Shown: positions 1-64,000 of the stretch, piece after piece | Layout of the letters: the number at the start of each line of letters is the position of its first letter | Position numbering within the stretch: position 1 is the first letter of the stretch | Notes under the pieces: generated by a model | Database searches by the model: none | Told to the model about the DNA's origin: nothing | Seen by the model: the letters and a program-made list of their open reading frames with translations, nothing else | Translations under genes and position numbers: made by a program | NCBI GenBank assembly: GCA_021810455.1 | Contig: JAJZIU010000001.1 | Span: 4,613 to 68,612, forward strand | Source: Candidatus Micrarchaeota archaeon | GTDB taxonomy: Archaea > Micrarchaeota > Micrarchaeia > Micrarchaeales > CABMGC01 | Direction of reading: 5' to 3' | Length of the DNA stretch: 64,000 nt

Positions 1-193
1 AAAATGCGTGTATGTATTGTATCAAGTATCCCTCGGCCCACGTCATTGATGGAGGAAAAATCAAACCGAAAAGGAAACCTATTGCGGATATTTCAAATAA
101 TCCCATTCCGGTTTTTCTCAGTAGTGCCAATGAAAGAAAGAATCCTGGAAGTACTATTGATAATAGACCTATTATTATAGGAGCCAGAGACAT
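1..193 (-). CDS. Membrane protein, N-terminal fragment (gene runs off the left window edge)
   Basis: Manual minus-strand translation from ATG at 193-191 gives MSLAPIIIGLLSIVLPGFFLSLALLRKTGMGLFEISAIGFLFGLIFPPSMTWAEGYLIQYIHAF with no stop before position 1. An in-frame stop lies just upstream at 212-214. Two clear hydrophobic helices. Absent from the track because it is open-ended. Function unknown. Confidence 0.4.
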   Translation of the reverse strand, partial: MSLAPIIIGLLSIVLPGFFLSLALLRKTGMGLFEISAIGFLFGLIFPPSMTWAEGYLIQYIHAF

Positions 194-346
194 AAAACAC
201 CACAGAGTAGCTTATAATGGTTCAGATTATAACGTATGGTTGCACAAGCTTATTAAATCTTAGTAGGAGATTCATTTGCAAAGCTATCCGTATGCATTTT
301 ACAGAGAAGTGTTACACATTAAGAAGACAAAACTTCTGGTGAATCA

Positions 347-1450
347 TTGAAAAATAAAGTAGTGATTATAGGAGCAGGCACTGCTGGACTTATTGCTGCA
401 AAGCGTATCTCTAGATTTGGAATATCAACAATTGTTTATGACCAGAAAAAAGTACCCGGAACTCCAAACAGAGCGTCAGGTATACTTTCAATAAAAGGAC
501 TTGATGCTTTAGAAATAGGATATAAAAAAGCAGTAACAAACACACTGTATGGAGCAAGAATCCATACTGGGAAAGAAACTCTTGAGATAATTGCTAATAA
601 GCCAAAAGCTCACGTGCTTGACAGAAAAGTACTTAACGAAATATGCATGTATGAAGCAATTGACAATGGTGCAATTGTAAACACCGGAGTAAGAGCGGAT
701 CACGATATTGTTGGAGATTATGACATCTTAGTAGGTGCGGATGGAGCGGTGTCTTCAGTTGCAATGCATTTTAATATGGGTAGCATAAAGCGGTATGTAA
801 ATACTTACAAGGCAGAATTTGAAGTGAACGTTGATGATGCAAAAAGTGTGGATATAATTTTTAACAGCAGGATTGCAAATGGATTGTTTGGCTGGATGTG
901 TCCAAATTCAAAAGAGGTTTTGGAGGTAGGCATCGGAACTATAGGAGGAAATAGTAAACGTGCATTCGATATGTTTGTTAAAGACAAAAGGGTTTCGGAT
1001 GTTATAGGAAGAGGCAAGGTAATAGCAGAGGGAGCAAGCATGATACCCCTATCTTTAAGGGAAAAAATAGTAAACGGTGAAAAAAAAGTGATGCTCGTTG
1101 GAGACGCTGCAGGGCAGGTCAAGCCTTCCACAGGAGGGGGTATTATTTTTGGGGGAAACGCTGCGATTATTTTAGCAGATGTGATAAAGAAACATTTTGA
1201 ATCTGGAATGCCGTTGTATGAATATTCAAGAATTTACTCGAGTAGATATGGTTTGGATACAAGGATACACAACACAGTAAGTGCGATGTATTCTAAGTTA
1301 GATAAAGTAGGATTCAGTATGGCAATAAAAGTGGTAAAATTGCTTGGAATTGAAAAATTCCTTGCGAAATATGGTGACATGGATATGCCGAGTAATTCTA
1401 TAGGTATGTTGTTTTCAGAGGTATGGCCACATGGAAATAAAACATGGTGA
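347..1450 (+). CDS. Geranylgeranyl reductase family FAD-dependent oxidoreductase (archaeal lipid saturation)
   Basis: 367-aa ORF. N-terminal FAD Rossmann motif VVIIGAGTAGLIAAKR and C-terminal LVGDAAGQVKPSTGGGI are typical of geranylgeranyl reductases. TTG start preceded by GGTGA at 338-342. Confidence 0.8.
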   Translation: MKNKVVIIGAGTAGLIAAKRISRFGISTIVYDQKKVPGTPNRASGILSIKGLDALEIGYKKAVTNTLYGARIHTGKETLEIIANKPKAHVLDRKVLNEICMYEAIDNGAIVNTGVRADHDIVGDYDILVGADGAVSSVAMHFNMGSIKRYVNTYKAEFEVNVDDAKSVDIIFNSRIANGLFGWMCPNSKEVLEVGIGTIGGNSKRAFDMFVKDKRVSDVIGRGKVIAEGASMIPLSLREKIVNGEKKVMLVGDAAGQVKPSTGGGIIFGGNAAIILADVIKKHFESGMPLYEYSRIYSSRYGLDTRIHNTVSAMYSKLDKVGFSMAIKVVKLLGIEKFLAKYGDMDMPSNSIGMLFSEVWPHGNKTW

Positions 1451-1709
1451 AAATAGGTTTTATTTAGAAACACCACACGGAGATGCGGAGTTGCTTTATA
1501 AGATGGAGGAAAAGGTAATGGTTATGTATCACACATTTGTTCCAGAAGAGGAAAGAGGCAAGGGACTTGCAGAGGTTTTGACAAGAGAGGCTTTTACATT
1601 TGCAATAAAAAACGGATTCCTAGTAAAACCAGCTTGCACTTACGTACTTCATTTTGTAAAGACTCATGAAGAATTTAGGAAACATTCCACTTTCACAAAT
1701 TTTGAATAG
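1431..1709 (+). CDS. Small single-domain GNAT-like N-acetyltransferase (YjdJ / Acetyltransf_CG type)
   Basis: 92-aa ORF overlapping the upstream gene by 20 nt. HTFVPEEERGKGLAEVLTREAF...KPACTYV matches the short GCN5-related acetyltransferase pattern (HT-V-P..RG-G......P-C-y). Confidence 0.65.
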   Translation: MEIKHGENRFYLETPHGDAELLYKMEEKVMVMYHTFVPEEERGKGLAEVLTREAFTFAIKNGFLVKPACTYVLHFVKTHEEFRKHSTFTNFE

Positions 1710-1750
1710 GTTTTAATCTGCACTTTAAAAAAATACTCGGTTTTTGGGAT

Positions 1751-3028
1751 TTGTTTTGGTTAAGCGTAGGGGGAATGGTAGGCGTAGCCATACTTACTTT
1801 TGCATCATCAACTTATCAGTATGCAGGTTCATCGTCTATTTTTTCATGGATATTGGCAGGTGTGTTTTCCATATTTATGGCACTGATTTATGCCGAAATG
1901 GTAACTGCTTTTCCAAGCTCGGGTGCTATAGTAACATTTCCTTACGAAGCGTTTGGGAAAAATCGCATTTCTAGATATTTGGCATTTCTTGAAGGAACAG
2001 GATATTACATAGGAACTCTTTTTGGAATAGTGATATCTGCAATAATACTAGGTAGTTACATAAGTCCGGTTTTTGCAACTGGAACATTTGGTTCATTTGT
2101 GATAGCAGAAGTTTCTTTGATATTCGCAGGTGTAATAAACCTCCTTGGAGCTAAGATAACAAGCAGGGTGAATCTTCTTATGAGCCTTGTTTTCATGGTT
2201 ATTTTTGCTTTGGTCATAATTCTTGGTTTCCACAACGGAAGCATAATGAATATGGTACCGTTCTTCGGAGGTAGTTCAGGTATAAGCGGTATATTATACG
2301 CCGTACCGATAGCTATATTGGCATATGGCTCGTGGACTGCAGTGATAACAGTTCCCGAAGAAACAAAGGATATGAAAAGTATGCCTAAGGCAATAATATA
2401 CTCTTTGCTTGTTGTAACAGTGCTTTATTCGCTCTTAGTGATGGCAACGTACATGAACCTTAACCAAAAACAACTGGAAAATACTTTTTATTACTACCCT
2501 GTACTGGGTCTTGTAACACTATTGGGTAATCACTTTCTGTTATTAGCTTTTCAGTTCGCAGCATTGCTTGCCATAGTAGCCGTAATGATTGTTATGATAA
2601 TGTCTAATGCGAGGATCCTGATGGCTCTTGGAAAACTGAAATTCGTTCCTAAAAATGTTGGTGTACTTAACAACAAGTCCATACCGGTATATGCAACATT
2701 ATTGTCTTTGTTCATACCGATGGTGCTTTCAGCGCTTCCATCATACTATTATCAGTATGTTATAATAGGTGCAATAATAGGTACAGGATTGCCACGCGTA
2801 ATAGACATAGCATCTTATATAAAACTAAGAAGAAGTCAGGGATACAGCCCGAGATACAGAGTCAAGTATGGGATGTTAGTTGCATTGATCGCATTTTTCG
2901 GACTTGCAATATCAGAATTATCATTGGGTATAAACGACCTTGAGTGGTCGTTAGTTGCATTAGCAGTGATGACACTTGTGTTTCTGATTATAGAAAAATA
3001 TCATAAAAAGTCAACTTCAACAATCTGA
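1751..3028 (+). CDS. APC-superfamily amino acid/polyamine permease
   Basis: 425-aa ORF with about 11-12 hydrophobic helices. The TM1-like segment SVGGMVGVAILTF...YAG and the overall layout are typical of APC transporters. Only a TTG start is available. The open frame continues upstream (KKILGFWDL) to a stop at 1703-1705 without any ATG or GTG. Confidence 0.75.
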   Translation: MFWLSVGGMVGVAILTFASSTYQYAGSSSIFSWILAGVFSIFMALIYAEMVTAFPSSGAIVTFPYEAFGKNRISRYLAFLEGTGYYIGTLFGIVISAIILGSYISPVFATGTFGSFVIAEVSLIFAGVINLLGAKITSRVNLLMSLVFMVIFALVIILGFHNGSIMNMVPFFGGSSGISGILYAVPIAILAYGSWTAVITVPEETKDMKSMPKAIIYSLLVVTVLYSLLVMATYMNLNQKQLENTFYYYPVLGLVTLLGNHFLLLAFQFAALLAIVAVMIVMIMSNARILMALGKLKFVPKNVGVLNNKSIPVYATLLSLFIPMVLSALPSYYYQYVIIGAIIGTGLPRVIDIASYIKLRRSQGYSPRYRVKYGMLVALIAFFGLAISELSLGINDLEWSLVALAVMTLVFLIIEKYHKKSTSTI

Positions 3029-3387
3029 CCATCGGTTAAATGCAGTGAGTCTCTAAGACAAATACCAGAGATGAGTTCTATCTCTTCCTTATGCGATGAT
3101 CTGTTAGGCATAAGTGCAGCACATTTGTTCCCATAAAATGATACTTTGTATGAAAGTACATCACCTAGAATCTTGCCGTTATGCTCGAAACCGTTTATGG
3201 CTATTGATTTTGAATCGTCAATGTTATTTAGTTTTTTTATTTCCGAACTATTTAATTTTATGTTCAGTGTGCCAGGATACGGAGTTATGCCAAGTTTATC
3301 TTTGAATTGAATCTTATAGCCATCTAACATAACATAGTAAGCACCCTCTTTATTTCCCGAAACAACTGTGCCTTTTATTTTTTGCAT
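3001..3387 (-). CDS. ribK: CTP-dependent riboflavin kinase (archaeal RibK, MJ0056 type)
   Basis: 128 aa. GTVVSGNKEGAYYV...LGITPYPGTLNIKL matches the archaeal beta-barrel riboflavin kinase signature. Size is right for the family (~130 aa). Confidence 0.75.
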   Translation of the reverse strand: MQKIKGTVVSGNKEGAYYVMLDGYKIQFKDKLGITPYPGTLNIKLNSSEIKKLNNIDDSKSIAINGFEHNGKILGDVLSYKVSFYGNKCAALMPNRSSHKEEIELISGICLRDSLHLTDGQIVEVDFL

Positions 3388-3405
3388 TTTATCACATTTC
3401 TATAT

Positions 3406-3491
3406 TGCGCCAGCCGGGATTTGAACCCGGGCAGCGAGCTTTTTCCGTTGAAATGGGAAGCTCGAATCCTACCAGGCTAGATTACTGGCGC
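3406..3491 (-). tRNA. tRNA-Gly(CCC) with a 13-nt intron at the canonical 37/38 site
   Basis: The minus-strand read folds by hand as GCGCCAG-TA-ATCT-AGCCTGGTA-GGAT-T-CGAGC-[TTCCCA|tttcaacggaaaa|A]-GCTCG-CTGC-CCGGG-TTCAAAT-CCCGG-CTGGCGC-A. All four stems pair. The T-arm and acceptor resemble archaeal tRNA-Gly. No encoded CCA. The 5' end lies 8 nt after the stop of the upstream ORF. Confidence 0.75.
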
Positions 3492-3499
3492 TTGTTCGT

Positions 3500-4009
3500 T
3501 TAAGATACGCCATCCTTTTTTAGAAGTTTCTTGCCGAGCTCCTCCCTATTTTGCATATCTTTGAGCACCTTATCGTAATCCTCTTTGTTTAATACTTTAC
3601 TTAGTATGTAATTTGAGTAAGTGACAGATATCTGGGTTATGTCTAATAGTATAGACTGCAGATCACTATGCTTTAACACGTACTCCTTTTCCGGTTTTAA
3701 TATTTCTACACCGGCAGGTATGAACGTGAATGCGAGATTTATTAATGATGCAAGATTTTTAGCAAGTATAGTTACCACAGCGTTTGTAGAATACAAATTG
3801 TCTACTTTTATTGGTTCATCTATGCTTCCAAAACAGTATACAACTCCGTTGCTTTTCAGCAATCTGTTATTTATTAGATCTGTCATCAACGGTTGCAGAT
3901 CATCTTTGTTTTCACTCTGCATATCAAAATACATTTTTGCAAGCAGACCGCCCTGCGAGATGGTTTTATCAGTGAGTTCTTCTACCTGAGATTTTGGCAT
4001 CTTATTCAC
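3500..4009 (-). CDS. Hypothetical protein
   Basis: 169-aa ORF overlapping the hisS 3' end by 8 nt (probably co-transcribed). Balanced composition. No family recognised by eye. Confidence 0.55.
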   Translation of the reverse strand: MNKMPKSQVEELTDKTISQGGLLAKMYFDMQSENKDDLQPLMTDLINNRLLKSNGVVYCFGSIDEPIKVDNLYSTNAVVTILAKNLASLINLAFTFIPAGVEILKPEKEYVLKHSDLQSILLDITQISVTYSNYILSKVLNKEDYDKVLKDMQNREELGKKLLKKDGVS

Positions 4010-5279
4010 CTTTTATAATACTTAAAGCTTCTTCGACAGTTGCCATTCTTTCCTCTCCACTATACATATTCCTTATCTTTACCATATTTTGTTCCATTTC
4101 CTGTTTGCCTATTATGATAGTGTAGGTCACACCTAGGCTGCTAGAGTGCTCTAATTGCTTAGAAAGATTTCTTTTTGTTACTTCGAAATCAACGTACACC
4201 CCAGATGCCCTTATCCTATTTGCTACAGTCATAGCGTACTTCATGTTTTCTTCGTTTATGTATGTCACATATACATCAGCATATGTTTTCTGTTTATCGC
4301 TTTGGTATAGTAGGTTGAATATTCTGCCGATGCCAAGAGACATACCAACAGCAGGAGTCTCCTTTTTAGAGTATATGCCTATGAGGTTATCGTATCTTCC
4401 CCCGCCGCCAAGAGATGGGAGTCTCTTTTCCCCTTCGTAAGCTACGAACTCACATACGGTGCTCGTGTAATAGTCAAGGCCTCTCGCAAGAGACAGATCA
4501 AGTTGTATGGTACCATTCAGATTGTATACAGACAGTAAATCTAGAATCTTGTTTATTCTGTCGAGTTCGGGTTTTGTATCAGGGATGTTTGTGTTCAGTT
4601 TTGATAAGATCTCTGCATTCGAAGATTTTTCGAGTATGAAGTTTATAATTTTCTCAGAATTTTGTTGGTCTATTTCATTTGACTTCATTTCTTCTATTAC
4701 ACCAGACACGCCTATTTTGTCAAGCTTGTCTATCGACCTTATTGCCTTTTGATGTTTTTCTCCAGGTATCTTGAAAAATGCGAGCAAGGCATCGAGTAGT
4801 ATCCTGCTGTTTATTCTTATTACATATTGTACCAGGCCCAATTTTTCAATAGCCATAGCCGCGGTGGCTATGACTTCTGCATCACTTATCGGCTCGTTGC
4901 TGCCTATTATATCGACATCCGCCTGCATGAACTCACGATACCTAAGTCTTTGTGGTTCATCTTTTCTCCAAGCATTTCCTATGTAATAGCGTTTGAATGG
5001 TAGGCGAATATCCTTGTTCATAGATACATATCTTGCTAGAGGAACGGTAAAATCATATCTCAAACCTTCTTCTCCGCCTTCGATTACGTAGAGTTCTTTT
5101 GTAGATTCTTCACCGTACGCTTTTGCGCTTAAGGTTTCCATATTTTCTATGCTTGGAGTCTCTATCGGATAAAATCCGAAACGCTTGAAGATGTCTTCAG
5201 TGGTGGCGATAAGACTCTTTAAGAAAATCGTCTCGCTAGGGCCATAGTCTCTAGTTCCTCGAGGCGTTGCTATTGTCAT
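4002..5279 (-). CDS. hisS: Histidyl-tRNA synthetase
   Basis: 425 aa. N-terminal PRGTRDY, a class II motif 2-like WRKDEPQRLRYREFMQADVD, and GGGGRYDNLI near motif 3. Confidence 0.92.
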   Translation of the reverse strand: MTIATPRGTRDYGPSETIFLKSLIATTEDIFKRFGFYPIETPSIENMETLSAKAYGEESTKELYVIEGGEEGLRYDFTVPLARYVSMNKDIRLPFKRYYIGNAWRKDEPQRLRYREFMQADVDIIGSNEPISDAEVIATAAMAIEKLGLVQYVIRINSRILLDALLAFFKIPGEKHQKAIRSIDKLDKIGVSGVIEEMKSNEIDQQNSEKIINFILEKSSNAEILSKLNTNIPDTKPELDRINKILDLLSVYNLNGTIQLDLSLARGLDYYTSTVCEFVAYEGEKRLPSLGGGGRYDNLIGIYSKKETPAVGMSLGIGRIFNLLYQSDKQKTYADVYVTYINEENMKYAMTVANRIRASGVYVDFEVTKRNLSKQLEHSSSLGVTYTIIIGKQEMEQNMVKIRNMYSGEERMATVEEALSIIKGE

Positions 5280-5288
5280 TTAACCAGA

Positions 5289-5603
5289 TTACAGATTTTG
5301 GTTAAGCCACTTCTTAAAGCTCTCTTTTGGAACTGCGCCTACGGAAGTTGCCCTAACCTTGCCGTGATCAAAAAGGAGAGCGGTAGGTATGCTCATTATG
5401 TTGTATTTTGATGCGGTTTGAGGATTGTCATCAGTGTTCATCTTCGCGAATTTGGCTTTTCCTTCCAGTTCCTTTGAAACTTCATCCACTATAGGACTGA
5501 ATATTCTGCATGGACCACACCATGGGGCCCAGAAGTCGACCACGACAGGTACCTTGGAGTTTATTACTTCCTGTTCAAAGTTTGAGTCTGTGAGTTCCAT
5601 CAT
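5289..5603 (-). CDS. trxA: Thioredoxin
   Basis: WCGPC active site inside a thioredoxin-length fold (VVVDFWAPWCGPCRIFSPIV...). The track ORF extends to 5651. MMELTDSNF (5603/5600) gives the usual ~104-aa length. Confidence 0.9.
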   Translation of the reverse strand: MMELTDSNFEQEVINSKVPVVVDFWAPWCGPCRIFSPIVDEVSKELEGKAKFAKMNTDDNPQTASKYNIMSIPTALLFDHGKVRATSVGAVPKESFKKWLNQNL

Positions 5604-5660
5604 ATAAATCACAGAGTAATTTAAAGCGTCCAGTTTTAATAACTTTTCCACAAGTCGATA

Positions 5661-5674
5661 AAGATTTATATAAT
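5661..5674 (+). promoter_or_regulatory. BRE/TATA-like promoter element (AAAGATTTATATAA)
   Basis: Purine-rich BRE-like AAAG followed by TTTATATA. The same (A)GATTTA(A/T)ATA core recurs at 20766-20780 (tuf) and 40351-40360 (acidic mini-ORF). The predicted TSS ~22-27 nt downstream coincides with box C of the candidate sRNA. Confidence 0.45.
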
Positions 5675-5694
5675 TGCATTGAGATTCCTTATGA

Positions 5695-5745
5695 GTGATG
5701 AGACATTGCCTCTGACTTGCGTATGATGAGGATCTTTAGTACTGA
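5695..5745 (+). ncRNA. Candidate C/D box guide sRNA (in the leader of the histone-fold gene)
   Basis: C GTGATGA 5695-5701; 10-nt spacer gacattgcct; D' CTGA 5712-5715; 7 nt; C' ATGATGA 5723-5729; 12-nt spacer ggatctttagta; D CTGA 5742-5745. Box order is complete and spacing near-canonical. Only ~2 bp of terminal stem. No target could be checked because no rRNA is in the window. Confidence 0.55.
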
Positions 5746-5749
5746 TTCG

Positions 5750-5971
5750 ATGGCCAGAATACCCAGTTCTTATATAAAAAAGATGCTCAGGGAAAGTTTT
5801 GGAGTTAATATAACAGAGGAAGGTGCAGAGGAAGTTGCAAAAATTCTCGAGGATAAAGCCAGGGAGATTTCAGAATATGCAGTTTTCAATGCTAAGAAGG
5901 AAAGTAGACTGAAAGTAACACGTGAAGATATTCTGGATTACATAATAAAGGGTTCTGATGGAAACTCTTGA
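5750..5971 (+). CDS. Archaeal histone-fold protein (HMf/NF-YB-like)
   Basis: MARIPSSYIKKMLRESFGVNITEEGAEEVAKILEDKAREISEYAVFNAKKESRLKVTREDILDYI follows the helix-strand-helix pattern of archaeal histones (MA.lP.a.i.ri....g..ris.eA...la..le......A...A...gRKTv...Di). The track start at 5717 (TTG) would translate through the candidate sRNA boxes, so ATG 5750 is preferred. Confidence 0.65.
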   Translation: MARIPSSYIKKMLRESFGVNITEEGAEEVAKILEDKAREISEYAVFNAKKESRLKVTREDILDYIIKGSDGNS

Positions 5972-6527
5972 AGTATATAAGTGTGGTGTAAGATACAAAA
6001 CAGCATTGCATAAACATGCAGATAAGGATGAATACTATTTTTGCACGTGTGAAAAAACCGCAAAAGGTATACTCATTACTGAATTTGATGAAAAAGGAGA
6101 GCCGATAAATCAAGTGTATACAAAATATGGAGATCCGGAGTCTATTTTGAAAAGATATGTTTTATCTTATTGCACCGTACATAGTATTTTGGTCAAGGAA
6201 ACTCCGAGTTGCGAAAAAGTAAGATTGAAAGTTTTATGTACAAATTGCAACAGAAACGAGGTTTACAGGGAACTTGATCTGGTAGATATAAGCCTGGTGG
6301 GGGAAATCCCTGTAGTACCAATTTTTAGATGTGGATCTTGTGGTAAAAGGTATTATTCACTTAGTGATACGTATCTTAAAAAACTTGTTGATGAGAATAG
6401 AGGCCTATTTGAAAATGATGAAATAAAAATGAGGGAAGATAACGAAAAACTTTTCATAAATACGTTAAATGACAATATAATAAGAATCTTCGCTTCCAAG
6501 AAGATTAGCAGAATCAGTGTGAAGTGA
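5958..6527 (+). CDS. Hypothetical protein with zinc-ribbon-like Cys pairs
   Basis: 189-aa ORF overlapping the histone gene by 14 nt. CTNCNRNE...RCGSCGKRY suggests a C4 zinc ribbon. No family recognised. Confidence 0.5.
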   Translation: METLEVYKCGVRYKTALHKHADKDEYYFCTCEKTAKGILITEFDEKGEPINQVYTKYGDPESILKRYVLSYCTVHSILVKETPSCEKVRLKVLCTNCNRNEVYRELDLVDISLVGEIPVVPIFRCGSCGKRYYSLSDTYLKKLVDENRGLFENDEIKMREDNEKLFINTLNDNIIRIFASKKISRISVK

Positions 6528-6537
6528 TTTTTTGGTA

Positions 6538-6777
6538 ATGAGCATATCAGAATTGTATGGTAAGACGATAATATCAAATGATGGAAAGATACTCGGCAAA
6601 GTAAAAGGAGTTATGTTGAATCTGGAAGAAGGCGAAGTATCGCACCTCTTAGTTACTGACATGGAACAGCTAATGAGAAGCAACAACCCTCGGAAAGATA
6701 TTCAAAAAAATAGTGTCGCTTACAGTAGGGTTAGAAAAGTTTCTGAAACCATTGTAGTCGGAATTGGTACGGAATGA
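6538..6777 (+). CDS. PRC-barrel domain protein
   Basis: MSISELYGKTIISNDGKILGKVKGVMLNLEEGEVSHLLV matches the PRC-barrel pattern (l.Gk.V....G..lG.v.dv..d...g.v..lvv). ATG at 6538 preferred over the track's TTG at 6532. Confidence 0.6.
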   Translation: MSISELYGKTIISNDGKILGKVKGVMLNLEEGEVSHLLVTDMEQLMRSNNPRKDIQKNSVAYSRVRKVSETIVVGIGTE

Positions 6778-6912
6778 TTACTTTGTAGATACCTCTTTAG
6801 CAAGTGAGGATCTTTTTTTTGCAAGTACACGATATCCGCAGTAAGGACATCTTGTTGAATTCTTTTCCGGAACCTTTATCTCCTTTTTACAATGTGCACA
6901 CATGTAGCCCAT
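6778..6912 (-). CDS. rpoP: DNA-directed RNA polymerase subunit P (Rpo12/RpoP); not in the ORF track (<60 aa)
   Basis: Manual translation gives MGYMCAHCKKEIKVPEKNSTRCPYCGYRVLAKKRSSLAKEVSTK (44 aa). The CxxC...RCPYCGYRvL zinc ribbon is the RpoP signature. It sits at the distal end of the exosome superoperon, where rpoP is classically found. Confidence 0.75.
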   Translation of the reverse strand: MGYMCAHCKKEIKVPEKNSTRCPYCGYRVLAKKRSSLAKEVSTK

Positions 6913-6916
6913 ATTA

Positions 6917-7288
6917 TCACTTCTTCAATGTAGTTTTTAACCATTTTGCAAACTCCTTATGAAGTGCAGAGTTGCTTGTGTCGATTACCCTTATGTTCAT
7001 AGTAGCTTTGTACTGTTCATCATTAAGAGTAAGTATGGGATTGTATTTATCCTCCTTGGCAAAATGTACTTCGAGCCAGTGGATCTTCCCTCTGAGATAA
7101 TCTTTTACTATGTCATCAGTCATTGGAAGTGATGAAAAACTAAACAGTATACCGTTGCACCAATAAAGAGGCATTGTTCCTGCAGGCGTAACACGTTCTC
7201 TAAGCAGATCATCCTTGTCCATAGAAACAGCTTCATGAACAACAAGTTCTTCCGCAGGAGAATACGTTATTCTTACCATTTTAAACAC
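6917..7288 (-). CDS. Hypothetical protein inserted between L37Ae and rpoP
   Basis: 123-aa ORF, same strand and tightly packed within the superoperon. No family recognised by eye, and it does not look like the Brix/Imp4 protein usually found nearby. Confidence 0.5.
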   Translation of the reverse strand: MFKMVRITYSPAEELVVHEAVSMDKDDLLRERVTPAGTMPLYWCNGILFSFSSLPMTDDIVKDYLRGKIHWLEVHFAKEDKYNPILTLNDEQYKATMNIRVIDTSNSALHKEFAKWLKTTLKK

Positions 7289-7319
7289 TTAGATAGTATG
7301 AGTATAGCATATTATTATA

Positions 7320-7553
7320 TTATGCTCTTCCGCCAAGTATCCTCGCTACGCTCTCTCCGGCAGAAGTTTTGAGCGAGTACGCACCACCGGCAAATGTTGC
7401 GTTGCAATATTTGCAGTGCCATATTCCAGTGCTAACCCTTCTTACAGAATTCTTTCCGCAAAGATCACACTTGTACTTTGTGTTCTTCTGCGCTATTATT
7501 GTACGTTCCCTTTTGCGAAGATTAACTCCATACCTTATACTCTTGTTTGCCAA
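7320..7553 (-). CDS. rpl37ae: Ribosomal protein eL43 (L37Ae)
   Basis: 77 aa. RYGVNLRKR...YKCDLCGK..VRRVSTGIWHCKYCNATFAGGAY is the eL43 zinc-ribbon signature. Confidence 0.92.
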   Translation of the reverse strand: MANKSIRYGVNLRKRERTIIAQKNTKYKCDLCGKNSVRRVSTGIWHCKYCNATFAGGAYSLKTSAGESVARILGGRA

Positions 7554-8336
7554 TCAATCACCTATAGCATGCTTTATACTACTTCTTAGTTCTGCTGATT
7601 TATTAAATGTCATGTCTATCATCTGGTCTAGTTCCTTTGGTGTGAAGGATCCCCCTAGTCCCTTTTGCATGGCCCGTATATACTTTTCATCATTTGCTAT
7701 TGTTAATCTGACATTTGAAAATGCCTCTTCGTTTCCATCAGGATCCAATAGTATGTGGCCTGCAACCTTTGCGAACGTGCATGATGTTGAGATGGCATTT
7801 ATTTTAAGTTTGCCCATGTTTTCTCTTACAACCTTCTCGTCTTCAAAGCGTGGCATCTTTGAAGTTGACAATGCAGCGATAGCCGCCAGCGTGCCAGCAT
7901 CAAATATATTGCCATCGTAATTTACAGCGTATATGTCTATGTAAGCATTCCACACCTTCTCTTCGTTTATGTAAAGGCTCTTGGTGTCAACAACGTTTGC
8001 CGCCCTTATACCACGATCAATTACACGGGATATCTCTATAGCTTCGGGAGTTGGTGGGCCTGGCTCATATTTATCTGATGCCATAGGGGATAATTCAGCT
8101 GATGTAATTATACTGCCTTCTTCGGGTTTATCTTTGAGTGGAGTTCCAACATCCACCTTAACTCCAGCTATTACAGTGGTATTACCCAAAGTTACTTCTG
8201 CAGATCCTTCCGCATTTGGCATATTTCCTGTTTTGATAGTTATGTTTCTGTATGTGAACGGACTCCTGCTATCGTCTCTCAGTCCATTTTTTAGCCTTTC
8301 GCGTATGTATTCTTCAGTTATTATTTTTGTATACAT
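7554..8336 (-). CDS. rrp42: Exosome complex component Rrp42 (RNase PH-like, non-catalytic)
   Basis: 260 aa. RNase PH fold pattern (R.DGR...e.R...i..g....a.GSA.v..G.T.V...V). Positioned directly after rrp41 with a 1-nt overlap, as in the canonical superoperon. Confidence 0.85.
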   Translation of the reverse strand: MYTKIITEEYIRERLKNGLRDDSRSPFTYRNITIKTGNMPNAEGSAEVTLGNTTVIAGVKVDVGTPLKDKPEEGSIITSAELSPMASDKYEPGPPTPEAIEISRVIDRGIRAANVVDTKSLYINEEKVWNAYIDIYAVNYDGNIFDAGTLAAIAALSTSKMPRFEDEKVVRENMGKLKINAISTSCTFAKVAGHILLDPDGNEEAFSNVRLTIANDEKYIRAMQKGLGGSFTPKELDQMIDMTFNKSAELRSSIKHAIGD

Positions 8337-9073
8337 TATAAGTACCTCTCTTCTATTTTTTCGTATGGCTTCTTCAGAGCGTCTATCTGCAACTGTGAGA
8401 TGTAACTGCCCGAGTTTATTATCATATTTAAAGCTGTGTCAAACTCATCCTTAGTAAGGTTGCCGTCCATCTGAAGAAGTGATACTTCTTTTTTTCTAGG
8501 ACATATTGCAACAGGTACATCGGCATCTGAATAATTGTCTTCTATCTTGTTAAGATCCAGGATTACCGTATCACCAACCTTGCCTGCAGAAACGGCATAA
8601 GGCAAATCGCGCATGGGTATGCCAGACGCGGCCAAAGCCACTGCAGCACAGGTTATTCCTGCAGCCCTCGTTCCACCATCACTTTGCATGACTTCTATAT
8701 ATATGTCTATTTCACTTCCAGGAAACTTATTCAGAAGTATGACATTTTCAAAAACCTCAGCAGTAACTTTTGAGATTTCGATTGCGCGCCTGTTCATGCC
8801 TGGTTTCCCGTGTTCTTCTACAGAAGAGAAAGGAGCCATAGTGTATCTACACTTTATAACTGCTTTCTCAGGATCTGAAGTGTGTTTTGGCAAAGCTTCC
8901 TTTGGCCCATAAACAGCAGCAAATATTTTATTTGCACCCCATTCTATGTACGCAGATCCAGCAGCATTCCTTATAGGATTTGCAACTATGCTTATAGGTC
9001 TTAGTTGATCCGCAGTCCTTCCGTCAATTCTTTTTCCATCAATCATTAATTCTACTTTGTCCATCTTCCTCAC
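8336..9073 (-). CDS. rrp41: Exosome complex exonuclease Rrp41 (RNase PH)
   Basis: 245 aa. RIDGRTADQLRPI....AAGSAYIEWGANKIFAAVYGP and MQSDGGTRAAGITCAAVALAASGIPMRD are RNase PH signatures. Confidence 0.9.
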   Translation of the reverse strand: MRKMDKVELMIDGKRIDGRTADQLRPISIVANPIRNAAGSAYIEWGANKIFAAVYGPKEALPKHTSDPEKAVIKCRYTMAPFSSVEEHGKPGMNRRAIEISKVTAEVFENVILLNKFPGSEIDIYIEVMQSDGGTRAAGITCAAVALAASGIPMRDLPYAVSAGKVGDTVILDLNKIEDNYSDADVPVAICPRKKEVSLLQMDGNLTKDEFDTALNMIINSGSYISQLQIDALKKPYEKIEERYL

Positions 9074-9672
9074 TGTGTTTTTTCTTTGAGCATCGATCCG
9101 ACTCTTTCCGTTAGTCCAGATATGTGAGCTTCTTCCTGTATTTTCACAAGTGCTTCTAGCACAAGATCAATTCTTCCGCCTTTTACCCATATGAGACCGT
9201 TCATTCCAACTTCTATACTTGATTTTGTGGCATCACTTATCTGATTGATCATCGTGTTTCCTTTTCCAAGTATTCTTGGAATCTTTGAAGGCTTTATATA
9301 AACCACTTTTCCACCCCCAAGCCTTCTTGCTCGGGCGAGAACCGCCATGCCAGTCTTATCAACATCTTTGACTATTGCTTCTACAATGTCACCGTTTGCC
9401 ATTATATCCTCGGTATATTTTGATATTATGATGCCTTTGTAGGGCGCCTGCAGATTTACTGTGTACGTATTGAGCTTTGCTTCGTCTATAATCCCTATCA
9501 CTTTCTCCCCTGGACGTGGATACCAAAGACCCTCTAGAGAAATAAGTGTCCCTTTTTCATCATCAAACACGCCCATAACAGTAGAACAGGTTTTCCCGTC
9601 TTCTATAATGCTTCCTTCCATTCTTAGTGGTCTGTCCGAGATTATTTCTCCCGGAACAACAATTTTTCGCAT
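9070..9672 (-). CDS. rrp4: Exosome RNA-binding subunit Rrp4 (S1 + KH), compact version
   Basis: 200 aa. N-terminal VVPGEII, an S1-like middle and a KH motif IPRILGKGNTMINQI...GMNGLIWV. Overlaps rrp41 by 4 nt. Shorter than my expectation for Rrp4 (>220 aa, from memory). Confidence 0.82.
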   Translation of the reverse strand: MRKIVVPGEIISDRPLRMEGSIIEDGKTCSTVMGVFDDEKGTLISLEGLWYPRPGEKVIGIIDEAKLNTYTVNLQAPYKGIIISKYTEDIMANGDIVEAIVKDVDKTGMAVLARARRLGGGKVVYIKPSKIPRILGKGNTMINQISDATKSSIEVGMNGLIWVKGGRIDLVLEALVKIQEEAHISGLTERVGSMLKEKTQ

Positions 9673-9676
9673 AATG

Positions 9677-10360
9677 TTACACCATTTCTTTGACTATTGC
9701 TTCGCCCTTCGTAAGATTGTTTATCTTTTCGAAAAATTCAATCTTTAAGCCCGCTGGAAACTCCAGCTTAACTTTCAGAGAGCCGTTAGAAAGCCATTCT
9801 TCAGACTTCAGACCGTACTGCTTAAGCATTCCATAACACCTGTTCGCATACTGCGCAGGTATTTCTGCTTCAAGCTTCTCTGTTGTGAACTTTAAGGGTA
9901 GTATCATATTTATCTTCTTGATTATTAGCTCTGTCTGTTCAGAAGCGCTCTTGAAAGGATCTATTTGGACCTTCGCTTCTGTCAATGCATTCTCTATTCT
10001 TTGTACAGTGTGAGGTGCGTTGGTCCTTGGATCTATGGAGTTCCTAGCTATTATTTCCACTATTTGCTTTCTTTTTTCAATTACAAGCTTGTTTCTTTGT
10101 TCAGTAGTTATAGGAACTTCACCATGTTTGAGTATGATTTCAGCTATTTTGACTATATCGGTTGTATTAAAAACTTTCTTTATTTTATCCTGACTGTGCC
10201 TTTCCCCCTTGTTTACATCTTTGAAGATTTCTTCGGATTGAAGAGCGGCCATAGGGTCCTTTCTTTTTCCAGTAATGTAATCGTATGCTAGATCTGAATC
10301 AACGAGTATCTCGAATGTTTCTCCACCATGAGAGTATTTTGCTATTACCGTCTTTGACAT
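9677..10360 (-). CDS. SBDS-family ribosome maturation protein
   Basis: MSKTVIAKYSHGGETFEILVDSDLAYDY... is the FYSH-domain N-terminus of archaeal SBDS. The track start at 10438 would overlap psmA by 53 nt, so ATG 10360 is preferred. Confidence 0.85.
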   Translation of the reverse strand: MSKTVIAKYSHGGETFEILVDSDLAYDYITGKRKDPMAALQSEEIFKDVNKGERHSQDKIKKVFNTTDIVKIAEIILKHGEVPITTEQRNKLVIEKRKQIVEIIARNSIDPRTNAPHTVQRIENALTEAKVQIDPFKSASEQTELIIKKINMILPLKFTTEKLEAEIPAQYANRCYGMLKQYGLKSEEWLSNGSLKVKLEFPAGLKIEFFEKINNLTKGEAIVKEMV

Positions 10361-10385
10361 AAAAACCAACAGATGAGGGGCGCTG

Positions 10386-11081
10386 TCATAAGAATTTAAG
10401 CAGCTCCTCCTGCTCCATAAGATGGTAGTCTTCACCATCTCTTATGTAACCTATATCCAAATTTTGTACGCTGAGCTTTTCTTCACCTATTTTTCTCAGA
10501 ATCTTTACACCAAGCGTTATTGCTTCTTCTGTATCAAGATTATCTTTGTACTCTTTAACAAGAATGTCTGTTGCGGTTTTCTTTCCAACGCCTATGGCAT
10601 CAGCTTTGTATCCTAGGAATGAAGCACCTGGTTCTATCTCGAACAGTTTGGGGCCGTTATCCATTCCTCCAAGAAGGAGAGATACTGCATACGGCCTGAG
10701 ACCACCATACTGTGTAGCTTGCATCATGTAAGAAGAAATTTCGCTTGACAGTGACTCTATCGACTTCGTATCTTCATAAACAAGTTTGTGATTTTGAGCT
10801 CTTGATCTAGCTACATCAACTATGTGCAACCCATCGGCAACCATACCGCTATAGGTAGCAGCTATGTGAGCATCAACCCTAAACACCTTTTGTATTGTTG
10901 AAGGTATTGCGAGGGGTTCTGTGACGTTTTTGTGCGCTATAAACACTACACTGTCTCTTGTTATCATTCCTATTGAAGTAGCACCTTTTCTCACTGCTTC
11001 CTTTGCGTATTCTACCTGAAAGAGCCTTCCGTCAGGGTTAAACATTACGCCCCTATCATATGCTTGAACATTGGGATACAT
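10386..11081 (-). CDS. psmA: Proteasome subunit alpha
   Basis: 231 aa. YDRGVMFNPDGRLFQVEYAKEAVRKGATSIGM is the alpha-subunit N-terminal signature. Confidence 0.92.
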   Translation of the reverse strand: MYPNVQAYDRGVMFNPDGRLFQVEYAKEAVRKGATSIGMITRDSVVFIAHKNVTEPLAIPSTIQKVFRVDAHIAATYSGMVADGLHIVDVARSRAQNHKLVYEDTKSIESLSSEISSYMMQATQYGGLRPYAVSLLLGGMDNGPKLFEIEPGASFLGYKADAIGVGKKTATDILVKEYKDNLDTEEAITLGVKILRKIGEEKLSVQNLDIGYIRDGEDYHLMEQEELLKFL

Positions 11082-11293
11082 ACATACACCATATTTGAGT
11101 AGTTAGATGGTAGTATATTGCAAGCAAAGTTTATAAAAGAGTGCCAATGGTTATTCAATTACGCGCCAAGAGCTTGCGAGTTACATGCCACGAGCCAATA
11201 TCATATTACTGGTTTAGATTTTTGTAGCTGGTACTCACATTGTGTGCCAAATAGTTATTAAGACTGAAGGGTTAATTCTATAGGTGCGGTTTT

Positions 11294-12082
11294 ATGGAAT
11301 CAACATCCACTAATAGTGCACCTAACTTTGTACATCCGTCAATACTAAAAGTCGTAGAACAAAAGAAAAGAATACGTGAAAAGCTGTCAGGAATAAAGCA
11401 TAAGGTAGGCGTATTCAGCGCAAAGGGAGGTGTTGGCAAGACAACAACTTCAGTTAACATAGCTTTTACCCTTAGCAGTATGGGTTATAAAGTTGGCTTG
11501 CTTGATGCTGACATAGATTGCCCAAACGTATGCATGTTCCTTGGAATAAATGATGTCATCGATATGGAATATCCGTTAGTGCCCATTGAAAAGGACGGTG
11601 TTAAGGTACTATCAACAGCGATGTATGTGGATGATAATAAAAAACCAATAATATGGAGAGGGCCTATGATAGGAAAGATGGTAAGCGAATTTCTCGAAAA
11701 CTCGGAGTGGGGGGAATTAGACTATTTAATAATAGACATGCCACCAAACACAAGCGATGCGCCATTGTCGATAATACAACTTTTGGATCTTGATGGATTT
11801 ATCTTGGTTACAACCCCACAGCACATATCGGCAGTTAACACAATAAGATCCGGAATGATGGCAAGAAGGCTTGGGGTTGCAGTTCTCGGAGTTATTGAGA
11901 ATATGTCTGGAGATAAGCCCGTTGGAGGAGAAGAAGTTTCCAAAAGCTTAGGATGTGAGCTGTTAGGTACTATTAAGACCAGGACGGAGATCGGAGAGTT
12001 TAGTGACAGAGGAGTGGTTCCGGTTTTAGAAGATCATAGTATAAGAGATAATTATGCAAATATTGTGAAGAGGTTATTCTGA
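11294..12082 (+). CDS. Mrp/NBP35-family P-loop ATPase (Fe-S cluster carrier / ParA-like)
   Basis: 262 aa. Deviant Walker A VFSAKGGVGKTTTSVN, then DADIDCPN and LIIDMPP. The stop overlaps the cdc6 ATG by 1 nt (TGATG). Confidence 0.85.
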   Translation: MESTSTNSAPNFVHPSILKVVEQKKRIREKLSGIKHKVGVFSAKGGVGKTTTSVNIAFTLSSMGYKVGLLDADIDCPNVCMFLGINDVIDMEYPLVPIEKDGVKVLSTAMYVDDNKKPIIWRGPMIGKMVSEFLENSEWGELDYLIIDMPPNTSDAPLSIIQLLDLDGFILVTTPQHISAVNTIRSGMMARRLGVAVLGVIENMSGDKPVGGEEVSKSLGCELLGTIKTRTEIGEFSDRGVVPVLEDHSIRDNYANIVKRLF

Positions 12083-13293
12083 TGGAAGGGCATTTTGACG
12101 AGCTATTCAAGGAATCTCACATTTTTGCAAATAGAGAAGTTTTATCTCCGCATTACATACCACAGCGCCTGCTTTTTAGAGATAAACAAATATCAGAGAT
12201 TGAAAAAGCGCTGACACCCTCACTAAGAGGAGAGCGTGGCAGGAACGTTTTCGTATACGGGAAGACAGGTACTGGAAAAACATCCTGTGTTAGATGGGTT
12301 ATAGAACGAGTTAAGGAACTGCCGATAATAAAGGCAAGAATCTCTTATGTGAACTGCAGAATCTACAACTCGAGATACAGAGTTCTCAATAAAATAGCAA
12401 GCGACCACATGCCGATTTATGCAAAACGTGGATATGGAGTCATTGACATTTATGAAAAGATGGTGAGCTGGATAGAGGAAGATGGTAAGATACTGATAGT
12501 CGTGCTTGACGAAGTGGACATAGTAAGGGATCTTGACGATCTTATTTACACTCTGACAAGAGCAAATAGTGATATTAAATCAGGAGGAATAACAATTATC
12601 GGAGTTTCTAATAAGGTTAATTTTAAGGAGATTCTTGATCCGAGAAGTTTGTCCACGCTTTATGAGAATGAATTGGTTTTTCCTCCTTACAATTCACCAG
12701 AACTTGCATCGATATTGAAAGAGAGAATAGGAGAAGGATTCAAGAAGGGAGTTATAGACGACGCCGCAGCAAATCTTGCTGCGGCTATAGCTGCCAAGGA
12801 AAGTGGCGATGCAAGACTTGCTTTGAAGATAATATCCAAGGCTGGAGAGATAGTAGAGGAAGGAAACAGAAATCACGTGAGTATTAATGATGTTGAAGAA
12901 GCCGCAAAGTATGCTGAAGAAGAAGTTGCTTATGAATTGATAAACACTCTTCCTGAAAACCAGAAGCTGGTGGTTTATGCTCTCGCAATAATGTCTTTGC
13001 AAGGCAGCAAATACAAGAGACTTGACGAGGGAAGCGATAGTTACATGTTGAGTGGAGAGATATATAACAGATATTGTTCTGTTGCAGAATCCCTACATAG
13101 AGAAGTGAAAAGTTCAAGACTGTACAGAAAGTTCATATCGGATTTGGAAATGCAGGGCATAGTTACTTCTTATGAATCTGGAAAGGGGATAAGAGGCCAT
13201 ACAAAACTGATAAAACTGATTTATAGACCAGACAAAGTAAAAGATATTATAGAGAAGGGGCTTGCGAAAGAAAGTGAAGCTGAGACAACTTAA
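12082..13293 (+). CDS. cdc6: Orc1/Cdc6 replication initiator
   Basis: 403 aa. LSPHYIPQRLLFRDKQI, Walker A YGKTGTGKTS, Walker B VVLDEVD, sensor GDARLALKI, and a C-terminal winged helix. Confidence 0.92.
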   Translation: MEGHFDELFKESHIFANREVLSPHYIPQRLLFRDKQISEIEKALTPSLRGERGRNVFVYGKTGTGKTSCVRWVIERVKELPIIKARISYVNCRIYNSRYRVLNKIASDHMPIYAKRGYGVIDIYEKMVSWIEEDGKILIVVLDEVDIVRDLDDLIYTLTRANSDIKSGGITIIGVSNKVNFKEILDPRSLSTLYENELVFPPYNSPELASILKERIGEGFKKGVIDDAAANLAAAIAAKESGDARLALKIISKAGEIVEEGNRNHVSINDVEEAAKYAEEEVAYELINTLPENQKLVVYALAIMSLQGSKYKRLDEGSDSYMLSGEIYNRYCSVAESLHREVKSSRLYRKFISDLEMQGIVTSYESGKGIRGHTKLIKLIYRPDKVKDIIEKGLAKESEAETT

Positions 13294-13302
13294 GGTGCAG
13301 AT

Positions 13303-14484
13303 ATGAAGATTGCTATAATATCAGATATGCACATAGGTTACGAACGATTTAGAAGTGATGCTTACGCACAGGCTTCTGAGGCGCTTGTCTCTGCTTCAAA
13401 AGTTTCAGACGCCATAATAATACCTGGGGATATTTTTGATTTTAGACATCCAAAACCAGACGTTATAGCAGAGGCGATGGGACTTTTTAGAGAATTACCT
13501 GTGGAAAATTTGAGTGCGCGTGTTGTTGAGTACGATGGTTTGAGGAAAACCTATACTAAACTACCGATCATAGCAATACCAGGAACCCATGAAAGACGGG
13601 CCGATGGAGATACGGATCCTGTTGACTTGCTAACCCTTGCAGGACTTGTTGTTAATGTTAACCAAGGGAGAGCAATAATAGAAAAGGATGGAGAAAGAGT
13701 TGCCATCTATGGGGTGGGAGGAGTTGCAGAAGAAAGATTCAGGGAGACTCTGAACAGACTTAACCCGACACCACTTGATGGCTTATTCAATATATTCATG
13801 TTTCATCAATCGGTTTATGAATTGTTACCTTTTAGCAATGATTTTGTCCGTATTGAAGAACTTCCGAAAGGCTTTGACCTATACGTTGATGGGCACATAC
13901 ACAATAAGGTAGAAATGAAATGTCATGGTAAAGATTTTTTAATACCTGGAAGCACTGTCCTAACACAACTTAAAGATGCAGAGCAAGAAGGTAAAGGTTT
14001 TTTTGTTTATGATACAGGAAGATTTACCCATTCGTTCGAAGAAATAAAATCAAGGAAGTTCTTTAATGTGAAATTAAAAATAGACGGTAAGGAACCTAAT
14101 GAGATAAACGAGACAATGGAAAACGAAATTGTTAGGATTAAAGATCTCGAAAAGAATCCCATAATAAGATTTGAACTTAGTGGGGATTTAAAGCAGGGAT
14201 TCAAGAATATAGACATCGAATCAAGGCCCCATAAAGATGATAAAGAGATTATAGTCGAGGTATCAAAATCCAGATTGAATAACGGAGCCCAGAAAGATGT
14301 TGAGGTACAGGAAGGAATTTCAAACAACATATCAATAAGGGATTTCGGCATGAGTGTATTTATTTCAAAACTCAAGGATAGTGGTTATGCGCTATCCGAT
14401 CCAATTTCCTTGTTTGATATACTTAGCTCTGAAGACAAAAAGGAGAACGTACTGCGCAAGGCTGTTGATTCAGTCTTAGACTAA
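13303..14484 (+). CDS. Mre11/SbcD-family metallophosphoesterase (no adjacent Rad50)
   Basis: 393 aa. Phosphoesterase motifs start at the N-terminus: SDMHIG (I), GDIFD (II), GTHE in place of GNHD (III), FMFHQ (IV), GHIHN (V). This architecture fits Mre11 rather than PolD-DP1. Confidence 0.6.
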   Translation: MKIAIISDMHIGYERFRSDAYAQASEALVSASKVSDAIIIPGDIFDFRHPKPDVIAEAMGLFRELPVENLSARVVEYDGLRKTYTKLPIIAIPGTHERRADGDTDPVDLLTLAGLVVNVNQGRAIIEKDGERVAIYGVGGVAEERFRETLNRLNPTPLDGLFNIFMFHQSVYELLPFSNDFVRIEELPKGFDLYVDGHIHNKVEMKCHGKDFLIPGSTVLTQLKDAEQEGKGFFVYDTGRFTHSFEEIKSRKFFNVKLKIDGKEPNEINETMENEIVRIKDLEKNPIIRFELSGDLKQGFKNIDIESRPHKDDKEIIVEVSKSRLNNGAQKDVEVQEGISNNISIRDFGMSVFISKLKDSGYALSDPISLFDILSSEDKKENVLRKAVDSVLD

Positions 14485-15864
14485 AGACACTATTTTTCTT
14501 TTATACATATGATACTTTAGGAGTGCCTCGAGTGATGAGGCAGCAGCTGTTGGCGAATCGTAAACAGGAAGACCAGCACTTTCCATCATTATCTTATGCA
14601 TTTGAGTGTAAGATGTCCCAATGCTTATAACTATCATTGGTTTTTTTATTGATTCCTTCATACGGATAAGCTGTGATGCGACTTTAGAATCTGCTCCAGG
14701 AGTTTGAAATAGCACTATAACTATAACCATATCTATGTTTTCATCCTCAGATATTGCAGCGAGGGCGCTGCCGTATCTTTTGTCGTCAGCATCTCCGGCG
14801 AGATCGAGAGGGTTCCTGAGATTTACAAGTGGTGGCATTGATTTCTTGAGTTTGTTTATAGTTTGATTTCCGAGTTTTGCAAGTTTCAAATTAGGAGATA
14901 AAGAAATGGCATCTGCAGTGAGTACACCGGCACCACCACCATTTGTAACTATTGCGATTCTGTTTCCGCTAGGTTCTGGTTCTGAGTCTAGGATCTTTGC
15001 GTAGTATAGAAGTTCACTTATATCGTTTGCTATAGTGAACCCGAATTGTCTGAACAATGCCTCATGAGTTTCGTAGTCTCCAGCCAGTGTTGCGGTGTGA
15101 GAATGTGCTGCTTCTATACCGGCAGAAGTTCGACCTGCCTTAAGCACTACTACCGGTTTTATTTTTGTCACTTTCTTTGCTATGTCTATAAATCCTTTTC
15201 CATCACTTATACCTTCGATATAAGCAACTATTACATTAGTGTCCTTATCGTTCATTAGATAGTTTAGTATGTCAATCTCGTTGACATGAGCAGCATTTCC
15301 ATAAGATATGAACTTTGAAAGACCAAACCCTTCTCCAGATATCATGTCTAGTATCGTGCTGCCTACAGCGCCGCTTTGTGCCATAAAACTAACGCCGCCT
15401 ATTTGAGGTCTGCTTAATTTGTATGTAGGTAGGAAAAGCGTATCTATCCTTGATCTGGGATCCATAACACCAAGGCAGTTTGGTCCAAGAGTTGGCATAT
15501 TATACTTTGTCGCTATTTCAGCGAGTTGATCTTGCAGTTCTTTGTTGCCAACTTCAGCAAATCCACCACTCACCACCACAGTAGATTTGACACCCGCTTT
15601 ACCACACTCTTCTAGTACCGATGGCACTATTTGAGCTGGAACTGCTATCACTGCCAGATCTATTGAATCTTTTATTTTTGAAATGCTGGAGTAAGATTGT
15701 AGTCCCATCACCGTGTCGGCATTTTTGTTTACGGGATATAATCTTCCAGAGTATCCTGCATTTATGTAGTTTTGTAGTATGATGTGACCAACTTTTTCAG
15801 GATCCCGTGATGCGCCTATTATGGCCACGCTTCTAGGGTTTAACATACGTGTAAGATCTTTCAT
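14476..15864 (-). CDS. acdA: ADP-forming acetyl-CoA synthetase, alpha subunit
   Basis: 462 aa. CoA-binding SVAIIGASRDPEKVGH, then GPNCLGV, and a phosphohistidine segment AAHSHTATLAG. The 3' end overlaps the convergent Mre11-like gene by 9 nt. Confidence 0.85.
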   Translation of the reverse strand: MKDLTRMLNPRSVAIIGASRDPEKVGHIILQNYINAGYSGRLYPVNKNADTVMGLQSYSSISKIKDSIDLAVIAVPAQIVPSVLEECGKAGVKSTVVVSGGFAEVGNKELQDQLAEIATKYNMPTLGPNCLGVMDPRSRIDTLFLPTYKLSRPQIGGVSFMAQSGAVGSTILDMISGEGFGLSKFISYGNAAHVNEIDILNYLMNDKDTNVIVAYIEGISDGKGFIDIAKKVTKIKPVVVLKAGRTSAGIEAAHSHTATLAGDYETHEALFRQFGFTIANDISELLYYAKILDSEPEPSGNRIAIVTNGGGAGVLTADAISLSPNLKLAKLGNQTINKLKKSMPPLVNLRNPLDLAGDADDKRYGSALAAISEDENIDMVIVIVLFQTPGADSKVASQLIRMKESIKKPMIVISIGTSYTQMHKIMMESAGLPVYDSPTAAASSLEALLKYHMYKRKIVSLV

Positions 15865-16475
15865 TGTATCATCCTTATATCAACTACATCGTAGTCTTTT
15901 TCTCTTATTATTATAGGGTTGAGATCAAGTTCTGTGAGTTTTTTATCAGAGGCAAACATTTTGGAAGTTTTTATTAAAAGTTCGGTTATCATCTTTGTTG
16001 AAGAACCGTTGTGTGTTATGACGTTTTTTGATTTCAACTGGTCCACCATGCTCAATGCATCATAATCGCTTATAGGCACTATACGCAGTGCGACATCTTT
16101 GAAAGTTTCTACATATATCCCTCCAAGCCCGATCATAAGCACCTTTCCGAATTGCTTGTCTACGCGTGCCCCTATTATTATTTCTATTCCAGAATTCGCC
16201 ATTTTCTGTGCGATTATCTTGTATGGTTTTAATTGCTTGCCCTTAGTTTCAAGATAATCGAATGCCTTACTTATTTCATCGCTTTTCAAATTCAGTTTTA
16301 CCAATCCGGCCTTGGTCTTGTGAAGAGCCTTTTCGCTTAGCAGTTTTAGCACTATGGCATCCTTGCCTGCAAAGTCGAGCGCTTCTTTTCGTGTAGATAC
16401 GTACTTGCTTTCGATGCTCTTTATTCCGTATTTTTTTAACGTGGATTTTGCTTGCATATAGTCTACTAGGATCAA
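15861..16475 (-). CDS. acdB: ADP-forming acetyl-CoA synthetase, beta subunit (ATP-grasp)
   Basis: 204 aa. ATP-grasp_5-like pattern (YGI......v.s..ea...a......VvlKl.s....HKt..GlV.L.l). 4-nt overlap with acdA. Confidence 0.78.
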   Translation of the reverse strand: MILVDYMQAKSTLKKYGIKSIESKYVSTRKEALDFAGKDAIVLKLLSEKALHKTKAGLVKLNLKSDEISKAFDYLETKGKQLKPYKIIAQKMANSGIEIIIGARVDKQFGKVLMIGLGGIYVETFKDVALRIVPISDYDALSMVDQLKSKNVITHNGSSTKMITELLIKTSKMFASDKKLTELDLNPIIIREKDYDVVDIRMIQ

Positions 16476-17191
16476 AACACCTTGCTTAAAACATTGAAGT
16501 AATATAACAAAAATACCACCACTATAACTATTATCATTGCTACGATTATGCCGTTTTTTTTGTTATTGTGAGATGGAACGTAAGGTATCGTTTGTTGTGT
16601 GGGTGTCTGTGTGGAAGGTTGCGGCGTTTGTGTTGTTGCAGTTGGTTGTTGATTCGGTTGTTGTTGCTGCATAGGTATCGATTGTGGAGTCGCTGATGGA
16701 GGTTGTTGAATGTTAGGTTTTACAGCTTGCGGTTGTGTAGCCGTTTTAGAACTTAGAAAACCTTTTTCAGTGAGCATTATCTCTGCGCCACCATTTTTAA
16801 GTTCGTAAACTATGTATCCTTGTTTTGTCAGTTTATACAATCTCATCGCAAGATCTTTTGGACGCAGATTAAGTGTATTCTGGAGTTCTGCAGGAATGCG
16901 TTTTCCTCCAGAAAGTTGTTTTAGTATGCCTTCGTCAAGATCGTCGAATGCTTCGGAGGACTTTGCATCTGCCTCGGATATGAGAGACTTGCCAGAATCA
17001 GTTACTGTTATCGTGTTTGGACCAGGATAATATGCAGTGAATTCTATTAATCCTTTTTGCTTGAGAGAACCAGCTATGTTTGATGCATCGAATATGCTGG
17101 AATTGAGTGCGCTCCCCAACTTTTCAAGTTGTGTGTTTGTTGTTATTTTTGTTAGAGCGGCCAGATCCATGAACGTTATCTCTTCTGCCAT
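16472..17191 (-). CDS. Tail-anchored protein: winged-helix-like halves, Q/P/T-rich linker, C-terminal TM helix
   Basis: 239-aa ORF overlapping acdB by 4 nt. Soluble N-terminal ~150 aa, low-complexity TQPQAVKPNIQQPPSATPQSIPMQQQQPNQQPTATTQTPQPSTQTPTQQ, and a terminal hydrophobic IIVAMIIVIVVVFLLYYF. Confidence 0.55.
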   Translation of the reverse strand: MAEEITFMDLAALTKITTNTQLEKLGSALNSSIFDASNIAGSLKQKGLIEFTAYYPGPNTITVTDSGKSLISEADAKSSEAFDDLDEGILKQLSGGKRIPAELQNTLNLRPKDLAMRLYKLTKQGYIVYELKNGGAEIMLTEKGFLSSKTATQPQAVKPNIQQPPSATPQSIPMQQQQPNQQPTATTQTPQPSTQTPTQQTIPYVPSHNNKKNGIIVAMIIVIVVVFLLYYFNVLSKVF

Positions 17192-17289
17192 TTAATCGAA
17201 TTATACCACAACAAGAATAACTAAAAACATTTCAGGAGAATCTAGCGTAACAAATATAATTATTGATTTTGATTTATGAGAGTGTGACC

Positions 17290-18147
17290 ATGTTTAGAAA
17301 ATCACAAAGTGCAATGGAATACTTGATGACTTATGGATGGTCCATACTAATAATTGCCGTAGTTCTCGGAGCACTTTCGTTTCTCGGTGTTTTCAATCCC
17401 GTAACGTTTGCACCAAAGGCGGCACCTGGTAGCTGTCAGGTGATAAAAAACGTACAGCTGGGAGTAAGCAATCTTGAAGGAAGTTGCAACAATCAGGTGC
17501 CGCAGTACGTTGCGCAGTTCAACGGACAAACAGGCTACATAAACCTTGGATTAGATAAATTTGATTATCAGGACATTACAGTATGCACATGGTTTAAATC
17601 TGGAGCTTACACTAGTGCAGATCAGAGAGTTGTAACGTCCGGAAGTGAAAATACCCATCTGTGGATGTTATCCATTACGGCAGGAGGATGCCCGGATAGT
17701 AATACGGTTTGTATGGTTATGTCGAATACCAGCACAACAGCAGCGACAGTTATGTCAGATAATCCTGTTAATAATAACGAATGGTATTTTGCTTGCGGGG
17801 TATCGCAACCTGAATCGTTATACATAAACGGAGTTTTGCAGACTTCTTCGGTTACTGAAGGGTGGAGCTTTTTGTCTGGATCTAACATAGGATCGAAGGG
17901 AGGTACAAGTTATTTCTATAATGGGACATTGGCAAACGTGCAGATATACAATACCACTCTTACTTCATCTTCAGTAAAAACACTTTATCATGAAGGCATA
18001 GGAGGTGCACCAATAGATCTTCAGAATCTTGTAGGTTGGTATCCGTTAAATGGAAACGGTAACGATTACTCTGGAAATGGTAATGAGGGGACCCCTGCAA
18101 ACGTAGATTTCATAAGCAATTGGTATAATGGCTACACACAGCCATGA
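17290..18147 (+). CDS. Type IV pilin-like protein (class III signal peptide) with LamG/ConA-like lectin domain
   Basis: MFRKSQSAMEYLMTYGWSILIIAVVLGAL is a class III (prepilin-type) signal. AQFNGQTGYINLG...ITVCTWFKSG...NEWYFACGV...LANVQIYNTTL fits LamG_3 jelly-roll motifs. ATG 17290 preferred over the track start at 17263. Confidence 0.7.
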   Translation: MFRKSQSAMEYLMTYGWSILIIAVVLGALSFLGVFNPVTFAPKAAPGSCQVIKNVQLGVSNLEGSCNNQVPQYVAQFNGQTGYINLGLDKFDYQDITVCTWFKSGAYTSADQRVVTSGSENTHLWMLSITAGGCPDSNTVCMVMSNTSTTAATVMSDNPVNNNEWYFACGVSQPESLYINGVLQTSSVTEGWSFLSGSNIGSKGGTSYFYNGTLANVQIYNTTLTSSSVKTLYHEGIGGAPIDLQNLVGWYPLNGNGNDYSGNGNEGTPANVDFISNWYNGYTQP

Positions 18148-18193
18148 CGGGTCATGCTTTTATTTGTTTCTTCTTAAGTACCTATGTGATACT

Positions 18194-19438
18194 TTGGAAC
18201 TTAGATTTTTAGGAGGAGCTGGAGAGGTAGGAAGATCTGCGATTTTGTTAAAAGATGAAGTAAATATACTGATGGACTACGGAATAAAACTCGAGGGGAA
18301 GGCACAATTCCCTCTGTTGCCAAAGAAGGTCGATGCGCTTGTTTTAAGTCATGCACATTTAGATCACAGTGGATACGCACCTGCATTATATAAGAGAGGT
18401 ATGCCGATGGCTTTTGGCACCGAGCCTACATACAAATTAGCTGAACTCCTCATTGAAGATTCAATAAAGGTTAATATGAAAAAACATGAAAGGCTCGGTT
18501 TTGGGAAAAAGGATATGAGAACTTTCTTAAACAGCTACTCGATGAGATCTTATGGAGAAGGGATAGATTTTAGAGAGCACACAATTACACTACATAATGC
18601 AGGCCATATTGCTGGAAGTGCAATAACGCTTATTGAGAATAAGGAAGGTAGAAGAGTTGCTTACACAGGGGATTTTAAATTATCTAAACAGACCTTACAT
18701 CACGGAGCCGAGATTATAGATTGTGATGTACTAATAACTGAATCAACATATGCAACAAGAGAACATCCGGACAGAGACGCATTAATAGCACAGTTCATAA
18801 ACAACATAAAAGAGGTTACTGAAAACGGAGGGACGGCACTCATCCCAGTGTTTGCAGTTGGAAGAGCCCAGGAGGTTCTAGCAATACTAAACAAGCATGG
18901 ATTGATGGATCACACGTACATAGACGGCATGGCGCTAAAAGCCACCAACATAGTCATGTCAACACCAGAATTTTTGAATAATCCGAAACTGCTTTCAGAT
19001 GCAGTTTCAAAAGCTCAAAAAATCACAAAAGCCAATGACAGAGGGAGGGCACTCTATGGAGGCAGTATAATAGTGACAACGGCAGGAATGCTGAGTGGTG
19101 GACCCGTTCTAGATTATATAACTAAGTTGAATAACAAATCAATGATATTCTTAACGGGATATCAAGCAGAGAATACTAACGGAAGGAGGCTTTTAGAAAA
19201 CAAACCACTCATAATAGACGATAAAAGCATTTTCATAAAGACGCCTTTCGCTTTTTATGATCTTTCAGCGCACGCGGGACAGGAAGATTTACATGATTAT
19301 GTTAAAAGAGCAAATCCAGAAACAGTTGTTTGCGTTCACGGAGACGAAGAAAGTACAAGTGCGTTTAAGGAATGGCTTCAGGGAGAAGGATACGAAGCTT
19401 ATGCCCCGAAGATGGGAGAAGAAATTACAATAAAATAA
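18194..19438 (+). CDS. Beta-CASP metallo-beta-lactamase RNase (aCPSF2/RNase J-like, no KH domains)
   Basis: LSHAHLDHSG (MBL motif 2), TESTYATREHP, SAHAGQEDL and VHGDEE. Homologs usually start just before the (M)ELRFLGGAGEVGRS equivalent, so TTG 18194 is preferred. The track ATG at 18128 overlaps the pilin gene by 20 nt and cannot be excluded. Confidence 0.8.
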   Translation: MELRFLGGAGEVGRSAILLKDEVNILMDYGIKLEGKAQFPLLPKKVDALVLSHAHLDHSGYAPALYKRGMPMAFGTEPTYKLAELLIEDSIKVNMKKHERLGFGKKDMRTFLNSYSMRSYGEGIDFREHTITLHNAGHIAGSAITLIENKEGRRVAYTGDFKLSKQTLHHGAEIIDCDVLITESTYATREHPDRDALIAQFINNIKEVTENGGTALIPVFAVGRAQEVLAILNKHGLMDHTYIDGMALKATNIVMSTPEFLNNPKLLSDAVSKAQKITKANDRGRALYGGSIIVTTAGMLSGGPVLDYITKLNNKSMIFLTGYQAENTNGRRLLENKPLIIDDKSIFIKTPFAFYDLSAHAGQEDLHDYVKRANPETVVCVHGDEESTSAFKEWLQGEGYEAYAPKMGEEITIK

Positions 19439-19807
19439 TTACTCTTCGTAATTTTCTTCTTCGCCTTCGCTGTATTCAGATTCCTCTTTAGAGGATTTCT
19501 TTGGAGCGCCCTCTCCTTTTTCAATTACTTCTATCTTCCCATATTTGCCAGTTGAAAGTTGAGGAGTTCCCCTAAATTCTCCAACATAACCATTGGTTAC
19601 CTTTACCTTATCACCAACGTTGATGTTGTATATATCATTACCCCAAAGAGATATTGCTATAGTGCCTGTGTCGTCCTTTAAAACAGCATTAGCAACATTA
19701 AGTCGTTTCCCGTACTTGGTTATTACTTCCTTTGGTTCTCCTTTCTCTGAGACTACTGCTTCGAGCTCAACATTTGATGAGCCTGCCTTTAAATCGCTTA
19801 TGTTCAT
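19439..19807 (-). CDS. OB-fold single-stranded DNA-binding protein (short RPA/SSB type) with acidic tail
   Basis: 122 aa. Single OB pattern (V.LEAVV.EKGEPKEV.....RLNVANAVLKDDTGTIAISLWGNDI..I.VGDKVKVTNGYV.EFRG..QLS) plus C-terminal EESEYSEGEEENYEE. Abuts the convergent RNase gene with 0-nt spacing. Confidence 0.72.
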   Translation of the reverse strand: MNISDLKAGSSNVELEAVVSEKGEPKEVITKYGKRLNVANAVLKDDTGTIAISLWGNDIYNINVGDKVKVTNGYVGEFRGTPQLSTGKYGKIEVIEKGEGAPKKSSKEESEYSEGEEENYEE

Positions 19808-19848
19808 AAAAACACCGAATTCATAGATTATGGACAGGAGAAGATATA

Positions 19849-20199
19849 TTAAGCTTTCTTAGTGTTTATTTTGTGTTTAGCGCCATATGCTTCATCTGCA
19901 TAATCGAGCAATGATTGAATGGTGCCAGACACCTTTATAGTGTAAAAACCCACGGATTCGCCTTCAAATTCCTTTAAGAATGAAAGACCCAATATGAGCT
20001 TGTCTTCAGTACCCCTATTTACCCGCATTATGAATACGTTCCCATCATACTGCTTTGTTACTCTTGGATTTGATTCGTATAAGTAACTCTCTCCAAGAAA
20101 CGTAGAAAGAATGCCAAGCATCTGTCTATGCTTTGAAATAACGTCTATGCTCCTTGACGACTCTATTAGAACGTATCGAGATTTTCTTTTGAGTATCAC
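19849..20199 (-). CDS. RNase P protein component Pop5 (Rpp14)
   Basis: 116 aa. LKRKSRYVLIE at the N-terminus and IKVSGTIQS near the C-terminus match Pop5 (K.RYl.fe ... SGTIk). 4-nt overlap with the upstream Rpp30-like gene. Confidence 0.7.
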   Translation of the reverse strand: MILKRKSRYVLIESSRSIDVISKHRQMLGILSTFLGESYLYESNPRVTKQYDGNVFIMRVNRGTEDKLILGLSFLKEFEGESVGFYTIKVSGTIQSLLDYADEAYGAKHKINTKKA

Positions 20200-20690
20200 A
20201 GAATGTCACCTAGTTTTGACACCATTTTTTTGGCGTATGCATCTCCGGCCCCCAAAAATCTTGCAATGCTCATTAATTGATAATAAGAAAGTAGGAATTC
20301 TCTGTTGTGTGCCATTGTTACAATAAGCACATCGGCGCCGGAGCGCATGGAAAACGCCAGCAGTCTTTTTGCACGATATATGTTCCTTGCTCTGGACGTA
20401 TAGTCTGATATCAGGGTGTTTGTTGAAATCAAGATAGGTTTCCCGTACGATGAAGCATCTTCTATAACCCTCTTCTCTAGTTCGTTGTCTTTTATTATGA
20501 CTCCTACAGCCCTGCCTTTTATTGCTTTTGAGAGTTCGCTAGGATTGCTGCTCTCAACTATCATCGTTTTGTTTGCATCGTATCTGTCACCAAGAATTAC
20601 ATCCTTTCCGAATTCATACACCTTTTCGTATCCTAATCTTTTCGAAAAGGATTTATCAACATCAAAGAATGCCAGATCAAAATAGTGCAT
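20196..20690 (-). CDS. RNase P protein component Rpp30-like (shortened)
   Basis: 164 aa. Starts MHYFDLAFF (Rpp30 typically begins M.fyDl.v) and lies immediately upstream of pop5, the canonical pairing. Shorter than my recollection of archaeal Rpp30 (>200 aa), so this call leans heavily on context. Confidence 0.55.
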   Translation of the reverse strand: MHYFDLAFFDVDKSFSKRLGYEKVYEFGKDVILGDRYDANKTMIVESSNPSELSKAIKGRAVGVIIKDNELEKRVIEDASSYGKPILISTNTLISDYTSRARNIYRAKRLLAFSMRSGADVLIVTMAHNREFLLSYYQLMSIARFLGAGDAYAKKMVSKLGDIL

Positions 20691-20765
20691 CGTATCAATA
20701 TTGCTTATATTAAAAGATTTATATACGGAGTACTGAATTTTTGCTGTAGACGTTAGCCTCTTCGC

Positions 20766-20780
20766 AAAGATTTAAATATA
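20766..20780 (+). promoter_or_regulatory. BRE/TATA-like promoter for tuf-rps10 (AAAGATTTAAATATA)
   Basis: Same core as at 5661-5674 and 40351-40360. Lies ~85 nt upstream of the tuf ATG, which carries AAGGTGA (20854-20860) 4 nt upstream as a Shine-Dalgarno-like site. Confidence 0.45.
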
Positions 20781-20864
20781 TTATTAGAGCATATTAGAGA
20801 GTGTAATACAGAGGAGTCCGGTTAGCGCAAATGCGCTTTATTATATACTACTTAAGGTGAACTA

Positions 20865-22130
20865 ATGGCAGAAAAACAACACATGAATTTGATCTTTATA
20901 GGACATATAGACCACGGCAAGTCGACAACAGTAGGCAGATTGTTATACGATACAAAAGCAATATCGGAACAGGACATGAAGAAAATGAAGGAAGAAGTTG
21001 CAAAGTACAACAGACCTTCATTCGAATTTGCCTTCGTTATGGACCAGCTTAAAGAGGAGAGAGAAAGAGGAATAACAATCGACATAATGCACAGAGACTT
21101 TCAAACTCCGAAATACTACTTCACAATAATAGACGCCCCTGGGCACAGAGACTTCGTAAAAAACATGATAACAGGAGCAAGCCAAGCAGATGCCGCAGTG
21201 TTAGTCGTATCATGCGTTGACGGTGTACAATCACAGACCAGAGAGCACGCATACTTGGCTAAGGTTCTAGGAATAAATCAACTGATAGTAGGATTGAACA
21301 AGATAGATGCAGCCAATTATGACAAGGCAAAGTATGAAGACGCAAAATCCAAAGTAAGCGATCTTTTGAAAACAGTAGGATATGATGTTAGCAAGATGCT
21401 GTTCGTACCTTATTCTGCACTTGAAGGGATAAATGTAAGCGAAAAATCGGACAAACTTTCATGGTACAACGGACCTACACTTCTTGCTGCACTTGACATG
21501 TTTGTAGTGCCTCAGAAGCCTGTTGACAAACCGTTAAGACTCCCAATACAGGACGTTTATAGCATTGCAGGTTTTGGTACAGTTCCAGTTGGAAGAGTAG
21601 AAACAGGAGTAATGAAACCTGGTGATCAGGTAGTGGTTATGCCTGGTGGCGCAAAGACAGAAATAAAGAGCATAGAGATGCACCATCAGCAATTACAACA
21701 GGCAGAACCAGGAGACAATGTTGGATTCAATGTCAAGAACATAGATAAGAAAGATATCAAAAGAGGAGACGTTATAGGACCTGTTACAAGCCCTCCGACA
21801 GTAGCTCAAGAGTTTACTGCACAGATAGTTGTAATAAATCACCCCACAGCAATAGCCCCAGGATACACACCAGTGTTCCACATACACACAGCGCAGATAG
21901 CGGCTACAATAACAGAGATAGTGGAAAAGAAGGACCCTAAGACAGGGCAAACAGTACAAAAGAATCCTGAATTCATAAAGAATGGAGATGTAGCAATAGT
22001 AAGGATTAAACCTTCAAAACCAATAGTTGTTGAGAAGTACGGAGACTTTCCACACCTTGGAAGATTTGCAATAAGGGATATGGGACAAACAGTAGCTGCA
22101 GGAGTAGTTCTTGATGTAACAAAGAAGTGA
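20865..22130 (+). CDS. tuf: Translation elongation factor EF-1 alpha
   Basis: 421 aa. [22 protein letters not shown] (G1), DAPGHRDF (G3), NKID (G4). Confidence 0.97.
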
Positions 22131-22134
22131 ATCG

Positions 22135-22440
22135 ATGCCTTCGGCTAGAATAAAGCTTATAAGTAGGAGCAAAACAGACGCCAGAGATATTGCAAAGCAG
22201 ATATCCGAGATAGCAAAAGGTGCTGGTATAAAGTATAAAGGGCCAGTACCACTACCTACAAAAAGGCTTAAAATCTCTACAAGAAAGACCCCATGTGGAG
22301 ACGGATCACATACTTTTGAGCATTGGGAAATGAGAATCCACAAATGGCTTGTCGAGATAGATGGGACGGAACAGGCATTGAGGCAGGTTATGAGGATTCC
22401 TGTGCCTGACACAGTGCAAATAGAAATGACTCTGGGATAA
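22135..22440 (+). CDS. rps10: Ribosomal protein uS10
   Basis: 101 aa. ARIKL.S......D....I.EIAKGAGIKYKGPVPLPTKRL...TRK.PCGDGS.TFEHWEMRIHKWLVEI. Canonical position after tuf. Confidence 0.92.
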   Translation: MPSARIKLISRSKTDARDIAKQISEIAKGAGIKYKGPVPLPTKRLKISTRKTPCGDGSHTFEHWEMRIHKWLVEIDGTEQALRQVMRIPVPDTVQIEMTLG

Positions 22441-22483
22441 GATTAGGTTAGGCTAACTTGATGGCAACTTTGGAGTCCAGTGC

Positions 22484-23632
22484 TTACGTGGATCCTGAGG
22501 AAGCTATGTCTTCGTATAACGAAGTTAGTTCTTCCACACTCTTTATAGAAACCCATTCGTTTGCCGTGTGTTCATTTCCACCAGTTGGACCTATTGTCAT
22601 TATAGGTATACCTAATGAAGCCAGCGCATTATCATCAGCAACAGATCTGCCATAATTTATCTGAAATTTGCCAAATTTTGTTGTAATGAGTTTTAACACG
22701 CGTTTTACCACATGGTTGTTCGGATCAACAATGTATGGTCTCATGTATGGCGTTTCTCGTTCCAGTTCGATTACAGTAGTCTTTGTGTTTTTATTCAATA
22801 CGCCATTTGAATATAACTTTTCCAAGTATTTTTCCACTCTTTTCTTTGTTTCTATTGCCTTTTCAGGAGTTACGAGCTGCATATCCATTTGAAGGAGTGT
22901 GCTTTCCGGTAAAGACAAGCTTGTCGCGGACCCTTCTATTTTATTTATAAATATGGTCTCGTTTCCCAGTTTTGTATGTTTCTTGTACTCAAATTTTGAC
23001 ATGTTTGTAACAATCTTTGCAGCTTCATCTATTGCGTTTATGCCTTTTTCAGGACTGGTAGCCGCATGGGAAGATGCTCCTTTTACATTGATAGCCATAA
23101 CAACCCTACCCCTTCTTCCTAGAGTGATGGTGTCTGGACCTCCAGAGTGTTCTTGAGAATCTCCGGCCTCTGCAGAGACTATCAATGACACATTATTGAA
23201 CCAGGGTTTTTCTGCGGTTATTGCCTTCCATACTCCTGCAGAGATGTTTTCTTCGTCTACGCAGAAAAGTAACTTTATGTTGTTCTTTCCGAATTTGCTT
23301 AAGGATGACAGTACTGCAGCTATTCCACCCTTCATATCTGATGCCCCAAGACCGTACAATCTGTCTCCAACAATCACAGGGTTTATGGGATTTGTTTTCC
23401 AAGATCCGTAAGCAGGGACGGTATCCATATGGCCGTAGAATAGTATTGCTTTGCCAGTTTTGCCCTTTTCTGCAAACAGATTGAACCGATTTTTAGATAG
23501 GTATTGCCTTTTAGTCTTGAAGCCATTTTCCGTAAGATAAGAATCGATATATTCTCCAAGATTTGATTCTTCTGGAAATTGGGATTTTATTGTTATAAGT
23601 TTTTTTAATATCTCAACAGTTTCATTATGCAT
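22484..23632 (-). CDS. M20-family metallopeptidase (ArgE/DapE/acetylornithine deacetylase-like)
   Basis: 382 aa. ILFYGHMDTVP, GASDMKGG and LFCVDEENISAGV (metal ligands H, D, E-E) are typical of M20. Confidence 0.78.
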   Translation of the reverse strand: MHNETVEILKKLITIKSQFPEESNLGEYIDSYLTENGFKTKRQYLSKNRFNLFAEKGKTGKAILFYGHMDTVPAYGSWKTNPINPVIVGDRLYGLGASDMKGGIAAVLSSLSKFGKNNIKLLFCVDEENISAGVWKAITAEKPWFNNVSLIVSAEAGDSQEHSGGPDTITLGRRGRVVMAINVKGASSHAATSPEKGINAIDEAAKIVTNMSKFEYKKHTKLGNETIFINKIEGSATSLSLPESTLLQMDMQLVTPEKAIETKKRVEKYLEKLYSNGVLNKNTKTTVIELERETPYMRPYIVDPNNHVVKRVLKLITTKFGKFQINYGRSVADDNALASLGIPIMTIGPTGGNEHTANEWVSIKSVEELTSLYEDIASSGST

Positions 23633-23648
23633 TGATACACTTAGAAAA

Positions 23649-24890
23649 TTATTTTCTCAGTTCACCTGCGAGGTAGTTGATGATTACACTAGGCGGTAGT
23701 TTTTCACTGTTCCTCATCGCAGTCTGTATTGCTTGTGTGTTGTTGCTTTTTATATAATTTTCGTTTATGTTTGCAACTCTTGTAGCATCTTCCACAAAAC
23801 CCTCTTCGAGCAATCCAGTGTAAGAATACCTAACCAGAGTGCTTATCACATTCGACATGTTTGTATTGTTTATTTGCGTAGATGTGCTGCTTTTAGCAGT
23901 TTGGCTTATATCATCGAATGTTCCATTAAACGGTACAGGGATGCTCTCGACGCCGTTTTTTGCTATAAAGTATGTAAGGCCTATTACAAAAGCGTTTAAT
24001 GTTTGCATAGAACTGATCGTTATGGGAGTATCAGGAACCCTCAACTCTAGGACAAATTCAGATTCATTATTAACAAAATCAGGTCTTGGTCTTGCAAACC
24101 AGTAGATTTGGTGCGGTTCTAAAGACCTGAAAGGATAGTAGGAGTATGTGCTTCCATCCTCATTTGTTCTGATTTTGGTTAATTCTTCCCAATTAGCATC
24201 GAGCATCCCATTGCGTAGCCTTTCTTTTACCACTCTTGAAATCGAACGGAGGGTTTCGAAGTATTCTTCGTATGAATTTAGTTGTGGAGACTCTAGCATG
24301 CTTGATGGGAATCTTTCTAATAATTTAGAGTATCTAATTATTCTGCTGCTTTGATATCCTGTTTCCCTAACTTCCCCATCATGATATGTGTAAGGAGAAC
24401 TCGAACTTATTGCAAGTAGGACAGGATTTAGGTTTCTAAGCGTATTGTATATTTCAAAGCCTAACTGCTGATCACCAACACCTATTATTATTTGGTGGCC
24501 GTTTATGTCAAGGAAGGATTTTGCACATCTTTCAGATAATGAAGTGGTCCTATACCTTATTGGTTCTATAAAAGATACATCTTCGAATATTACCCCGCCA
24601 CCATATAACTGGCCATTTTCTTGCCTGGTGATGTTTGACAGTTGTTCTACAGAGCGCCTTAGCCTATGATTAAGCTCTTCAACATTAGCGGCCATCGATA
24701 CTTTTGATTCTATTGCGTGAATGGTGTTTACTTCGGGAGATAAATCTAAACGGTTTCTCCTGCAAGAATTGGCAGCAAGTACTTTAGAAGCTTGAACTCC
24801 GCGAATACCGAATTCTGTTTCATTGCTGATGCTAACTACCGCTCTTTTAGGTGTTGCTGTTCTAGTAGCGATGCTTGTGGATATAGCCAT
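23649..24890 (-). CDS. Carboxylate-amine ligase, glutamate-cysteine ligase family 2 (GCS2/YbdK)-like
   Basis: ETEFGI near the N-terminus, GHQIIIGV, and YWFARPRPDF...SEFVLELRVPDTPITISSMQTLNAFVIGL resemble GCS2 motifs (E.E; H.H.g; W.dvRP....tvE.Rv.D........a...a...gL). ATG 24890 preferred over the track TTG at 24899. Confidence 0.5.
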   Translation of the reverse strand: MAISTSIATRTATPKRAVVSISNETEFGIRGVQASKVLAANSCRRNRLDLSPEVNTIHAIESKVSMAANVEELNHRLRRSVEQLSNITRQENGQLYGGGVIFEDVSFIEPIRYRTTSLSERCAKSFLDINGHQIIIGVGDQQLGFEIYNTLRNLNPVLLAISSSSPYTYHDGEVRETGYQSSRIIRYSKLLERFPSSMLESPQLNSYEEYFETLRSISRVVKERLRNGMLDANWEELTKIRTNEDGSTYSYYPFRSLEPHQIYWFARPRPDFVNNESEFVLELRVPDTPITISSMQTLNAFVIGLTYFIAKNGVESIPVPFNGTFDDISQTAKSSTSTQINNTNMSNVISTLVRYSYTGLLEEGFVEDATRVANINENYIKSNNTQAIQTAMRNSEKLPPSVIINYLAGELRK

Positions 24891-25016
24891 TAATCTCAAC
24901 TTTGTGATTCGTATCTATTATATGATTATTTTACTATATATACTTTATGTTATTCTATTAACATGTTTGTTACTAATTTGAAAAAACTATATAAATGTTT
25001 ACTGTAATAAAAAAAT

Positions 25017-25697
25017 ATGGCTAGTGTAGCACAGGTAGTCGCAAGAATAATAGAGAACAGACCGTTTCTTGAAGAGGCTATTGCAAGCGAGATAGTTAAT
25101 TATGCGTATCTTGCAGACATGCTGAAACCAGAAGTAGAGGCAGAGTTGAATCGTGAAGTTAAAAGGGCAGCCATAGTCATGGCTCTGAGAAGGCTATCCG
25201 AAGGCATGAAGAAGGGTTTTGAAGGAATTGGGACGGTGTTCTTTAACGAATCGGATATAACAGCTAAATCAGGGATTTTTGAGCTTACGATTGAAAGAAA
25301 CCAGGATACGCTGAAAAAGGTATCGAAACTTTATGACATTGTTGATTTTTCCAAAGGGGATTTTTTAACGGTTACGCAGGGTTTGTATGAAATAACAATA
25401 TTGTCAAATGAAAAGTACAGGAAAAGTATAGAAGAGTTGTTCGGATCTAAAGAAAAATTCAGAGTAATTGACAAATTAGCTTCAATAACGGTTAGAATAC
25501 CGGAACATGCAGTAAGTGAAATAGGGAATTTTTATGTATTGACTAAGGCACTTAGTTGGAATAATATAAGCATAGTTGAACTTGTTTCAACATTTACAGA
25601 GATGACTTTTATAATAAGAGAACGCGATACAGGTCATGCTTTTGAAGCTGTAAAGAACCTTGTTGAAAGGAGTTCAAAGTCAGGCTTGAGACTATAG
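25017..25697 (+). CDS. Conserved archaeal hypothetical protein, possible ACT-domain protein
   Basis: 226 aa. The N-terminus IIENRPFLEEAIASEIVNYAYLADMLKPEVEAEL......AIVMALRRL resembles an archaeal family often annotated as ACT-domain-containing. TATA-like TATATAAAT lies ~25 nt upstream, suggesting a leaderless transcript. Confidence 0.5.
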   Translation: MASVAQVVARIIENRPFLEEAIASEIVNYAYLADMLKPEVEAELNREVKRAAIVMALRRLSEGMKKGFEGIGTVFFNESDITAKSGIFELTIERNQDTLKKVSKLYDIVDFSKGDFLTVTQGLYEITILSNEKYRKSIEELFGSKEKFRVIDKLASITVRIPEHAVSEIGNFYVLTKALSWNNISIVELVSTFTEMTFIIRERDTGHAFEAVKNLVERSSKSGLRL

Positions 25698-25766
25698 GAA
25701 TAAAAACTAAAAATCTCGACAGGTTATTAAGTTATACTTAATAATATTAATATAAGAAATGATTTT

Positions 25767-26237
25767 GTGGAGCTTAACGAAGCGTCGCTTATAGAAAGGG
25801 AACTGACAGTAAGGAACCTTAGACTCAGTAGAGAAGTGTTAGAGACAAGACGGTCTGCGATAAGATGGCTCGCGCTGTCTTTGGGCATAATAAATCCCGG
25901 AGAGTCAAGACTTGGTTCTCTAGCGGTTTTGGATGCGCTGGTTTATTTTCAATTTGCTGTCAAGAAAGATCCAAACGTTAGGGAAATGATAGATTATATA
26001 AATGCAAATTGGGAAACAATTAATGAAAAAACCTTAAGGTATCATTTGTTAAGAATGAAAAAGATGGGTATAGTAGAAAACAATCAAAGCAAGTTTTATT
26101 TTAAACCGCCGCAGGTAGGAGATAGATTTGATGCATACGCTTGGTCTTCTGAATTGTTCGGGGCATTTTATAGCGGTGTTGCAGTTAAACTTGCTGACGT
26201 AATAAACAATCTGAAGAATAGAGATGTGGTTAGATGA
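25767..26237 (+). CDS. Winged-helix (wHTH) putative transcriptional regulator
   Basis: 156 aa with a GTG start. ...TLRYHLLRMKKMGIVENNQSKFYF is a recognition-helix/wing pattern. 4-nt overlap with the downstream surface-protein gene. Confidence 0.5.
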   Translation: MELNEASLIERELTVRNLRLSREVLETRRSAIRWLALSLGIINPGESRLGSLAVLDALVYFQFAVKKDPNVREMIDYINANWETINEKTLRYHLLRMKKMGIVENNQSKFYFKPPQVGDRFDAYAWSSELFGAFYSGVAVKLADVINNLKNRDVVR

Positions 26238-27847
26238 AAAAGTTGGAAATGTATTTATGGATAGTGTTTATAGCGGCGATAGCAGTAGCCGTGGTGTATT
26301 CAAGATTTATTTATAAACCCGAAGTTATGATGAGTTTGAGATTTACTTCTACTCCGAGCAACATTTTTGTATACCAAAATGTTGTTCTTCCAATAAATGT
26401 TTCAAACATTGGATCTATTCAAATAATAAACATGAGCGTGGGTATCTTCGTAAATAACACTTTGTCTGGAATTTACCATGTTTCCCTACCTAGGAACACA
26501 AGCGCGACGCTTAACTTTTCTTATACCCCCAAGTTGCCAGGTAAATATAATGTAACGGTCATGGCTGACCCAAACAATCTTTATAATTTAGGAAATAGAA
26601 AAAGTGCGAGTGACACATTTATACTCGTAGCAAATCCCGTAGAAACTCCTGCAGCTTATTCGTTGCTACCTGACGGACCAATAGTTTCAAGATCAATGGT
26701 AATGACAAACTTAGGATATGTTGCCTCTTCTTATCTTCTGAATAATTATAGCATGACACAATTGGGTTTATCTAATATAAGTGTGGCAAATTCGCTATTT
26801 TATCCGCTACTAAATCTTACAACACCGTATTTAAGCGATGTAGCAGTTGCAAGTGCAAGGTACAATAATGCTAGTGCTCTTTCCCTTTGGATTAGTGGAT
26901 ATCTTAAACCAAACATAGTAGATGTTGCTGCTGAAGGAAAGGGAATAAACTTCACAAACGAGAGTGTTGGGGGAAAAAGTGTATCTGTTATGCAACTTGA
27001 TTCTAATACTACGCTTTGTAGTTGGTATGATGGAGGCTGGATTAAGAATTTCGTATATAGAGGGCCATTATCGTGTTTATCAGTACTTAACAGGACAATT
27101 GTGCAGAATAAATCACAATCCAATCCGTTGGCAGATAAACTCAATCAATTATCACAAGGAGTTGTAGAGAACTTCAGCTATGCATACGGTGGAAATTATA
27201 TTATCGGAAAGATGTTAGTTGTTAATAGTTCGGTTATGTTTGCCTCTTTGCAAAATTTTGGTATAGATAACAATAGACTGTGCAGTGGCCCCATAACAAA
27301 CATAAATAACGCAAGCTATTGCAGCTATTATGTTTTTCCTTTGTCTGGAATGATAGGTAATTTTTCACTGATAAAAACACTCGCATTTACCAAAGAGTAT
27401 AATTCCAGCGTGGTGGCTTTGGTTAATACTTCGGATGTATTAAATCAGGTAGCCTACAATATTGGTGCACTTAATCAATTTAACATAACCGGACCGTATT
27501 TGAATTTCTCATCTGGAATAAGCAATATTTGTAAATTTGGAGGAGGATTTGAATGCTCTTCTGCTAAGTTGATAAATAACAGCGTGATGTTCACATTAGT
27601 CAACAAAAATAACGAAAGTGTGGTATTGAATAGTGTAGGGTGTATAGTTCAGAATGCAACGTATTATACCAATTTGACATCTGTTGTAGAGGTAGGTAAG
27701 TCTGTGAATGTCACTTCTGGTTGTGGGGATTTGTTTTCTTCATCTAATCCAAACAGTTACGTTGCAAGTATATATCTGAAATTTGGATTGAATTACACTA
27801 TTGGAGGAGCGCATAGATTCGCAAACGGTAACGTTTTGATCGTTTAG
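26234..27847 (+). CDS. Membrane-anchored extracellular glycoprotein with CARDB-like domain
   Basis: 537 aa. N-terminal anchor LWIVFIAAIAVAVVY. The segment VVLPINVSNIGSIQI...LNFSYTPKLPGKYNVTVMADPNN fits the CARDB pattern. Roughly 30 N-x-S/T sequons by eye. Confidence 0.6.
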   Translation: MKKLEMYLWIVFIAAIAVAVVYSRFIYKPEVMMSLRFTSTPSNIFVYQNVVLPINVSNIGSIQIINMSVGIFVNNTLSGIYHVSLPRNTSATLNFSYTPKLPGKYNVTVMADPNNLYNLGNRKSASDTFILVANPVETPAAYSLLPDGPIVSRSMVMTNLGYVASSYLLNNYSMTQLGLSNISVANSLFYPLLNLTTPYLSDVAVASARYNNASALSLWISGYLKPNIVDVAAEGKGINFTNESVGGKSVSVMQLDSNTTLCSWYDGGWIKNFVYRGPLSCLSVLNRTIVQNKSQSNPLADKLNQLSQGVVENFSYAYGGNYIIGKMLVVNSSVMFASLQNFGIDNNRLCSGPITNINNASYCSYYVFPLSGMIGNFSLIKTLAFTKEYNSSVVALVNTSDVLNQVAYNIGALNQFNITGPYLNFSSGISNICKFGGGFECSSAKLINNSVMFTLVNKNNESVVLNSVGCIVQNATYYTNLTSVVEVGKSVNVTSGCGDLFSSSNPNSYVASIYLKFGLNYTIGGAHRFANGNVLIV

Positions 27848-27854
27848 AATTTCC

Positions 27855-30584
27855 ATGGATCCTTATTCCTTATTTATAGCCAGATTCGGTAGATTTACAG
27901 AGGTACAAGAGATGGCTTTTGAAGCCATAAAAAAAGGTAGCAACTGTGTAATAACAGCACCTACAGGAAGTGGCAAAACAGACGCTGCATTGTTACCAAT
28001 GCTTGATCTTATATCGAAATCCGCATATGATAATAACATTTTAGTGCTTTATATAACACCCTTGAAAGCACTTAACAGAGATTTAATAAAGAGAGTGACC
28101 TGGCTGTGTAATGAATTGGGAGTAAGCGTAGGGGTCAGACATGGTGATACGAGTGTTGTTGAGAGAAAACACCAGGCAGAACACCCTCCACAATTGTTAA
28201 TAACCACACCAGAGAGTCTTCAAAATTTATTTTTATCCCCAAGACTCAGAAACTCTTTAAAGAAACTCAAAGGAGTTATAGTAGATGAGGTTCATGAGTT
28301 ATATTACAACAAAAGGGGCGCACAGCTTTCAGTTGCTTTGTCAAGAGTTACAAAAATTTCGGGCGAATTCCAACGTGTTTGCATAAGTGCAACGGTTGGT
28401 GATGTTGAGACGATTTCTGAGTTTATGTTTGGAAAAAGAGATTACACTGTTGTGAGGTCTTCAAAGGGTAAAAAATTTGATATTAATATAGAGATGCCGG
28501 AAAAACCACTTAGGAAGCACGACGAGATAATAGAGGCTTTTGGATTAGATGACCCATCTCTTGCAAGAATGGAGAGGATATCTGAAATTGTAAAAGATTC
28601 TGAAGCGACTTTGGTTTTTACAAACACAAGACAAGCCGCAGAATCTCTTGGCAGTAAGCTGATTTACTTTGATAAGGTGGAGCATTTTGGTCCAGTGGGC
28701 ATACACCATAGCTCTATTGAAAAAACAGAAAGGATAGAGACTGAAGAGAAACTAAAGGAGGGGAAATTGAAGTGTATTGTTTCTACAAGTTCATTGGAGC
28801 TCGGAATAGATATAGGAATGATAAATCAAGTTATACAATACGGATCCCCGAGGCAGGCAACGCGTTTATTACAGAGGATAGGTAGAGGGGGACATAGAGA
28901 AGGTGCCACGTCAATAGGCACAATTTTAGTTTCTGGTGTTATGGATGCTTTAGAATCTATTGCGATAGTAGCTTCTGCAAGAGATGCGCGTTTAGAAAGA
29001 CAGGATATGGAAAGGTGTGCAATTGATGTTATGTTGAACCAGATATGTTCCATTGCATTGGAATACAGAGAGATAAGTATTGATGAAATGTACGCAGTGT
29101 TTAAAGGTGCTTCTGCATTTTCCGATTTGCAGCTGGAGCTTTTCGAATCTGTAGTAAAATTTGCAGAAGAAGAAAAACTCATTACCACAAGAGATAAGAT
29201 AAGGATAAGTAGTAGGGCAAGAGATTATTTTTACAATAATATAAGTGTGATACCTGATTCGCCGAAATTTTACGTGAAGGATATATTAAGAAATAAGGTC
29301 GTGTCGCTTCTTGATGAAAAGTTTGTTTTTAGCTACATAGATGAGGGCTCTGTTTTCATAACGCGTGGAATGCCGTGGAAAGTGGTGAGTATTGAAGAGG
29401 ACACTGTTTTTGTTGAACCGAGTTTAGACCTAAGTGCGGCCATACCGGATTGGGAAGGAGAGGACATACCAGTGTCTTACGAAATTGCAAATAGGGTTGC
29501 TAGACTTTTCGAAGAAGTACCAGCAGATGCAAGGCTTGATAAAAACTCTGAAAGAGAAATAAGTTTGTTTATTAAAAAACAATTAGAATCATTTATACCT
29601 TCAACAAATACGATAGCTGTCGAGATTCTTGATGAATATGTAATAATCCATTCCTTATTAGGAAAGTTGGCAAACGAGTTTTTAGGCAGAGCGATAATGA
29701 GAATTATCGGTTCTAGAGACATATTCATGAGAGCTACACCGTATGCGATTATGATTGATTACGGATCTTCAATAAAAGCTCCAGATATTAAAAAGGCGTT
29801 TGATGTCTTACAGGTTTCAAAACTTGATGCTTCAGTTGTTGAGGATACAGAGCTGTTCAGATACAAATTTGTACAGATATCTAAATTGCTAGGCATTATT
29901 GATAAAAAAGCCAAAGTAACAAAAAACGTTGCAAACAAGTTGGTAAGATTTTATAGAGATTCGATAGTATACAGGGAGACTCTCAGAGATTTGGAAAAGA
30001 ACAACATAGATGTAGAAAGAGTTAGGGGGCTTTTTAACGAAATAAGAGCAGGTAGAGTAAAGATAATATATAGGAATCAAATATCCGCGCTTTCTGAGGA
30101 ACTGATTAAAAGTACTATGAAATACAGGGAACTTTTGTCTTCCGCCCTACCTGGCAATGAAGTCGTTGAGCAATTCGAGATTAAGTTTAGGGGAAGAAAT
30201 GTTTTGTTATTATGCACCTATTGTGGATTTGAATTTAATTATGAAATAAAGATAGGGAAGGATGGATTAATAAGATGCCCAAGATGTGGAAGTTCAATGT
30301 TGGTTAGATCGAAGGATGTCGCAAGAGATGTGATTAAAAGAAGTTTGTTAAAATCAAAATTGACTGTAGATGATAGAAAAATCAAGATAGAACTTTTGAA
30401 AGAAGCAGGAATGGTATCAGAATATGGAGATAGAGCTCTGATAACATTATTAACTTATGGGGTTGGAGTCAACACTGCTGCAAGAGTTCTCAGGCTAGTT
30501 AGAACAGATTATTCGAGATTTATAAAAGATATAATAGAAGCACAGAAAACTTTTGTAAAAAACAGCAAGTTTTGGAAAAAATAG
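27855..30584 (+). CDS. lhr: Lhr-type DEAD/DEAH-box superfamily 2 helicase (paralog 1, C-terminal zinc ribbon)
   Basis: 909 aa. APTGSGKT (I), VDEVHE (II), TSSLELGIDIG, QRIGRGGHR (VI), and the long Lhr-core-type C-terminal extension. CTYCGFEF...RCPRCGS zinc ribbon near the C-terminus. Confidence 0.86.
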   Translation: MDPYSLFIARFGRFTEVQEMAFEAIKKGSNCVITAPTGSGKTDAALLPMLDLISKSAYDNNILVLYITPLKALNRDLIKRVTWLCNELGVSVGVRHGDTSVVERKHQAEHPPQLLITTPESLQNLFLSPRLRNSLKKLKGVIVDEVHELYYNKRGAQLSVALSRVTKISGEFQRVCISATVGDVETISEFMFGKRDYTVVRSSKGKKFDINIEMPEKPLRKHDEIIEAFGLDDPSLARMERISEIVKDSEATLVFTNTRQAAESLGSKLIYFDKVEHFGPVGIHHSSIEKTERIETEEKLKEGKLKCIVSTSSLELGIDIGMINQVIQYGSPRQATRLLQRIGRGGHREGATSIGTILVSGVMDALESIAIVASARDARLERQDMERCAIDVMLNQICSIALEYREISIDEMYAVFKGASAFSDLQLELFESVVKFAEEEKLITTRDKIRISSRARDYFYNNISVIPDSPKFYVKDILRNKVVSLLDEKFVFSYIDEGSVFITRGMPWKVVSIEEDTVFVEPSLDLSAAIPDWEGEDIPVSYEIANRVARLFEEVPADARLDKNSEREISLFIKKQLESFIPSTNTIAVEILDEYVIIHSLLGKLANEFLGRAIMRIIGSRDIFMRATPYAIMIDYGSSIKAPDIKKAFDVLQVSKLDASVVEDTELFRYKFVQISKLLGIIDKKAKVTKNVANKLVRFYRDSIVYRETLRDLEKNNIDVERVRGLFNEIRAGRVKIIYRNQISALSEELIKSTMKYRELLSSALPGNEVVEQFEIKFRGRNVLLLCTYCGFEFNYEIKIGKDGLIRCPRCGSSMLVRSKDVARDVIKRSLLKSKLTVDDRKIKIELLKEAGMVSEYGDRALITLLTYGVGVNTAARVLRLVRTDYSRFIKDIIEAQKTFVKNSKFWKK

Positions 30585-30593
30585 TCACAGCAT

Positions 30594-32996
30594 TCAATAG
30601 ATGAGTTTTGCGTCTGCTATTTTTGATCCGGAATCAAGTTTCATTAGTCTTACTCCGCTTGTTGCCCTGCCCGTCTCCCTTATGGAACTTACAGGTATGG
30701 TTATACTTATTCCCCTGTTGTTTATAAGCAATAGATGCGGTTCGTCGGACAAAGAAAGTGCCTTAGAAACGTTTCCTGTTTTCTGGTTTGTCCTAAGATT
30801 TGCTATGCCCTTTCCGCCTCTTTTTTGAGTTCTATATTTGTTTATAGGAGTTACCTTACCATAACCATTTTCAGTTACTGTCATTAGTTTGGTGCTGTCA
30901 TCTACAGCGAGTATGTTTCTAGGTACATCGTCCTTTAACCTTATGCCACGAACTCCCATTGCAGTCCTTCCGATAAATCTTAAATCATTATCATTAAACT
31001 TTATTGCTTTGCCTTTAGCTGTAGCGATAACTAAATATTTTTTATCTCTGTAGGAGACAACGTCGACTATTTCGTCTCCTTGAGCCAACGTTATTGCACG
31101 TACACCTGAAGAACGAGGTTTTGAGAATAGATCTGCGCGTACTTTTTTAACTAATCCTTTGCGAGTTAAGAACACAAGATTTGAATTTTCAAATCCTTTT
31201 ATATCCAACAAACCTATTATCTTTTCGTCAGTTATGTTTAGCAGGTTCACTATCGCTTTTCCTTCGGAATATCTGCTACTTTCAGGTACGTTGTATGCTT
31301 TTAGCCAGTAAACCCTCCCTTTGTTTGAAATAGAAAGGACGTAGTCTTTGTTATTACAGGCTATTACTTGGTTTACATAATCTCCGTCTTTGAGGTTTAT
31401 TGATATTACACCTTTTCCGCCGCGGGCTTGTTCTTTGTAGATTGTTGTTGCCATTCTCTTTACGTATCCTTCCTTGGTTAATATCAAAGTGACTGGCTCG
31501 TCACTTATCATATCTTCATCTTTTATCATGAATGCGCTTTCATCCTCTGATTTAATTATTTCTGTTTTTCGTGGTTTGCTATAAAGTTTTTTAATTTCTT
31601 CAGTTTCAGAGCGTATTATGCCTTTTATCTTTTCAGGATCAGAAATTACACCGGAGTAGTATTCTATTTTCCTTCCAAGTTCGTCACTTTCTATTTTTAA
31701 TGTGTCGCTTTCTAAATGAGTGAGTCTGGAAAGTTTCATATCGAGTATAGCGTCTGCTTGTTTTATTGTAAGGCTATGTGTGGTTATTAGCTTTTCGCGT
31801 GCGTCTTTGACTTCCTTACTGGCTTTTATATCACGTATTATATCGTCTATTTTTTCGATTGCTATCAGTAATCCTTGCACGATATGTTGTCTTTCGGTTG
31901 CCATGTTTAGTTCGTACTTACTTCTTCGGAGTATTACGTCTTTTCTATGCTCAACAAATACTGAAATCATTTGCAAAATATTAAGATTTCTAAGGCTTTT
32001 TCCAACAACTGCAAGGTTTATTATAGGCAGTGTGTTCTCTAACTGAGTATGTTTGTATAGTTGATTCAATATCTGGTCTGGGTCAAAATTTTCTTTAAGA
32101 TCTATGACTATGCGTATGCCGCCCTTATCGCTTTCGTCTCGGAGATCTTTTATTCCATTTATTCTTTTGTCTTTTACAAGAATTGCGATGGCTTGCACTA
32201 TTGATGCCTTGTTGGTGTTGTATGGTACTTCAGTTATCACTATTCTATTTTCGGAGCTTGTATCTGCTTTTGCTCTGACGCGAATCTGACCCCTGCCGTG
32301 TCTATAGCCATCATATGCGCTTTGTGACATTATTGCTATACCGCCTGTGGGAAAATCAGGTCCTTTAACTATTTCAAGAAGATCGTCTGCAGTAGTAACA
32401 GCGGATTCCAGGTATTTTATTATTGCATCACACACTTCAGACAGGTTGTGTGGGGGCATACTTGTCGCTACTCCAACAGCTATACCCGAAGATCCATTTA
32501 CAAGAAGGTTTGGTATTTTTGAAGGGAGTATAAGAGGCTCTTCCTCAGTGTTATCAAAATTTGGTATAAAATCAGCGGTGCCTTTATCAAGATCTTCCAA
32601 CATCTCCTCTGCAATTTTAGTAAGTCTGACTTCAGTGTATCTCTGTGCAGCAGGAGGATCTCCGTCTATTGAACCAAAATTCCCCTGACCTTCCACTAAA
32701 GTGTGATGCATAGAGAATCCTTGAGCCATACGAACCATTGCATCGTAAACGGCAGTATCTCCGTGTGGATGGTATTTTCCTATTGTTTCTCCAACTATTC
32801 TCGCGCTTTTTTTTGTCGGCTGATTGTGTAAATTTTTAAGATTATACATGGCGTAAAGTATCCTTCTTTGTACTGGTTTTAGGCCATCGCGAGCATCAGG
32901 TATAGCCCTTCCGATTATTACGCTCATTGCGTAATCCACGTAGCTAGCCTGAAGTTCTTCGTCAATCGGAGTTATTATCTGCTTTTCCATTTGCAA
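30594..32996 (-). CDS. gyrA: DNA gyrase subunit A
   Basis: 800 aa. [29 protein letters not shown], active-site region [15 protein letters not shown], and C-terminal beta-pinwheel repeats. Confidence 0.96.
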
Positions 32997-32999
32997 ACC

Positions 33000-34907
33000 T
33001 CATATGTCTAATGATTTTACTTCTTCCGCATGTTCTTGCAAAAATTTTCTTCTTTTTTGTACGTCCATGCCCATTAGAATCGTAAATAATTCGTCGGTGT
33101 GCATAGCATCGGTTATTGATACTTTTTTAAGTATCCTATTTTTAGGATCCATTGTAGTTTCCCATAGTTGCTCGGGATTCATTTCTCCTAAACCTTTGTA
33201 TCGTTGTACTTCTGCTTTTCCACCAAGTTCTTTCAGTTTCGCATCTAGTTCCTGATCGCTGTAACAGTAGGAAACATCTTTTCCTTTAGAAACTTTGTAT
33301 AGGGGGGGTTGTGCCATGTACACATAGCCGTCTTCTATTATTTTGCGCATGTACCTGTAAATAAAAGTTAGTAGAAGTGTGCGTATATGACTTCCGTCAA
33401 CATCCGCATCAGTCATGAGTATTATTTTTTTATATCGTATATTTTCTGAGTTGAACGATTCATTTATCCCAGTTCCAAAGGCCGTTATTAGTGCCTTGAT
33501 TTCAGCATTATCGAAGATTTTCTCTACGTTTGCTTTTTCTACGTTTAATATCTTGCCTCTTAATGGAAGGATTGCTTGTATGTTTTTGTCTCTTCCATCT
33601 TTTCCAGAGCCACCTGCGCTCTGTCCTTCTACTATGAAGAGCTCCGTTTCATCAGGATTATTTGATATACAATCTGCCAATTTTCCAGGAAGTACAGTGC
33701 CTTCGAATAAACTCTTTTTTCTTGCAAGCTCTCTAGCCTTGCGAGAACTTTCACGCGCGTTTGCAGCTGTTTCTGCCTTTTCTATTATTGCTTTGGCATC
33801 TGAAGGGTGCTCCTCGAGATAGCGAGATATATGAGAATATATCTCGGTTTCTACAATCGTCTTTATTTGCGCGTTACCGAGTTTGCCTTTTGTCTGTCCT
33901 TCAAATTCGGGGTTTTGCATCAATACACTAAGTACTGCGGTAAGTCCTTCCCTGACATCTTCGCCGGTTATTTTTGTTTCAGCTTTTCCGGATTTGTTTT
34001 TTGATATGTAATTTAGTACTGCTCGAGTCAGGCCAGTGTGGAACCCAACCACGTGGGTTCCGCCTTCCACAGTTCGTATGTTATTTACAAAGGATTCAAT
34101 TTTCTCGTCGTATGTACTATTATATTGTAGGGCGTACTCTATGCTTACCTGCCCTTCTTGTATTTTGGAACGTATTATATTTGTCAATGTAGTTTTTCCG
34201 TTGTTCATATAGCGTATAAAGTCGGTTATGCCTTCTTTGGATGAGTATGTTTCGTCTTCTGGAGACTCAAATCTCTCATCTTTTAGAGTTATGTTTATCC
34301 CAGGGTTTAAAAAACTCGTATATCTAAGCCTGTCTTTAAGAGTTGTTGAATCGAAAGTAGTAGTTTGGAATATCTCTTTATCAGGTTTGAATTCCGTAGT
34401 GGTTCCGGTTTCTTTAGTGTCACCAAGTTGTTGCAGAGGAGATGTTGGAACTCCTTTGCTAAAACCCATTCTGTAAATATGTCCGTCCTTTTTTACAGTT
34501 ACGTTTGTGTATTCAGATAATGCATTAACCACAGTAAGCCCAACGCCGTGCAGTCCTCCGGACACCTTGTAAGCATCGCTAGAGAATTTACCGCCTTTGT
34601 GCAGGGTGGTCATTATTACTTCGAGTGCACTTTTATTGAATTTTGGCATGATGTCTACAGGTATGCCACGACCGTCATCAATCACTTCGGCAACATTGAC
34701 ATCATTATCCATGAATAATCGTATTTTAATGTTTTTACAGTATCCGGACATTGCTTCGTCTACTGCATTGTCTATCACTTCGTAGAGAAGGTGAAGCACT
34801 CCGCTAGGGCCAGTAGAACCTATATACATTGCTGGTCTTTTACGTATTCCTTGCGGACCTTCGAGAACAATAATTTTAGATGCGTTGTAGTCGTCACTTT
34901 CTGCCAT
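33000..34907 (-). CDS. gyrB: DNA gyrase subunit B
   Basis: LEGPQGIRKRPAMYIGST, GLHGVG, EGQSAGGS, PLRGKILNV and DADVDGSHI. ATG at 34907 (MAESDDY...) preferred over the track start at 34964. Confidence 0.96.
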   Translation of the reverse strand: MAESDDYNASKIIVLEGPQGIRKRPAMYIGSTGPSGVLHLLYEVIDNAVDEAMSGYCKNIKIRLFMDNDVNVAEVIDDGRGIPVDIMPKFNKSALEVIMTTLHKGGKFSSDAYKVSGGLHGVGLTVVNALSEYTNVTVKKDGHIYRMGFSKGVPTSPLQQLGDTKETGTTTEFKPDKEIFQTTTFDSTTLKDRLRYTSFLNPGINITLKDERFESPEDETYSSKEGITDFIRYMNNGKTTLTNIIRSKIQEGQVSIEYALQYNSTYDEKIESFVNNIRTVEGGTHVVGFHTGLTRAVLNYISKNKSGKAETKITGEDVREGLTAVLSVLMQNPEFEGQTKGKLGNAQIKTIVETEIYSHISRYLEEHPSDAKAIIEKAETAANARESSRKARELARKKSLFEGTVLPGKLADCISNNPDETELFIVEGQSAGGSGKDGRDKNIQAILPLRGKILNVEKANVEKIFDNAEIKALITAFGTGINESFNSENIRYKKIILMTDADVDGSHIRTLLLTFIYRYMRKIIEDGYVYMAQPPLYKVSKGKDVSYCYSDQELDAKLKELGGKAEVQRYKGLGEMNPEQLWETTMDPKNRILKKVSITDAMHTDELFTILMGMDVQKRRKFLQEHAEEVKSLDI

Positions 34908-34975
34908 GAAAAACAACGCAAATATATCTGATTTTAAGACTATAAACCTTCTCTGCATATGCATATTGTGAGGTT

Positions 34976-36331
34976 ATGGCAAGGGAAAATGTGAAAAAAT
35001 CAAAATCTAAAAAGGTTATTGTGATAGGGGCTGCGGGTAGGGATTTTCATAACTTTAATGTGCTGTTTAGAAACAATAAAGAATACGATGTTGTTGCATT
35101 CACAGCAAATCAGATCCCATACATCACGAATAGAGATTATCCTGAAATCCTTGCTGGGAAAAGTTATAAGAAAGGTATACACATATACGACGAATCAGAA
35201 CTTTCGGGACTCATTAGAAAGTTTAATGTAGACATATCTGTGATGTCGTATAGTGATCTTCCTTTTAACCAGGTAATGCATATTGCGAGTTTGGTTAATG
35301 CTGCTGGTTCAGATTTTTGGCTTGTTGCGCCAAACAAGACCATGATAAAATCGAGTAAGCCAGTTATTGCAGTTTGTGCAGTAAGAACAGGATGCGGCAA
35401 AAGTCAGGTGTCTAGATATATATCAAAACTTCTGAGGGAGAAAGGCTTCAGGGTTGTCATCATAAGACATCCAATGCCCTATGGCGTTCTGAAAAAACAG
35501 GCAGTTCAGAAGTTTTCAGAACTTAAAGACCTAGATAAATACAATACAACTATTGAAGAAAGAGAAGATTACGAACCTCATTTGAAGAACGGGTTTGTGG
35601 TTTATGCAGGAGTAGATTACGGTAAAATTCTTAAAAAAGCAGAAAAGGAAGCAGACATTATAATATGGGACGGCGGAAACAATGACGCACCTTTTATTAA
35701 ACCAGAATTAATGATAACGGTCGTAGATCCTTTGCGCGCAGGCAACGAACTTAATTATTATCCCGGAGAGACTGTAGCGATGATGGCAGATGTTCTTTTA
35801 GTAAATAAGGTAAATTCTGCTAACAAAGCCGATGTTGAACGAGTTGTATCCAATCTGAAAGGAATAAACAACGAAGGCAGAATATTTTATGCAGACTCTG
35901 TGGTTACTGTTGATAATGGCTCTGAAATAAAGGGGAAAAGAGTGTGTGTAGTTGAAGATGGTCCAACAATAACGCACGGGGGTATGCTTTTCGGCGCAGG
36001 AAGTGTTGCGGTTAAAAAATACGGTGCCAAAAGTGTTGTTGAGGCTAAAAAATATGCAGTAGGAGAAATAAAGAAGACATTTGAAAGGTATGAAAAGCTC
36101 AGGTATGAATTGCCAGCAGTAGGTTATAGCAATAGGGAGATTTCTGATTTGCAGAGGACAATAAATAAGATGCCTTGTGATGTTGTCGTTTCAGCTACAC
36201 CAACAGATTTGAAAAGGTTAATTAATGTGAACAAACCAGTATTACAAGTTAATTATGAACTACAACCTATAGGGAGAGGTTTTGACAAAGAAATAGAGAG
36301 ATTTTTAAGATCTTTGAACAGGGGTCCGTAA
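34976..36331 (+). CDS. COG2403-type predicted GTPase / cyclic 2,3-diphosphoglycerate synthetase-like protein
   Basis: 451 aa. KVIVIGAAGRDFHNFN at the N-terminus, a P-loop-like CAVRTGCGKSQVS, and the size fit my memory of this family. Function not established from sequence alone. The last 10 nt overlap tRNA-Lys. Confidence 0.5.
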   Translation: MARENVKKSKSKKVIVIGAAGRDFHNFNVLFRNNKEYDVVAFTANQIPYITNRDYPEILAGKSYKKGIHIYDESELSGLIRKFNVDISVMSYSDLPFNQVMHIASLVNAAGSDFWLVAPNKTMIKSSKPVIAVCAVRTGCGKSQVSRYISKLLREKGFRVVIIRHPMPYGVLKKQAVQKFSELKDLDKYNTTIEEREDYEPHLKNGFVVYAGVDYGKILKKAEKEADIIIWDGGNNDAPFIKPELMITVVDPLRAGNELNYYPGETVAMMADVLLVNKVNSANKADVERVVSNLKGINNEGRIFYADSVVTVDNGSEIKGKRVCVVEDGPTITHGGMLFGAGSVAVKKYGAKSVVEAKKYAVGEIKKTFERYEKLRYELPAVGYSNREISDLQRTINKMPCDVVVSATPTDLKRLINVNKPVLQVNYELQPIGRGFDKEIERFLRSLNRGP

Positions 36332-36396
36332 CTCAGATTGGTCAGAGTGGCTGGCTCTTAACCAGCAGGTCGTGGGTTCAAATCCCACCGGGCCCG
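36322..36396 (+). tRNA. tRNA-Lys(CUU)
   Basis: Hand fold: GGGTCCG-TA-ACTC-AGATTGGTCA-GAGT-G-GCTGG-CTCTTAA-CCAGC-AGGTC-GTGGG-TTCAAAT-CCCAC-CGGGCCC-G, 75 nt with all stems paired. Followed by the T-rich TTTATGTTTTTATT. The 5' end overlaps the upstream CDS stop codon. Confidence 0.9.
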
Positions 36397-36465
36397 TTTA
36401 TGTTTTTATTGTTCTGGATTAGGAAGGTATTTATATTTGAAATGACGTAATATATGTACTCCTAA

Positions 36466-37182
36466 TTGTTGGCGATCCTTGTGAAAACTAAAAAAACAAA
36501 TAAACACCGTGTTTTGCGTAATAATACTAAAAAGAGCGTTAAAAAGAATAGAACCTCAAGAGTAGTGATCAGAAACACCGATACCGTTCGTTCAAAACGA
36601 GTGAAAACACAAAACGCAACAGTTAAAAAGGGGTTAACAAAACCGAAGATGTCAAAAGCTGGCAAAACGTTTCAGAATGGAGAGATAGATGCAGTAAGTA
36701 AAGAAATTGCAAGAAGCACGATAGATAATCACGCTTTTTCAGATTATATAGCAAAAAACATTGGTAGCAGAGCTAACGATGTTCTTTCGGAACTATGTAA
36801 CAATTCACAGATAGATGACGTTCTTGCTGAAAAACTAAGTCTTAAGATAAACGAAACGAGAAGAATATTGAATCTACTTAACGGATACGGGATCGTTAGG
36901 TATGAGGTTAATAAGGATAAAAAAGGATGGCTGACATTTAGGTGGTATATAGACGGTTCTTCTCTAACCGAGTTCAGCAAACAAGTAATAGAAAAGGCCA
37001 GCGAACACAAAGAAACGCTGCCTTCAGACTGTAATGATTTTTTCATGTGCCAAGAATGTTATAAAAAACAAAAGATCATATTCCCATTTGATGTTGCTTA
37101 CGAAACTAATTTTAAATGTGAATGCGGAGAGAGTTTAAAAATGCTAACAAGAGCGGAAGCTGAAGCTGAATTTATACACTAA
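36466..37182 (+). CDS. tfe: Transcription factor E (TFE alpha) with a possible ~60-aa Lys/Arg-rich N-terminal extension
   Basis: The core from ~M62 (36649) has a winged helix (LSLKINETRRILNLLNGYGIVRY...KGWLTFRWYID) and a zinc ribbon (FFMCQEC....FKCECGESL), typical of TFE. The open frame continues upstream to TTG 36466 / GTG 36481 and encodes a K/R/T/N-rich sequence. Confidence 0.8.
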   Translation: MLAILVKTKKTNKHRVLRNNTKKSVKKNRTSRVVIRNTDTVRSKRVKTQNATVKKGLTKPKMSKAGKTFQNGEIDAVSKEIARSTIDNHAFSDYIAKNIGSRANDVLSELCNNSQIDDVLAEKLSLKINETRRILNLLNGYGIVRYEVNKDKKGWLTFRWYIDGSSLTEFSKQVIEKASEHKETLPSDCNDFFMCQECYKKQKIIFPFDVAYETNFKCECGESLKMLTRAEAEAEFIH

Positions 37183-37257
37183 AGCGAGGTAGGGTAGCAC
37201 GGAGTGCCCGCCGGGCTCATAACCCGGAGAACGGTGGTTCAAATCCACCCCTCGCTA
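37183..37257 (+). tRNA. Initiator tRNA-Met (CAU)
   Basis: AGCGAGG-TA-GGGT...GCCC-G-CCGGG-CTCATAA-CCCGG-...-GGTGG-TTCAAAT-CCACC-CCTCGCT-A. The A1:U72 pair and three G:C pairs closing the anticodon stem are initiator hallmarks in archaea. Starts on the nucleotide after the tfe stop codon. Confidence 0.88.
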
Positions 37258-37368
37258 ACCCTTTATTTCCACTATTTTTTAAAGTTATTTTTCAAAAATA
37301 TGAATTAATTTTAATTTAATATAGTACTATATATAATATATAACACACGAATAGTGGAAATGAACCCT
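37257..37368. repeat. 12-bp perfect inverted repeat flanking ~73 bp of near-pure A/T, bracketed by AACCCT direct repeats
   Basis: IR-L ATTTCCACTATT 37265-37276; IR-R AATAGTGGAAAT 37350-37361 (exact reverse complement). The interior has about 9 G/C in 73 nt by hand count. AACCCT occurs at 37257-37262 and 37363-37368. Confidence 0.6.
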
Positions 37369-37379
37369 CTGTTGGTCTT

Positions 37380-37823
37380 ATGGAAGATGATATTAGTATT
37401 ATATTTTCAAAATTTTCCGAAGAGAAAAAAACAGGAGAACTATTGCCTCTTCCGATAGATTTTTATTCAAGATACGGTAATAATACAAACGACGAATCTC
37501 GTGAAAACAAGAACAAAACCATATCCGCACTAAAAGCAAAAAGAATGCAAAAAATACTCGTGTACCTTGCTTATGGAAGGCCGCTGCCACAGCAGGTACC
37601 TGAAGAGGAAAAACACATTTATCAGGAAATCAAAAAACTAATATCCCAAAAAACAAAAGAAGACACAAAAAAACTAAAAATCCTGATAAAGATCCCAGAA
37701 ATAATAACCCCAGAAGGACAGAAGATAGGGCCTTATGAAAAAAACCAAATAATAGAAACAAGTAATAATAGCAATGTGGAATATATACTAAAGAATAAAA
37801 TCGGAGAAATTATAGAACAGTGA
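37380..37823 (+). CDS. GINS subunit-like protein (Gins51/Gins15-like, compact)
   Basis: 147 aa. N-terminal ELLPLPIDFYSRY...KRMQKILVYLA...VPEEEKHIYQEI resembles the GINS A-domain. C-terminal LKILIKIPEIITPEGQKIGPYEKNQIIETSN..VEYILKNKIGEII resembles the B-domain (v.vl.diP.f.g.dg..yGP...gd.........a..l...g.ae.I). Called by eye only. Confidence 0.5.
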   Translation: MEDDISIIFSKFSEEKKTGELLPLPIDFYSRYGNNTNDESRENKNKTISALKAKRMQKILVYLAYGRPLPQQVPEEEKHIYQEIKKLISQKTKEDTKKLKILIKIPEIITPEGQKIGPYEKNQIIETSNNSNVEYILKNKIGEIIEQ

Positions 37824-37828
37824 TAAAC

Positions 37829-38110
37829 ATGAAAATAGCAAAAGAGATAAACACATACTGTCCATATTGTAATGCGCACACTTTACATGTTGTAAAGATG
37901 GTATCTAAGACTAAGCAGCGCGGTTTGGGGAAAGCAACACGAAGGCACGAACGAGCAATCAAGGGATACGTGGGTAGCGTAGAACTTAAAATCCATCCAA
38001 AAAAACTTGGTAAAAAACAAAAAGTCATACTCACATGTAAAAAATGTAATAAGCAAATCGAAAAGACTTTGGGGAAGAGGACAAAGAAGAAGATAGAAAT
38101 AAAGCGATAA
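37829..38110 (+). CDS. rpl44e: Ribosomal protein eL42 (L44e)
   Basis: TYCPYCNAHTLHVV...GYVGS...LTCKKCNK matches the eL42 zinc-ribbon layout. ATG 37829 preferred over the track GTG at 37820. Confidence 0.88.
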   Translation: MKIAKEINTYCPYCNAHTLHVVKMVSKTKQRGLGKATRRHERAIKGYVGSVELKIHPKKLGKKQKVILTCKKCNKQIEKTLGKRTKKKIEIKR

Positions 38111-38111
38111 A

Positions 38112-38864
38112 ATGATTATACAAAAAGAACTCCCTTCTACGGGGGAGTTAGTATTGGTTAAAATAACCAAAATCATGCAACACGGGGCATACTGTACCTT
38201 GGTAGAATATAATATTGACGCCTACCTTCCAATATCTGAGGTTTCTACTGGTTGGATAAAAAACATCCACGAATTTATAAAAGAGGGGCAGAGCGCAGTA
38301 GCTAAGGTAATAGCTGTAGACAAGCCAAAAAAATCAATAGACGTTTCGTTAAAAAAAGCAACACTGAAGGAAAGAACCGTAAAGATGAATGATTACAACA
38401 CAGAAAAAAGATCAGAAAAACTATTCGAACAGGCTCTTACCGATTCAAAATTGGAAACCCAGAAAGAAAAAATCATAAACGAAATCTCAGAACACACCAG
38501 GACATACACCGAACTCATATTCGGTATATCCGAAAACAAGAACTACGCTGACTTTATAAAAAACGAGAAGCTCAAGGAAGCCCTTTTGGATATAGTTTCT
38601 AAAAACATAAAACCAAAAAGATACATAGTTTCGTATATCATGGAGCTTAGATCCGCCAGCGCAAAAAGCGGAATAGATATGATTAAAAAAATACTCGCCG
38701 AAATTTCAAGTACCGGAACTGAAATACTATACCTCGGCGCCCCTAAATATAAACTAACTTCCGAAGATTCTAGCTATCCAAAAGCCGAATCTAAGATAAA
38801 GGAAACACAAAAAATACTTGAGAAGTATTCAAAACAGATAGAGTTTTCAATAAAAGGCGCATAA
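38112..38864 (+). CDS. eif2a: Translation initiation factor aIF2 alpha
   Basis: 250 aa. N-terminal S1 domain LPSTGELVLVKITKIMQHGAYCTLVEYN.IDAYLPISEVSTGWIKNI..FIKEGQ..VAKVI.VD. Canonical position after L44e. Confidence 0.9.
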   Translation: MIIQKELPSTGELVLVKITKIMQHGAYCTLVEYNIDAYLPISEVSTGWIKNIHEFIKEGQSAVAKVIAVDKPKKSIDVSLKKATLKERTVKMNDYNTEKRSEKLFEQALTDSKLETQKEKIINEISEHTRTYTELIFGISENKNYADFIKNEKLKEALLDIVSKNIKPKRYIVSYIMELRSASAKSGIDMIKKILAEISSTGTEILYLGAPKYKLTSEDSSYPKAESKIKETQKILEKYSKQIEFSIKGA

Positions 38865-38865
38865 C

Positions 38866-39639
38866 TTGAAAAACACCAAGATAATGTACGATAAAAAAGC
38901 AAAACTTAAAGAGCCCATACTACTGGTTGGGTTGCCTGGTATAGGTAATGTTGGAAACCTTGTAGTGGAACATATTCGAAGAGAACTGAATGCAAAGAAA
39001 TACGCGACGTTGAGATCCCCTCACTTTCCTCACCAAACAATAATGTTAAAGAATGGTAGCATGCGTTTAGTGAACAACCGATTCTACCACTGCAAAAACA
39101 AAAACGGCAAAAGCCTAATATTGCTCGTTGGAGATGCACAGGCTGGAGGACCAAAAGGTCAGTATATAGTAAATGATAGGATAGTTCGTTTTTTCAAAAA
39201 AATAGGCGGAAAGCAAGTATATACCATAGGAGGGTATAGTGCAGGGAACAACTATGTGCAAAATCCTCGTGTATTCGGTGTTTCCACAAGTAAAACAAAC
39301 AGAGAAAATCTATCTAAAAACGGAGTTATTTTTGGACAGGCGGCAGGATCTATTTGGGGCTCTGCAGGAATCATCCCTGTTTTTGCAAACGACTATGGGA
39401 TACCAAGCGCATGTATAATGGGGGAAACAGGAATGCTTGAGATTGATGCTAATGCAGCCAAAGCGGTTTTAGAATTGCTAAAAAACATATTAAACATAGA
39501 TATAAAACTGGATAATCTCGAACGCATTAAAAAGGAAACTGAAAAAATACTTAAAAATATAGAGGAAGCATCAAAAGAACAGGGAGATCAACAAACGCCA
39601 GGGTACAAGAGCAACGAAAATCTTTCTTACATCAGATAA
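38866..39639 (+). CDS. PAC2-family protein (proteasome assembly chaperone-like, COG1938)
   Basis: 257 aa. PILLVGLPGIGNVGNLVVEHI matches the PAC2 N-terminal motif, with a coiled C-terminal tail. The start could be TTG 38866 or ATG 38884. Confidence 0.72.
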   Translation: MKNTKIMYDKKAKLKEPILLVGLPGIGNVGNLVVEHIRRELNAKKYATLRSPHFPHQTIMLKNGSMRLVNNRFYHCKNKNGKSLILLVGDAQAGGPKGQYIVNDRIVRFFKKIGGKQVYTIGGYSAGNNYVQNPRVFGVSTSKTNRENLSKNGVIFGQAAGSIWGSAGIIPVFANDYGIPSACIMGETGMLEIDANAAKAVLELLKNILNIDIKLDNLERIKKETEKILKNIEEASKEQGDQQTPGYKSNENLSYIR

Positions 39640-40298
39640 GATAAGAAAACAACTACAAAAGAAAGCACCGCTCCAGCAACAGCGCAAAAAGCGTTTGATG
39701 TATACTTGTTACCAATTCCATTTTCCTCAAAGTATCCCGCAACAGAATCAATCAAATCTCCTACAAACCCTGAAACTACTGCTACTCCAACAAACACAAT
39801 ACTTTGCGATACATAAAAAGTGCAGATTCCTATAAACAAAGAACCGATAAACCCGAAAACGAGACCAGCAAAAGTAACTCCTCCTGAAACTCCAGGTTTC
39901 ACTTTTCTCATGGTAAGTAGCATGATTGGTTTTCCAAAAAGAACACCTAACTCACTAGAAAACTTATCCGCAGTAACTGCACATATACTTGAAACATATG
40001 CGATGACAATGGCCATACCTAAGACGCCATTTCCACCACTCAAATAATATAATATCGCCAAGATGAACGGTACAAATCCATTCGCAACTACATTTTTCCA
40101 TCCCCTACGTTCTTCATAAACTTTTATTTTCTTCTTTGTGCTTTTACCAATCATCGTAACTATTGCTGATAGAAACAGGAACAGAAGCAGCAAAGCTAGG
40201 AAAAACAAACCCAGGCGTCCTCCCGCGATCAAAACCGAAGCGCCTAATAGAAAAGCCAAAACAAGGCCTCTAAGGTCCAGGGTAAGAAATGTATTCAT
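39627..40298 (-). CDS. Integral membrane protein (DUF92/TMEM19-like)
   Basis: 223 aa with ~6-7 TM helices. Gly-rich helices (GVSGGVTFAGLVFGFIGSL, VSGFVGDLIDS) resemble DUF92. The 3' end overlaps the convergent PAC2 gene by 13 nt. Confidence 0.55.
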   Translation of the reverse strand: MNTFLTLDLRGLVLAFLLGASVLIAGGRLGLFFLALLLLFLFLSAIVTMIGKSTKKKIKVYEERRGWKNVVANGFVPFILAILYYLSGGNGVLGMAIVIAYVSSICAVTADKFSSELGVLFGKPIMLLTMRKVKPGVSGGVTFAGLVFGFIGSLFIGICTFYVSQSIVFVGVAVVSGFVGDLIDSVAGYFEENGIGNKYTSNAFCAVAGAVLSFVVVFLSYLM

Positions 40299-40350
40299 GC
40301 AATCATAACAAGAACAAGCTCTACACTGTCGTAAATTCTATTCCAAAATA

Positions 40351-40360
40351 GATTTAAATA
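40351..40360 (+). promoter_or_regulatory. TATA-like element (GATTTAAATA) upstream of the acidic mini-ORF
   Basis: Same core as the tuf and histone/sRNA promoters. Lies ~43 nt upstream of ATG 40403, leaving room for a short leader containing GAGGTG (40391-40396). Confidence 0.4.
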
Positions 40361-40402
40361 GTTTTCTAATAATAGGTATTTGCTTTGAAAGAGGTGTCTC
40401 GT

Positions 40403-40516
40403 ATGGCAAAGAAAGAACAAAAAGACGACGATGAAGAAGACGAAGAAGACGAAGAAGACTGGGACGAAGACGAAGAAGACGAAGACTGGGACGAAGACAT
40501 GGATGATGATGAATAA
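40403..40516 (+). CDS. 37-aa hyper-acidic mini-protein (not in ORF track)
   Basis: Manual translation gives MAKKEQKDDDEEDEEDEEDWDEDEEDEDWDEDMDDDE. ATG is preceded by GAGGTG 6 nt upstream and by a TATA-like box. The stop (40514-40516) directly abuts the stop of the convergent giant gene (40517). The antisense track ORFs here are Ser- or Leu/Arg-repeat artefacts. Confidence 0.5.
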   Translation: MAKKEQKDDDEEDEEDEEDWDEDEEDEDWDEDMDDDE

Positions 40517-43500
40517 TCATCCGTATTTTTTGCGGATTGCGTAAATTGCCAATACTGAGGCAAGCGCAATCGCTAAAATAACTACTCCTAAGTTTCCATA
40601 TCCTAACTCTGCTAGTCCTATGTCCACCCCTTCTTGGGTATAATTAGGGAACCATTGGTAATTGAGTACATTAAATGTAGTGTACGATTTCGAGGTTGGA
40701 TCTGCAGATGAAGACAACCACGCTTGACTGGCTTGTAATGGTTGTGGGGAAGGAGACCCGTAAAACCTTGCAATTATCGTGGCACTCCCTATCCCACAAG
40801 CGTATATGCTGTTGCTAAAGAAACCCATCGAATTTGTTGTTGTTGTACCTACTAGCCCAAGCTGTGATGTGCACGTCCCTGTACCGTTGCTAAATATCGG
40901 TTGGCAGAATCTCTGTTGGCCATTTTGTCCCGGAGAACATGTTTGTGGAATATTTTTGTTTCCATCATTACCGTATATATTACAATTAGTATCTACTGGT
41001 ACAAGCAACGAATTTGGGGGAGGATTGCATTCTCCAAGCGAATTGTAGGCTGTTGAGTATGTTATGGTATTTGCGTTATTTGTCTGCCCTAAATAAACAG
41101 GATTTGCCAAAACGCAATTGCTAGGTATCTGTGCTCCGCTTCCAACATCTCCAAAAGCGCAAAGCATTGCATTTTTTTCATTAGATGGGTTTTGAAGTGC
41201 ATTGTATCCTATATAATTGATATTTGTATCATAATACAGATATATTAGCCCGTTTCTGAGAGGATAAAATTTATTGTTTATTGGACTGTAATATCCAACA
41301 GTACCATTTATGAAAATTTTTGTATCGTTTGCGTTATTCGAATTGACTACCGGGGTTACCTGTAGTGATATGCTTGTTGTATTCGCTATATCCGTATCAA
41401 GCGGGGCGTATATTGCGTTGCCGAATCTATCTCTTAATACAAAAACAAGCCTCTGATAACCTAGGACATTGGCAACACTTCCTGCGCCGTATTTAAAACT
41501 TGAACTGTTTATATTAAAACTCATAGGATTGTTGTAAACAATCTGCTGGTACCAATCAAAAAGCTTCACGAATGTAGGCAATGCTGAATTAATGTTGAAT
41601 ACGTTTTGATAAGATATGCCTGTCCTGGTATTAGTCGCTATCTTTTGATTTCCAACAAGAGCATACGCGGGTCCATTATAAGGGCCGTAAGGCAAAGAAG
41701 ATATTGTTTGATAACTCAAAGGCCCTAATTGGGTATTAAAGACAGTATTTATTATGTTGTACTCTAAAAGATCGGTTGCATTAAGCACCACTTGGTTATT
41801 CGTTGTTGGTCCTGTGGTAGCATTTACGTAAATGCTACCAAACTGCTTGTCTCCCTGAATATTCATTATCATCTGTGGATTTATGTAAGAACCTAGGTCA
41901 GACATGTTCGGAACATAATAATTACTTCCTTGGGGCCCGCTAAACTGAAGATAAATTCCACCCCCTTCAACATTTGCAGAAAGTGAGTTGGATCTTGCAT
42001 TTATTATTCCATAAGAAAAAATCTCGCTTGAACTTGAACTGGAATGACTTGATGGTGGGTTACTACACGATGCACCCTGCTGTATTGGTACCCCCGTGCC
42101 TGAAAATTGCCAATTCTGACTGGTTGAGTATGTGTATTTGTACGGTACCAACACATAACCTATAATATTGCTAGTCATGCTTACCGGGGAGGTAACCACC
42201 GAAGTTCCTGGAGGTATTGAAACAGACGTTCCCGTTATGCCACCAAGTTCCGAATTTGTAGGAGGTGTAAACCCTGAAAAACAACTCGAGTATGAACTCG
42301 AATTCAAAGAACCAGATTGCAAACTATTTATACACGTTTGATTGTAACTCTGCGATTGCTGTGACTGTGGACTTCCTCCTCCTCCAGTGAACGCAGATCC
42401 GAATAAATTCTGATATGATAATATTCTACCCGATCCCGTACTCTCCAAATACTTGAAAGGATCCGCAACCGTGTATATCGGTGCTGCAAGCTGATCTAAA
42501 TAAGAACTAGGTTTGCACGAGTTAGAATTCACTCCGGTATCTACAAAACATGAGAATAAACCTATTCCATCCAACAATCTTGTGTAATTTTCAATGCTTA
42601 CTTTTGCAAACAGAAGTTCTCCGTAGTCATTGGCAACAGTCTGGCAGTTAAGAAAACAGCCATTGTTGATGTGCTGCTGCGATGGGAATAAGAAGTCAGC
42701 AGTATAGTTATAATTTACTGAAAAACTGGACTGAGCTTCTCGTGGCACGCCACAACCTATGCCTATTCCAAAAGGCAGATTGAAGCAAGCTATGGCTTGA
42801 ACATTCGGTCCTAGTGACAAATAGCTCGATTTCAAGTTGTTTGGATTATAATCGCACGATTCTGAAGAACAAAAAGAAACATAGTTGCTATTATGTCCAC
42901 TTTCTAACACGTTTGCAGATAATACCCACCCATAAGGTGGATATGTATCATTAGGATAGAAACCAGGAGTGGCTGTTGTATAATACGTTGAAGTTGGTTG
43001 CCCCCCTGCACCAACACACTTATACTGGTATGTAGGAGCCTCTCCAGTTCTTGCACTAGTAACTCCCAAAGCACTGCCTGGACATGTTGATGAAATCTGT
43101 GGAGAACAGCCAACCGCAGCATTGCAATTAGGAACTACTCCACATTTAGATACTTGTGGTGTATTACATGTTGCCGCTCGCTGTGAATACATGTCGTTGA
43201 ACTTCGTAGGGTTAAATGGCACATTGGTTCCAGAAGAATTTATGACTCTAAGTAATAACGTATTGAAAAAGACACCTTGTCCTGAAATCCCGGGCACTGG
43301 CCCCGGAGTGCCAACGTACCCTCCCCAATTGTCTAAAACATACAAATATCCATTAACATCCTGAATACCTATTGGGTGGTGAAATGCTTGCGTATCAAAT
43401 GCAAGACCTTGATACTTCTGCGTTTGTACTGCTGATAGTGCAGACTTAATCCAACCTGGTGTAATACCATATAATCCGCCATTCTCCAAATACGTCGCAA

Positions 43501-46060
43501 TATTAAGATTCGCCAAGGTTGTTGATACACTCTCACCAGGAATAATTCCTGGAGACGCGGTGGTGTTCGAAACAGGCAAATTAGCATTATAATCAAAAGT
43601 AAGATCGATACTGTCTTCTAAGGCAAGCGAATTCCCGCTATAAACCTCTATGCTGCCATAAGATGGGCTTGCTAAATAAATCTGTTGTCCGCTTGGTGAA
43701 ACTGTAATCTCCTGGAATTGTTTATCTATTGTATTTGTAGTCACTGCTGGTGAACCTGTCAAGATGCCAGTTATCTCAACCAATGAGGGATGTGTTGATT
43801 GTATAGGGCCTCTGTTAGTTTGGATTGATGTCGTGGTACTACCAACAATGAAAACATCCCCATTATTATCTACTGATATATTGAATGGTGTAAACCCTTG
43901 CAATTGCGAAAAACCATTCAAGTCAGATTGGGAAATCAAATAACTATAACCGTTTTCACTATTTGCCACAAGCCCCCAATAGTTACTCCATGCGGTATTC
44001 CATTGCGAAGTGCAGCTGCTTTCAGATGCAGGATTGCAACTCACTTGTTGGATTGCTGATGTGGGTGTCTGTGGATTTGTAAAAGACCCTTTAGGTATGG
44101 CTCTTAAAACATTAAGTTGATATGCTCCAGATGTCCCAGTAAGTACGAATATGTAGTCATTGGGCATAACTGCCACGGATAGTGGACTCGGTAATGCGGA
44201 AGGCGGTCCAGATATTATACCACAGTTTGGACTACCTTCGGTACACCAAGGTAGACCGTTCTGCCCTTGGAGACAATTATTGTACTGTTTGCCATTGTAC
44301 GTATAAAGTCCTATTCCACCATCCATTGCTCCAGAGTAGGTTGTGGGCATGTATTGACAGTATGCCCCTACAAACTCGTTTACTGCTGGATCATCAAATG
44401 TCTGCCAATAACAAAACTTCTTACCCTGGACAACACCTGGGCAATTCTGATAGTTACTTCCAAAATATTGGATATAATCTTGTGCCCACTGCATTTCGCA
44501 TAACGGATTAAATTCCCAATTTGAAGCTCCTGTGGAGCAACTAGAAGGATTATAATTTGGTACTACTGGGTTTTGGTCATTCTGCAATAAGCCACAAGGA
44601 CATTTTCCACTTCCACCATATGTTGCTCCAGGATAGAAACCACTTTCAGCATTAGCTATAGAAACTATTATTTCCAATTCCGTTCCTGTAAAACCGGCTT
44701 GTTGCGCACATGCTACAACTTGTGAAAACTGCATCTTATAATGTGGAGAATTTTGGAAGTTTTGGTCAGGACAAGTTGCGGTTTGACTTGAACTAGTCTG
44801 TGCCTGTCCTGTTTGACTTGTGGTTGTTGTAACGATTCCTAGGCGACCTCCAACTCCTCTTACTGGTTGTGTTACTGCGCTTCCTAAGTTATTAAGAATA
44901 GTGCCTATTTGTGCAAGTGTATCTTCCTTTCCATTAAATGCACAAAGAAGACTGTCGAGACTTAAAACTACCTGGCCACTACTCTGGCAAGTTAAAAGAC
45001 TACCGCTATAATTTACAAACAAAATACCTGGTATGTCTACACTGAATGGATCAACTATTGATGGAGTATAATAATTCCAAGGGCTGAATACGTCATACTG
45101 CAAGTTACTTATCTGTGGAACCATGGTGGATAAAGACCCTGGTACGCCTATACTATATCCATAAGTAAGATATGGTAACGCTGGGGTATCAAACTGTGAC
45201 ATTATCGGATTCCCATTGTTATCCACTCCTGTAACTACGTTGAAAGGTATGTAACTATTTGCTATACTTCTCAATGTGGTCGTTTCACCGTAATTATACG
45301 TATACTGGCAACCATTCTCATCGTATGTTAGATCCTGCTCATTTATCTGTTTCGACTGTGGCAACCGTGCATTAGCTCCTTCAAAATTTGCAAAAGTTGC
45401 ACTCCAAGTCCATATATCATTCTGCGCGAAAGAAGGAACGCCGTTGAATATGTACGTGTTCGTTGCAAATCCGTTAGACAATTCCCCATCTACCATCGGT
45501 GTATAAGCTATATTCTTGACTTCTGCATTACCCGGATTGCCAACTTGCAGTGGGCCTACTGATGCCTGAGCGAGAGAAGATTGAGACCAGGTTACTGTGG
45601 TCACGAGTGTCAACTGACTCACAAGTGAACCCTGTGTGTTAAGACACGGCGCACCCGCAACGAACGGCACAATCCCGCTATAAAACAACACGTTAGATGT
45701 TGGGTCTGATGGCACATTTTCACATGTAAGAAACTTCAAGGCCTCCTGTTGATTTTGATTAGCAACTTGTAATACTGGGGATTCCTTGTAAATCTGTCCT
45801 TCTGGAGTTGAACTTTCCGAAGATGAAAAAACACCCGAATAGCTTGTAGTAAACGGAACCGTTATGGTGCTCGAAGCACTTCCGGAAGAAGGTTGTTGAA
45901 ATACAACATTATTAAATCCTGAATTTGATGGCGTTTCAAAAGATGCGTTGTAAAAATGCGATGTTAATAAAATCCCAAGTGCAAAAAATACAAGAGAAAG
46001 TACTAGTAAACATGAAAATAGAAAAGGCCATGCCTGGTCTTTTTTATCCTTAGCAACCAT
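40517..46060 (-). CDS. Giant (1,847 aa) Cys-rich surface protein with N- and C-terminal hydrophobic anchors, an SLT/lysozyme-like segment and NHL-like repeats
   Basis: Uninterrupted 5.5-kb ORF. N-terminal WPFLFSCLLVLSLVFFALGILL and C-terminal VVILAIALASVLAIYAIRKKYG. IANAESGF...CGLLQ lies at residues ~468-493. Blades include PIGIQDVNGYLYVLDNWGG. The composition is S/T/N/G-rich with few charged residues, many Cys and many N-x-S/T sequons. Confidence 0.85.
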   Translation of the reverse strand: MVAKDKKDQAWPFLFSCLLVLSLVFFALGILLTSHFYNASFETPSNSGFNNVVFQQPSSGSASSTITVPFTTSYSGVFSSSESSTPEGQIYKESPVLQVANQNQQEALKFLTCENVPSDPTSNVLFYSGIVPFVAGAPCLNTQGSLVSQLTLVTTVTWSQSSLAQASVGPLQVGNPGNAEVKNIAYTPMVDGELSNGFATNTYIFNGVPSFAQNDIWTWSATFANFEGANARLPQSKQINEQDLTYDENGCQYTYNYGETTTLRSIANSYIPFNVVTGVDNNGNPIMSQFDTPALPYLTYGYSIGVPGSLSTMVPQISNLQYDVFSPWNYYTPSIVDPFSVDIPGILFVNYSGSLLTCQSSGQVVLSLDSLLCAFNGKEDTLAQIGTILNNLGSAVTQPVRGVGGRLGIVTTTTSQTGQAQTSSSQTATCPDQNFQNSPHYKMQFSQVVACAQQAGFTGTELEIIVSIANAESGFYPGATYGGSGKCPCGLLQNDQNPVVPNYNPSSCSTGASNWEFNPLCEMQWAQDYIQYFGSNYQNCPGVVQGKKFCYWQTFDDPAVNEFVGAYCQYMPTTYSGAMDGGIGLYTYNGKQYNNCLQGQNGLPWCTEGSPNCGIISGPPSALPSPLSVAVMPNDYIFVLTGTSGAYQLNVLRAIPKGSFTNPQTPTSAIQQVSCNPASESSCTSQWNTAWSNYWGLVANSENGYSYLISQSDLNGFSQLQGFTPFNISVDNNGDVFIVGSTTTSIQTNRGPIQSTHPSLVEITGILTGSPAVTTNTIDKQFQEITVSPSGQQIYLASPSYGSIEVYSGNSLALEDSIDLTFDYNANLPVSNTTASPGIIPGESVSTTLANLNIATYLENGGLYGITPGWIKSALSAVQTQKYQGLAFDTQAFHHPIGIQDVNGYLYVLDNWGGYVGTPGPVPGISGQGVFFNTLLLRVINSSGTNVPFNPTKFNDMYSQRAATCNTPQVSKCGVVPNCNAAVGCSPQISSTCPGSALGVTSARTGEAPTYQYKCVGAGGQPTSTYYTTATPGFYPNDTYPPYGWVLSANVLESGHNSNYVSFCSSESCDYNPNNLKSSYLSLGPNVQAIACFNLPFGIGIGCGVPREAQSSFSVNYNYTADFLFPSQQHINNGCFLNCQTVANDYGELLFAKVSIENYTRLLDGIGLFSCFVDTGVNSNSCKPSSYLDQLAAPIYTVADPFKYLESTGSGRILSYQNLFGSAFTGGGGSPQSQQSQSYNQTCINSLQSGSLNSSSYSSCFSGFTPPTNSELGGITGTSVSIPPGTSVVTSPVSMTSNIIGYVLVPYKYTYSTSQNWQFSGTGVPIQQGASCSNPPSSHSSSSSSEIFSYGIINARSNSLSANVEGGGIYLQFSGPQGSNYYVPNMSDLGSYINPQMIMNIQGDKQFGSIYVNATTGPTTNNQVVLNATDLLEYNIINTVFNTQLGPLSYQTISSLPYGPYNGPAYALVGNQKIATNTRTGISYQNVFNINSALPTFVKLFDWYQQIVYNNPMSFNINSSSFKYGAGSVANVLGYQRLVFVLRDRFGNAIYAPLDTDIANTTSISLQVTPVVNSNNANDTKIFINGTVGYYSPINNKFYPLRNGLIYLYYDTNINYIGYNALQNPSNEKNAMLCAFGDVGSGAQIPSNCVLANPVYLGQTNNANTITYSTAYNSLGECNPPPNSLLVPVDTNCNIYGNDGNKNIPQTCSPGQNGQQRFCQPIFSNGTGTCTSQLGLVGTTTTNSMGFFSNSIYACGIGSATIIARFYGSPSPQPLQASQAWLSSSADPTSKSYTTFNVLNYQWFPNYTQEGVDIGLAELGYGNLGVVILAIALASVLAIYAIRKKYG

Positions 46061-46110
46061 ATATCAAGTACTATCTACATTGATATTTATACCTTGTCTT
46101 GGCATCGATT

Positions 46111-47598
46111 TTACATGATGTATATAGAGAAGCGCCTTATCGCTCGTTTACCAAAAATGTAGAACCTATTGCTATTCTTTTTAACATCTTTTATCAAGGG
46201 TTTATATCTGGCCTTTTCTTCGGGACTAAGTTTACCCTCCTTCACAATTGTTTGCTTTTTGCCTTCGACTATCTGCGTCTCTGTTTTACTTATTATGTCC
46301 TTCTTTACCATGCTGTACCATTCGTCAAGAGTATTTCCATGCGCCTTGATCATTCTTATGAAATCCCTCATTTCTATCTTTCTCTTCTTTCCTGTTCTAT
46401 CTTCTTCAGCTGCTGGTATTAATGCTGCTTTATCACAAATCTCTTCTATATCTGCCTGTGAGAAACCCATCGATGCTCTGGCCAGTCTGCCAAAATTCAT
46501 TCTCCCCAAAGGCATTTTCCTTGTGTTGTATATGAAAGCATGTTTTCTTGTTTTATAATCTGGAGGAGGCACATATATCGATTCTCCAAAACGTTTGCTT
46601 CTCTTAAGTGCAGGATCAATATCCCACGGTTGGTTTGTAGCACCTATTACAAATATGCCTTCAGGATTCTTCTCTATGCCATCCATTTCTTGCAAGAACT
46701 GGTTAACTGCCATTCTCATATAACTCTGCTGTTCTCCACCTCCCTCTCTTTTCATACCTAACGCATCTATCTCGTCAAAAAATATTATTACTGGGGTATT
46801 TTTCCTTGCCTGTTCGAATATGGCATGCATATTCTTTTCAGTATTTCCTGCATACATATCCACAATTTCATTAATCCTTGCAATCATAACGTTTGATCCA
46901 GTTTCTCCACCTATTGCATTTACCAGATATGTTTTTCCATTTCCAGGAGGCCCGTAAAAAATAACTCCCAATCCCAATTTTTTCCCGTACGCTTTCAACA
47001 GTTCTGGTTTTCTTATAGCCAGTATTATATTTTCATAGATGAGCTTCTTCTCCCTTTCCATTCCCACTACGTCTTTGAAAGTGATGTTTGACTTATGCCA
47101 TCTGACTTTTTTTAACTGTCCCTCCTCAACAACAGTTTCAGAAGATCCTCCCACCTTGGTTTTTTCTGATTTCTCTTCAATATCCTGCTTACCTAGTTTT
47201 GGCATAAGTTGTTCAAGTCTGGCCTTTGCCTGTTCATAATTGGGATTTCTGCTAAGAGCCTTTTCATACCATTCCTTCGCTCCTACATAATCATGCTGAT
47301 ATTCCGATATTATACCCATAACGTACGGTGCATCGTGGCTATTCGGTTCCATGTCCATAACTTTCTCTGCGTCTCTGGTAGCTTCGGTATACTTATTAAC
47401 TATGGCATAAGCTAATGCTCTGTTGAAATACGCACTGCCGTAATTGGGGTCTTCTTTTATTGCTTCAGAATAAAACTCGATGGCATCTTCGAATCTGTTT
47501 TCTTCAAAAGCTTTCCCCGCTTTAACATAGGCTTCCTTAGCTGCAGGATTCTGGGTATCCTTTCTCTCCTCCTTCTGTTCCTGCTCGGAAGCTTCCAT
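46111..47598 (-). CDS. TPR-repeat AAA+ ATPase (classic-clade AAA with an N-terminal TPR domain)
   Basis: 495 aa. About three TPR repeats (FEDAIEFYSEAIKEDPNYGSAYFNRALAY..., AKEWYEKALSRNPNY). Walker A GPPGNGKT, Walker B IIFFDEID, and second region of homology ATNQPWDIDPALKRSKRFGE. Confidence 0.85.
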   Translation of the reverse strand: MEASEQEQKEERKDTQNPAAKEAYVKAGKAFEENRFEDAIEFYSEAIKEDPNYGSAYFNRALAYAIVNKYTEATRDAEKVMDMEPNSHDAPYVMGIISEYQHDYVGAKEWYEKALSRNPNYEQAKARLEQLMPKLGKQDIEEKSEKTKVGGSSETVVEEGQLKKVRWHKSNITFKDVVGMEREKKLIYENIILAIRKPELLKAYGKKLGLGVIFYGPPGNGKTYLVNAIGGETGSNVMIARINEIVDMYAGNTEKNMHAIFEQARKNTPVIIFFDEIDALGMKREGGGEQQSYMRMAVNQFLQEMDGIEKNPEGIFVIGATNQPWDIDPALKRSKRFGESIYVPPPDYKTRKHAFIYNTRKMPLGRMNFGRLARASMGFSQADIEEICDKAALIPAAEEDRTGKKRKIEMRDFIRMIKAHGNTLDEWYSMVKKDIISKTETQIVEGKKQTIVKEGKLSPEEKARYKPLIKDVKKNSNRFYIFGKRAIRRFSIYIM

Positions 47599-47651
47599 CT
47601 GATAACCACACTATTATTAAAATAGGTTATATTTATATGTTGTGCGAGAGG

Positions 47652-48065
47652 CTAACCAAGTCTATCTAATGTAACGTTAAGTTCTTTATCAACAAGCACT
47701 ATGTACTCGTTCTCCCTAGGCACATTATTCAATTTATACGATTTAAACAAAGCAAGAAGAGCAGAAGCTTCATCATACAATCCCATCAGGTCCCTGCTTT
47801 TAATTTTAAATGACCCGTTTAACTGGCTTATAACTAGTTTACTGTCAGAGAAAAGCTCTAAGTCGTTTCCAACACCAAATTTTTCTCTAGCATCTTTCAG
47901 TGCCGCTATCACCGCTATGTACTCTGCAGCATTATTGGTTCTTTCACCATTGTAAAAACTGCTTTTTGTTAAGAGGTTGTGTTTAGAATCATAAATCCTA
48001 AAACCCGATGCACTCTTGCCTGGATTGCCTCTCGCTGCTCCATCTGTATAAATATAAAGATCCAT
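47652..48065 (-). CDS. rnhA: Ribonuclease HI (type 1 RNase H)
   Basis: 137 aa. IYTDGAARGNPGKSASGF (first catalytic Asp), NNAAEYIAVIAAL (Glu) and FSDSKLVISQL (Asp). Confidence 0.85.
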   Translation of the reverse strand: MDLYIYTDGAARGNPGKSASGFRIYDSKHNLLTKSSFYNGERTNNAAEYIAVIAALKDAREKFGVGNDLELFSDSKLVISQLNGSFKIKSRDLMGLYDEASALLALFKSYKLNNVPRENEYIVLVDKELNVTLDRLG

Positions 48066-48113
48066 GATACGGTGTTTGTATACAAACTAATATTACTTTC
48101 TATCGCTTTAAGG

Positions 48114-48857
48114 TTACAGATTTCTAAGATCTCCTATAACTCCAAAATCAAGCGTCTCTCCCTCTCCAATACAAAATGCCCGCATCTTATCTGCATCAGC
48201 TAATTTTCTAAATACAGGTGCCATCTTACTTATATCTTCAAAATTAACACTTACTCCATCTGCAAAATAATTCATTGCAGGAAGCACCAGCAGTTTCCTA
48301 CCATCTTTTAAATCACCATACAAAAAACACTTCAGCTTCTCAAACTTTCCGATACCGTTCGGTACTGATATTGCGGGATGTACGTGTCCCATTATCAGAA
48401 GCTCTCCACCCTTACTCATAGGCGCTTCCTCTCCGTGAAAAAACAAAAAATCATCTATTAGGGTTTCCTGCCGATGCACCGTAATTTTCAACGGTTCTTT
48501 AAGCCTATCTATAAAATTGTCATGGTTTCCTTTAATCAAAGTAATCTCTTTTACTCCAAGATCTCCTTTAAGATATTCTACAAATTCTCTAAATTCATTA
48601 AACTCTTCAACATGCACTTTTGAAAATTCGTTTTTTATATCCCCATCAACTATTATCCGTTTTGCACCTGTAATCTCTTCTGCAATCTTCAAAGTATCTT
48701 TTATCTTTTTTAAATTTACTTTTGGCAAGAACGTGCCATTATCTGCCATAACCCCCTCATATCCCAGGTGCAGATCGGTGCAAACTATTGCTGAAAGGGA
48801 CCTGATTCTAATTACCGGAAGGCCGTCTAATATTTCTACGTTTTTGCTTAATTTCAT
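48114..48857 (-). CDS. MPE/SbcD-related archaeal metallophosphoesterase (Lhr-associated type)
   Basis: CTDLHLGYE, VDGDIKNEF, IKGNHDNF, FFHGEE and GHVHP are calcineurin-like phosphoesterase motifs. Any plausible start (ATG 48857 or 48872) overlaps the upstream lhr 3' end (48808) by at least 50 nt. Confidence 0.75.
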   Translation of the reverse strand: MKLSKNVEILDGLPVIRIRSLSAIVCTDLHLGYEGVMADNGTFLPKVNLKKIKDTLKIAEEITGAKRIIVDGDIKNEFSKVHVEEFNEFREFVEYLKGDLGVKEITLIKGNHDNFIDRLKEPLKITVHRQETLIDDFLFFHGEEAPMSKGGELLIMGHVHPAISVPNGIGKFEKLKCFLYGDLKDGRKLLVLPAMNYFADGVSVNFEDISKMAPVFRKLADADKMRAFCIGEGETLDFGVIGDLRNL

Positions 48858-51513
48858 TCTTAGATACACCAATCTTCGAAAGTACTCTTTTATGCAATTC
48901 CCTTATGTGCTTCCTTCTATCCTTCATCATTATAACATCTGCTTCCCCAAAAGTTATCACACCGTGGGAAAATGGCGAAGGCAATTTCGTCTCTATTATT
49001 CTATAACTCAAATTCCCGGATATTAATCCCTCTATTATTTCCTTCGCTCGAGGCAGATCCATAACATCCTCAAATATCTCACGATACGTTTCTTTCAGTA
49101 CCGGGAAATCTTCTCCTAATTCCTCCACTGATTTCAACAAAAGCGCAGAGTTAACCTGCTGTTTTCTAACACTTATCTTCCTGCCTTTATAATTCCTAAG
49201 TACCATAAAACTTCTTGCTGCACAGTATCTAAATCTCCTTCTCATCATCTCCGTCCTTCTTATATTCGTTTTCAGCAAGTTTTCTACGTCAATGCCTTTC
49301 AACATGCCTATTGCCTTAGATACATCATTCTTACCTATTTTTGTATTCTCATCTGTAAATAACGCGAATCCGTTGTCATTTATGTTTATTCCAATATCTA
49401 CATCATACATTTCTGCCAACACTATTGCAAATATCCTTGATAAAGCATCATTCACTCTTCTCCCGTAAAGACTATGAAATACAACGATATTCTTCCCGTC
49501 GTTGTCATCTTCTGTTGTCTCTATCAGCACTAACTTATCTGTTGGCACATATCCTGCAAAAAGCAACTGTTCTGCAAAATAGTTGAATACAGAAGTCTTT
49601 GAGTTTTGATCCATCGGCATGGCATCAAGCACCTTCCTACATTCCGCATCAGGCGTGAGCGTTCCCTTTACAATCTTTTTTATAACTTCTTGATTTTTAT
49701 TTATCGAATGTCCCATCGCTGTAGACAACAAACTCCTGAATTTTCCAATGTTTATTGCAAGCTCATAAGTCAATGGCAACTGTTCCGAAAACCAGGGAGG
49801 TATGGTGGGGATTTCTCCAGCAGCATCGCTAACATAACACTTCATAATCCTAGCGTATTCGAATCTGTACGGTTTTCCTCCAAGCACAAAAATATCACCT
49901 GGTTTAAGCCTGGCAAGAAATTCCTCCTCTATACTGCCTATCCACTTGCTATCTTTTGTCAAAACATCTATTGAAACCTCATCAGGTATTGTTCCCAAAT
50001 TCAAATAATATATTAATCTAGCAAACTTGCCTCTTTTTCCAAATGCACGTTCGTTTTCATCATACCAAATCTTACCATATACCCTTCTGCTTTCCAAACC
50101 AACATACAATCCCGAAAGATACTTTATCAGAAGATCAAAATCATGAACACTTAAGTTTCTGTAAGCATAGGCTCTTCTAACCAGTTCAAGTGCATCTTCA
50201 ACTTTCCATTTCTTCTCTAAAGACATTCCTACTATGTGTTGTGCAAGTACATCCATCGCATTTGCCGGGGTCGAAAACGAATCAAGATGTCTTTTTATCG
50301 CAGAATCAAGCATTACCGCACATTCTACTAAATCATCTCTATTCGTAACTATCACCTCGCCTCTTGCAACGTCATTAAATCTGTGTCCGCTTCTTCCAAT
50401 TCTTTGCACTGCCCTGGCAACACTTTTTGGAGAACCTAGCTGTACAACATTATCTATCGAACCTATATCTAATCCAAGCTCAAGGCTCGTGGAAGACACG
50501 GCGCACTTCAATTTGCCTTTTTTTAGCATCTCTTCTACTTCTAACCTCGTTTCCCTAGAGAGTGAACCATGGTGTGCCGCTATCGCTTGCTCGTCATATC
50601 CGAATCTTTTTGATAAATTGTATACGACACGTTCGGTCCCGCTTCGTGTATTTGTAAAAACAAGAGTTGTTTTGTTCTTCTTTATTATGTCATTTATTAT
50701 TTTGTATATTGAATTTTCTATCTTTTCATCCCTTGCGTTTATTATATCCTTTACTGGGCAGATAACTTCAAAATCCAACTTCTTCTCCCATGTAGCATCC
50801 ACCACGTGGCAGTCTCTTTCCTTACCGTCTCTGTAACCTACTAAGAATCTTGCTGCTTCATCCAACGGATGCAATGTCGCACCCATACCCACTCTGATAA
50901 GCTCTTTACCTACAAGATCGACTAATCTCTCTATAGAAAGTGAGAGATGAACACCTCTCTTATTGTTTGCGAGTTCGTGAAGTTCGTCTATTACAACATA
51001 CTTCACATTCTTCATATTCTCCGCAAATTTTGGAGAATTCAATATTATGGCAAGACTCTCCGGTGTTGTTACCAATATGTTTGGAGGATGTGCAAGCTGT
51101 CTCTGTCTCTCAGAGGGTTTAGTATCTCCTGTCCTTATGCCTACTGTTATCTTTTTTATATCTATACTTATGCCCGAATAAATATCCTCTAAGGGTTCCG
51201 TCAAGTTTTTAAAAACATCATTGTTAAGGGCTCTTAACGGAGAAACATAGATGCAATATATTTTTTCTTCGAGTTTTCCTTCAAGAGACATGTTCATAAG
51301 GTCGCTAAGTATCGACATGAATGCTGAAAATGTTTTGCCACTTCCTGTAGGTGCTGTTATCAATATGCTCTTGCCTTCTTTAACGAGTTTAAAAGAGTAC
51401 AACTGCGGAGGTGTCGGATTTACATACTTTTTTTCAAACCAAACCCTGATAAATTGGTTAAGTGAACCGAGACTCTCTTCTCTACTGAAAGGGGCTTTGC
51501 AACTAACTATCAA
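48808..51513 (-). CDS. lhr: Lhr-type DEAD/DEAH-box superfamily 2 helicase (paralog 2, MPE-linked)
   Basis: 901 aa. APTGSGKT, IDELHE, SSTSLELGLDIG, QRIGRSGHR and the Lhr-core-like C-terminal domain. TTG start. No C-terminal zinc ribbon, unlike paralog 1. Confidence 0.86.
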   Translation of the reverse strand: MIVSCKAPFSREESLGSLNQFIRVWFEKKYVNPTPPQLYSFKLVKEGKSILITAPTGSGKTFSAFMSILSDLMNMSLEGKLEEKIYCIYVSPLRALNNDVFKNLTEPLEDIYSGISIDIKKITVGIRTGDTKPSERQRQLAHPPNILVTTPESLAIILNSPKFAENMKNVKYVVIDELHELANNKRGVHLSLSIERLVDLVGKELIRVGMGATLHPLDEAARFLVGYRDGKERDCHVVDATWEKKLDFEVICPVKDIINARDEKIENSIYKIINDIIKKNKTTLVFTNTRSGTERVVYNLSKRFGYDEQAIAAHHGSLSRETRLEVEEMLKKGKLKCAVSSTSLELGLDIGSIDNVVQLGSPKSVARAVQRIGRSGHRFNDVARGEVIVTNRDDLVECAVMLDSAIKRHLDSFSTPANAMDVLAQHIVGMSLEKKWKVEDALELVRRAYAYRNLSVHDFDLLIKYLSGLYVGLESRRVYGKIWYDENERAFGKRGKFARLIYYLNLGTIPDEVSIDVLTKDSKWIGSIEEEFLARLKPGDIFVLGGKPYRFEYARIMKCYVSDAAGEIPTIPPWFSEQLPLTYELAINIGKFRSLLSTAMGHSINKNQEVIKKIVKGTLTPDAECRKVLDAMPMDQNSKTSVFNYFAEQLLFAGYVPTDKLVLIETTEDDNDGKNIVVFHSLYGRRVNDALSRIFAIVLAEMYDVDIGININDNGFALFTDENTKIGKNDVSKAIGMLKGIDVENLLKTNIRRTEMMRRRFRYCAARSFMVLRNYKGRKISVRKQQVNSALLLKSVEELGEDFPVLKETYREIFEDVMDLPRAKEIIEGLISGNLSYRIIETKLPSPFSHGVITFGEADVIMMKDRRKHIRELHKRVLSKIGVSKNEIKQKRRNIRRPSGN

Positions 51514-51584
51514 CTGATCACCAAAAGCAGCATATGTATTTATATTATTATCTCTAAATAACTATCTCTTGGAGAGTGGGCTTA

Positions 51585-51797
51585 ATGGTCAAAAAGAAGA
51601 AAAGTTCGGACAAGTTAAAAGCTTTGATGAGAACACAGGAGCTTAATGAATTTCTTGAAAGAAGCACTATAGAAAGCGAAGCATTGCAGAATGTTGGTGA
51701 TGATCGGCCTTCTTACGAATCTCACGTGTTTGATTTACTCGAGAAGAGCAAAGGCACTGCAAAACAAAAAAAATCTGTGAAAGGTAAAAAACACTAA
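51585..51797 (+). CDS. Small basic hypothetical protein
   Basis: ~70-aa Lys-rich ORF (MVKKKKSSDKLKAL...KQKKSVKGKKH) in a short divergent/convergent gap, with GGAGAG upstream. No family recognised. Coding status uncertain. Confidence 0.3.
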   Translation: MVKKKKSSDKLKALMRTQELNEFLERSTIESEALQNVGDDRPSYESHVFDLLEKSKGTAKQKKSVKGKKH

Positions 51798-51798
51798 A

Positions 51799-53028
51799 TC
51801 ACAATACTCCAATTTCCTCATCTTTTCCTTCCTTTCTTTTTCCAGATTTTCCAACTGACAATCGTATTCCGTTTGGATCTCTTGTTATTGTTATGTCCAA
51901 ATCATCACTACCTAACATGTGTCTTAGTTCTTCGTATGTGTAAGATCCGATATCTTTTCCTTCTTCCCTTTCCTTCCCTTTAAGGACCTCAGCTCTTCTT
52001 TCTATAAGAAAGTCCCTCTTGATCTGTGTATAAGAAAGTTTTAGTTTCGGTTTCTCTGCTCCGTACGTGTCTTCTATGCCTAGCTCTATTGGTTTGTAAC
52101 CTTCGCTTTGATATATGAATGGCAAAACTGCTGAGAATTCAACCTTGATTGTGTTGGCAACCTTACCAACTCCTGACTTATCTCCAGCTATTACAAAATC
52201 TTCACTATTCAGGAAACCAACAAAAATGTTGCTTCCGGTCTCTTTGACTTTATCCTGTAGTAACTGTGATGCTAGTCTCAGGATTGTCACTCCGGATTTC
52301 ATACCGAATTTTCCTGCAAAACCAGCAAGACCTTCAACCCTCAATCTACCTATTTCATAACTACTATTTGTATTGCTTAGCGCCTTCTCAACAGCATCCG
52401 ATATCTTTTCCTCATTCGGCAAGTCTATCAAAGGATCAAATTTTTTACCCTTCTTTTTAAGAAATATTGTTACAAGACTTCTAAGTTCTCCAGGATCAAA
52501 TGGTTTCTTTATGTAATAATCCGCCCCGTACTTTATCCCCTTGAACCTATTCGAAGTTGCATCCATTGCGCTTACGATTATTACTACCGTATTGCTCATC
52601 TGTGAGTCCTTTTTTACAGTCTGACATATTTCCAACCCGTCAGCTCCGGGTAACATGAGATCTAAGACAACCAAATCTGGTTTTATCTGTTTTATTTTTC
52701 TTATGGCTTCTCCACCATCATATATCTGTTCTACATCGAATCCCTTACCTATAGATATCGCCATGAGATTGTTTATGTTTTTATCGTCTTCAACTATCAG
52801 TATCTTCCTCAATGACGGCCTATCTTGCAATACGTAATACGTAGGTATACCTCCGCTGCTCCTAGAAGCTATGGCGCTTGCTTTTTCAAGTTCTACGAGT
52901 CCCTTCTTCAGAGTATCTTCTGAGATTCCTTCTGTTGCTGCAAAACTTCGAAGTTCATTATATGTTATTTCTTGCCTTTCATTGATCACATAAATAATAT
53001 CCGCTTCAGCATCTTCTAGGGTTTTCAA
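51799..53028 (-). CDS. Response regulator: wHTH - CheY-like receiver - degenerate GGDEF-like domain
   Basis: 409 aa. Receiver: KILIVEDD, DLVVLDLMLPGADG (phospho-Asp ~D123), KKPF. Then FDPLIDLPNEEKI (compare DPLTGLPNR at the GGDEF start), FAGKFGMKSGVTIL (compare FKxiNDxyGHxxGDxvL), and GFLNSEDFVIAG (compare RxGGDEFxill). TTG start. Confidence 0.75.
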   Translation of the reverse strand: MKTLEDAEADIIYVINERQEITYNELRSFAATEGISEDTLKKGLVELEKASAIASRSSGGIPTYYVLQDRPSLRKILIVEDDKNINNLMAISIGKGFDVEQIYDGGEAIRKIKQIKPDLVVLDLMLPGADGLEICQTVKKDSQMSNTVVIIVSAMDATSNRFKGIKYGADYYIKKPFDPGELRSLVTIFLKKKGKKFDPLIDLPNEEKISDAVEKALSNTNSSYEIGRLRVEGLAGFAGKFGMKSGVTILRLASQLLQDKVKETGSNIFVGFLNSEDFVIAGDKSGVGKVANTIKVEFSAVLPFIYQSEGYKPIELGIEDTYGAEKPKLKLSYTQIKRDFLIERRAEVLKGKEREEGKDIGSYTYEELRHMLGSDDLDITITRDPNGIRLSVGKSGKRKEGKDEEIGVL

Positions 53029-53147
53029 ACAATCGCCTTAACCTAAATTTCACGTAAAGTATATTATTCCTTGCAAGCAACGCGTTACATGTCTTGCCTT
53101 TTCAAACTTCAGAAACTCTTTTTAAGGCTTTCGTAGTATGTGTACAC

Positions 53148-54191
53148 ATGGAATCCACTAATCCGCTTGGAACCACCACGTTTCAACAACCGCAGGTCCA
53201 ATCCACCATATCCAATAAGCCACGACCAAGGAGAAAGCATTCGAGACGTCATAATAAACTAAGGCTTCCTATTAAAAAAATTTCAATAGCTGTAATAATA
53301 ATTGCTGTAATTGCAATAGCCATAGCCGACTTTGCTGGTTCTAACGGTATTGTAAACATAACTTACAACAAAACCGTAATGCTGAATGTAAACGGCAGTA
53401 TAACATTTGCTGTTGGTGGAACCGGAAAAACTGTACTCTATCTTGCATCTTCGTATAACAACATTTCAACATTTTATATAAGCCAGTATCCGGTATTGGA
53501 AAATCCAGTGTATACATTCACACTTACTCCTGGAAATACTGAAAACATAAGTTCAACATTTTCACAAAACGCAGACGTTCAGATAAGGCTAATAAACAGC
53601 GGATCTAATTCTGCACAAGTGGAAATAACTAAGGTGCCCGAGGGATTCTCTATACGTCCTAGTTTGATAAACACACTCTCACAAAATGCAACATATCAAC
53701 CTACAACTACTGTACCATATGCTTCAACTTCAGCTTCAACAACAACTGTAAAGCCTATCAACACCTCTACAACGGTATTATCTGATGTAAATCTATCTAA
53801 CATAGGCAAACTTATGCAAAATTTCGGAGTATTATATCGTGCTGGAAGTTCCTGTACAGAACAATTGTACAATACCACACTGATTCAATACAAGGGTATT
53901 CAACCAAAAGGCCAATTCTCTTACTACAACATAAGTATGTCAACACCTACGAATGTGAAAATCACAATTTCTAAGTCTACAGGCAGCAACTATTTTGTAA
54001 ATTATACCGTGCAATTGCCACGCGCGCAATTTTCAACTCCCTCTGTAAGTGTTTTGTACGATTCTTCAAGCAACAGTGTGATGAGCACTGTGTTCGGAGG
54101 CGCTTATCAGGGTCTTAATTATACGGCACTGAATCAGGAATACCAATTCCAAAGTGGCATAAGCAATGCATGTGCAGCTTATGTGACATAA
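53148..54191 (+). CDS. Membrane-anchored extracellular S/T-rich protein
   Basis: ATG 53148 (MESTNPLG...). Basic cytoplasmic stretch KPRPRRKHSRRHNKLRLPIKK, a single TM ISIAVIIIAVIAIAIADFAG, then a ~270-aa S/T/N-rich ectodomain with N-x-S/T sequons. Lies between the response regulator and kinase genes. Confidence 0.55.
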   Translation: MESTNPLGTTTFQQPQVQSTISNKPRPRRKHSRRHNKLRLPIKKISIAVIIIAVIAIAIADFAGSNGIVNITYNKTVMLNVNGSITFAVGGTGKTVLYLASSYNNISTFYISQYPVLENPVYTFTLTPGNTENISSTFSQNADVQIRLINSGSNSAQVEITKVPEGFSIRPSLINTLSQNATYQPTTTVPYASTSASTTTVKPINTSTTVLSDVNLSNIGKLMQNFGVLYRAGSSCTEQLYNTTLIQYKGIQPKGQFSYYNISMSTPTNVKITISKSTGSNYFVNYTVQLPRAQFSTPSVSVLYDSSSNSVMSTVFGGAYQGLNYTALNQEYQFQSGISNACAAYVT

Positions 54192-56429
54192 TCATTCCTG
54201 CTTCTTTTTCTGTTTACCGTATATGGGGAGTGTGAACCAGAATGTACTTCCTTTCCCTGGTTCAGACACGACTCCCATCCTCCCTCCATGGAGATTCACA
54301 ACCTCTTTAGCTATTGACAAACCAAGTCCTGTACCCTGCCCCTCCTGTCTGGTAAGGCCTCTTTTCGGTAATTGATAAAACTTTTTAAAAAGTTTTGATT
54401 TATCTTCCTTACTTATTCCTATTCCTGTATCTTGTACTTCAAACCTGATATTCTTTCCCTTCCTAACCACATTAACTCCGATACTTCCTTCGTCGGTGAA
54501 TTTTAATGCGTTTCCTATAAGGTTTACGAACACCTGAATCAGTCTATTCGGATCCGCTTCTATCTCTGGCACATTATATCCAACATTAAAATAGAACCGC
54601 AAATTTTTGTTTGCTGCAACCTCCGCTAATGATTTTATGCTAGGATTTTCACCAAGCATCTTAAAATCTACTTTTTGCATGTCAAGTTTTATTTTTCCAG
54701 ATGACAATTTTGCCACATCCAATATCTGGCCTATCAACTGCATTAATCTTTCAGATTCATCTATTATTATCTGCACCGTTTTCTTCTGATCTTGTGTTAT
54801 GTCTCCAAATTCTCCTCCAATCAGGAGTTTTGAGAAACCTATGATATTTGTTATCGGAGTTTTAAGATCGTGTGATATATTATATATAAATTGGGTCTTC
54901 AAGTCGCTTTCTTCCTTTAGTTTCTCAAGCTGTCGCATAGATTCCTCAAATTCACTCTGCAATCTTTCTATCTCTCTTTTTGAAGCTAGCTCTGTGCAAA
55001 CAAATAAAAATTCTACAGATGCTTCTCGGTTTTTTGTTGCCATTACGCTTCCATTGAAAGGCATCGGTTCTTCCCCGCTTTTCTTTGAAAAATTAAGAAA
55101 AACATCTGTAACGAATCCATTTACTTTTGCAAGTTTTATCGCATTTCCCACTCTCAATTGGCTTTCTTTATCTGAGCACAACATCGATATGGGCATACTA
55201 TTTGAATCCTCTGCTTTGTAACCCAAACGTCTTTCAAAACCAGGATTTACTGATTTTATATATCCTGATTCATCAACAGTTATCAATGTGTCACTTGACA
55301 ATTTCATAATTGTCGAAATTGCACCTTCAACTTCGGTTATCCTGCTTTCAATGTCTCTAGAAACTATTACCGAGAAGCCTTCGACATCCTTGTAGAAAAG
55401 GCCTTTTGCATCAACAAACATGTTGTTTCCTATGTTTATTTTAAGCGGCAGAGATGCCTGTTCATTCATATTACTGAGTTGTTGTTCATCCAATCCTTGA
55501 ACAAATTCCACCAATTTTCTACCTATTAACGCATCTTTCTCTATGCGCAGTACACGGTCTGCATTATCACTAACCCATCCTATGTTTGTATCATTGCTTA
55601 TACGCATGAAAACATCTTCATCGCTCCTTTCCAAAAAACTATACATTCCCTCAAGCCATTTGAGCCTGGTTATATCTAGCAAAGAGATGTGTGATAATCT
55701 GTCGTTTATTTTGTTCGAAGAAAACAGAAATACGCCTTTGTCATCCCTGGACTTTACCTCAATTCTCATATTCTTTGAAAAAGAAGCAGAAGGATCCTGT
55801 CCCAATTCTATAAACTTTGTTATTCCTTGCCCGACCACCTCCTCGGATATCTTATCCAACATATTTATTGCGTTTTTGTTAGCCTTGACTATAACTCCGG
55901 AACCATCAATGACAAGTTGCGGCACGTAATTTCCAAATGAAGCATCAAAGTACTTTGCTAGCCCTAGACTCTTGTCACGCTCATAGCTTGCGAGTATCCT
56001 ATAACTTAACGAATTCAAAGCTAAAGAAATATGATCTACTATTTTCTCACTGAATGCATCTTCTCGTTTTGATAAAAGCGTAATTATCCCGAAAGATCTC
56101 CTTTCTGCACTAAGAGGAAGCAACAAACTGCTTTTATATCCGCTGTTATGGTACTCGATTAGCTCTTTGAAAGCCGAATATCCACTAAGCCTGTTATCCA
56201 GATACGGTTTTTCATTATTTAAAACAAAATCCTCTGCCGCACTGGCTTTTACACCCGGTCTCATATCTTTAACAATGGCCCTATCTGCGCCTAACTCTAA
56301 TCTGAGTCTATCTCCAAGTTTGTTCAGGAAGTTGCCGAAATCTGTTGCTTCCCTGCTCATGTTTAATATTTCATTGACGAATACGTCCCAAGATGTTGAC
56401 GCCATAGCAAACAATAAAGAATTAGGCAT
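54192..56429 (-). CDS. Soluble sensor histidine kinase (GAF/PAS-like sensory region + HisKA + HATPase_c)
   Basis: 745 aa. H-box FIYNISHDLKTPITNIIGF, N-box VNLIGNALKFT and G-boxes QDTGIGI / GTGLGLSIAKEVV. No obvious TM helix. The N-terminal ~480 aa has a PAS/GAF-like length and pattern. Confidence 0.86.
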   Translation of the reverse strand: MPNSLLFAMASTSWDVFVNEILNMSREATDFGNFLNKLGDRLRLELGADRAIVKDMRPGVKASAAEDFVLNNEKPYLDNRLSGYSAFKELIEYHNSGYKSSLLLPLSAERRSFGIITLLSKREDAFSEKIVDHISLALNSLSYRILASYERDKSLGLAKYFDASFGNYVPQLVIDGSGVIVKANKNAINMLDKISEEVVGQGITKFIELGQDPSASFSKNMRIEVKSRDDKGVFLFSSNKINDRLSHISLLDITRLKWLEGMYSFLERSDEDVFMRISNDTNIGWVSDNADRVLRIEKDALIGRKLVEFVQGLDEQQLSNMNEQASLPLKINIGNNMFVDAKGLFYKDVEGFSVIVSRDIESRITEVEGAISTIMKLSSDTLITVDESGYIKSVNPGFERRLGYKAEDSNSMPISMLCSDKESQLRVGNAIKLAKVNGFVTDVFLNFSKKSGEEPMPFNGSVMATKNREASVEFLFVCTELASKREIERLQSEFEESMRQLEKLKEESDLKTQFIYNISHDLKTPITNIIGFSKLLIGGEFGDITQDQKKTVQIIIDESERLMQLIGQILDVAKLSSGKIKLDMQKVDFKMLGENPSIKSLAEVAANKNLRFYFNVGYNVPEIEADPNRLIQVFVNLIGNALKFTDEGSIGVNVVRKGKNIRFEVQDTGIGISKEDKSKLFKKFYQLPKRGLTRQEGQGTGLGLSIAKEVVNLHGGRMGVVSEPGKGSTFWFTLPIYGKQKKKQE

Positions 56430-56462
56430 GTATTATATAAATCACATCCACGAGTGCGCTTT

Positions 56463-57122
56463 ATGACAATAAAAGAAATATCTGAAGGAGTGTTCAAGAT
56501 AGATGGAAGAATAGCTACCGCAAATTTTGTTAAAGGACAAAAGGTATACGACGAAGACCTGCGCAAGGTAAACGGTGTAGAATACAGGCTATGGAATCCT
56601 TACAGGAGTAAGTTAGCTGCAGCATTCTTGAAAGGAATGAAGACAATGAGGATAGCAAAAGGATCTAGCGTTCTTTATCTCGGAGCTGCTACTGGAACTA
56701 CGTGTAGCCACATAAGCGACATAGTTGGGGATACGGGGGTTGTATACTGTGTAGAAAATTCAGAGAGAAGCATGCGCGACCTACTCTCAATCTGCGACTC
56801 TAGGAAAAATATGATGCCTATCTTCTCTGATGCAAGAAATACAAAAGAGTATGGTCCGGAGGTTGGTGTTGTTGATGTACTGTATCAGGATGTTTCTGCA
56901 AGAGATCAAGCCTCCATACTCGTTGACAACTCACAGTTCTTAAAAGAAAAGGGATATGCTTACGTAGCCATAAAATCACAGAGTATAAGTGTTTCTAAAA
57001 ATCCAAGCATAGTTTACAAAGAGTTTCTTAAACAAGTGTCTACTGTTTTCAAAACCGTAGAATCCATAGACATAAGGCCGTTCGATCAAAAACACTTGTT
57101 TGTGGTTCTACAAAAATTATAA
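56463..57122 (+). CDS. flpA: Fibrillarin (C/D box sRNP rRNA/tRNA 2'-O-methyltransferase)
   Basis: YRLWNPYRSKLAAAFLKG, VLYLGAATGTTCSHISDIVG and DVLYQDV are fibrillarin signatures. TATA-like TTATATAAAT lies ~25 nt upstream of ATG 56463. No nop5 gene is adjacent. Confidence 0.92.
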   Translation: MTIKEISEGVFKIDGRIATANFVKGQKVYDEDLRKVNGVEYRLWNPYRSKLAAAFLKGMKTMRIAKGSSVLYLGAATGTTCSHISDIVGDTGVVYCVENSERSMRDLLSICDSRKNMMPIFSDARNTKEYGPEVGVVDVLYQDVSARDQASILVDNSQFLKEKGYAYVAIKSQSISVSKNPSIVYKEFLKQVSTVFKTVESIDIRPFDQKHLFVVLQKL

Positions 57123-57183
57123 GGATGCATATATGCCTAAAAACTTCTGAAAGGAATATAAAAACACACTTGCATGTCTAATC

Positions 57184-57966
57184 ATGGACTATCTTAAATA
57201 CACGTCCTCTCTTGATAAAAACATGATTAAAACCCAATGCGCCTATTGTGGTTCATATGTTTTATCCTATTCTGAAGAAGCATTCTGTCATTTCTGCGAG
57301 GGGCACGTATCAAAAACAGAATCAAATAACGATCAAACATATCAAAGTATCCTTTCTATACGCAACCTGATCTCTACGAAGCACACATCTGAAGCGATAT
57401 CCGCTGCCGATTCCCTATCTATCAAGCAAACTTCGCCGCGTGTACTCTTCGGTCTGGCAAACATCTATCGCACGCTTTCCAATCATATTTACTTTGATAC
57501 TAACTACAATCTTGATGGATTCATGTACAAAAATTCTGACAACATATATCTATCACTTGATCTCATATCAAAATCTAAGGAAATGTTCTACAAGCACATA
57601 AAACTGTCTGTAGAAACCGATCCCATATCAACATTCACCCTATTCATAAGTAATCTTAAACTGGAACGTATGATTTATGCAAAAAAACTACTAGAAAAAC
57701 TTGTCAATATGCCCGGACTTATATCGAACTACGCCATAATGGCTTACTCTGCAGAAAATAAACTTAAACAAGCTGATATCAGCGCACTTAAAATGATTGA
57801 TTCCAGTACTAACTCGTTATATTACCTGTCAAAATGTCTAATAAACATGAACAAACGCGAAGAAGCAGAAAAAATTCTCGAAAGGTTAACAACCACTATC
57901 GACATGCCCGATGCTTTTTATCTTTTACTCAAACTGCGGCGTCTCAAGGACGAAACGAAGATTTAG
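57184..57966 (+). CDS. Hypothetical protein, N-terminal zinc ribbon plus helical (TPR-like) body
   Basis: 260 aa. QCAYCGS....FCHFCEG C4 pattern, with the remainder predicted helical. The 3' end overlaps the convergent GH15 gene by 23 nt. Confidence 0.5.
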   Translation: MDYLKYTSSLDKNMIKTQCAYCGSYVLSYSEEAFCHFCEGHVSKTESNNDQTYQSILSIRNLISTKHTSEAISAADSLSIKQTSPRVLFGLANIYRTLSNHIYFDTNYNLDGFMYKNSDNIYLSLDLISKSKEMFYKHIKLSVETDPISTFTLFISNLKLERMIYAKKLLEKLVNMPGLISNYAIMAYSAENKLKQADISALKMIDSSTNSLYYLSKCLINMNKREEAEKILERLTTTIDMPDAFYLLLKLRRLKDETKI

Positions 57967-59716
57967 CCTTCGCATTGTTGTATGCTACTATCGCTTCAAC
58001 AAGACCAGCGTGTGAAAATAATTGAGGTACATTTCCTCTCGGTTCATTTGTTTTGCTATCTATGTGTTCTGGCAACAGGAGTAAATCGTTAGAATAACTT
58101 ATTATTTTATTTATTATACTTCTAGCTCTTTCTAGATTGCCCATCATGATGTGTACTCTTGCCAACCACGTATTTACTAAAACGAAAGGATTGGATACTT
58201 CTCCGTCAAAATCACTAACGTATCTGAGCAATAACCCATTTTTGGATACTAATCTGCTTTCAACAAGTCTAACTGTTTTTCTAAAAATTGGATTTTCAAC
58301 GCTTACAAAGTTATACAATGGCATGGTCAACAGTGTAGAATCTATTACATTCCCTCCATAATAATGAACAAATGTTCCTGTGTCCTCAGATACGCTATTA
58401 TCCAGTATGTCCTCCTTTATCTTATTGCTAGCCTCTCTCCACAAACTCTCTTTAGATCTGTAACCCATGCTCCCTGCAAGCATGCTTGCTCTGTCAAGTG
58501 CAACCCAGTTCATAAGTTTTGTATGCAAAACATGTCTCTTTTCATCTCTTTCTTCCCACATACTTATGCTTGGTTCCTTCCAAGATTTAATCACCCAATC
58601 CGAGATCGATTCTACTGCCCACCAATTCTCTTTTATGTAATCTGTATCCCTGCTCCTTGAAAAATAAACGTGCAGAGCGTTCATGAAGTCTCCTTCAGAA
58701 TCCATCTGCACCTGCAAATAAGCTGCATTACCAACTCTGACAGGCTTCGAGCTTCTGTATCCTGACAGCCAATCCAATGTTTCTTCGGCTCTGGGAGAAG
58801 TTCCATCTATTGAATAAAGCGGATGGTTAAAGCTCTTTGATGACGGATCTACCAAACTAAAAAGAAACGTTAGTATCTTGCGTGCTTTATATCCCATCCC
58901 AGCTTTTGCCAGTGCTTCAGCCGCATAAGCGGCATCACGCACCCACACATACCTGTAATCCCAATTCCTATCTCCACCCAGTATTTCAGGCAATGATGTC
59001 GTAGCTGCCGCTATAGCGCCTCCGGAAGGCGTGTAAGTTAATCCCAACATAGTTAAAAGAGACCTCTTATACGCCTTCGAAAATTCTTCAATCTTCTTCG
59101 CCTTCATCACCTGTTCTCTCCAATATCTTAGGGTTTTCTCCAAGGCATCGTATGGGTTGGCGTATACATACCCGACGTTGCTGAACAAGCCGTACCTGAG
59201 ATCTTTTGAATACATCAGAAACAGATATCCCTTTCCCGGTTCTACTACTGCCCTGGTATCACTTGTAAATCTGAAACTCCCTGATATCAAAAGCTCTATG
59301 CTTTCTTTAGAATTAGGATTTCTGAACACTCTTCCATTATTTTCTTCTTCGATTCCCGGATTCGTCAAACCATATTCAAATACAGGCTTAACATCTATGA
59401 CAAATGGGACTTCGGATTCGTATAATCTCACTATGGCAGGAATTCCTAATGGTAAAAAATCTGTAAGTTCGAGACTCCCTTCTTTTGATTCGAATCTGTT
59501 TTTTACTACCATACTGTCTTCTACATACTCTACACTATGTTCATAATCTGTCTTTGGTTTTACAGAAAAATAGCCGCTCTGATTACCGCCTATTATGCTT
59601 GAGAACACAGAAGCAGAATCAAATCTTGGACATGGAAACCAATCTACAACCCCTGATAGTTCTAAAGCAGAAGTTATTCCATTGGATAAGAACACCCTGC
59701 CTCTTTCGGATCTCAT
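57944..59716 (-). CDS. Glycoside hydrolase family 15 (glucoamylase/trehalase-like)
   Basis: 590 aa. N-terminal beta-sandwich start (LSNGITSALELSGVVDWFPCPRFDS) and (alpha/alpha)6 region motifs DYRYVWVRDAAYAA and WEERDE.. typical of archaeal GH15 enzymes. Confidence 0.82.
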   Translation of the reverse strand: MRSERGRVFLSNGITSALELSGVVDWFPCPRFDSASVFSSIIGGNQSGYFSVKPKTDYEHSVEYVEDSMVVKNRFESKEGSLELTDFLPLGIPAIVRLYESEVPFVIDVKPVFEYGLTNPGIEEENNGRVFRNPNSKESIELLISGSFRFTSDTRAVVEPGKGYLFLMYSKDLRYGLFSNVGYVYANPYDALEKTLRYWREQVMKAKKIEEFSKAYKRSLLTMLGLTYTPSGGAIAAATTSLPEILGGDRNWDYRYVWVRDAAYAAEALAKAGMGYKARKILTFLFSLVDPSSKSFNHPLYSIDGTSPRAEETLDWLSGYRSSKPVRVGNAAYLQVQMDSEGDFMNALHVYFSRSRDTDYIKENWWAVESISDWVIKSWKEPSISMWEERDEKRHVLHTKLMNWVALDRASMLAGSMGYRSKESLWREASNKIKEDILDNSVSEDTGTFVHYYGGNVIDSTLLTMPLYNFVSVENPIFRKTVRLVESRLVSKNGLLLRYVSDFDGEVSNPFVLVNTWLARVHIMMGNLERARSIINKIISYSNDLLLLPEHIDSKTNEPRGNVPQLFSHAGLVEAIVAYNNAKAKSSFRP

Positions 59717-59719
59717 TAA

Positions 59720-61174
59720 TTATCCCTTAACTACAACAACAGGTACATTTCTTGATACCATGCTTGCTATACCTGCGCTGTCTACTACCTCAACCACTTC
59801 GTCGACATTCTTATACGCCCACTCTGCTTCTTCACTCACAAGTTTCCTGGACCTTATTCTTATCTCTACTCCCTTTTTCTTTAATGTTTCAAAGGTACGC
59901 GATGCAGGTATCTCTCTTATTGCTTGATGTCTTGACATAACTCTTCCAGAACCATGGCAAGCAGACCCGAACGTTTCCTCCAGTGCATTCTGTTCTCCAG
60001 CAAGAACATAACTCGCTGTACTCATGCTTCCAGGTATCAAAACTGGTTGGCCTATGTCTCTGTACTCTTTTGGTACGTCAGAACTTCCTTTCGGAAAAGC
60101 CCTAGTTGCACCCTTCCTATGTACAAATACGCTTCTCTTTCTGCCCTCTATTCTATGCTCTTCAAGTTTCACTATGTTGTGTGCCAAGTCATAAAGTATG
60201 TCCATACCAAGTGAGTCTGCGCTTTTGCCAAAAACATCTTCAAAACTTTTCCTTACCGCATAGGTTATCATCTGCCTGTTTGTGAAGGCATAGTTTACTG
60301 CGCACTTCATTGCTCTGAGATACGCTTTCGCTTCTTTGCTGTCAACCGGAGCATAGCTGAGTTCAGGATCCGGCAGCTTAATTCCATGTTCTCTTCCATA
60401 CACTTCAAGAACTCTCAGATAATCACTGCAAATCTGATGTCCAAACCCTCTCGATCCGGTGTGAATCATGATTACGGCTTGTCCTTTGCTTACTCCGTAC
60501 ACATCAGCTGCCTTATCATCGTAAATGTTGCTTACTTCTTGTATCTCTAAGAAATGATTTCCTGCACCAAGAGTTCCTAGTTCGTGCAAACCTCTTGCCT
60601 TGGCAAATTTACTAACATCTCTAAAATCCGCACCATCCATCATTCCGTTCTCTTCTATTTTTTCAGAATCAGTGCTAAATCCAAATCCTTTGTCAATCAC
60701 GTGTTCAACTCCGTATGTGGCTACCTTCTCAAGGTCTTTATCATCAAAACCTAAATTTTTCCTACTGCCAACTCCACTTGGCACATTCCTGAATAGAGCA
60801 TCTGAAAGTTCACTTATCTTGCCTCGTATATCTTTTCCATCAAGATTTGTCTTTATTATCCGTATTCCGCAGTTTATATCAAAACCGCATATACCTGGAG
60901 ATATTATCCCTTCTTCAGCATCAAAGGCAACAACTCCGCCTACTGGAAATCCATAGCCTTCATGTCCGTCTGGCATCACCAAAACGTTGCCTACAATTCC
61001 TGGAAGTGCAGCCGTATTCACTGCCTGCTGTAATGTTCTATCCTGCTTCATCTTCAAAAGCATATCTTCCTTTGCGAATATGTCGACATTTGTGTTCATT
61101 GTTTGATAGTCTTCCTTTTCTATTCTAAACTTAACTTCTGATATTTTTCTGGTCTTTATTTCGGTTTTTTCCAT
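59720..61174 (-). CDS. rtcB: RNA-splicing ligase RtcB
   Basis: 484 aa. MPDGHEGYGFPVGGV, GFDINCGIR, GAGNHFLEIQ, HTGSRGFGHQ and HGSGR. Confidence 0.96.
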   Translation of the reverse strand: MEKTEIKTRKISEVKFRIEKEDYQTMNTNVDIFAKEDMLLKMKQDRTLQQAVNTAALPGIVGNVLVMPDGHEGYGFPVGGVVAFDAEEGIISPGICGFDINCGIRIIKTNLDGKDIRGKISELSDALFRNVPSGVGSRKNLGFDDKDLEKVATYGVEHVIDKGFGFSTDSEKIEENGMMDGADFRDVSKFAKARGLHELGTLGAGNHFLEIQEVSNIYDDKAADVYGVSKGQAVIMIHTGSRGFGHQICSDYLRVLEVYGREHGIKLPDPELSYAPVDSKEAKAYLRAMKCAVNYAFTNRQMITYAVRKSFEDVFGKSADSLGMDILYDLAHNIVKLEEHRIEGRKRSVFVHRKGATRAFPKGSSDVPKEYRDIGQPVLIPGSMSTASYVLAGEQNALEETFGSACHGSGRVMSRHQAIREIPASRTFETLKKKGVEIRIRSRKLVSEEAEWAYKNVDEVVEVVDSAGIASMVSRNVPVVVVKG

Positions 61175-61294
61175 ATAGCTACCTTCTAGTCCTTTTATAC
61201 GTATATTATCCCTTTACTCTCAGGGAAAGTATTATATATGAGTTAACGTCAAACTGTATATACTTATATATGTGCTTGATATTTACTAGATGTC

Positions 61295-61394
61295 GCAGGG
61301 ATGGCAGAGCTTGGTCAAATGCGGCAGACTCAAGATCTGTTGGCTTAGGCCTACGAGAGTTCAAAAATGCATTGGACACATCTCTCTCCCTGCA
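61295..61394 (+). tRNA. tRNA-Leu(CAA), class II, with a ~15-nt insertion (non-canonical intron) in the T-loop
   Basis: GCAGGGA-TG-GCA-GAGCTTGGTCAAA-TGC-G-GCAGA-CTCAAGA-TCTGT-[TGGCTTAGGCCTAC variable arm]-GAGAG-TTCAAA[aatgcattggacaca]T-CTCTC-TCCCTGC-A. Removing 15 nt restores a canonical TTCAAAT loop and an 85-nt class II tRNA. The exact junction is ambiguous within the A-run. Confidence 0.75.
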
Positions 61395-61418
61395 CATCTA
61401 CTTATAAGGTGTTGTACT

Positions 61419-62144
61419 ATGGCCAAGAAAATAAACAAGACTGTAAAAAAGAATCCTGCAAAAGCAAAGAACAAGTTTGTAGAAAAACTGAAAGGTTCAA
61501 AAATAAAGGACAAGGTGCTGTTCGACGTGCCTCATTATCCTCAAACTGAGGAGTTCACGAGCTCTGCTGCTTGCGCAATGATGGTGCTAAAGTACATAAA
61601 CCCCGATTTTAAGTTCAAAAAAGAGAACGAGTATGGCATTTGGCAGGAAGCAGTCAATGGTAGCGTATGGCATGGATCAAAGTACGGGCTGGCCTTTGCT
61701 TTGGCAAAAAGAGGTGCGAAGGTAGGCATAATGAGCAATACTAAGGATGAAGGTTACGACAAGAAGATAGCAGTATACGAAAATGTTAATCTGGATACTC
61801 TATCTGCTTCATTCAACGAGATAAAACAGAAAGCCTCAAACGCAAACGTTCACGAAGAACACTGGCAGGTTTCAATAAATACTATAAAGAAAGCCTTGTC
61901 ATCGAACTGCATTCCAATAGTTTTGATAAATGCAAACGTAATAAATCCATATCTTGATCCTTCACCACACTGGGTAGTGGTTAAGGGTTATGACAAGGAT
62001 GCATTCTATATAAACGATCCATATTCTGACAGCACAATAACAATAGATCCTGACGCATTTAAAACGGCTTTAGGATTTGAATCAGACATGCATATGGTGT
62101 ATGCTGATTCAAAACACTTTCTGGAACTGAAACAGAAACAGTAA
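61419..62144 (+). CDS. Peptidase C39-like (papain-fold cysteine peptidase) with basic N-terminal tail
   Basis: ATG 61419 is preceded by TAAGGTG. The track start at 61290 lies inside tRNA-Leu. TSSAACAMMVL (candidate Cys) and PHWVVVKGYD...INDP (His/Asp) resemble the Peptidase_C39_2 layout. N-terminal MAKKINKTVKKNPAKAKNK. Confidence 0.55.
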   Translation: MAKKINKTVKKNPAKAKNKFVEKLKGSKIKDKVLFDVPHYPQTEEFTSSAACAMMVLKYINPDFKFKKENEYGIWQEAVNGSVWHGSKYGLAFALAKRGAKVGIMSNTKDEGYDKKIAVYENVNLDTLSASFNEIKQKASNANVHEEHWQVSINTIKKALSSNCIPIVLINANVINPYLDPSPHWVVVKGYDKDAFYINDPYSDSTITIDPDAFKTALGFESDMHMVYADSKHFLELKQKQ

Positions 62145-62182
62145 TCAAAGCTACTAATAAAGTATCCATTCTATTGGGTATT

Positions 62183-63049
62183 ATGCGTGAAAGATACGTT
62201 ATTGCATTAGGTGGAAATGCCATTTCTGATCATACGCTTCATAAGATATCCTATCTTATAGCTCTAGAAAATCGTAAAGGCAATGAGATCGTCATAACCC
62301 ATGGCAATGGTCCTCAGGTTGGCGAACTAGCATCTATTGAAAACAAGAACCTTGCAATACTGACTGCACAGACTCAGGCGGAAATAGGCCTAAACATCGA
62401 AACGTCGTTGATAAACGCCGATTCCAGTCTTGAAAATAGAGTCGCAGTTGTTCTAACGCGTGTCTACGTTGATAAAAATGACCCTGAATTTAGAAACCCT
62501 TCAAAACCTATAGGGCGATTCTATAATAGAAAACTAAAAGCAAATATTAAAAACAAAGAGATGGTTTTCAAAAACCTTATACATGGATATAGGCGGGTGG
62601 TGCCTTCTCCATATCCTCTTTCCATACCTGAATTATCCCTCATCGAAAATCTGCTCAAAAAAAGATACATAGTAATTGCATGCGGAGGTGGCGGAATACC
62701 TATTTTCAAATCTAATAATACTAAAATAATGGCAAATGCTGTGATAGATAAAGACGCCGTATCTTCACTCCTCGCTTCTGATTTGGACGCTGACAAATTC
62801 ATAATACTTACTAATGTGGATGGAGCATTCCTGAATTTCGGCAAGAAAAATCAAAAACACATAAGAACCATAAACTATTCCCAGTCTGATTATTATGTAT
62901 CTGAAAAACAGTTCGAGGAAGGAAGCATGTTGCCAAAAGTCAAAGCATGTATGTCGTTTGTCAAAAGAACTGGAAAACCAGCATCCATAGGGAGTATCAA
63001 CAAACCCGCAGACGCGTTCAGATACAAATCAACAGTGATAACTCCTTAG
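62183..63049 (+). CDS. arcC: Carbamate kinase
   Basis: YVIALGGNAI, ITHGNGPQVG, GYRRVVPSP.P and IACGGGGIP are amino-acid-kinase-family carbamate kinase signatures. ATG 62183 preferred over the track TTG at 62174. Confidence 0.85.
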   Translation: MRERYVIALGGNAISDHTLHKISYLIALENRKGNEIVITHGNGPQVGELASIENKNLAILTAQTQAEIGLNIETSLINADSSLENRVAVVLTRVYVDKNDPEFRNPSKPIGRFYNRKLKANIKNKEMVFKNLIHGYRRVVPSPYPLSIPELSLIENLLKKRYIVIACGGGGIPIFKSNNTKIMANAVIDKDAVSSLLASDLDADKFIILTNVDGAFLNFGKKNQKHIRTINYSQSDYYVSEKQFEEGSMLPKVKACMSFVKRTGKPASIGSINKPADAFRYKSTVITP

Positions 63050-63279
63050 CTCTCATTTATCTTTAATATAGCGTCAAGTAGTCCATGGGCATAAGATATG
63101 CAAGAGAACGCCGTGTATAAATCTCCCTTTTTAATGAAAGCTTTGCAATCACTTGCATACATCTCTGCAAGTTCGACAACTTTTTGTTGTCGTTTGTCTA
63201 TGCTACCAACCTTCTTAATATTATCATCGAAGATTCGCAAATCCTTCTCTATTCTACTAAGAACATCATCCATGATCAT
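63046..63279 (-). CDS. DUF357-family small archaeal protein
   Basis: 77 aa. AEMYASDCKAFIKKGDLYTAFSCISYAHGLLDAILK matches the DUF357 pattern (..Y..Da..f...gD...Al...sYa.GwLDA). 4-nt overlaps on both sides. Confidence 0.65.
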   Translation of the reverse strand: MIMDDVLSRIEKDLRIFDDNIKKVGSIDKRQQKVVELAEMYASDCKAFIKKGDLYTAFSCISYAHGLLDAILKINES

Positions 63280-64000
63280 TCTTCCATGTATGGTGCTAAA
63301 TAATAAGTTATCGAAGCGTCTCCTATGTTGTATTCTAATCTTAGCGGTTCGTTAGTCTTAAGTGCTATTGACATACTGTTTCCTTGAGGGCACGATTTTA
63401 CCATATTTTCAAGAAACTCAAGGTTGAAAGTAGATTCTGCAGTCTTACTTGCATCAACCTTTTTCATTATGTTACCATCTTCATCATGGAGTTCCTCGAG
63501 CTCTCCAGAATCTCCTCTTGCACTTACAGAGAACTGCCCTTTAGCTGCTTTAAATGATATATATGATGATATCAGACTTGCGTCTTTTATGATGTCCTTA
63601 AAAGGTTCCCCATTTATCTCTACTTTGGCATCAAATTCAACATTGGGTTCTTTCTCAACACTCTTCTTAACATCTATCAACTGGAGTTTGTACCTCCTTC
63701 TACTAGTCTGACCTATAAATTCGAGTGAAAGTTTGTTATCCAAATCTTTCATTACGAGTGTTTCTCCATCTCTGGTTCTCGAAAGTATCTTGTTAAGGTT
63801 GTCAAGATTTATTCCTACCGAAGTGTTCTTTTCAATTGTAAACTTTGAGAATGCTTTGTTCGGCATAAAGAACGATATCATGCTTATGCTGGAAGGATCC
63901 ATAGCCTTCAACCCTATACCCTCTTTTGATATAAGAAACAAGCCTTCGTCAACAAGACTGACTATGGCACCAACACAATCTCTCCAGTATTTTGCATTAT
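63276..64000 (-). CDS. pcn: DNA polymerase sliding clamp PCNA (5' end beyond the right window edge)
   Basis: GIGLKAMDPSSISMISFFMP..AF..F........GINLDNL.KIL.R is PCNA-typical. The frame stays open upstream of the track's internal TTG through position 64000 (...NAKYWRDCVGAIVSLVDEGLFLISKEG). Confidence 0.88.
   Translation of the reverse strand, partial: NAKYWRDCVGAIVSLVDEGLFLISKEGIGLKAMDPSSISMISFFMPNKAFSKFTIEKNTSVGINLDNLNKILSRTRDGETLVMKDLDNKLSLEFIGQTSRRRYKLQLIDVKKSVEKEPNVEFDAKVEINGEPFKDIIKDASLISSYISFKAAKGQFSVSARGDSGELEELHDEDGNIMKKVDASKTAESTFNLEFLENMVKSCPQGNSMSIALKTNEPLRLEYNIGDASITYYLAPYMEE

Follow-up and report, generated by a model that had tools for sequence, protein, structure and literature searches.

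The plus strand of the 64-kb stretch of DNA analysed here (the window) carries at positions 5695-5745 what we take, with a probability of about 0.8, to be a functional box C/D sRNA gene, a Micrarchaeota orthologue of Pyrococcus abyssi sR47 that would make up the initial 51 nt of an mRNA encoding a histone-fold protein, a 189-aa protein and a PRC-barrel protein. Reading along the plus strand, the element begins with the terminal box C, GTGATGA (5695-5701), which is followed by a 10-nt C-D' spacer corresponding to an orphan D' guide (GACATTGCCT / GACAUUGCCU, 5702-5711), the internal box D', CTGA (5712-5715), and a 7-nt D'-C' spacer, CTTGCGT (5716-5722). Box C', ATGATGA (5723-5729), a 12-nt D guide of the sR47 type (GGATCTTTAGTA / GGAUCUUUAGUA, 5730-5741) and the terminal box D, CTGA (5742-5745), complete the set, and a linker of 4 nt, TTCG (5746-5749), leads from box D to the ATG of the histone-fold gene.

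In its structure, this element is an archaeal C/D sRNA. The terminal C (RUGAUGA) and D (CUGA) boxes are capable of forming a k-turn, and the internal D' and C' boxes are 7 nt apart, within the 3-9 nt spacing of a k-loop. The D guide has the customary spacer length of ~12 nt, while the D' spacer measures 10 nt (8-13 nt in relatives, with a mode of 9), and the combination of a 12-nt D spacer with short D' spacers fits an sRNA that employs a single guide. When both strands of the window were searched with the pattern TGATGA-N8-14-CTGA-N2-12-TGATGA-N8-14-CTGA, this was the single match, and 0 of 300 dinucleotide-preserving shuffles yielded one; by our own rough analytic estimate, about 1e-4 matches per window are expected by chance. 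The site also remained the sole one in the window under a relaxed scan allowing up to two mismatches in the internal boxes. Every box and spacing described by the sequence-only reading on which this study builds was reproduced, the short C-D' spacer of 10 nt among them. The fibrillarin gene that it placed in the window is likewise present, at 56454-57122 on the plus strand (Pfam PF01269, E = 4e-75), outside the locus and acting in trans. Nop5 and L7Ae were sought through motifs only, in ~80 kb of sequence, and none was found.

The comparison with Rfam that the same reading had proposed gave the right kind of family and scores that fell short. At gathering thresholds, the whole window contained three tRNAs and no member of a C/D family, and no match was obtained at the corresponding site of the Thermococcus loci. 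A permissive scan of 5500-5900, in turn, aligned the element end to end with archaeal C/D families only, all below their gathering scores. The top match was sR5 (RF01304; 26.8 bits, E = 2.4e-4, threshold 40), and further matches were to snoPyro_CD (RF00095; 19.6 bits against a threshold of 45), sR2, sR33 and sR3. Sub-threshold scores are expected where the guides of C/D sRNAs differ from those of the curated families.

Conservation was assessed in a set of relatives chosen independently of the element. When homologues of the 73-aa histone-fold protein were sought, only the query itself was returned, and the 189-aa neighbour was therefore taken as the anchor; seven contigs were picked solely through homologues of this protein, at 37-49% identity. 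All seven carry the complete C-D'-C'-D set directly before the histone-fold ATG. The invariant columns across the window and these relatives comprise the four boxes, the core of the TATA and the opening codons of the histone-fold gene, and the ten positions of the D-guide core, GATCTT-N-AGT, are kept as well, the window alone differing at N. What has diverged are the D' and D'-C' spacers and the flanks of the element. The boxes are thus unchanged though the flanking proteins share just 37-60% identity, the opposite of the pattern (diverged boxes beside conserved protein) that the sequence-only reading had named as speaking against an sRNA.

This pattern supports a functional RNA over a coding constraint. 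Box D and the ATG are separated by 4, 4, 5, 4, 4, 4, 4 and 4 nt in the window and the seven relatives, and the gap varies further in other copies (1, 2, 4, 5, 9 nt and more), which breaks the reading frame, so that the conservation is not protein-coding. Box C was found in 42 of 42 parsed Micrarchaeota copies. In a tblastn search with the window's histone-fold protein as query, 43 of 49 Micrarchaeota loci have a homologue beginning 1-37 nt (mostly 1-5) past box D, and 0 of 77 loci of other phyla do. Within Micrarchaeota, the sRNA appears to be consistently joined to the start of the histone-fold gene's transcript.

The true start of that gene could be fixed from two directions. The histone-fold gene (73 aa, CBFD_NFYB_HMF, Pfam E = 5.5e-6) occupies 5750-5971 on the plus strand, and the Pfam profile aligns from residue 3 of this ORF; in relatives, moreover, the box D-ATG distances vary by non-multiples of three. 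Both agree with the proposed histone-type start at ATG 5750, 4 nt past box D. Given a profile that starts at residue 3 of the 73-aa ORF, the longer calls at this locus are evidently artefacts, namely an 82-aa product begun at the ATG of box C' in public MAGs and an 84-aa ORF with a TTG start at 5717. The latter carries the N-terminal extension MRMMRIFSTDS, which had been explained as boxes C' and D read as protein, an explanation that accords with the box positions and the true start. The error recurs in public MAGs, where the gene is stretched to take in boxes C' and D, and it can now be corrected. Downstream, a Cys-rich ORF of 189 aa (5958-6527, plus strand), the one used as synteny anchor, overlaps the 3' end of the histone-fold gene and probably shares an operon with it, and a PRC-barrel gene (6532-6777, plus strand) is the third member of the conserved cluster. 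A divergent thioredoxin gene (5289-5651, minus strand) flanks the element on its upstream side. The locus is identical base for base in several assemblies, including the NCBI MAG GCA_027366495.1. NCBI labels the histone-fold protein of the source MAG 'Marsarchaeota'; all related loci belong to Micrarchaeota (DPANN), as do the homologues of its neighbours.

The C'-guide-D module extends far beyond this phylum. A genome scan with TGATGA-N-GATCTTKAGTR-CTGA, using one genome per GTDB species, matched at least 120 species-level genomes, spread over no fewer than seven archaeal lineages. Among the matches listed are Micrarchaeota, many Thermoplasmatota, Thermococcus/Thermococcaceae, Methanobacteriota, Methanomassiliicoccales, a Methanosarcinales MAG, DHVE2, Nitrosocaldus and Heimdallarchaeum endolithica, and most of the matches listed also have the upstream C box and the D' box. 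At least 10 Thermococcus/Thermococcaceae genomes contain an identical 22-nt C'-guide-D module, and homology to Thermococcales sRNAs of the sR47 type was accordingly found. The D' guide, on the other hand, is specific to each clade, reading ACGAACCYTTKC in Thermoplasmatota and CCTCGGCAGNG in Thermococcus. A spread from DPANN to Thermoplasmatota, Thaumarchaeota and one Asgard genome implies that Cm34 of tRNA-Leu(CAA) is ancient and RNA-guided, and it would place the sR47-type guide, characterised only in Pyrococcus, among the most widely conserved archaeal C/D sRNAs.

The identity of the target follows from the conserved guide, 5'-N-GAUCUUGAGU-R-3' followed by CUGA, of which the reverse complement is ACUCAAGAUC. 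Read as tRNA, this sequence gives A31, C32, U33, C34, A35, A36, G37, A38, U39 and C40, that is, the anticodon arm of tRNA-Leu(CAA), with C34 opposite the fifth base upstream of box D (N+5). In P. abyssi, the sequence preceding box D of sR47 guides methylation of C34 in this very tRNA, an activity demonstrated in vitro, and the tRNA itself reads ...AAGGCGGGGGACUCAAGAUCCCCUCCCGUAGGGGU... in the substrate oligonucleotides and primers of that study (Tomkuviene et al., PMC3413156). Set against the published substrate GACUCAAGAUCC, which represents the P. abyssi arm, the consensus guide of the relatives forms 10-11 contiguous Watson-Crick pairs with C34 at N+5. Pyrococcus has four sRNAs directed at nucleotide 34, in tRNA-Leu(CAA), Leu(UAA), Met and Trp (Breuer et al., PMC7994747), and C34 of tRNA-Leu(CAA) is a predicted fibrillarin target in P. 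furiosus (Wolff et al., PMC7668247). In sRNAs that target tRNAs, typically one guide is in use and the other is an orphan (PMC7994747), and a conserved D guide beside a variable D' guide matches this one-guide pattern. We therefore assign the locus by homology to the sR47-type family, with a tRNA rather than an rRNA as its predicted target.

Other candidate targets were considered for both guides and set aside. The D' guide, GACAUUGCCU, is not conserved among relatives, where it is 8-13 nt long; its predicted target sequence would be AGGCAAUGUC, for which neither the window nor the E. coli rrn operon gave a convincing occurrence, and it is probably non-functional or an orphan. Neither guide has a convincing complement among the annotated RNAs of the window. 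As rRNA targets, a scan of the E. coli rrn operon with both guides offered only a 10/12 match of the D target at 23S ~2878 and an SRL-like 8/12 match; by our own arithmetic the significance is at chance level (~0.17), and an rRNA target was dropped in favour of the tRNA reading. A literature search with the window's own guide sequences as strings gave unrelated primers only. Scans for tRNAs across ~1 Mb of fetched loci recovered no tRNA-Leu(CAA), and the ~8 kb added by extending the window contained no tRNA. Among the ARAGORN calls, a 'tRNA-Leu(CAA)' in locus L008 is really an intron-containing tRNA-Gly(CCC) and not a target, the 'tRNA-Gly(TCC)' and 'Phe(AAA)' calls in the window are the same intron-containing tRNA-Gly(CCC), and a 'Phe(GAA)' call in locus L094 is dubious, as it resembles an intron-containing class-II tRNA.

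The window copy departs from its family at the position that faces the target nucleotide. The window and all of its strain-level copies have T as the N+5 base, at 5737, where 7/7 of the synteny-picked relatives and 119/120 of the module matches listed have G. The only other copy with T among those matches is locus L054, which is the deep sister of the window at 48% identity in a crude neighbour-joining tree of two downstream proteins. Paired with the P. abyssi arm of tRNA-Leu(CAA), the window guide forms 3+7 Watson-Crick pairs with a U:C mismatch at N+5 between them, and the G:C34 pair that defines the sR47 family is broken. A Watson-Crick pair at N+5 has been reported as essential for methylation (PMC6009581). 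With U at this position, canonical methylation of C34 is not expected in the window lineage, and the window copy may not methylate C34.

What the variant guide does instead can be approached through the bases that it retains. Both U-variant lineages keep the remaining guide bases unaltered, although their D' spacers are different, so that selection still seems to act on the guide; the retained bases imply that it goes on pairing with an anticodon arm of the form ACU-N-AAGAUC. Such pairing could serve as binding only, without methylation; in Pyrobaculum, conserved N+5 mismatches are known and presumed to have non-methylating roles (PMC6009581). The guide could also have been retargeted to G34 of tRNA-Phe(GAA), with a G.U pair at N+5, and another RNA is a further candidate partner. 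The arm of tRNA-Phe(GAA) we take to be typically ACUGAAGAUC, and under the retargeting reading GACUGAAGAUCC would be the putative partner of the U-variant guide. A metagenome scan for a perfectly complementary A34 tRNA gave one cloverleaf tRNA(AAA), which was rejected: it sits on an unrelated contig of 29% GC bearing MutM, Xth and UppP-like ORFs (from a reading of their translations) that does not come from the window organism. UUG codons are common in the window genes and their decoding is therefore needed, an observation compatible with more than one tRNA set. The U variant provides a natural experiment on the rule of the obligatory Watson-Crick pair at N+5.

The arrangement of promoter, sRNA and gene suggests that the sRNA and the mRNA share one transcript. 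A BRE/TATA element, AAAGATTTATATAA, lies at 5660-5673 on the plus strand; the string is the one named by the sequence-only reading, which had set it one base too far to the right, at 5661-5674. Its TATA, TTTATATA, at 5665-5672, is ~26 nt before box C. The usual distance between TATA and start in archaea is ~26 nt, and this geometry leads one to expect a start at box C. This spacing agrees with the start that had been predicted there, at or near box C, and we infer that transcription begins at, or no more than ~2 nt from, the purine that opens it. The same signal recurs in relatives. When 41 Micrarchaeota loci were superimposed at box C, positions -29 to -25 reached an A/T content of 93-100%, a second AT-rich peak appeared at -11 to -6, and 22 of these loci had their best TATA 8-mer starting between -31 and -29. 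No AT-rich signal comparable to the upstream TATA was found from the sRNA to the ATG, and the 4 nt separating box D from the ATG cannot accommodate a second promoter. No terminator-like site was found within 5560-6900. With a TATA ~26 nt before box C and a gene mostly 1-5 nt past box D, the sRNA seems to form the 5' end of the mRNA for the histone-fold protein. The minimum-free-energy fold of this leader is no stabler than that of shuffled sequences (z = -0.55), which makes a riboswitch-like structured leader unlikely.

According to the reading that we prefer, the Micrarchaeota sRNA would have no transcription unit of its own. The TATA at 5665-5672 would drive it from a start around box C, as the first part of a single primary transcript that runs on into the histone-fold operon. 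As outlined in PMC7994747, the maturation of C/D sRNAs needs the box motifs only, the RNAs being commonly trimmed from longer transcripts to a protein-protected core. A cut within the 1-5 nt linker between box D and the AUG would release an sRNP and an essentially leaderless histone-fold mRNA; as an alternative to cleavage, each transcript would become either sRNA or mRNA. A leader that remained uncleaved and bound by the sRNP would block the AUG: at 1-5 nt from box D, this codon should be occluded, and efficient translation would need the linker to be cut. Cleavage and partition are inferred steps. Once assembled, the D guide would pair with nucleotides 31-40/41 of the anticodon stem-loop of tRNA-Leu(CAA), placing the wobble nucleotide C34 at N+5, where it would be 2'-O-methylated by fibrillarin, Nop5 and L7Ae.

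Such an arrangement may represent economy in a reduced genome, the sRNA borrowing the promoter, assumed to be strong, of a chromatin-protein gene, and a regulatory coupling between the sRNA and the histone-fold gene is possible. In the reporter experiments summarised in PMC7994747, sRNAs that overlap the 5' ends of genes lower downstream expression, which counts against efficient production of the histone-fold protein under this arrangement. A more far-reaching version, which we consider unlikely, holds that the transcript is obligately bifunctional: cleavage defined by the sRNP would mature the guide and the mRNA together, uncleaved transcripts would be silenced, protein synthesis would be coupled to RNA modification, and the copies of the window and L054 would be retargeted to a tRNA with a purine at position 34, such as tRNA-Phe(GAA). 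If this were true, the synthesis of a chromatin protein would be tied to the capacity of the RNA-modification machinery.

The element might instead act mainly in cis, as a k-turn 5' leader at which L7Ae or an sRNP gates the translation or stability of the mRNA, with the guide function lost through the U at N+5. Several features would suit such a role. The AUG lies 4 nt past box D, inside the expected footprint of an sRNP, and no Shine-Dalgarno-like motif was found in the 20 nt preceding ATG 5750; the linkage to the histone-fold gene has been kept across Micrarchaeota; and the mismatch with C34 at N+5 is common to L054, conserved mismatches of this kind having a precedent in Pyrobaculum (PMC6009581). 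The guide, however, is conserved in phyla without a histone-fold gene downstream (0/77), which indicates a constraint imposed by a target in trans, and the other 10-11 guide bases, which would be superfluous for a pure k-turn leader, are intact in the U variants. We therefore regard a mainly cis-acting leader as improbable, though a contender to be reckoned with; it is compatible with the element also being an sRNA and would shift the weight between the two functions.

Two further explanations concern the relation of the element to the gene behind it. The sRNA and the gene could be independent units, a leaderless histone-fold mRNA arising from a weak promoter inside the sRNA. Leaderless mRNAs are common in archaea, and the gap of 1-5 nt between sRNA and AUG fits a transcription start at the AUG itself; but the TATA required would have to cover box C', which is not TATA-like, and the D'-C' spacer, which is variable (3-9 nt across 41 relatives), while position-specific AT-rich peaks occur only upstream of box C, and we judge such independence very doubtful; a bacterial-type scan of the region is uninformative for an archaeon. 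To the view that the motifs are due to chance, or code for a genuine N-terminal extension in a protein of 82 or 84 aa, we give practically no credence. Gene callers do annotate 82-aa and 84-aa products, yet 0 of 300 shuffles reproduced the box set, the boxes are invariant while the box D-ATG distance breaks the frame, the Pfam histone fold runs from residue 3 of the 73-aa ORF, and the same module is found in non-coding contexts in other phyla.

As an sR47-type sRNA, the element can be compared with several known systems, and in its genomic arrangement it falls into a known category, that of sRNA genes located <25 nt upstream of a co-transcribed ORF. With P. abyssi sR47 it shares the architecture, the D-guide core GAUCUUGAGU abutting box D and the register of C34 at N+5, the comparison having been made through the target of sR47, its splint sequences and its Thermococcus homologues in place of sR47's own sequence. 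It differs in that sR47 stands alone whereas the window sRNA appears fused to the 5' end of an mRNA in a DPANN host, in an unrelated D' guide and, in the window, in U instead of G at N+5. The archaeal C/D sRNA genes that overlap the 5' ends of genes (Tripp et al. 2017, as related in PMC7994747) resemble it in lying <25 nt ahead of a start codon and in being processed out of a longer transcript by the box motifs alone. That account describes such overlaps as rare (7%), limited to individual species and harmful to expression of the gene downstream, whereas the Micrarchaeota pairing is kept in 43 of 49 species-level genomes and its promoter would make the sRNA the very 5' end of the mRNA. Considering this rarity and the lowered expression in reporters, its phylum-wide retention is an unusual feature, and Micrarchaeota would provide a natural, phylum-wide case of an arrangement that is unfavourable in reporter studies.

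Guides embedded in the primary transcript of another gene are known from the C/D guide in the intron of pre-tRNA-Trp, which, like sR-tMet, is directed at the wobble nucleotide 34 (PMC7994747). The host mRNA in the window is unrelated to the target tRNA, and the guide must therefore act in trans. Binding of L7Ae to k-turns in archaeal 5' UTRs underlies translational autoregulation. The window element resembles these leaders in placing a motif that would form a k-turn next to a start codon, and it differs from them in its complete double set of C/D boxes and its conserved antisense guide; here, the resemblance is one of sequence geometry. Three things are new in the present case: that the sRNA occurs in DPANN and is so widely distributed, that it stays joined to a single particular gene, with a promoter that would place it at the extreme 5' end of the mRNA, and that a variant exists at N+5. 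The locus may thus serve as a system for studying the interplay of sRNP assembly, RNA processing and leaderless translation in archaea with reduced genomes.

In eukaryotes, the corresponding modification has a different basis. As described for Trm7/FTSJ1 in PMC6847430, Nm34 is introduced by protein alone on tRNA-Leu(CAA/UAA), Phe(GAA) and Trp, an enzyme system that shares the modified position and the set of tRNAs with the archaeal guides and works without a guide RNA. The tRNAs for phenylalanine and leucine share the arm ACU-N-AAGAUC, a likeness that bears on the U-variant guide.

Copies of the box C/D guide RNA (window 5695-5745, plus strand) in Thermoplasmatota, examined in loci fetched around the pattern match (L015, L023, L029, L030, L038, L041, L046, L055, L058, L064, L079-L081, L100, L119, L120, L129, L130 and others), also carry a second conserved guide, ACGAACCYTTKC, and a small hairpin between boxes D′ and C′. 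A conserved palindrome, AGATATGCT...AGCATATCT, is present ~10-25 nt after the RNA in many of these copies. The same module of box C′, D guide and box D is found on an Asgard chromosome, that of Heimdallarchaeum endolithica (CP084167.1; L131 3880-3935). The C box of this copy, ATGATGT, is degenerate, and its ends pair in a terminal stem of 5 bp, GTGGC/GCCAC.

Calls of the histone-fold gene in public annotation, as 82-aa or 84-aa products, reach upstream over boxes C′ and D. The overextended start covers 5717-5749 or 5723-5749 in the window, and it is also seen in six of the comparison loci (L001, L002, L004, L006, L010, L137). These calls are an annotation artefact that recurs across MAGs. On the other side of the guide RNA, the divergent thioredoxin gene (5289-5651, minus strand) encodes 120 aa in the window; in a single relative, L009 (277-2076), the corresponding gene encodes a 599-aa product, which matches the intein splicing domain PF14890.

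Fibrillarin and nop5 genes are usually adjacent in archaea. No nop5 gene adjoins fibrillarin (56454-57122) within window 54192-57966, where its neighbours are a TPR protein and a histidine kinase, the latter on the opposite strand, and a motif search of the ~80 kb of available sequence found neither Nop5 nor L7Ae motifs.

An intron-containing tRNA-Gly(CCC) gene occupies a conserved position beside an MJ0538-family gene, at 3406-3491 (minus strand) in the window, at 421-505 in L008, and also in L025, L078 and L087. Its intron comprises 12-13 nt at position 37/38, and the labels assigned by ARAGORN, Gly(TCC), Phe(AAA) and Leu(CAA), are all miscalls. tRNAs with A34-A35-A36 are unusual. One class-I cloverleaf gene with anticodon AAA (A34) was found on a metagenome contig of 29% GC (L134 3839-3916, minus strand), adjoined by ORFs that we read, from their translations, as MutM-, exonuclease III- and UppP-like; it was rejected as a gene of the window's organism, from which it does not derive.

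Behind tRNA-Met, every ORF in 37258-38111 is shorter than 150 aa, and Rfam at gathering thresholds returned no match in this interval. Within it, 37684-37695 (TGATAAAGATCC) is complementary to the D guide at 11 of 12 positions.

The source MAG and comparison locus L097 carry the NCBI label 'Candidatus Marsarchaeota', which is probably wrong; every protein homologue and syntenic relative comes from Micrarchaeota or Micrarchaeia.

Follow-up and report, generated by a model that had tools for sequence, protein, structure and literature searches.

The minimal structure written 'ORB(-)/DUE/ORB(+)', in which origin recognition boxes (ORBs) stand on both sides of a duplex unwinding element (DUE), includes the oriC of Hyperthermus butylicus, an origin without an adjacent initiator gene, and the prediction pipeline described with it demands either initiator-gene adjacency or at least three ORBs (bioRxiv 10.64898/2026.08.15.744077). 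The oriC1 of Sulfolobus has a core of about 130 bp, ORB3-DUE-ORB2, which is Orc1-1 dependent and in which both ORBs are essential; initiation was mapped to the point where one ORB meets the A/T region, and the ORBs are said to bind one initiator monomer each, with a defined polarity (PMC12141716). In the minimal oriC1 of Haloarcula hispanica, function is lost when either ORB is deleted or either G-string is mutated (PMC3936714), and in the oriC of Pyrococcus, ORB1 and ORB2 are bound by Cdc6/Orc1 in vivo and in vitro (PMC1904270). Among the Methanomassiliicoccales, some of the predicted ORBs have a degenerate first half of the dyad, ATTACAGTGGAAATGAAGGGGT (PMC4153887).

Micrarchaeota, very small DPANN archaea that depend on hosts, are known almost exclusively from metagenomes, and no description of their replication origin was found in the literature searched. 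We have analysed a 64-kb stretch of DNA from a member of this phylum, called the window below, that carries a 111-bp module between the genes of the initiator tRNA and of a GINS-family protein (Table 1). We consider this module most likely to be the core of a chromosomal replication origin, i.e., a minimal oriC of the Orc1/Cdc6 type with the order ORB(-)/unwinding element/ORB(+).

Table 1. Position of the module, its parts, and the genes relevant to it within the 64-kb window.
Feature	Position	Strand	Description
Whole module	37258..37368		111 bp; box, A/T-rich spacer, and inverted box; two convergent matches of the box matrix; candidate oriC core
Left ORB-like box	37258..37278	+	ACCCTTTATTTCCACTATTTT; C-string (ACCC) and TTCCACTATT core; equivalent to ORB(-) in the published convention
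Right ORB-like box	37348..37368	-	Reads AGGGTTCATTTCCACTATTCG; the 'strong' arm, with CG and then the TA tract after it
A/T-rich spacer	37279..37347		Presumed duplex unwinding element
Alternating TA tract	37328..37343		TATATATAATATATAA; 6 nt inward of the right box; polar element of the spacer
Initiator tRNA-Met(CAT) gene	37183..37257	+	Abuts the left box; a neighbour, not part of the element
GINS-family gene	37380..37823	+	First in the GINS-L44e-eIF2alpha-PAC2 row; conserved right-hand neighbour
orc1/cdc6	12082..13293	+	Presumed initiator; Pfam Cdc6_lid, Cdc6_C, and AAA; 24 kb from the module

The local order is gyrB and gyrA (minus strand), a gene of 451 amino acids, tRNA-Lys, TFE, the initiator tRNA-Met, the inverted repeat, GINS, L44e, eIF2alpha, and PAC2, and the region is copied identically in several metagenome assemblies. 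The tRNA-Met(CAT) has an A1:U72 pair and three G:C pairs in the anticodon stem, and it is therefore an initiator tRNA. Homologues of the GINS gene (41-53% identity) were found in Micrarchaeota metagenome-assembled genomes; they carry PF05916 or PF27418, and the JGI naming is GINS. The repeat consists of the 12-bp arm ATTTCCACTATT at 37265-37276 and its exact reverse complement at 37350-37361, with AACCCT at 37257-37262 and again at 37363-37368. It can be extended to 15 nt with 93% complementarity, and the 73 nt between the arms are 88% A+T (9 G/C). The original prediction, made from the letters of this DNA, had placed the arms, the AACCCT copies, and the nine G/C of the spacer, all of which proved exact on recheck; it had also recognized the adjoining tRNA as tRNAi-Met and the next gene as GINS-like, as borne out by the stem pairs and the homologues just described, and had put orc1/cdc6 at 25 kb, where about 24 kb was measured.

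A perfect 12-mer inverted repeat with a loop of 20-120 nt occurs only once in the 64-kb window, for which first-order Markov simulations give an expectation of 0.89 such pairs per 64 kb and at least one pair in 51% of the simulations. With up to two mismatches, the 12-mer has 17 occurrences in the window against 12 expected and is not over-represented, and a third exact copy lies at 10053, within an ORF. Judged by the window alone, the significance of the inverted repeat is weak. What lifts it far beyond chance is comparison: 72 orthologous loci of other Micrarchaeota have kept both arms, with the same orientation and conserved spacing.

The comparison set comprised 79 loci with GINS orthologues, taken from species-representative genomes. 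In 66 of the 79 loci the GINS match is preceded, as in the window, by a tRNA-Met(CAT) gene no more than 300 nt away, and both arms are present in the spacer of every locus having enough upstream sequence. Read in the same orientation, the arms define a 21-nt box with the consensus ACCCCACAgTTCCACTAtTCG and about 24.6 bits of information. The position weight matrix (PWM) of this box was built from the other genomes only, leaving out the arms of the window itself, and relatives were counted (n=72) when both boxes of the locus scored at least 12 bits. All 72 of these loci have one '+' and one '-' box upstream of GINS. With the same PWM the left box of the window scores 24.2 bits and the right box 25.7 bits, the next-best match in the window reaches 13.4 bits, and the best match of a shuffled window averages about 11 bits. 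No other box above about 13 bits was found in 467 kb of flanks of the related loci, nor elsewhere in the window.

The box pair is also present in eight loci without the tRNA, which were not used to train the PWM, and the module is therefore tied to GINS and not to the tRNA. The start-to-start spacing of the box cores is 82-101 bp (mode 84), the spacer between the facing boxes measures 71-90 bp in the loci of the 72 relatives, and the length of the module in 73 genomes is 109-128 bp, most commonly 111-114 bp. The right box ends 6-114 nt ahead of the GINS match. Judging from these loci, the module is conserved phylum-wide upstream of GINS, in most loci beside the initiator tRNA.

Two sets of published ORBs were compared with the box. 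The first contains ORB1-3 and the mini-ORB of P. furiosus together with the mutant and control oligonucleotides of the gel-shift assays (PMC1904270), and the second contains the pan-archaeal consensus CTTCCAGTGGAAACGAAAGGGGT and ten predicted ORBs of Methanomassiliicoccales (PMC4153887). Both were scored with a two-block, gap-tolerant model (ACCCC, gap, CAnTTCCACT) trained on Micrarchaeota only, whose null distribution has its 99.9th percentile at 11.5-14.6 bits. ORB1/2 of P. furiosus score 20.0 bits, the pan-archaeal consensus 20.3 bits, and nine of the ten Methanomassiliicoccales ORBs 15.0-23.8 bits (their consensus, 23.8), the exception being the predicted ORB1 of M. luminyensis with 0.1 bits. 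The controls score -1.1 (mutated ORB) and -6.7 (control oligonucleotide). In addition, 12 contiguous bases, TTCATTTCCACT, are identical in the right arm of the window and in ORB1/ORB2 of P. furiosus, which bind Cdc6/Orc1 in gel-shift assays (PMC1904270).

The reverse complement of the Micrarchaeota box reads CGAATAGTGGAAcTGTGGGGT, where AGTGGAA, TG, and GGGGT are common to published ORBs. It differs from them in having TATT in place of the TGGAA of the canonical dyad, so that the second dyad half is absent, and in a shorter gap between the core and the G-string. Because of these two differences, the full-length ungapped PWM scores most published ORBs poorly, one Methanomassiliicoccus ORB excepted. 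The two boxes are arranged as an inverted pair, with the C-string on the left, the G-string on the right, and the cores facing the A/T-rich centre, an order shared with the minimal oriC1 of H. hispanica, the ORB3-DUE-ORB2 core of Sulfolobus, and the ORB(-)/DUE/ORB(+) minimal structure. There are only two boxes in the module, and no mini-ORB cluster.

In the spacer region, the stretch 37273-37345 is 91.8% A+T, and no 70-mer elsewhere in the 64-kb window is as rich in A/T or as unstable, with a dG of -64.7 against a window mean of -89.7 (sd 4.7), i.e., a stability about 5 sd lower. The spacers of the relatives are also A/T-rich, averaging 77% A+T vs 56% for their loci; they range from 62 to 92% A+T, and they still have 66-75% in genomes of only 43-50% A+T. 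An unstable, A/T-rich element suited to unwinding is hence found between the boxes. This spacer is conserved by composition and not by sequence, apart from a CG and a TA tract at one of the boxes. Of 64 oriented modules, 49 have an alternating TA tract that begins 8-12 nt past one box only, and because the CG and the TA tract adjoin a single box, the two arms are strongly anti-correlated at positions +10 and +11. In 44 genomes the end with the TA tract adjoins the left box, and in 20, the window among them, it adjoins the right box, with about 11 orientation changes on a rough GINS tree. These 44 vs 20 orientations are the pattern that recombination between inverted boxes would give. The polar spacer may be the centre of an origin that is flipped by inter-box recombination, which would switch an Orc1 gating of the GINS promoter. 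That the polar end points either way relative to GINS supports an origin.

In archaea, Orc1 binding sites that overlap promoters are known, and this precedent has to be considered here, since the module always lies directly upstream of GINS and, in the window, 36 nt separate the TA tract from the GINS ATG and the right box falls between the two. The module could accordingly be nothing other than the transcriptional control region of the GINS-L44e-eIF2alpha-PAC2 row, with the boxes as operators for Orc1/Cdc6 or for another winged-helix regulator. The spacing in the window makes it possible that the TA tract is the TATA box of GINS and that the right box lies between TATA and the transcription start. 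The suggestion in the original prediction that the A/T block supplies the TATA-like sequence of this gene is therefore plausible for this genome. It does not extend to the module in general, since in about two thirds of the relatives the TA tract is found at the far (left) end, away from GINS, and therefore a GINS promoter is not the general purpose of the module. Furthermore, a pair of operators separated by about 85 bp, with a spacer between them that is conserved by composition only, would be an unusual operator design, a three-box relative of the module is found among unrelated genes, and transcriptional control would leave unexplained the strand-independent composition switch described below. 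For these reasons, we find it unlikely that the module serves the transcription of this gene row only.

The presumed initiator, Orc1/Cdc6, is 68-77% identical to the best 119 other matches, and those whose source is named are Cdc6/Orc1 proteins of Micrarchaeota. It is far more conserved than GINS (68-77% vs 41-53% identity), and this high conservation runs in parallel with that of the box, which speaks for an origin. The window and three further genomes have no boxes closer than 3 kb to orc1. The distance between orc1 and the module is 24 kb in the window and 22, 28, and 38 kb in three other genomes, with orc1 on either side of the module and in differing gene contexts, and it is 146 kb in a complete 853-kb chromosome, i.e., 17% of the circle and not opposite. 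On the complete Micrarchaeota chromosome OY969902.1, the module is located near 566.9 kb. Two further orc1 matches are on contigs other than that of the module, and the distances cover five genomes, in which orc1 is not adjacent to the module and lies 22-146 kb away from it. An initiator gene that is kept near the module fits an origin, and there is no rationale for it at a terminus.

The raw GC skew of the window follows the gene strand and is uninformative alone; therefore, a strand-corrected analysis was used, in which the third-codon-position skews of 56 ORFs were regressed on gene strand and side of the breakpoint. GC3 and keto3 change sign regardless of gene strand, with the best breakpoints at 36.4-38.1 kb and an F of about 50-55, which was reached by 0 of 500 gene-order permutations. 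For GC3, the effect of the side is -0.13 vs 0.04 for that of the strand. The best breakpoint for AT3, at 37281, falls within the module and is weaker (p ~0.1). Three relatives, examined over loci of 20 kb, agree with the window in both the sign and the size of the keto3 side effect at the module (t -5.3 to -6.7), in tests that are not fully independent because the flanks hold syntenic genes. The GC-skew analysis proposed in the original prediction has thus revealed, when run on the window, a strand-corrected switch within about 1 kb of the module, with a polarity that is the inverse of that of a bacterial origin. Such a composition switch is the mark of either an origin or a terminus.

To the right of the module, the plus strand is C- and A-rich, which is the pattern of bacterial and thermococcal termini, and the minus strand carries 74% of the coding DNA in the right-hand part of the window, so that the genes there are head-on to forks leaving an origin at the module and co-directional with forks arriving from the right. 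Both observations would agree with a replication terminus, where forks converge and the inverted boxes act as a protein-bound fork barrier or as a resolution site, and so would the usual polarity kept by a Diapherotrite, a DPANN archaeon with its origin beside cdc6 (PMC5905446). However, skew polarity differs between archaeal lineages; the proven origins of haloarchaea show the inverted polarity, as at the module (PMC1868953), and therefore the polarity cannot decide between origin and terminus. That the boxes match ORBs, and stand on both sides of an unwinding element oriented exactly as in origins, argues against a terminus, as do the distances to orc1, i.e., 22-38 kb in four genomes and a place on the complete chromosome that is not opposite the module. 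We know of no archaeal site-specific terminus of this kind, and we consider a terminus as such very improbable; a variant in which the initiator, bound to the inverted ORB-type boxes, makes the module a site-specific place of fork convergence or a fork trap is likewise very improbable. If a terminus were the true reading, it would be the first defined archaeal replication terminus, re-using the chemistry of origin recognition. A dif/Xer site was rejected on its architecture, since Xer/dif sites have spacers of about 6 bp and the spacer here has 73 nt.

The complementarity of the arms also raises the question of a functional RNA or DNA hairpin, for instance a tRNA trailer, a terminator, or a structured 5' leader of the GINS mRNA. 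Position -1 of the box, between the C-run and the core, is the same in both arms in 29 of 55 genomes vs 13.7 expected, which would be in line with pairing; we read the agreement as a sign that both boxes may follow what a single binding protein prefers. Among 70 distinct arm pairs, the share of pairing cells is 78.5% vs 76.7% after shuffling, a level that two independently conserved copies of one motif would reach, and almost every variable column has 16-40 unpaired cells. The outer segment of the box is a C-run or a G-run across genomes, independently per arm and in all four combinations, and the left box lies anywhere from 2 to 100 nt from the tRNA, neither of which is in keeping with a conserved hairpin. 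At E<=1, the Rfam search gave no family match besides the tRNA. The original prediction had named conservation purely as a promoter or terminator hairpin as part of the case against itself, and in the 70 arm pairs the compensatory pairing was not found. A hairpin is thus a highly improbable function for the module.

The original prediction had also offered a miniature inverted-repeat element (MITE) inserted beside the tRNA, with AACCCT as a 6-bp target-site duplication, and had recommended a search for further copies. No further copies beyond chance-level matches were found in the 64-kb window, using the 12-mer with mismatches and the PWM, and none in 467 kb of related loci. In a metagenome-wide scan for the arm pair, the true copies were at the orthologous TFE-tRNA-module-GINS site and at one different locus; about 30 of the 51 matches were chance matches in coding DNA with non-A/T spacers, and all five matches of the same scan in IMG/VR were of this chance type, with no dispersed family. 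The module is present once in the window and once in each locus compared, and the roughly 73 orthologous loci, whose GINS proteins have diverged to 41-53% identity, include no empty site; wherever both boxes were found in relatives (72 loci), the module fills the spacer ahead of GINS. AACCCT itself belongs to the conserved C/G-rich outer segment of the box and is not a direct repeat in most relatives, the presence of ACCCT on the plus strand at both module ends being a chance coincidence of this genome. A MITE is hence next to impossible, for the module shares with such elements the terminal inverted repeats, the short A/T-rich body, the flanking 6-bp direct repeats, and the tRNA neighbour, but it is not repeated in the sequences compared, has no presence polymorphism and no true target-site duplication, and keeps its arms phylum-wide at one site.

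The alternative proposed in the original prediction, an origin-like module, is the one supported by the ORB scores, the minimal-origin layout, the least-stable spacer, and, apart from its polarity, which suits either an origin of the haloarchaeal kind or a terminus, the composition switch. Counted against an origin are the terminus-type skew polarity, the head-on genes on the right, the presence of two boxes, the half dyad, and the non-adjacent orc1.

From what is known of model archaea, we infer that one Orc1/Cdc6 monomer would bind each 21-bp box, with its winged-helix domain reading the TTCCACTATT core and its AAA+ domain contacting the G:C-rich outer segment. Two opposed initiators would then load MCM onto the 70-bp, ~90% A+T spacer, and the alternating TA tract, at its fixed distance of 8-12 bp from one box, would be the place where melting begins. 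In this genome the TA tract could double as TATA box for GINS, so that the right box would separate TATA from the start site, and initiator occupancy could then gate the expression of GINS, a co-factor of the helicase.

The type of element is known. What would be new is the lineage, the fixed location away from orc1, the form with two boxes and half a dyad, the polar spacer that flips, and the inversion of skew polarity that an origin at this place implies. A two-box module located 24 kb from orc1 would be missed by the prediction pipeline mentioned above, since it needs orc1 adjacency or at least three boxes. If the module is an origin, its 111 bp between the initiator tRNA and GINS would provide a landmark for orienting and checking assemblies, would allow in situ growth-rate estimates from read depth, and would be a start for shuttle vectors in the few existing co-cultures. 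It would also mean that Micrarchaeota share the inverted skew polarity of haloarchaea, and that their origin abuts the helicase-activating GINS gene, overlapping its promoter in some lineages, which would be a direct physical link from initiator binding to replisome supply.

Compared with the known systems, the module resembles the predicted inverted ORB pairs of Methanomassiliicoccales, of the form GTGGAAATG(n)AGGGGT; these differ in being beside orc1/cdc6.1, and they are predictions only (PMC4153887). ORB1 and ORB2 of Pyrococcus, which together form an inverted repeat, have CCCCC...TTTCATTTCCACT in common with the Micrarchaeota box. They differ from it in their length of 34 bp, in the 7 nt from C-string to core (1 nt in Micrarchaeota), and in a full TTCCACTGGAA dyad, and they sit among many mini-ORBs beside cdc6 and dp1. 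The strand layout of the module, with the C-string on the left, the G-string on the right, and an A/T-rich centre, is identical to that of oriC1 of Haloarcula hispanica, and the inverted GC-skew polarity is shared with haloarchaea (PMC1868953). Haloarchaeal ORBs differ in having extended G-strings, a G-rich enhancer repeat on the inner side, and a neighbouring cdc6 gene, and they are also unlike the Micrarchaeota outer segment, which can be a C-run or a G-run on either arm. Lastly, the origin of Sulfolobus is beside orc1-1 and has a third ORB, a mid-DUE ucm motif bound by UBP, and a full dyad, whereas the Micrarchaeota module has two boxes, a half dyad, and no recognisable ucm, and is 22-146 kb from orc1. 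Nevertheless, the module is like Sulfolobus oriC1 in having two inverted ORBs around an A/T-rich DUE, within a similar size (111 bp), and in its asymmetry, which in the module takes the form of a TA tract beside one box.

In the 21-nt ORB-like box, position -1 separates the C-run from TTCC and is free to differ from genome to genome. When the two inverted boxes that form the arms of the candidate origin were compared in 55 arm pairs (loci L005-L083), this position was identical in both arms of one genome in 29 of them, versus 13.7 expected (z = 4.8). At the other variable positions of the box, these 55 pairs showed no such agreement within a genome. A possible reason for the agreement at position -1 is that the putative binding protein has a preference that differs between lineages.

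Coordinates of the features discussed (window positions unless a locus is named)
Feature	Position	Strand
Left box (arm)	37258-37278	+
Right box (arm)	37348-37368	-
Conserved block of DNA-transaction genes	27855-34964	
451-aa ORF	34976-36331	
tRNA-Lys(CTT) gene	36322-36396	
Logan assembly breaks	37209-37228	
Same breaks, in the assemblies	L003:1-173; L004:1-192	
1847-aa ORF	40517-46060	-
ATPase gene and orc1/cdc6	11294-13293	
Local GC3 skew dip	6900-11000	
Related module	L119:3039-3465	

A related module was found at another locus, L119, in a gene context unlike the GINS site, and L105 carries the same locus reversed. It contains three boxes (24.2, 14.6 and 26.5 bits against the box PWM) and a G-poor spacer holding several CCAC mini-repeats, all on the same strand. 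This module lies between a 100-aa ORF without family and a PF18894 "phage metallopeptidase"-like gene, and none of GINS, TFE or tRNA-Met is found near it. It could be an origin that belongs to another lineage or to a mobile element.

The module of the window is flanked by a conserved block of DNA-transaction genes (also in L140-L142). To the left of the module lie bacterial-type gyrase A and B together with an Lhr-type helicase, and to the right lies RadA, in which L140 and L142 carry an intein. The 1847-aa ORF, without any Pfam match at E<=0.01, directly follows the end of the synteny with relatives, and this suggests a rearrangement to the right of the DUF92 gene.

Two Logan assemblies, independent of each other and from the same species, both break within the initiator tRNA gene, immediately to the left of the module. 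The cause could be another, almost identical copy of the tRNA or strain variation upstream. Further left, the 451-aa ORF as listed shares its last 10 nt with the tRNA-Lys(CTT) gene, indicating either a very compact genome at this spot or a mis-set ORF end.

The strand-corrected GC3 skew falls locally to about zero at 7-11 kb, within the otherwise positive left arm, and its sign does not change. Concerning orc1/cdc6, its start point coincides with the stop codon of a gene encoding an Mrp/ParA-type P-loop ATPase (PF10609), and the two genes look like an operon. The same pair is present in three other Micrarchaeota (L144, L146, L147), whereas other genomes carry a PadR-orc1-Rpp14 arrangement in its place.

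Follow-up and report, generated by a model that had tools for sequence, protein, structure and literature searches.

A short hyperacidic ORF convergent with a giant gene is very probably a conserved micro-protein gene of Micrarchaeota-like archaea

The open reading frame (ORF) at 40403..40516 on the forward strand of the window, as we call the whole 64-kb stretch of DNA analyzed here, is in all likelihood a real and conserved micro-protein gene that is probably highly expressed. Nine distinct orthologs of 28-42 aa were found on Micrarchaeota-like contigs. The D/E reading frame, the ATG and a Shine-Dalgarno-like (SD-like) motif are kept in 9/9 of them, a TATA box is present in 8/9 members checked, and substitutions between relatives accumulate at third codon positions. 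The peptides appear to form a new family of a broadly known kind. As to function, we tentatively propose that the product is a disordered polyanion whose binding partner is basic and may be encoded in the cluster of the convergent giant gene. The features of the locus are as follows.

39627..40298, reverse strand: DUF92 membrane protein gene, divergent neighbour, sharing a 104-nt intergenic region with the ORF
40351..40360, forward strand: BRE/TATA-like promoter core GATTTAAATA, 42 nt upstream of the ATG
40372..40382, forward strand: conserved 11-mer ATAGGTATTTG between the TATA box and the SD-like motif, one exact copy in the window
40391..40396, forward strand: SD-like motif GAGGTG, 6 nt before the ATG
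40403..40516, forward strand: coding sequence (CDS) of the hyperacidic protein, 37 aa, 28 D/E, 3 K, net charge about -25
40436..40498, forward strand: 27-nt (9-codon) internal tandem duplication, from TRF, an exact 18-mer in two copies and alignment
40499..40531, forward strand: terminator-like hairpin with T6 (40526-40531), from a terminator-like site and the sequence
40517..46060, reverse strand: convergent giant gene, 1847 aa, with an N-terminal signal/TM segment, a Pfam-less ectodomain and a C-terminal TM anchor
46111..47598, reverse strand: TPR-AAA gene, located upstream of the giant gene; product with three TPR repeats (TPR domain at residues 20-133) and one Cdc48-D2-like AAA ATPase domain

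The ORF runs from the ATG at 40403 to a TAA at 40514-40516, which directly adjoins the TGA (40517-40519) of the convergent 1847-aa gene, and its translation is MAKKEQKDDDEEDEEDEEDWDEDEEDEDWDEDMDDDE*. On re-reading, the sequence, the ATG, the two DWDED motifs and the abutting stop reported in the earlier note proved exact, but its count of 29 D/E among the 37 residues had to be lowered to 28 (76%). Residues 8-19 are D/E throughout, and the only hydrophobic residues after Met1/Ala2 are W20, W29 and M33. Beyond Lys7 trypsin would find no cleavage site. The same note had named a 21-mer, GACGAAGACTGGGACGAAGAC, as the repeated DNA unit; this is found as a single exact copy, and the unit that is exactly repeated is the 18-mer GAAGACTGGGACGAAGAC, with two copies 27 nt apart. 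TRF correspondingly returns a period of 27 nt, 2.2 copies and 91% matches. Judging from the alignment, the duplication is specific to the window lineage and produced the second DWDED motif as well as the window's first Trp; the first anchor position in the orthologs is L or F. When all six frames of the 64-kb window were scanned, no comparably acidic stretch was found elsewhere. The ORF is therefore not a chance feature, being the sole hyperacidic stretch in any frame.

The ORF had been described as untracked. This holds for the protein databases used, which exclude products shorter than 40 aa, but not for gene callers: the exact window peptide is indexed in 30 blocks and was called as a gene on every metagenome contig examined (24 blocks). 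The suggestion that slippage in the repeat varies its length found no support. Six contigs from six samples carrying the exact peptide show 0-1 mismatches over up to 5 kb; they are clonal and therefore uninformative on evolution. Between the related loci L011 and L142 there are 7 substitutions and no indels. This test of slippage is a weak one, because the look-up retrieves exact peptides only.

Relatives of the window were reached via homologs of the giant protein and later via homologs of a basic membrane protein described below. The orthologous peptide genes sit beside, and convergent with, giant-gene homologs of 31-45% identity to that of the window. Short acidic ORFs at the 3' end of giant-gene homologs, which the earlier note had proposed to look for, thus exist, and their reading frame is conserved. 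The members, with the identity of the giant gene to that of the window, are listed below.

L011: 45%; peptide MANKKDTKDEDEEEDEDDEDLDEDEGDEEDWDEDFDDED
L142: 44%; peptide differs from that of L011 by one D>E; flanked by DUF92 and PAC2, like the window
L013: 37%; peptide MAKKEEDESDDEDSEDDEFDDESDDEEDWDEDMDSDE
L012: 33%; peptide MAADDEEDSDEEDDDDFSDDEEDMDDEE, 28 aa, uncalled
L014-L016: 37% over 30% of the query; peptide M(TM)VKKLENAADSDEDDDDEDFDNDSDDDDEDYDETDEF
L139/L140: 31%; peptide MAKSDDEDTNDENDDDSDEDTDDDSEEGDDDFDSEESEEF
L143: reached via the basic-protein family, giant identity to the window not measured; peptide MAKKDDDEDTNDDNDDEDSDEDMDDGGDEDDEDFDSEESEEF, uncalled
P0016/L137: further family member, on short contigs without locus context

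In about 200 kb of related loci, hyperacidic ORFs are confined to this position, with one per locus. Two further loci, L141 and L144, contain the giant and basic genes and have no peptide ORF in the flanks examined.

Comparison of the members indicates that the sequence evolves as a coding sequence. Differences at the first, second and third codon positions number 3/2/18 between the window and L011, 6/5/15 between the window and L013, and 0/0/7 between L011 and L142, the last comprising six synonymous changes and one D>E; the stop codon of this pair also changes from TAG to TGA. All indels in the family are multiples of three and keep the frame. Frame-breaking indels in relatives, which had been named as evidence against a gene, did not occur, and the D/E frame is the only one that is open in every family member.

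The family alignment revealed a common architecture. An M-A-K-K-type cap is followed by a first acidic run of 12-15 D/E residues, anchor 1 (W/L/F), a second acidic run of 8-10 residues, and anchors 2 and 3. Anchor 2 is W/Y/F/M, and anchor 3 is either D-E-D followed by M/F and an acidic end, with the M/F four residues on, or a C-terminal D/E-E-F. Two or three hydrophobic positions are thus conserved against a D/E background. The C-termini read MDDDE, FDDED, MDSDE, MDDEE, ETDEF (two peptides) and SEEF (two peptides). Because the sequences are of low complexity, the homology of the W-type and the F/Y...DEF-type sub-types rests mainly on position, promoter and architecture. The peptide is probably intrinsically disordered.

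The expression signals are good by archaeal standards, and those given in the earlier note were recovered: GAGGTG lies 6 nt upstream of the ATG, and the box placed about 43 nt upstream and said to be shared with tuf is the 10-mer GATTTAAATA, at 42 nt. This 10-mer occurs twice in the 64 kb, the other copy being upstream of the aEF-1alpha (tuf) gene (20865..22130). An exact TTTAAATA box is the element found in the 8/9 members, 30-51 nt upstream of the ATG, and a GGTG or GGTC motif precedes the ATG by 6-9 nt in all orthologs. Within the window, an SD-like motif is found in about 16/50 genes (about a third), and many genes look leaderless. The 11-mer ATAGGTATTTG is identical in L011/L142, L013 and L012 and probably covers the transcription start or an operator. 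Over the 70 nt upstream of the peptide gene, L011 and L142 are identical despite the seven silent or near-silent third-position changes in the CDS, and therefore the leader or promoter itself is constrained. GAC:GAT usage is 11:4 in the ORF, 18:11 in the aEF-1alpha gene and 82:170 in bulk genes; the GAC>GAT bias of the ORF hence resembles that of aEF-1alpha and differs from that of bulk genes. T-runs follow the peptide stop in most orthologs. In the window, the T6 run is antisense to the AAA AAA (Lys-Lys) codons that encode part of the RKKYG tail of the giant protein. From these signals we infer that the peptide gene is probably strongly expressed.

The giant protein is probably a surface protein, because it has an N-terminal hydrophobic segment and a C-terminal TM anchor. 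Its tail after the TM helix is the 5-residue basic RKKYG. Its homologs have a lysozyme-like SLT_3 domain and are labelled Micrarchaeota, Micrarchaeia or Marsarchaeota. The giant gene is the conserved tail-to-tail neighbour of the peptide gene, either directly or with one or two genes between them. On the other side, the upstream neighbour varies by lineage, while the giant-gene side is constant. The DUF92 arrangement of the window recurs in L142; tRNA-Ala(TGC) takes its place in L013, L014 and L143, and unrelated genes of 462-520 aa are found upstream in other lineages. The window's neighbours are of archaeal type (aIF2-alpha, TFIIE-alpha, a PAC2 protein and DUF92). The closest genome matches of DUF92 are Micrarchaeota MAGs at 41-54% identity; in these distant Micrarchaeota synteny is lost and no peptide lies beside DUF92. 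The upstream gene of L012, 480 aa, gave a weak LanC-like match (E=0.0018, below the cut-off). A role of the peptides as RiPP precursors, suggested by this match, was rejected, as they lack Cys and the 462-520-aa upstream genes are not mutually homologous.

A second family recurs on the convergent side. Proteins of 355-484 aa with a conserved N-terminal TM helix, a G/K/R-rich region after it and no Pfam domain are encoded immediately convergent to the peptide gene in L012, L014, L139/L140 and L143. Their net charge is +21 to +29 (computed for L012, L014 and L139). The peptide gene is always tail-to-tail with the last gene of the giant unit, and in most lineages this unit includes the basic membrane protein. 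In L115, which belongs to another lineage (GC 30%), a 33-aa acidic ORF, MDIDDEDEEEDEDEEDWDEDFDDEEEEPEDEEE, with GATTTAAATA 30 nt upstream, is tail-to-tail with a TM protein of 534 aa whose net charge is +33; a comparison of this protein with the basic TM family gave an hhalign probability of 21%, which is only suggestive of homology. No homolog of the basic family was found within the 64-kb window, so that the proposed partner is not adjacent there, and the peptide-convergent gene of the other lineages showed no homology to the C-terminus of the window's giant protein.

That the giant-gene side stays constant while the upstream genes vary supports a functional tie between the peptide and the giant/basic-protein unit, short of proof. 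The linkage could also be inherited synteny, because several loci share tRNA-Ala, NAC, DUF424 and GT2 neighbours as well. On the reading that we tentatively favour, the peptide would be a free-standing, intrinsically disordered polyanion of 28-42 aa, conserved across Micrarchaeota-like DPANN archaea. It would draw a Lys/Arg-rich partner by long-range electrostatics, and its hydrophobic anchors would insert into small pockets, so that the partner might be shielded, competed for or tethered. Such a mode would be similar to that of DSS1/Sem1, prothymosin-alpha, poly-D/E chaperones and W-/Y-acidic linear motifs. The best candidate for the partner is the basic protein with a membrane anchor that most relatives encode in this gene cluster. 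A more far-reaching version seems doubtful to us: in a membrane module centred on the giant host-contact surface protein, the micro-protein could be a chaperone or 'electrostatic glue' for the Lys/Arg-rich portion that lies in the cytoplasm. It could then be an independent archaeal counterpart of DSS1/Sem1 or prothymosin-type proteins, perhaps occurring in other DPANN archaea too, and would have escaped annotation because it falls below the length cut-offs of databases.

Alternatively, the polyanion could mimic nucleic acid and occupy the DNA/RNA-binding surface of a basic nucleoid, transcription or ribosomal protein. Its target might be a histone/Alba-type protein, RNA polymerase or an OB-fold protein, and it would act as a chaperone or inhibitor independently of the surface-protein genes. 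DSS1 mimics DNA on RPA, and histone H1 is a ligand of prothymosin-alpha. A net charge of about -25 over 37 residues combined with aromatic anchors would suit such a role, as would the housekeeping-like expression signals and the retention of the peptide in the window lineage, which lacks an adjacent basic membrane protein. We nevertheless consider this unlikely, since the gene is not linked to nucleic-acid-binding genes and the giant surface-protein unit is its sole constant neighbour. Moreover, DNA mimics are common in viruses, yet no related small ORFs were present in the viral contigs scanned.

A further possibility is that the act of expression matters rather than the product. Translation of the N-proximal D/E run, through Mg2+- or polyamine-sensitive ribosome destabilisation, or transcription as such could set the extent of read-through into the 3' end of the convergent giant/basic mRNA, or of pairing with it. 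Runs of D/E close to the N-terminus destabilise translating ribosomes and lead to stochastic abortion in bacteria and eukaryotes (PMC9718836), and the run of this peptide, beginning at codon 8, is of that kind; this observation also counts against the reading that we favour. In the window, L011, L142, L013, L139 and L143, the convergent stops are either adjacent or separated by 1-14 nt, so overlap of the two transcripts at their 3' ends is unavoidable. In addition, the last codons of the giant gene contain the T6 terminator of the peptide gene, and the first oligo-T on the reverse strand past the giant stop appears to be antisense to the KEQK codons of the peptide. The distance to the convergent gene, however, widens to about 55-102 nt in L012, L014 and L115, and no same-strand gene lies downstream that could be regulated. 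A sensor that depends only on composition would leave the conserved hydrophobic or aromatic positions, the MAKK cap and the length unexplained, and the strong SD-like motif and aEF-1alpha-like codon bias favour efficient peptide production. On balance, we regard a regulatory or antisense role as improbable.

As a polycarboxylate in a symbiont with a reduced genome, the peptide might also buffer or store cytoplasmic Mg2+, Ca2+, Fe or polyamines. The D/E content and the strong-looking expression signals would fit this idea. It is very improbable all the same, as it explains neither the conserved aromatic anchors nor the position beside the giant gene nor the short fixed length, and no metal-handling genes occur in the neighbourhood.

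The earlier note had proposed that the acidic C-terminus docks, like the EEVD tails of chaperones, into the TPR domain of the TPR-AAA ATPase (46111..47598), with the peptide as its ligand, adaptor or regulator. TPR-AAA gene, giant gene and peptide gene are indeed clustered in the window, L011 and L013, and in 4/9 peptides the position -4 from the C-terminus is hydrophobic, like the Met of M-EEVD. Hop TPR1, PP5 and CHIP served as references in an alignment of the TPR domain and three orthologs. In Hop TPR1 the two-carboxylate clamp consists of K8, N12, N43, K73 and R77, with equivalents in PP5 and CHIP; the numbering of the reference sequences was matched to the known clamp positions. In the window and the three orthologs, only 1/5 clamp residues is present, the second-repeat Asn (N43 equivalent). 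The remaining positions are Y/V, G/K, D and V, with the third-repeat Lys replaced by Asp and the Arg by Val, and these substitutions are invariant among the orthologs. The TPR domain has a net charge of -7 and consists of three repeats, which is not the six-repeat KLC type. The TPR-AAA gene is absent from the 5-10 kb flanks examined in the peptide-bearing L012, L014, L139 and L143; the L142 contig breaks off 633 nt upstream of its own giant gene, and L010, a close relative of the window, has TPR-AAA on a contig that stops short of the peptide position. Among the C-termini of the family there is no conserved [M/I]EEVD motif, and the terminal residue varies (E, D or F). Based on the clamp residues, charge, synteny and variable C-terminus, we rejected TPR-AAA as the receptor of the peptide, and docking of this kind is highly improbable.

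That the ORF is not a gene at all, but a chance frame in a GAA/GAC array or part of a conserved 3' UTR or terminator of the giant gene, is scarcely credible: the DNA is repetitive and of low complexity and several alternative frames are open as well because of the triplet repeat, but the D/E frame alone stays open in all members, with third-position substitutions, in-frame indels and start and promoter signals as given above, and other genes separate the peptide gene from the giant gene in some loci.

The genomes of DPANN archaea are tiny and rich in unexplained genes, and contact with host cells is believed to be mediated by giant surface proteins of these archaea. A conserved micro-protein that is probably strongly expressed and is linked to a giant-gene cluster would be a new and easily synthesised handle for peptide pull-downs. 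The family would rank among the shortest and most acidic conserved proteins known. It also demonstrates that length cut-offs (<40 aa in the databases used) conceal conserved families, and the D/E run from codon 8 poses the question of how the archaeal ribosome translates such a sequence.

Database searches placed the family outside described ones. The window peptide has no Pfam or NCBIfam match at E<=10, including PF05160 (DSS1/Sem1), and a PDB profile search with the peptide family gave 0 matches at E<=10. An alignment of the family against human and yeast DSS1/Sem1 reached an hhalign probability of 0.1%. Searching a 5.8-billion-protein database with a padded 4-sequence alignment returned one member, mis-started, because acidic words swamp candidate selection and products below 40 aa are absent. 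An exhaustive HMMER search of 1.84 billion representatives returned two members, both of the F/Y...DEF sub-type and with over-extended starts. Among the matches listed in a DNA scan of metagenome contigs for [DE][DE]WDED[MFIL]D, most were unrelated proteins, with L013 and L115 in addition; applied to viral contigs, the motif turned up no small acidic ORF. In the literature searched, no hyperacidic small protein is described for Micrarchaeota or archaea.

Among the known systems is DSS1/Sem1 (PF05160), a small acidic and disordered protein found in the proteasome lid, BRCA2 and TREX-2 complexes. Its anchors are a handful of conserved aromatic residues (F, W), it begins with M-S/A-x-K-K, and it wraps basic grooves on its partners. 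Like DSS1/Sem1, the peptide is small, free-standing, highly acidic and presumably disordered, with aromatic anchors and a K-K start. In contrast to it, the peptide is half as long and archaeal (DPANN) rather than eukaryotic, and PCI-protein or BRCA2 partners are not expected in the window organism. Moreover, DSS1/Sem1 has a C-terminal helix, whereas the two acidic/aromatic blocks of the peptide end the chain, so the resemblance is compositional. Prothymosin-alpha and poly-D/E proteins are disordered polyanions that bind or chaperone basic proteins. They share with the peptide an extreme D/E content, presumed disorder and presumed charge-driven binding, but they are eukaryotic, at least three times longer and without such aromatic anchors, and there is no homology. 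The EEVD tails of Hsp70/Hsp90, bound by Hop, PP5 and CHIP, are similar in their acidic C-terminus, in the hydrophobic -4 residue of some members and in having a TPR protein nearby in the window. The peptide differs in that the clamp residues are absent from the local TPR domain (1/5 kept) and its terminal residues are not conserved, and in being a whole protein instead of the tail of a chaperone.

In IRD-type acidic leader peptides (the bacterial mgtL concept), a consecutive D/E run also lies close to the N-terminus, but here no same-strand gene follows in any locus and the non-acidic positions are conserved. W-/Y-acidic motifs, in which a Trp or Tyr flanked by Asp/Glu binds the KLC TPR with a strong electrostatic component, are often paired (PMC6214655); the window peptide has two EDWDED, and orthologs have DYDE. 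In the SKIP W-acidic peptide TNLEWDDSAI, a Leu at p-2 fills a defined site of the groove (PMC6214655), whereas the window motif is E-D-W-D-E with a Glu, not a hydrophobic residue, at p-2. Such motifs are parts of large eukaryotic adaptors, while the peptide stands alone, and in place of the six-repeat KLC TPR with its basic groove the local TPR has three acidic repeats and is non-syntenic in most lineages. Taken together, the family lies outside the described families and resembles DSS1/Sem1, prothymosin-type polyanions and W-/Y-acidic motifs in its presumed mode of action and not in ancestry.

The genes of an uncharacterised family of strongly basic proteins are, in every case, located directly downstream of the giant-gene homolog. 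These proteins are membrane-anchored, with an N-terminal transmembrane (TM) helix followed by a G/K/R-rich region, and the net charge of the four members computed ranges from +17 to +29. Pfam returned no match for the family, and no member was found in the 64-kb window. Wherever the acidic peptide gene is present, it lies tail-to-tail with the basic gene. The members are located on the following contigs:

Basic TM family members
L139:16786-17853
L012:10406-11545
L014:14325-15779
L141:18465-19760
L143:9001-10206
L144:9001-10329

In several lineages, a divergent tRNA-Ala(TGC) gene is found upstream of the peptide gene, a place that is occupied in the window by a DUF92 gene.

tRNA genes
L013:15942-16013, tRNA-Ala(TGC)
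L014:16073-16144, tRNA-Ala(TGC)
L143:10467-10538, tRNA-Ala(TGC)
L139:19791-19862, tRNA-Ala(TGC), one gene farther from the peptide gene
window 3406-3491, minus strand, tRNA-Gly(TCC)

At 86 nt, the tRNA-Gly(TCC) gene exceeds a standard tRNA in length, and an intron or extended arm may be present.

In the peptide gene, the interval from the TATA box to the Shine-Dalgarno-like motif (SD) includes the 11-mer ATAGGTATTTG (window 40372-40382), which has one exact copy in the window. It is kept upstream of the peptide ATG in L011, L142, L013, and L012, in which the giant protein shares 33-45% identity with that of the window, and it may represent a gene-specific operator or initiator element. The aEF-1alpha gene (region 20769-20864) has the same GATTTAAATA core as the peptide gene; since this core is located approximately 87 nt upstream of the ATG and is followed by the SD AAGGTG, the transcript should have a long leader. 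Many other genes of the window are seemingly leaderless, their ATG being preceded at 25-35 nt by a TATA-like box.

At the convergent 3' ends, the oligo-T stretch of each gene corresponds to Lys codons of the other (window 40517-40531 and 40410-40424). The KK in the tail of the giant protein is encoded antisense to T6 at 40526-40531, and A5 at 40419-40423 provides the first minus-strand T5 past the giant gene's stop. Because of this arrangement, the two mRNAs probably overlap across the entire small ORF.

The protein collections searched do not contain products of <40 aa, and the only indexed members of the peptide family are those with over-extended start codons (46-48 aa). The family is therefore effectively invisible to protein-level homology searches.

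Small acidic Trp-rich ORFs (45-84 aa) with [DE]WDEDFD, for example MVDDELKKTDEGLIDEEDFDEEDWDEDWDEDDWDEEDWDEDFDEEDEDFDTDDEDW, also occur in unrelated organisms with a GC content of 26-64%. On the metagenome contigs carrying them (L036, L053, L095, L107, L119, L127, and L128), their contexts showed no resemblance to the peptide locus.

A GC-30% contig from another lineage carries a tail-to-tail pair, with GATTTAAATA 30 nt upstream of the acidic ORF:

L115:363-497, plus strand, 33-aa ORF MDIDDEDEEEDEDEEDWDEDFDDEEEEPEDEEE
L115:600-2204, minus strand, 534-aa TM protein, net charge +33

This may be the peptide and basic-protein gene pair described above, beyond the Micrarchaeota clade sampled; for homology of the TM protein to the basic family, hhalign gives a probability of only 21%.

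Follow-up and report, generated by a model that had tools for sequence, protein, structure and literature searches.

A phylum-wide family of giant, cysteine-rich, predicted surface proteins in Micrarchaeota combines a conserved novel core with interchangeable heads

Few of the proteins by which DPANN episymbionts attach to their hosts, or gain access to them, are known, and how they do so is still debated. A 64,000-nucleotide stretch of DNA from a Candidatus Micrarchaeota archaeon (GCA_021810455.1 JAJZIU010000001.1:4613-68612; hereafter ‘the window’) carries one very large gene, which an earlier note had described as encoding a double-anchored, Cys-rich surface giant at the core of a candidate three-gene surface module. 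What kind of protein is this, and does it act together with its neighbours?

The gene is a single uninterrupted open reading frame (ORF), running from ATG to TGA on the minus strand. It is the largest in the window, as the earlier note had stated, with 1,847 amino acids against 909 and 901 for the runners-up. Independent assemblies (ENA, JGI, NCBI and Logan) encode the same protein, 100% identical, on 21 contigs, so the giant ORF is not an assembly or frameshift artefact. Its body had been described as S/T/N/G/Q-rich, charge-poor and Cys-rich, and the measured values bear this out: compared with the 46 other ORFs of the window, the giant has 44.5% S/T/N/G/Q (27.6% in the others), 8.3% D/E/K/R (24.9%) and 45 Cys, or 2.44% (0.73%). 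The other window ORFs with only ~8.7–11% charged residues encode integral-membrane or predicted envelope proteins. The gene and the parts of its protein that we distinguish are:

40517..46060, minus strand: complete giant ORF, 1,847 aa plus TGA stop (40517-40519), identical on the 21 independent contigs.
45956..46060, minus strand: N-terminus, aa 1-35, with a basic n-region (MVAKDKKDQ) and a 23-residue hydrophobic core, predicted from hydropathy and the signal-peptide-like N-termini of relatives.
44996..45793, minus strand: N-domain, aa 90-355, with near-invariant Cys139 and Cys251 and a W-T-W motif; in 204/238 family sequences.
44201..44779, minus strand: predicted lysozyme-like (SLT_3-type) module, aa 428-620, clade-specific, with 12 Cys; in 45/238 family sequences.
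43196..44197, minus strand: beta-propeller of YVTN/NHL type, aa 622-955, with at least four recognisable blade motifs, from profile A5 against the PDB.
41561..43195, minus strand: Cys-bearing linker and middle region, aa 956-1500, with a PPYGW motif, invariant Cys1171, 1182 and 1332, and near-invariant Cys1064 and 1069.
40616..41578, minus strand: membrane-proximal C-domain, aa 1495-1815, with six invariant Cys (1634, 1649, 1678, 1693, 1719 and 1755); in 238/238 sequences.
40520..40615, minus strand: juxtamembrane motif LAELGYGNLG, predicted transmembrane (TM) helix VVILAIALASVLAIYAI and predicted cytoplasmic tail RKKYG, aa 1816-1847, from hydropathy and relatives’ tails.

Both terminal segments to which the earlier note had pointed are present by hydropathy: an N-terminal hydrophobic stretch at aa 8-38 (Kyte–Doolittle peak 2.84) and a C-terminal helix followed by RKKYG at aa ~1814-1847. 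Residues 1-35 are probably either a signal peptide for Sec export or a signal anchor that stays uncleaved. In the query protein the hydrophobic core is not followed by a clean small-x-small site; such a motif follows the N-terminal signal-peptide-like segment in 163 of the 167 family members that have this segment, and the N-termini of relatives are canonical, cleavable-looking signal peptides. The family norm, a signal-peptide-like N-terminus and one C-terminal TM helix, would correspond to a type I topology, with the ectodomain outside by the positive-inside rule. ‘Double-anchored’, the reading of the earlier note, is not supported by this family pattern. The tail after the TM helix has a family median of 9 aa, with 5 K/R and 0 D/E, and the juxtamembrane motif is kept in the family as IGLxELS[YF]G, its Ile-Gly being aa 1814-1815, within the preceding part, the C-domain. 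A motif of this type was not seen in the other extracellular-type proteins whose C-termini were inspected by eye. We considered an archaeosortase sorting signal (PGF-CTERM type) for this arrangement of motif, helix and basic tail, and rejected it: there was no PGF-type motif and no NCBIfam match, and tails in relatives extend to 30 residues. The N-x-S/T sequons, which had been called ‘many’, are depleted rather than enriched: 19 were observed against 31 ± 4.8 expected from composition, and 19 or fewer occurred in 0.65% of shuffles. Their number thus gives no argument for heavy N-glycosylation.

Searching with a profile from alignment A3 recovered relatives in 220 representative clusters (50% identity) at E ≤ 1e-3 and in 214 at E ≤ 1e-10. 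These relatives come from at least 114 species genomes, most of which have one copy. Of the 80 loci that we retrieved, nearly all carry the label Micrarchaeota; among them is the cultivated A_DKE, a species other than that of the query, whose orthologue (Micr_00434, ~33% identity) is unannotated. On these matches the giant belongs to a sharply bounded, unnamed family that is essentially confined to Micrarchaeota. The order of parts along the family protein is signal peptide, N-domain, YVTN/NHL propeller, ~860 residues of novel Cys-bearing domains, TM helix and basic tail. The N-domain, propeller, Cys-bearing/middle region and C-domain were each found in 204 to 238 of the 238 collected sequences, with more than 11 Cys positions invariant or near-invariant.

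Conservation in the family increases towards the membrane, and the C-domain is its best-conserved part, with a mean column identity of 25% (alignment A4; 79 sequences, 35–59% identical to the query) against 16–17% in the other domains. This domain gave zero PDB matches at E ≤ 5 as a profile, as did the N-domain (profile A6, 62 sequences), and a deep profile of the Cys-bearing/middle region found nothing in the PDB. PDB sequence and profile searches with the whole giant and with 11-sequence tiles also found nothing. The C-terminal ~900 residues had been reported as unrecognisable, and we likewise found no recognisable match for the last ~860 in Pfam, NCBIfam or PDB profiles. Across the three conserved core regions, ~1,100 residues have neither a Pfam model nor a relative of solved structure. 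AlphaFold2 models of two tiles (aa 40-1000 and aa 960-1815, from 11-sequence alignments) had mean pLDDT values of 39 and 35. Foldseek found nothing with the second tile; with the first, a low-confidence model, the top matches were all propellers and came from its single moderately confident stretch. Internal duplication among the novel domains was ruled out by hhalign, an apparent match between alignments A4 and A7 reflecting overlapping segment boundaries.

Two parts of the giant do have known relatives. The NHL-type blades that had been read at ~43226-44188 lie in the beta-propeller, for which a profile of 70 sequences matched the Methanosarcina mazei S-layer YVTN propeller (PDB 1l0q) at E 3.6e-12, 5c2v_B at E 3.4e-7 and the NHL-derived Pizza and PknD propellers at 7e-5 to 9e-4 (~1e-4 to 1e-3); the query alone gave no Pfam YVTN/NHL repeat match. 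The lysozyme-like segment of the earlier note also gains support when relatives are brought in. Pfam SLT_3 (PF18896) scored 16.1 bits (E 0.016) on the query alone, below its gathering threshold of 27 bits, and 48.6 bits (E 1e-12) and 33.9 bits (E 4e-8) on the matching segment of two relatives (P0003 and P0005, respectively). A 16-sequence profile of the module (A10) matched C-type lysozymes at E 3e-4. The catalytic-type Glu472 (nt 44645-44647) stands in an A-E-S motif with a GLLQ motif coming next; the E-S pair and the Gly of GLLQ are invariant in 16/16 sequences, and the Glu aligns with lysozyme Glu35. Residues 428-620 would thus form a lysozyme-like module with its catalytic Glu intact, and cleavage of glycans is predicted.

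The SLT_3 head is one of several. It is present in ~19% of family sequences (45/238), and relatives carry NlpC/P60, M23, GH5, GH39, PKD or LamG domains instead (Pfam), with GxGYxYP, DUF2341, InlB-B-repeat and SprB as further modules. Among 34 long members scanned, SLT_3 was found in 8, NlpC/P60 in 2 and M23 in 1, and most had no recognisable catalytic head. Pfam matches to STI1, UBQLN and FH1 in relatives were taken as low-complexity noise, and those to DnaJ, MgtE_N and DUF445, in one member each, are probably fusion or assembly artefacts. The giant also evolves much faster than its neighbours and is the fastest or near-fastest gene of its neighbourhood: it is 35–48% identical where the flanking genes of the same genomes are 47–83% identical, the sole flanking gene that low being one at locus L018.

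We turned to the proposed module. The earlier note had placed the giant between a TPR-AAA+ ATPase gene and a hyper-acidic mini-ORF, and both are where it had put them:

46111..47598, minus strand: TPR and AAA ATPase gene, 495 aa, upstream of the giant; the adjacency is clade-level synteny, and the gene is not judged part of a unit.
46084..46091, minus strand: TATA-box-like TATAAATA, as read from the sequence, centred ~27 nt before the giant’s ATG in the spacer.
40403..40516, plus strand: hyper-acidic 37-aa ORF MAKKEQKDDDEEDEEDEEDWDEDEEDEDWDEDMDDDE, preceded by an SD-like AGAGGTG and convergent with the giant, its TAA stop abutting the giant’s stop.

One functional surface unit made of the three genes, in which, for example, the ATPase handles the giant and the acidic peptide is a cofactor, has points in its favour. 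The genes are contiguous in the window (where the ATPase gene is on the giant’s strand, 50 nt away) and at loci L009, L024 and L025, and nearly so at L008, with one intervening gene before the giant. Of the 80 species loci, 34 have an acidic ORF of 28–49 aa linked to the giant; it lies downstream and on the opposite, convergent strand in every case, and none was found in the upstream flanks of the 80. Giants of the family have polybasic cytoplasmic tails, and TPR clamps bind acidic C-terminal peptides. However, the ATPase side of this gene order is kept in the window’s own clade alone. TPR-AAA is absent from the upstream position in the other ~75 of the 80 species loci, where KsgA (25 loci), a beta-lactamase-fold gene (17 loci) or a GT4 gene is found instead, and it is a slowly evolving, housekeeping-type gene, 76–83% identical where the giant is 35–45% identical. 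The TATA-like element in the spacer implies that the giant has its own, probably leaderless, promoter. The acidic ORF, being convergent on the plus strand, lies outside the giant’s transcription unit and is often 1–5 kb away with genes between; its linked region also contains NAC and DUF424, so plain ancestral synteny could account for it. The query’s own predicted cytoplasmic tail, moreover, is merely RKKYG. We therefore regard a three-gene module as very unlikely. The acidic ORF, which has no Pfam match, does keep its linkage to the giant but is not co-transcribed with it, and is a conserved neighbour and candidate partner at most. A tblastn search of the window found no homologues of the membrane or charged proteins that are conserved downstream of the giant in distant lineages.

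Neither is the giant an S-layer lattice component. It has no S-layer domain (PF05123/TIGR01564) at E ≤ 0.1 in Pfam or NCBIfam searches, no gene with such a domain was found among the large or extracellular-type ORFs scanned in the window, and the giant does not correspond to the Micrarchaeota S-layer protein that has been characterised; a full-length match to a known S-layer or adhesin family was an outcome that the earlier note had named as refuting its view. That protein, SLP_Mh (Micr_00292; 978 aa, ~101 kDa, PF05123/TIGR01564), is Cys-poor, as S-layer proteins typically are, has almost no sulfur-containing residues and is top-ranked in the proteome (Gfrerer et al., bioRxiv 10.1101/2021.04.28.441871). 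SLP_Mh and the giant come from the same phylum, and both are phylum-wide, acid-exposed envelope proteins with a signal peptide, here a predicted one; the giant differs in its missing S-layer domain, its 45 Cys and its expression. In A_DKE, transcripts of the giant’s orthologue Micr_00434 were at TPM 0.95 against 124.8 for Micr_00292, a ~130-fold difference (Supplementary Data S5, PMC8975820), the comparison being one with an orthologue of ~33% identity in another species. This transcript is at a steady housekeeping-gene level; a search of paper texts found no mention of the gene, and the S-layer paper’s supplement does not list it.

Gfrerer et al. suggest that, should the N-terminus of SLP_Mh be a signal peptide that is cleaved rather than a TM domain, another S-layer protein with a TM segment may act as the stalk (bioRxiv 10.1101/2021.04.28.441871). 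Could the giant be this SlaB-like component, tethering to the membrane an otherwise anchorless S-layer protein held 20–25 nm above it? A single C-terminal TM anchor with the ectodomain predicted outside would suit such a stalk, the family spans as much of the phylum as the S-layer gene does, and the propeller’s best structural relative by sequence is the archaeal S-layer protein domain 1l0q. Yet the giant is neither encoded beside the lattice gene, in the window scan or in A_DKE (~140 loci apart), nor expressed with it, as the 130-fold lower, housekeeping-type transcript indicates. Interchangeable enzymatic heads and fast evolution would be atypical for a lattice anchor, and Cys-richness is at odds with a typical S-layer protein. 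We consider this role decidedly unlikely.

The reading that we favour, and to which we give about an even chance of being right, is a low-copy, membrane-anchored scaffold that displays, on the cell surface, heads for binding and for cleaving glycans or walls. Composition, terminal segments and modules all support the earlier view that this small-genome symbiotic archaeon encodes an extracellular giant that is rich in Cys and tethered to the membrane. The protein would be exported by Sec, and a single C-terminal helix would anchor it in the cytoplasmic membrane, with its short basic tail inside and ~1,780 residues of acid-adapted, probably disulfide-stabilised ectodomain outside, possibly reaching beyond the S-layer. 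The membrane-proximal two-thirds (propeller and ~860 novel residues) would be the conserved family scaffold and the distal end the place of lineage-variable heads, here a lysozyme-like, glycan-cleaving module beside a ligand-binding propeller. Such a low-copy device may reach out to glycan or wall polymers, whether these belong to a partner cell or to the biofilm matrix, bind them and cut them locally, in the service of attachment, of access to the partner’s surface, or of both. The substrate of the lysozyme-like head is hard to place because the known hosts of acidophilic Micrarchaeota are Thermoplasmatales, which have no cell wall (published papers).

The same heads could instead belong to an exo-enzyme platform with no part in attachment, one by which a cell unable to make sugars would feed on bacterial wall debris and on the matrix polysaccharides of acidic biofilms, digesting both. 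Three murein-hydrolase-type classes (SLT_3, NlpC/P60 and M23) and the glycoside hydrolases GH5 and GH39 among the heads, the conserved catalytic Glu, and a report that A_DKE is incapable of carbohydrate synthesis are all consistent with this, but ~81% of the family has no SLT_3 head and most long members have no recognisable catalytic head, while all keep the scaffold and propeller. Membrane tethering and low expression would also fit action at contact range better than bulk digestion, and no sugar- or peptide-uptake genes adjoin the giant in the window; scavenging of this kind is, in our judgement, unlikely. Because the core family is universal and sits amid housekeeping genes, it would fit a basic envelope function as well as host contact, and the giant might then be an envelope-biogenesis factor that organises or remodels the cell’s own glycocalyx, S-layer or pseudo-periplasm, with no role towards other cells. 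Its phylum-wide presence, mostly at one copy per genome, its stable position among KsgA, NAC, gyrase and eIF2-alpha, and the steady transcript of its orthologue would agree with such a factor. Its evolutionary rate, fastest or near-fastest of the neighbourhood, and its swappable lytic or adhesive heads, which include peptidoglycan-type hydrolases although no murein-synthesis genes were found within the 64-kb window, tell against a purely internal role, which we rate as highly improbable.

Large surface proteins of other DPANN archaea resemble the giant in part. Proteins of fam00969, large extracellular lytic-transglycosylase-domain proteins that were reported from Pacearchaeota and Woesearchaeota only (Castelle et al. 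2021, PMC8204110), also reach ~3,000 aa, have a predicted extracellular location, contain a domain of lysozyme or lytic-transglycosylase type and have been proposed to bind or degrade another cell’s wall. Judged by the description of fam00969 alone, the present family is set apart by its near-confinement to Micrarchaeota and by its lytic domain, which is an optional head on a conserved scaffold of >1,000 aa without known relatives. The SPEARE proteins of Nanohaloarchaeota are likewise mostly extracytoplasmic giants with a single TM helix near the C-terminus, variable adhesion domains, a hydrolytic domain and a proposed role in host interaction; their best-conserved part, however, lies in the cytoplasm and resembles a type III restriction enzyme (Hamm et al. 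2019, PMC6642349). By contrast, the predicted cytoplasmic part of our giant is five residues long, with no restriction-endonuclease-like region, and no similarity to protease, toxin or LamG domains was detected in the query with Pfam and NCBIfam. The M. mazei surface-layer protein (YVTN propeller and PKD; 1l0q) is an archaeal surface protein that provides the best propeller match, and PKD occurs in some relatives of the giant, but the relationship is limited to the propeller, mainly through one strongly YVTN-like blade, and the remaining architecture is unrelated. Closest in taxonomy are the surface giants of the micrarchaeon ‘Ca. Mancarchaeum acidiphilum’ Mia14, which have YVTN/Kelch propellers, PKD and CARDB and a proposed role in host contact. 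Those giants were presented as specific to the strain and in part acquired by lateral transfer (Golyshina et al. 2017, PMC5498576), whereas the present family has a fixed core and is conserved by vertical descent throughout the phylum.

What had been an isolated hypothetical giant is now a defined, phylum-conserved family with a domain map, conserved Cys positions and a catalogue of heads. The ~200 diverse sequences make its ~1,100 novel core residues good targets for structure prediction, the intact catalytic residue of the lysozyme-like module can be mutated, and the linkage to a hyper-acidic ORF poses a further small, testable puzzle. With orthologues in at least one cultivated co-culture, that of A_DKE, experiments on localisation, blocking and activity are feasible. 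A broader reading, which we think possible but doubtful, is that the family is the general cell-contact device of Micrarchaeota: a vertically inherited, membrane-anchored stalk of entirely new folds bearing swappable cutting and binding heads whose type matches the envelope of the partner, with a polybasic tail coupled in the cytoplasm to the acidic mini-protein and, in some clades, to TPR-AAA. If that were so, Micr_00434 in A_DKE would offer a direct handle on how these archaea recognise and open the surface of their hosts.

The gene for the giant is real and is by far the largest ORF of the window, the runners-up encoding 909 and 901 aa. It runs from ATG to TGA through 1,847 codons (40517-46060, minus strand) without interruption, and independent assemblies (ENA, JGI, NCBI and Logan) carry the identical protein on 21 contigs, so the interruption on resequencing considered in the earlier note was not seen. 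Compared with the 46 other window ORFs, the giant is enriched in S/T/N/G/Q (44.5% versus 27.6%) and Cys (2.44%, 45 residues, versus 0.73%) and poor in D/E/K/R (8.3% versus 24.9%). This agrees with the skewed, low-charge, Cys-rich composition first described, and both predicted terminal hydrophobic segments are present (aa 8-38 and about 1814-1845, the latter followed by RKKYG). The proposed enrichment in N-x-S/T sequons was wrong: we counted 19 where composition predicts 31 +/- 4.8, a count of 19 or fewer arose in only 0.65% of shuffles, and most close relatives share the deficit.

Two other window proteins were noted for their composition. The 537-aa product of 26234-27847 (plus strand), which has a CARDB domain and a TM segment at its N-terminus, carries 29 sequons, or 5.4 per 100 aa, by far the densest in the window, and is thus a far better candidate than the giant for heavy N-glycosylation. 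A 294-aa protein (17263-18147, plus strand), in which a class III (type IV pilin-like) signal (..QSAMEYLMTYGWSILII..) is fused to a LamG/concanavalin-like domain, has a low-charge, extracellular-type composition like that of the giant.

A word-indexed search recovered only 14 relatives; a degenerate-pattern scan with a profile of the giant's C-terminal 856 residues, in which each species was represented by a single genome, recovered 114. Nearly all of the 80 loci retrieved are labelled Micrarchaeota, and they include the complete genome of the cultivated ‘Ca. Micrarchaeum’ A_DKE. Searched exhaustively with HMMER, 1.84 billion cluster representatives yielded 220 matches at E<=1e-3, 214 of them at E<=1e-10; the family is sharply bounded, without twilight-zone relatives. 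Its members span 1,560 to about 3,800 aa. Clear members also lie on nine contigs (L036, L054, L058, L063, L068, L069, L078, L080 and L089) deposited as Marsarchaeota, Methanothrix sp., Acidiferrales bacterium or ‘bacterium’, which are probably mis-binned or mislabelled MAG contigs.

Among 196 near-full-length family sequences, 167 (85%) carry a hydrophobic segment at the N-terminus, and in 163 of these a small-x-small motif comes next; 95% carry such a segment at the C-terminus; the median cytoplasmic tail has 9 residues, with 5 K/R and 0 D/E. The family norm is therefore a cleavable-looking signal peptide and a single C-terminal anchor, and the double anchoring initially proposed is unsupported. 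Cleavage in the giant itself is uncertain, as it reads TSHF where a 45%-identical relative has a VHA|S site in the alignment, and this one protein may yet have a second anchor.

Domain HMMs cut from the family alignment were run on 238 family sequences.

Domains of the giant and the family sequences matched
aa 90-355: N-domain, 204/238
aa 428-620: lysozyme-like insert, 45/238
aa 622-955: propeller, 221/238
aa 956-1250: Cys-rich region, 212/238
aa 1270-1500: middle region, 233/238
aa 1495-1815: C-terminal domain, 235-238/238

Between the C-terminal domain and the TM helix lies IGLxELS[YF]G, a juxtamembrane motif that is conserved; the basic tail comes last. The strongest match of a propeller profile built from 70 sequences (E 3.6e-12) was 1l0q, a YVTN propeller from the surface-layer protein of M. 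mazei, followed by hydrazine synthase beta at 3.4e-7 and by NHL-derived propellers at 7e-5 to 9e-4; the ‘NHL-type blades’ of the first reading were right in kind, the best-matching blade being YVTN-like. The lysozyme-like segment was likewise recovered: the giant alone fell short of the SLT_3 threshold (E 0.016), but the aligned segment of relatives clears the Pfam cut-off. All 16 family modules examined keep an E-S dyad and the Gly of GLLQ, and where the module profile matches C-type lysozymes (E 3e-4) the Glu of the dyad falls on their catalytic Glu35. By our own reading of the alignment the equivalent of lysozyme Asp52 is not conserved, as is also the case in lytic transglycosylases.

The N-domain, the Cys-rich and middle regions and the C-terminal domain matched no Pfam or NCBIfam model, and profiles of 47-79 sequences gave zero PDB matches even at E<=5, in keeping with the C-terminal novelty suspected at the outset. 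Comparison of these regions ruled out that they are repeats of one another. At least 11 of their Cys positions are invariant or nearly so, with six invariant in the membrane-proximal domain, a pattern that suggests structural disulfides. Two AlphaFold2 tiles reached pLDDT values of 39 and 35, and we therefore make no fold claims for the novel regions.

Pfam scans of 34 long relatives and seven more placed extra modules mostly N-terminal to the core or between N-domain and propeller.

Head modules among the Pfam-scanned relatives
SLT_3: 8/34 long members
NlpC/P60: 2 members
Peptidase M23: 1 member
GH5 cellulase, GH39 and GxGYxYP: seen
PKD: 3 in the second batch of 18, and 1 K319L-like PKD match in the first batch
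DUF2341: 4 members
InlB-type B-repeats: 2 members
SprB and LamG: seen

With such assorted modules on a common core, the family is a fixed scaffold with swappable lytic and binding modules. Mean column identity is 25% in the C-terminal domain versus 16-17% in the other domains, and conservation peaks beside the membrane.

The earlier note had set the giant in a candidate three-gene module between a TPR-AAA ATPase gene and a 37-aa acidic ORF, a rival account of which the loci of relatives bear out only the linkage of the acidic ORF. The TPR-AAA gene (46111-47598, minus strand) lies immediately upstream on the same strand, at 33-55 nt, only in the window and at three relatives' loci (L009, L024 and L025); at L008 an opposite-strand gene intervenes, and other loci have in its place KsgA (25/80) with a beta-lactamase-fold gene (17/80), or a GT4 glycosyltransferase. 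We therefore take the position of the AAA gene beside the giant to be synteny at the level of the clade. In the window's 50-nt spacer, TATAAATA stands some 27 nt ahead of the giant's ATG and suggests a leaderless-type promoter of the giant's own. The AAA part scored best against Cdc48, FtsH and CdvC-type models, missing every cut-off. Elsewhere the window carries housekeeping genes (gyrase A/B, two Lhr helicases, eIF2-alpha, PAC2); the large Lhr-type paralogues lie at 27855-30584 (plus strand) and 48808-51513 (minus strand), the second overlapping a downstream metallophosphoesterase gene (48114-48872, minus strand), as also at L008.

Downstream genes in the window and at relatives' loci
40403-40516, plus strand: acidic ORF, convergent with the giant, its TAA touching the giant's TGA, with an SD-like AGAGGTG
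L008 16695-16808, L009 9273-9392, L002 16837-16956: acidic ORF counterparts
L005 14865-14987, L016 10185-10313: further acidic ORF counterparts
L001 12406-13545, L005 13786-14853, L007 15465-16760: 355-498-aa protein
L002 15325-16779, L015 13211-14665, L016 8692-10188: further loci of this protein

Of the proposed module, it is the linkage of the acidic ORF to the giant that is conserved. ORFs of 28-49 aa with >45% D/E lie downstream of the giant at 34 of the 80 species loci, L018-L097 (33/73 once loci with less than 2 kb of flank are set aside), at distances from 2 nt to 5 kb and all on the opposite strand; none occurs in 234 kb of upstream flank versus 34 in 498 kb downstream. They share a MAKK... 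start and spaced W/F/Y near the acidic C-terminus, and have no Pfam match. The linkage is real and old, although retained ancestral gene order suffices to explain it, since the region often also carries NAC and DUF424. The product might serve as a ligand for a TPR clamp, or for the polybasic tails of the giants. In the window the abutting stops sit inside a 9-bp hairpin followed by T6 (40499-40531); read on the other strand, this T-run forms the giant's Lys-Lys codons, so the likely terminator of the acidic ORF shares sequence with the final codons of the giant. In more distant lineages the next gene on the giant's strand encodes the 355-498-aa protein, whose charged body comes with a conserved helix at the N-terminus (..LIAAAAG..), and a 480-520-aa highly charged protein is often nearby on the opposite strand; the 64-kb window has homologues of neither.

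In four of five genomes no neighbouring gene evolves as fast as the giant, and in the fifth, L018, the giant is still one of the quickest. At L008, L009, L024 and L025 it retains 35-45% identity where the unusually conserved TPR-AAA protein retains 76-83%; at L008 its 35% compares with 68% for the metallophosphoesterase, 61% for Lhr and 56% for RNase H, and at L018 its 48% with 47-64% for five neighbours. The A_DKE orthologue, Micr_00434 (2,010 aa), directly follows KsgA and is unannotated in all the databases that Krause et al. (PMC8975820) used.

We propose, with about as much confidence as doubt, that the giant is a Sec-exported, C-terminally anchored, low-copy surface scaffold acting at contact range on partner or biofilm glycans. 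After export and anchoring by its C-terminus, it would project a propeller that binds ligands, joined in this lineage by a lysozyme-like head that cuts; its targets may be glycans or wall polymers, whether in a partner cell or in the biofilm matrix. Its topology, disulfides, exposure beyond the S-layer, substrate and any role in host attachment we infer. The chief difficulty is the substrate of the lysozyme-like head; known hosts of acidophilic Micrarchaeota have no cell walls. Rival roles are a scavenging enzyme platform, an S-layer stalk and a housekeeping envelope factor. Mean TPM in the A_DKE co-culture was 0.95 for Micr_00434, 1.4 for SMC, 0.5 for SufB and 124.8 for the S-layer gene Micr_00292 (Supplementary Data S5, PMC8975820), which shows that the orthologue is expressed, at housekeeping level and far below the S-layer gene. 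Adjoining Micr_00292 is a second, different giant surface protein within Micrarchaeota, the 5,095-aa LamG-domain protein Micr_00291 (TPM about 0.95; same data).

In its proposed working the giant most resembles two groups as published, the large extracellular lytic-transglycosylase proteins of Pacearchaeota and Woesearchaeota (fam00969; PMC8204110) and the SPEARE giants of Nanohaloarchaeota (PMC6642349). We assign it to neither; the cytoplasmic nuclease region that defines SPEARE proteins is absent from it. Identity with the Micrarchaeota S-layer protein was rejected. Golyshina et al. (PMC5498576) described giant propeller, PKD and CARDB surface proteins of Mia14 as strain-specific; we found no description of the core family or its phylum-wide conservation in the searchable literature. 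The earlier observations were for the most part correct; of their interpretation, the surface giant itself, its lysozyme module, its propeller and the novelty of its C-terminus stand, but not double anchoring, sequon enrichment or an AAA-containing module. We regard the giants as a protein family that is new and has no existing model; in type it is a ‘giant surface protein of an episymbiont’.
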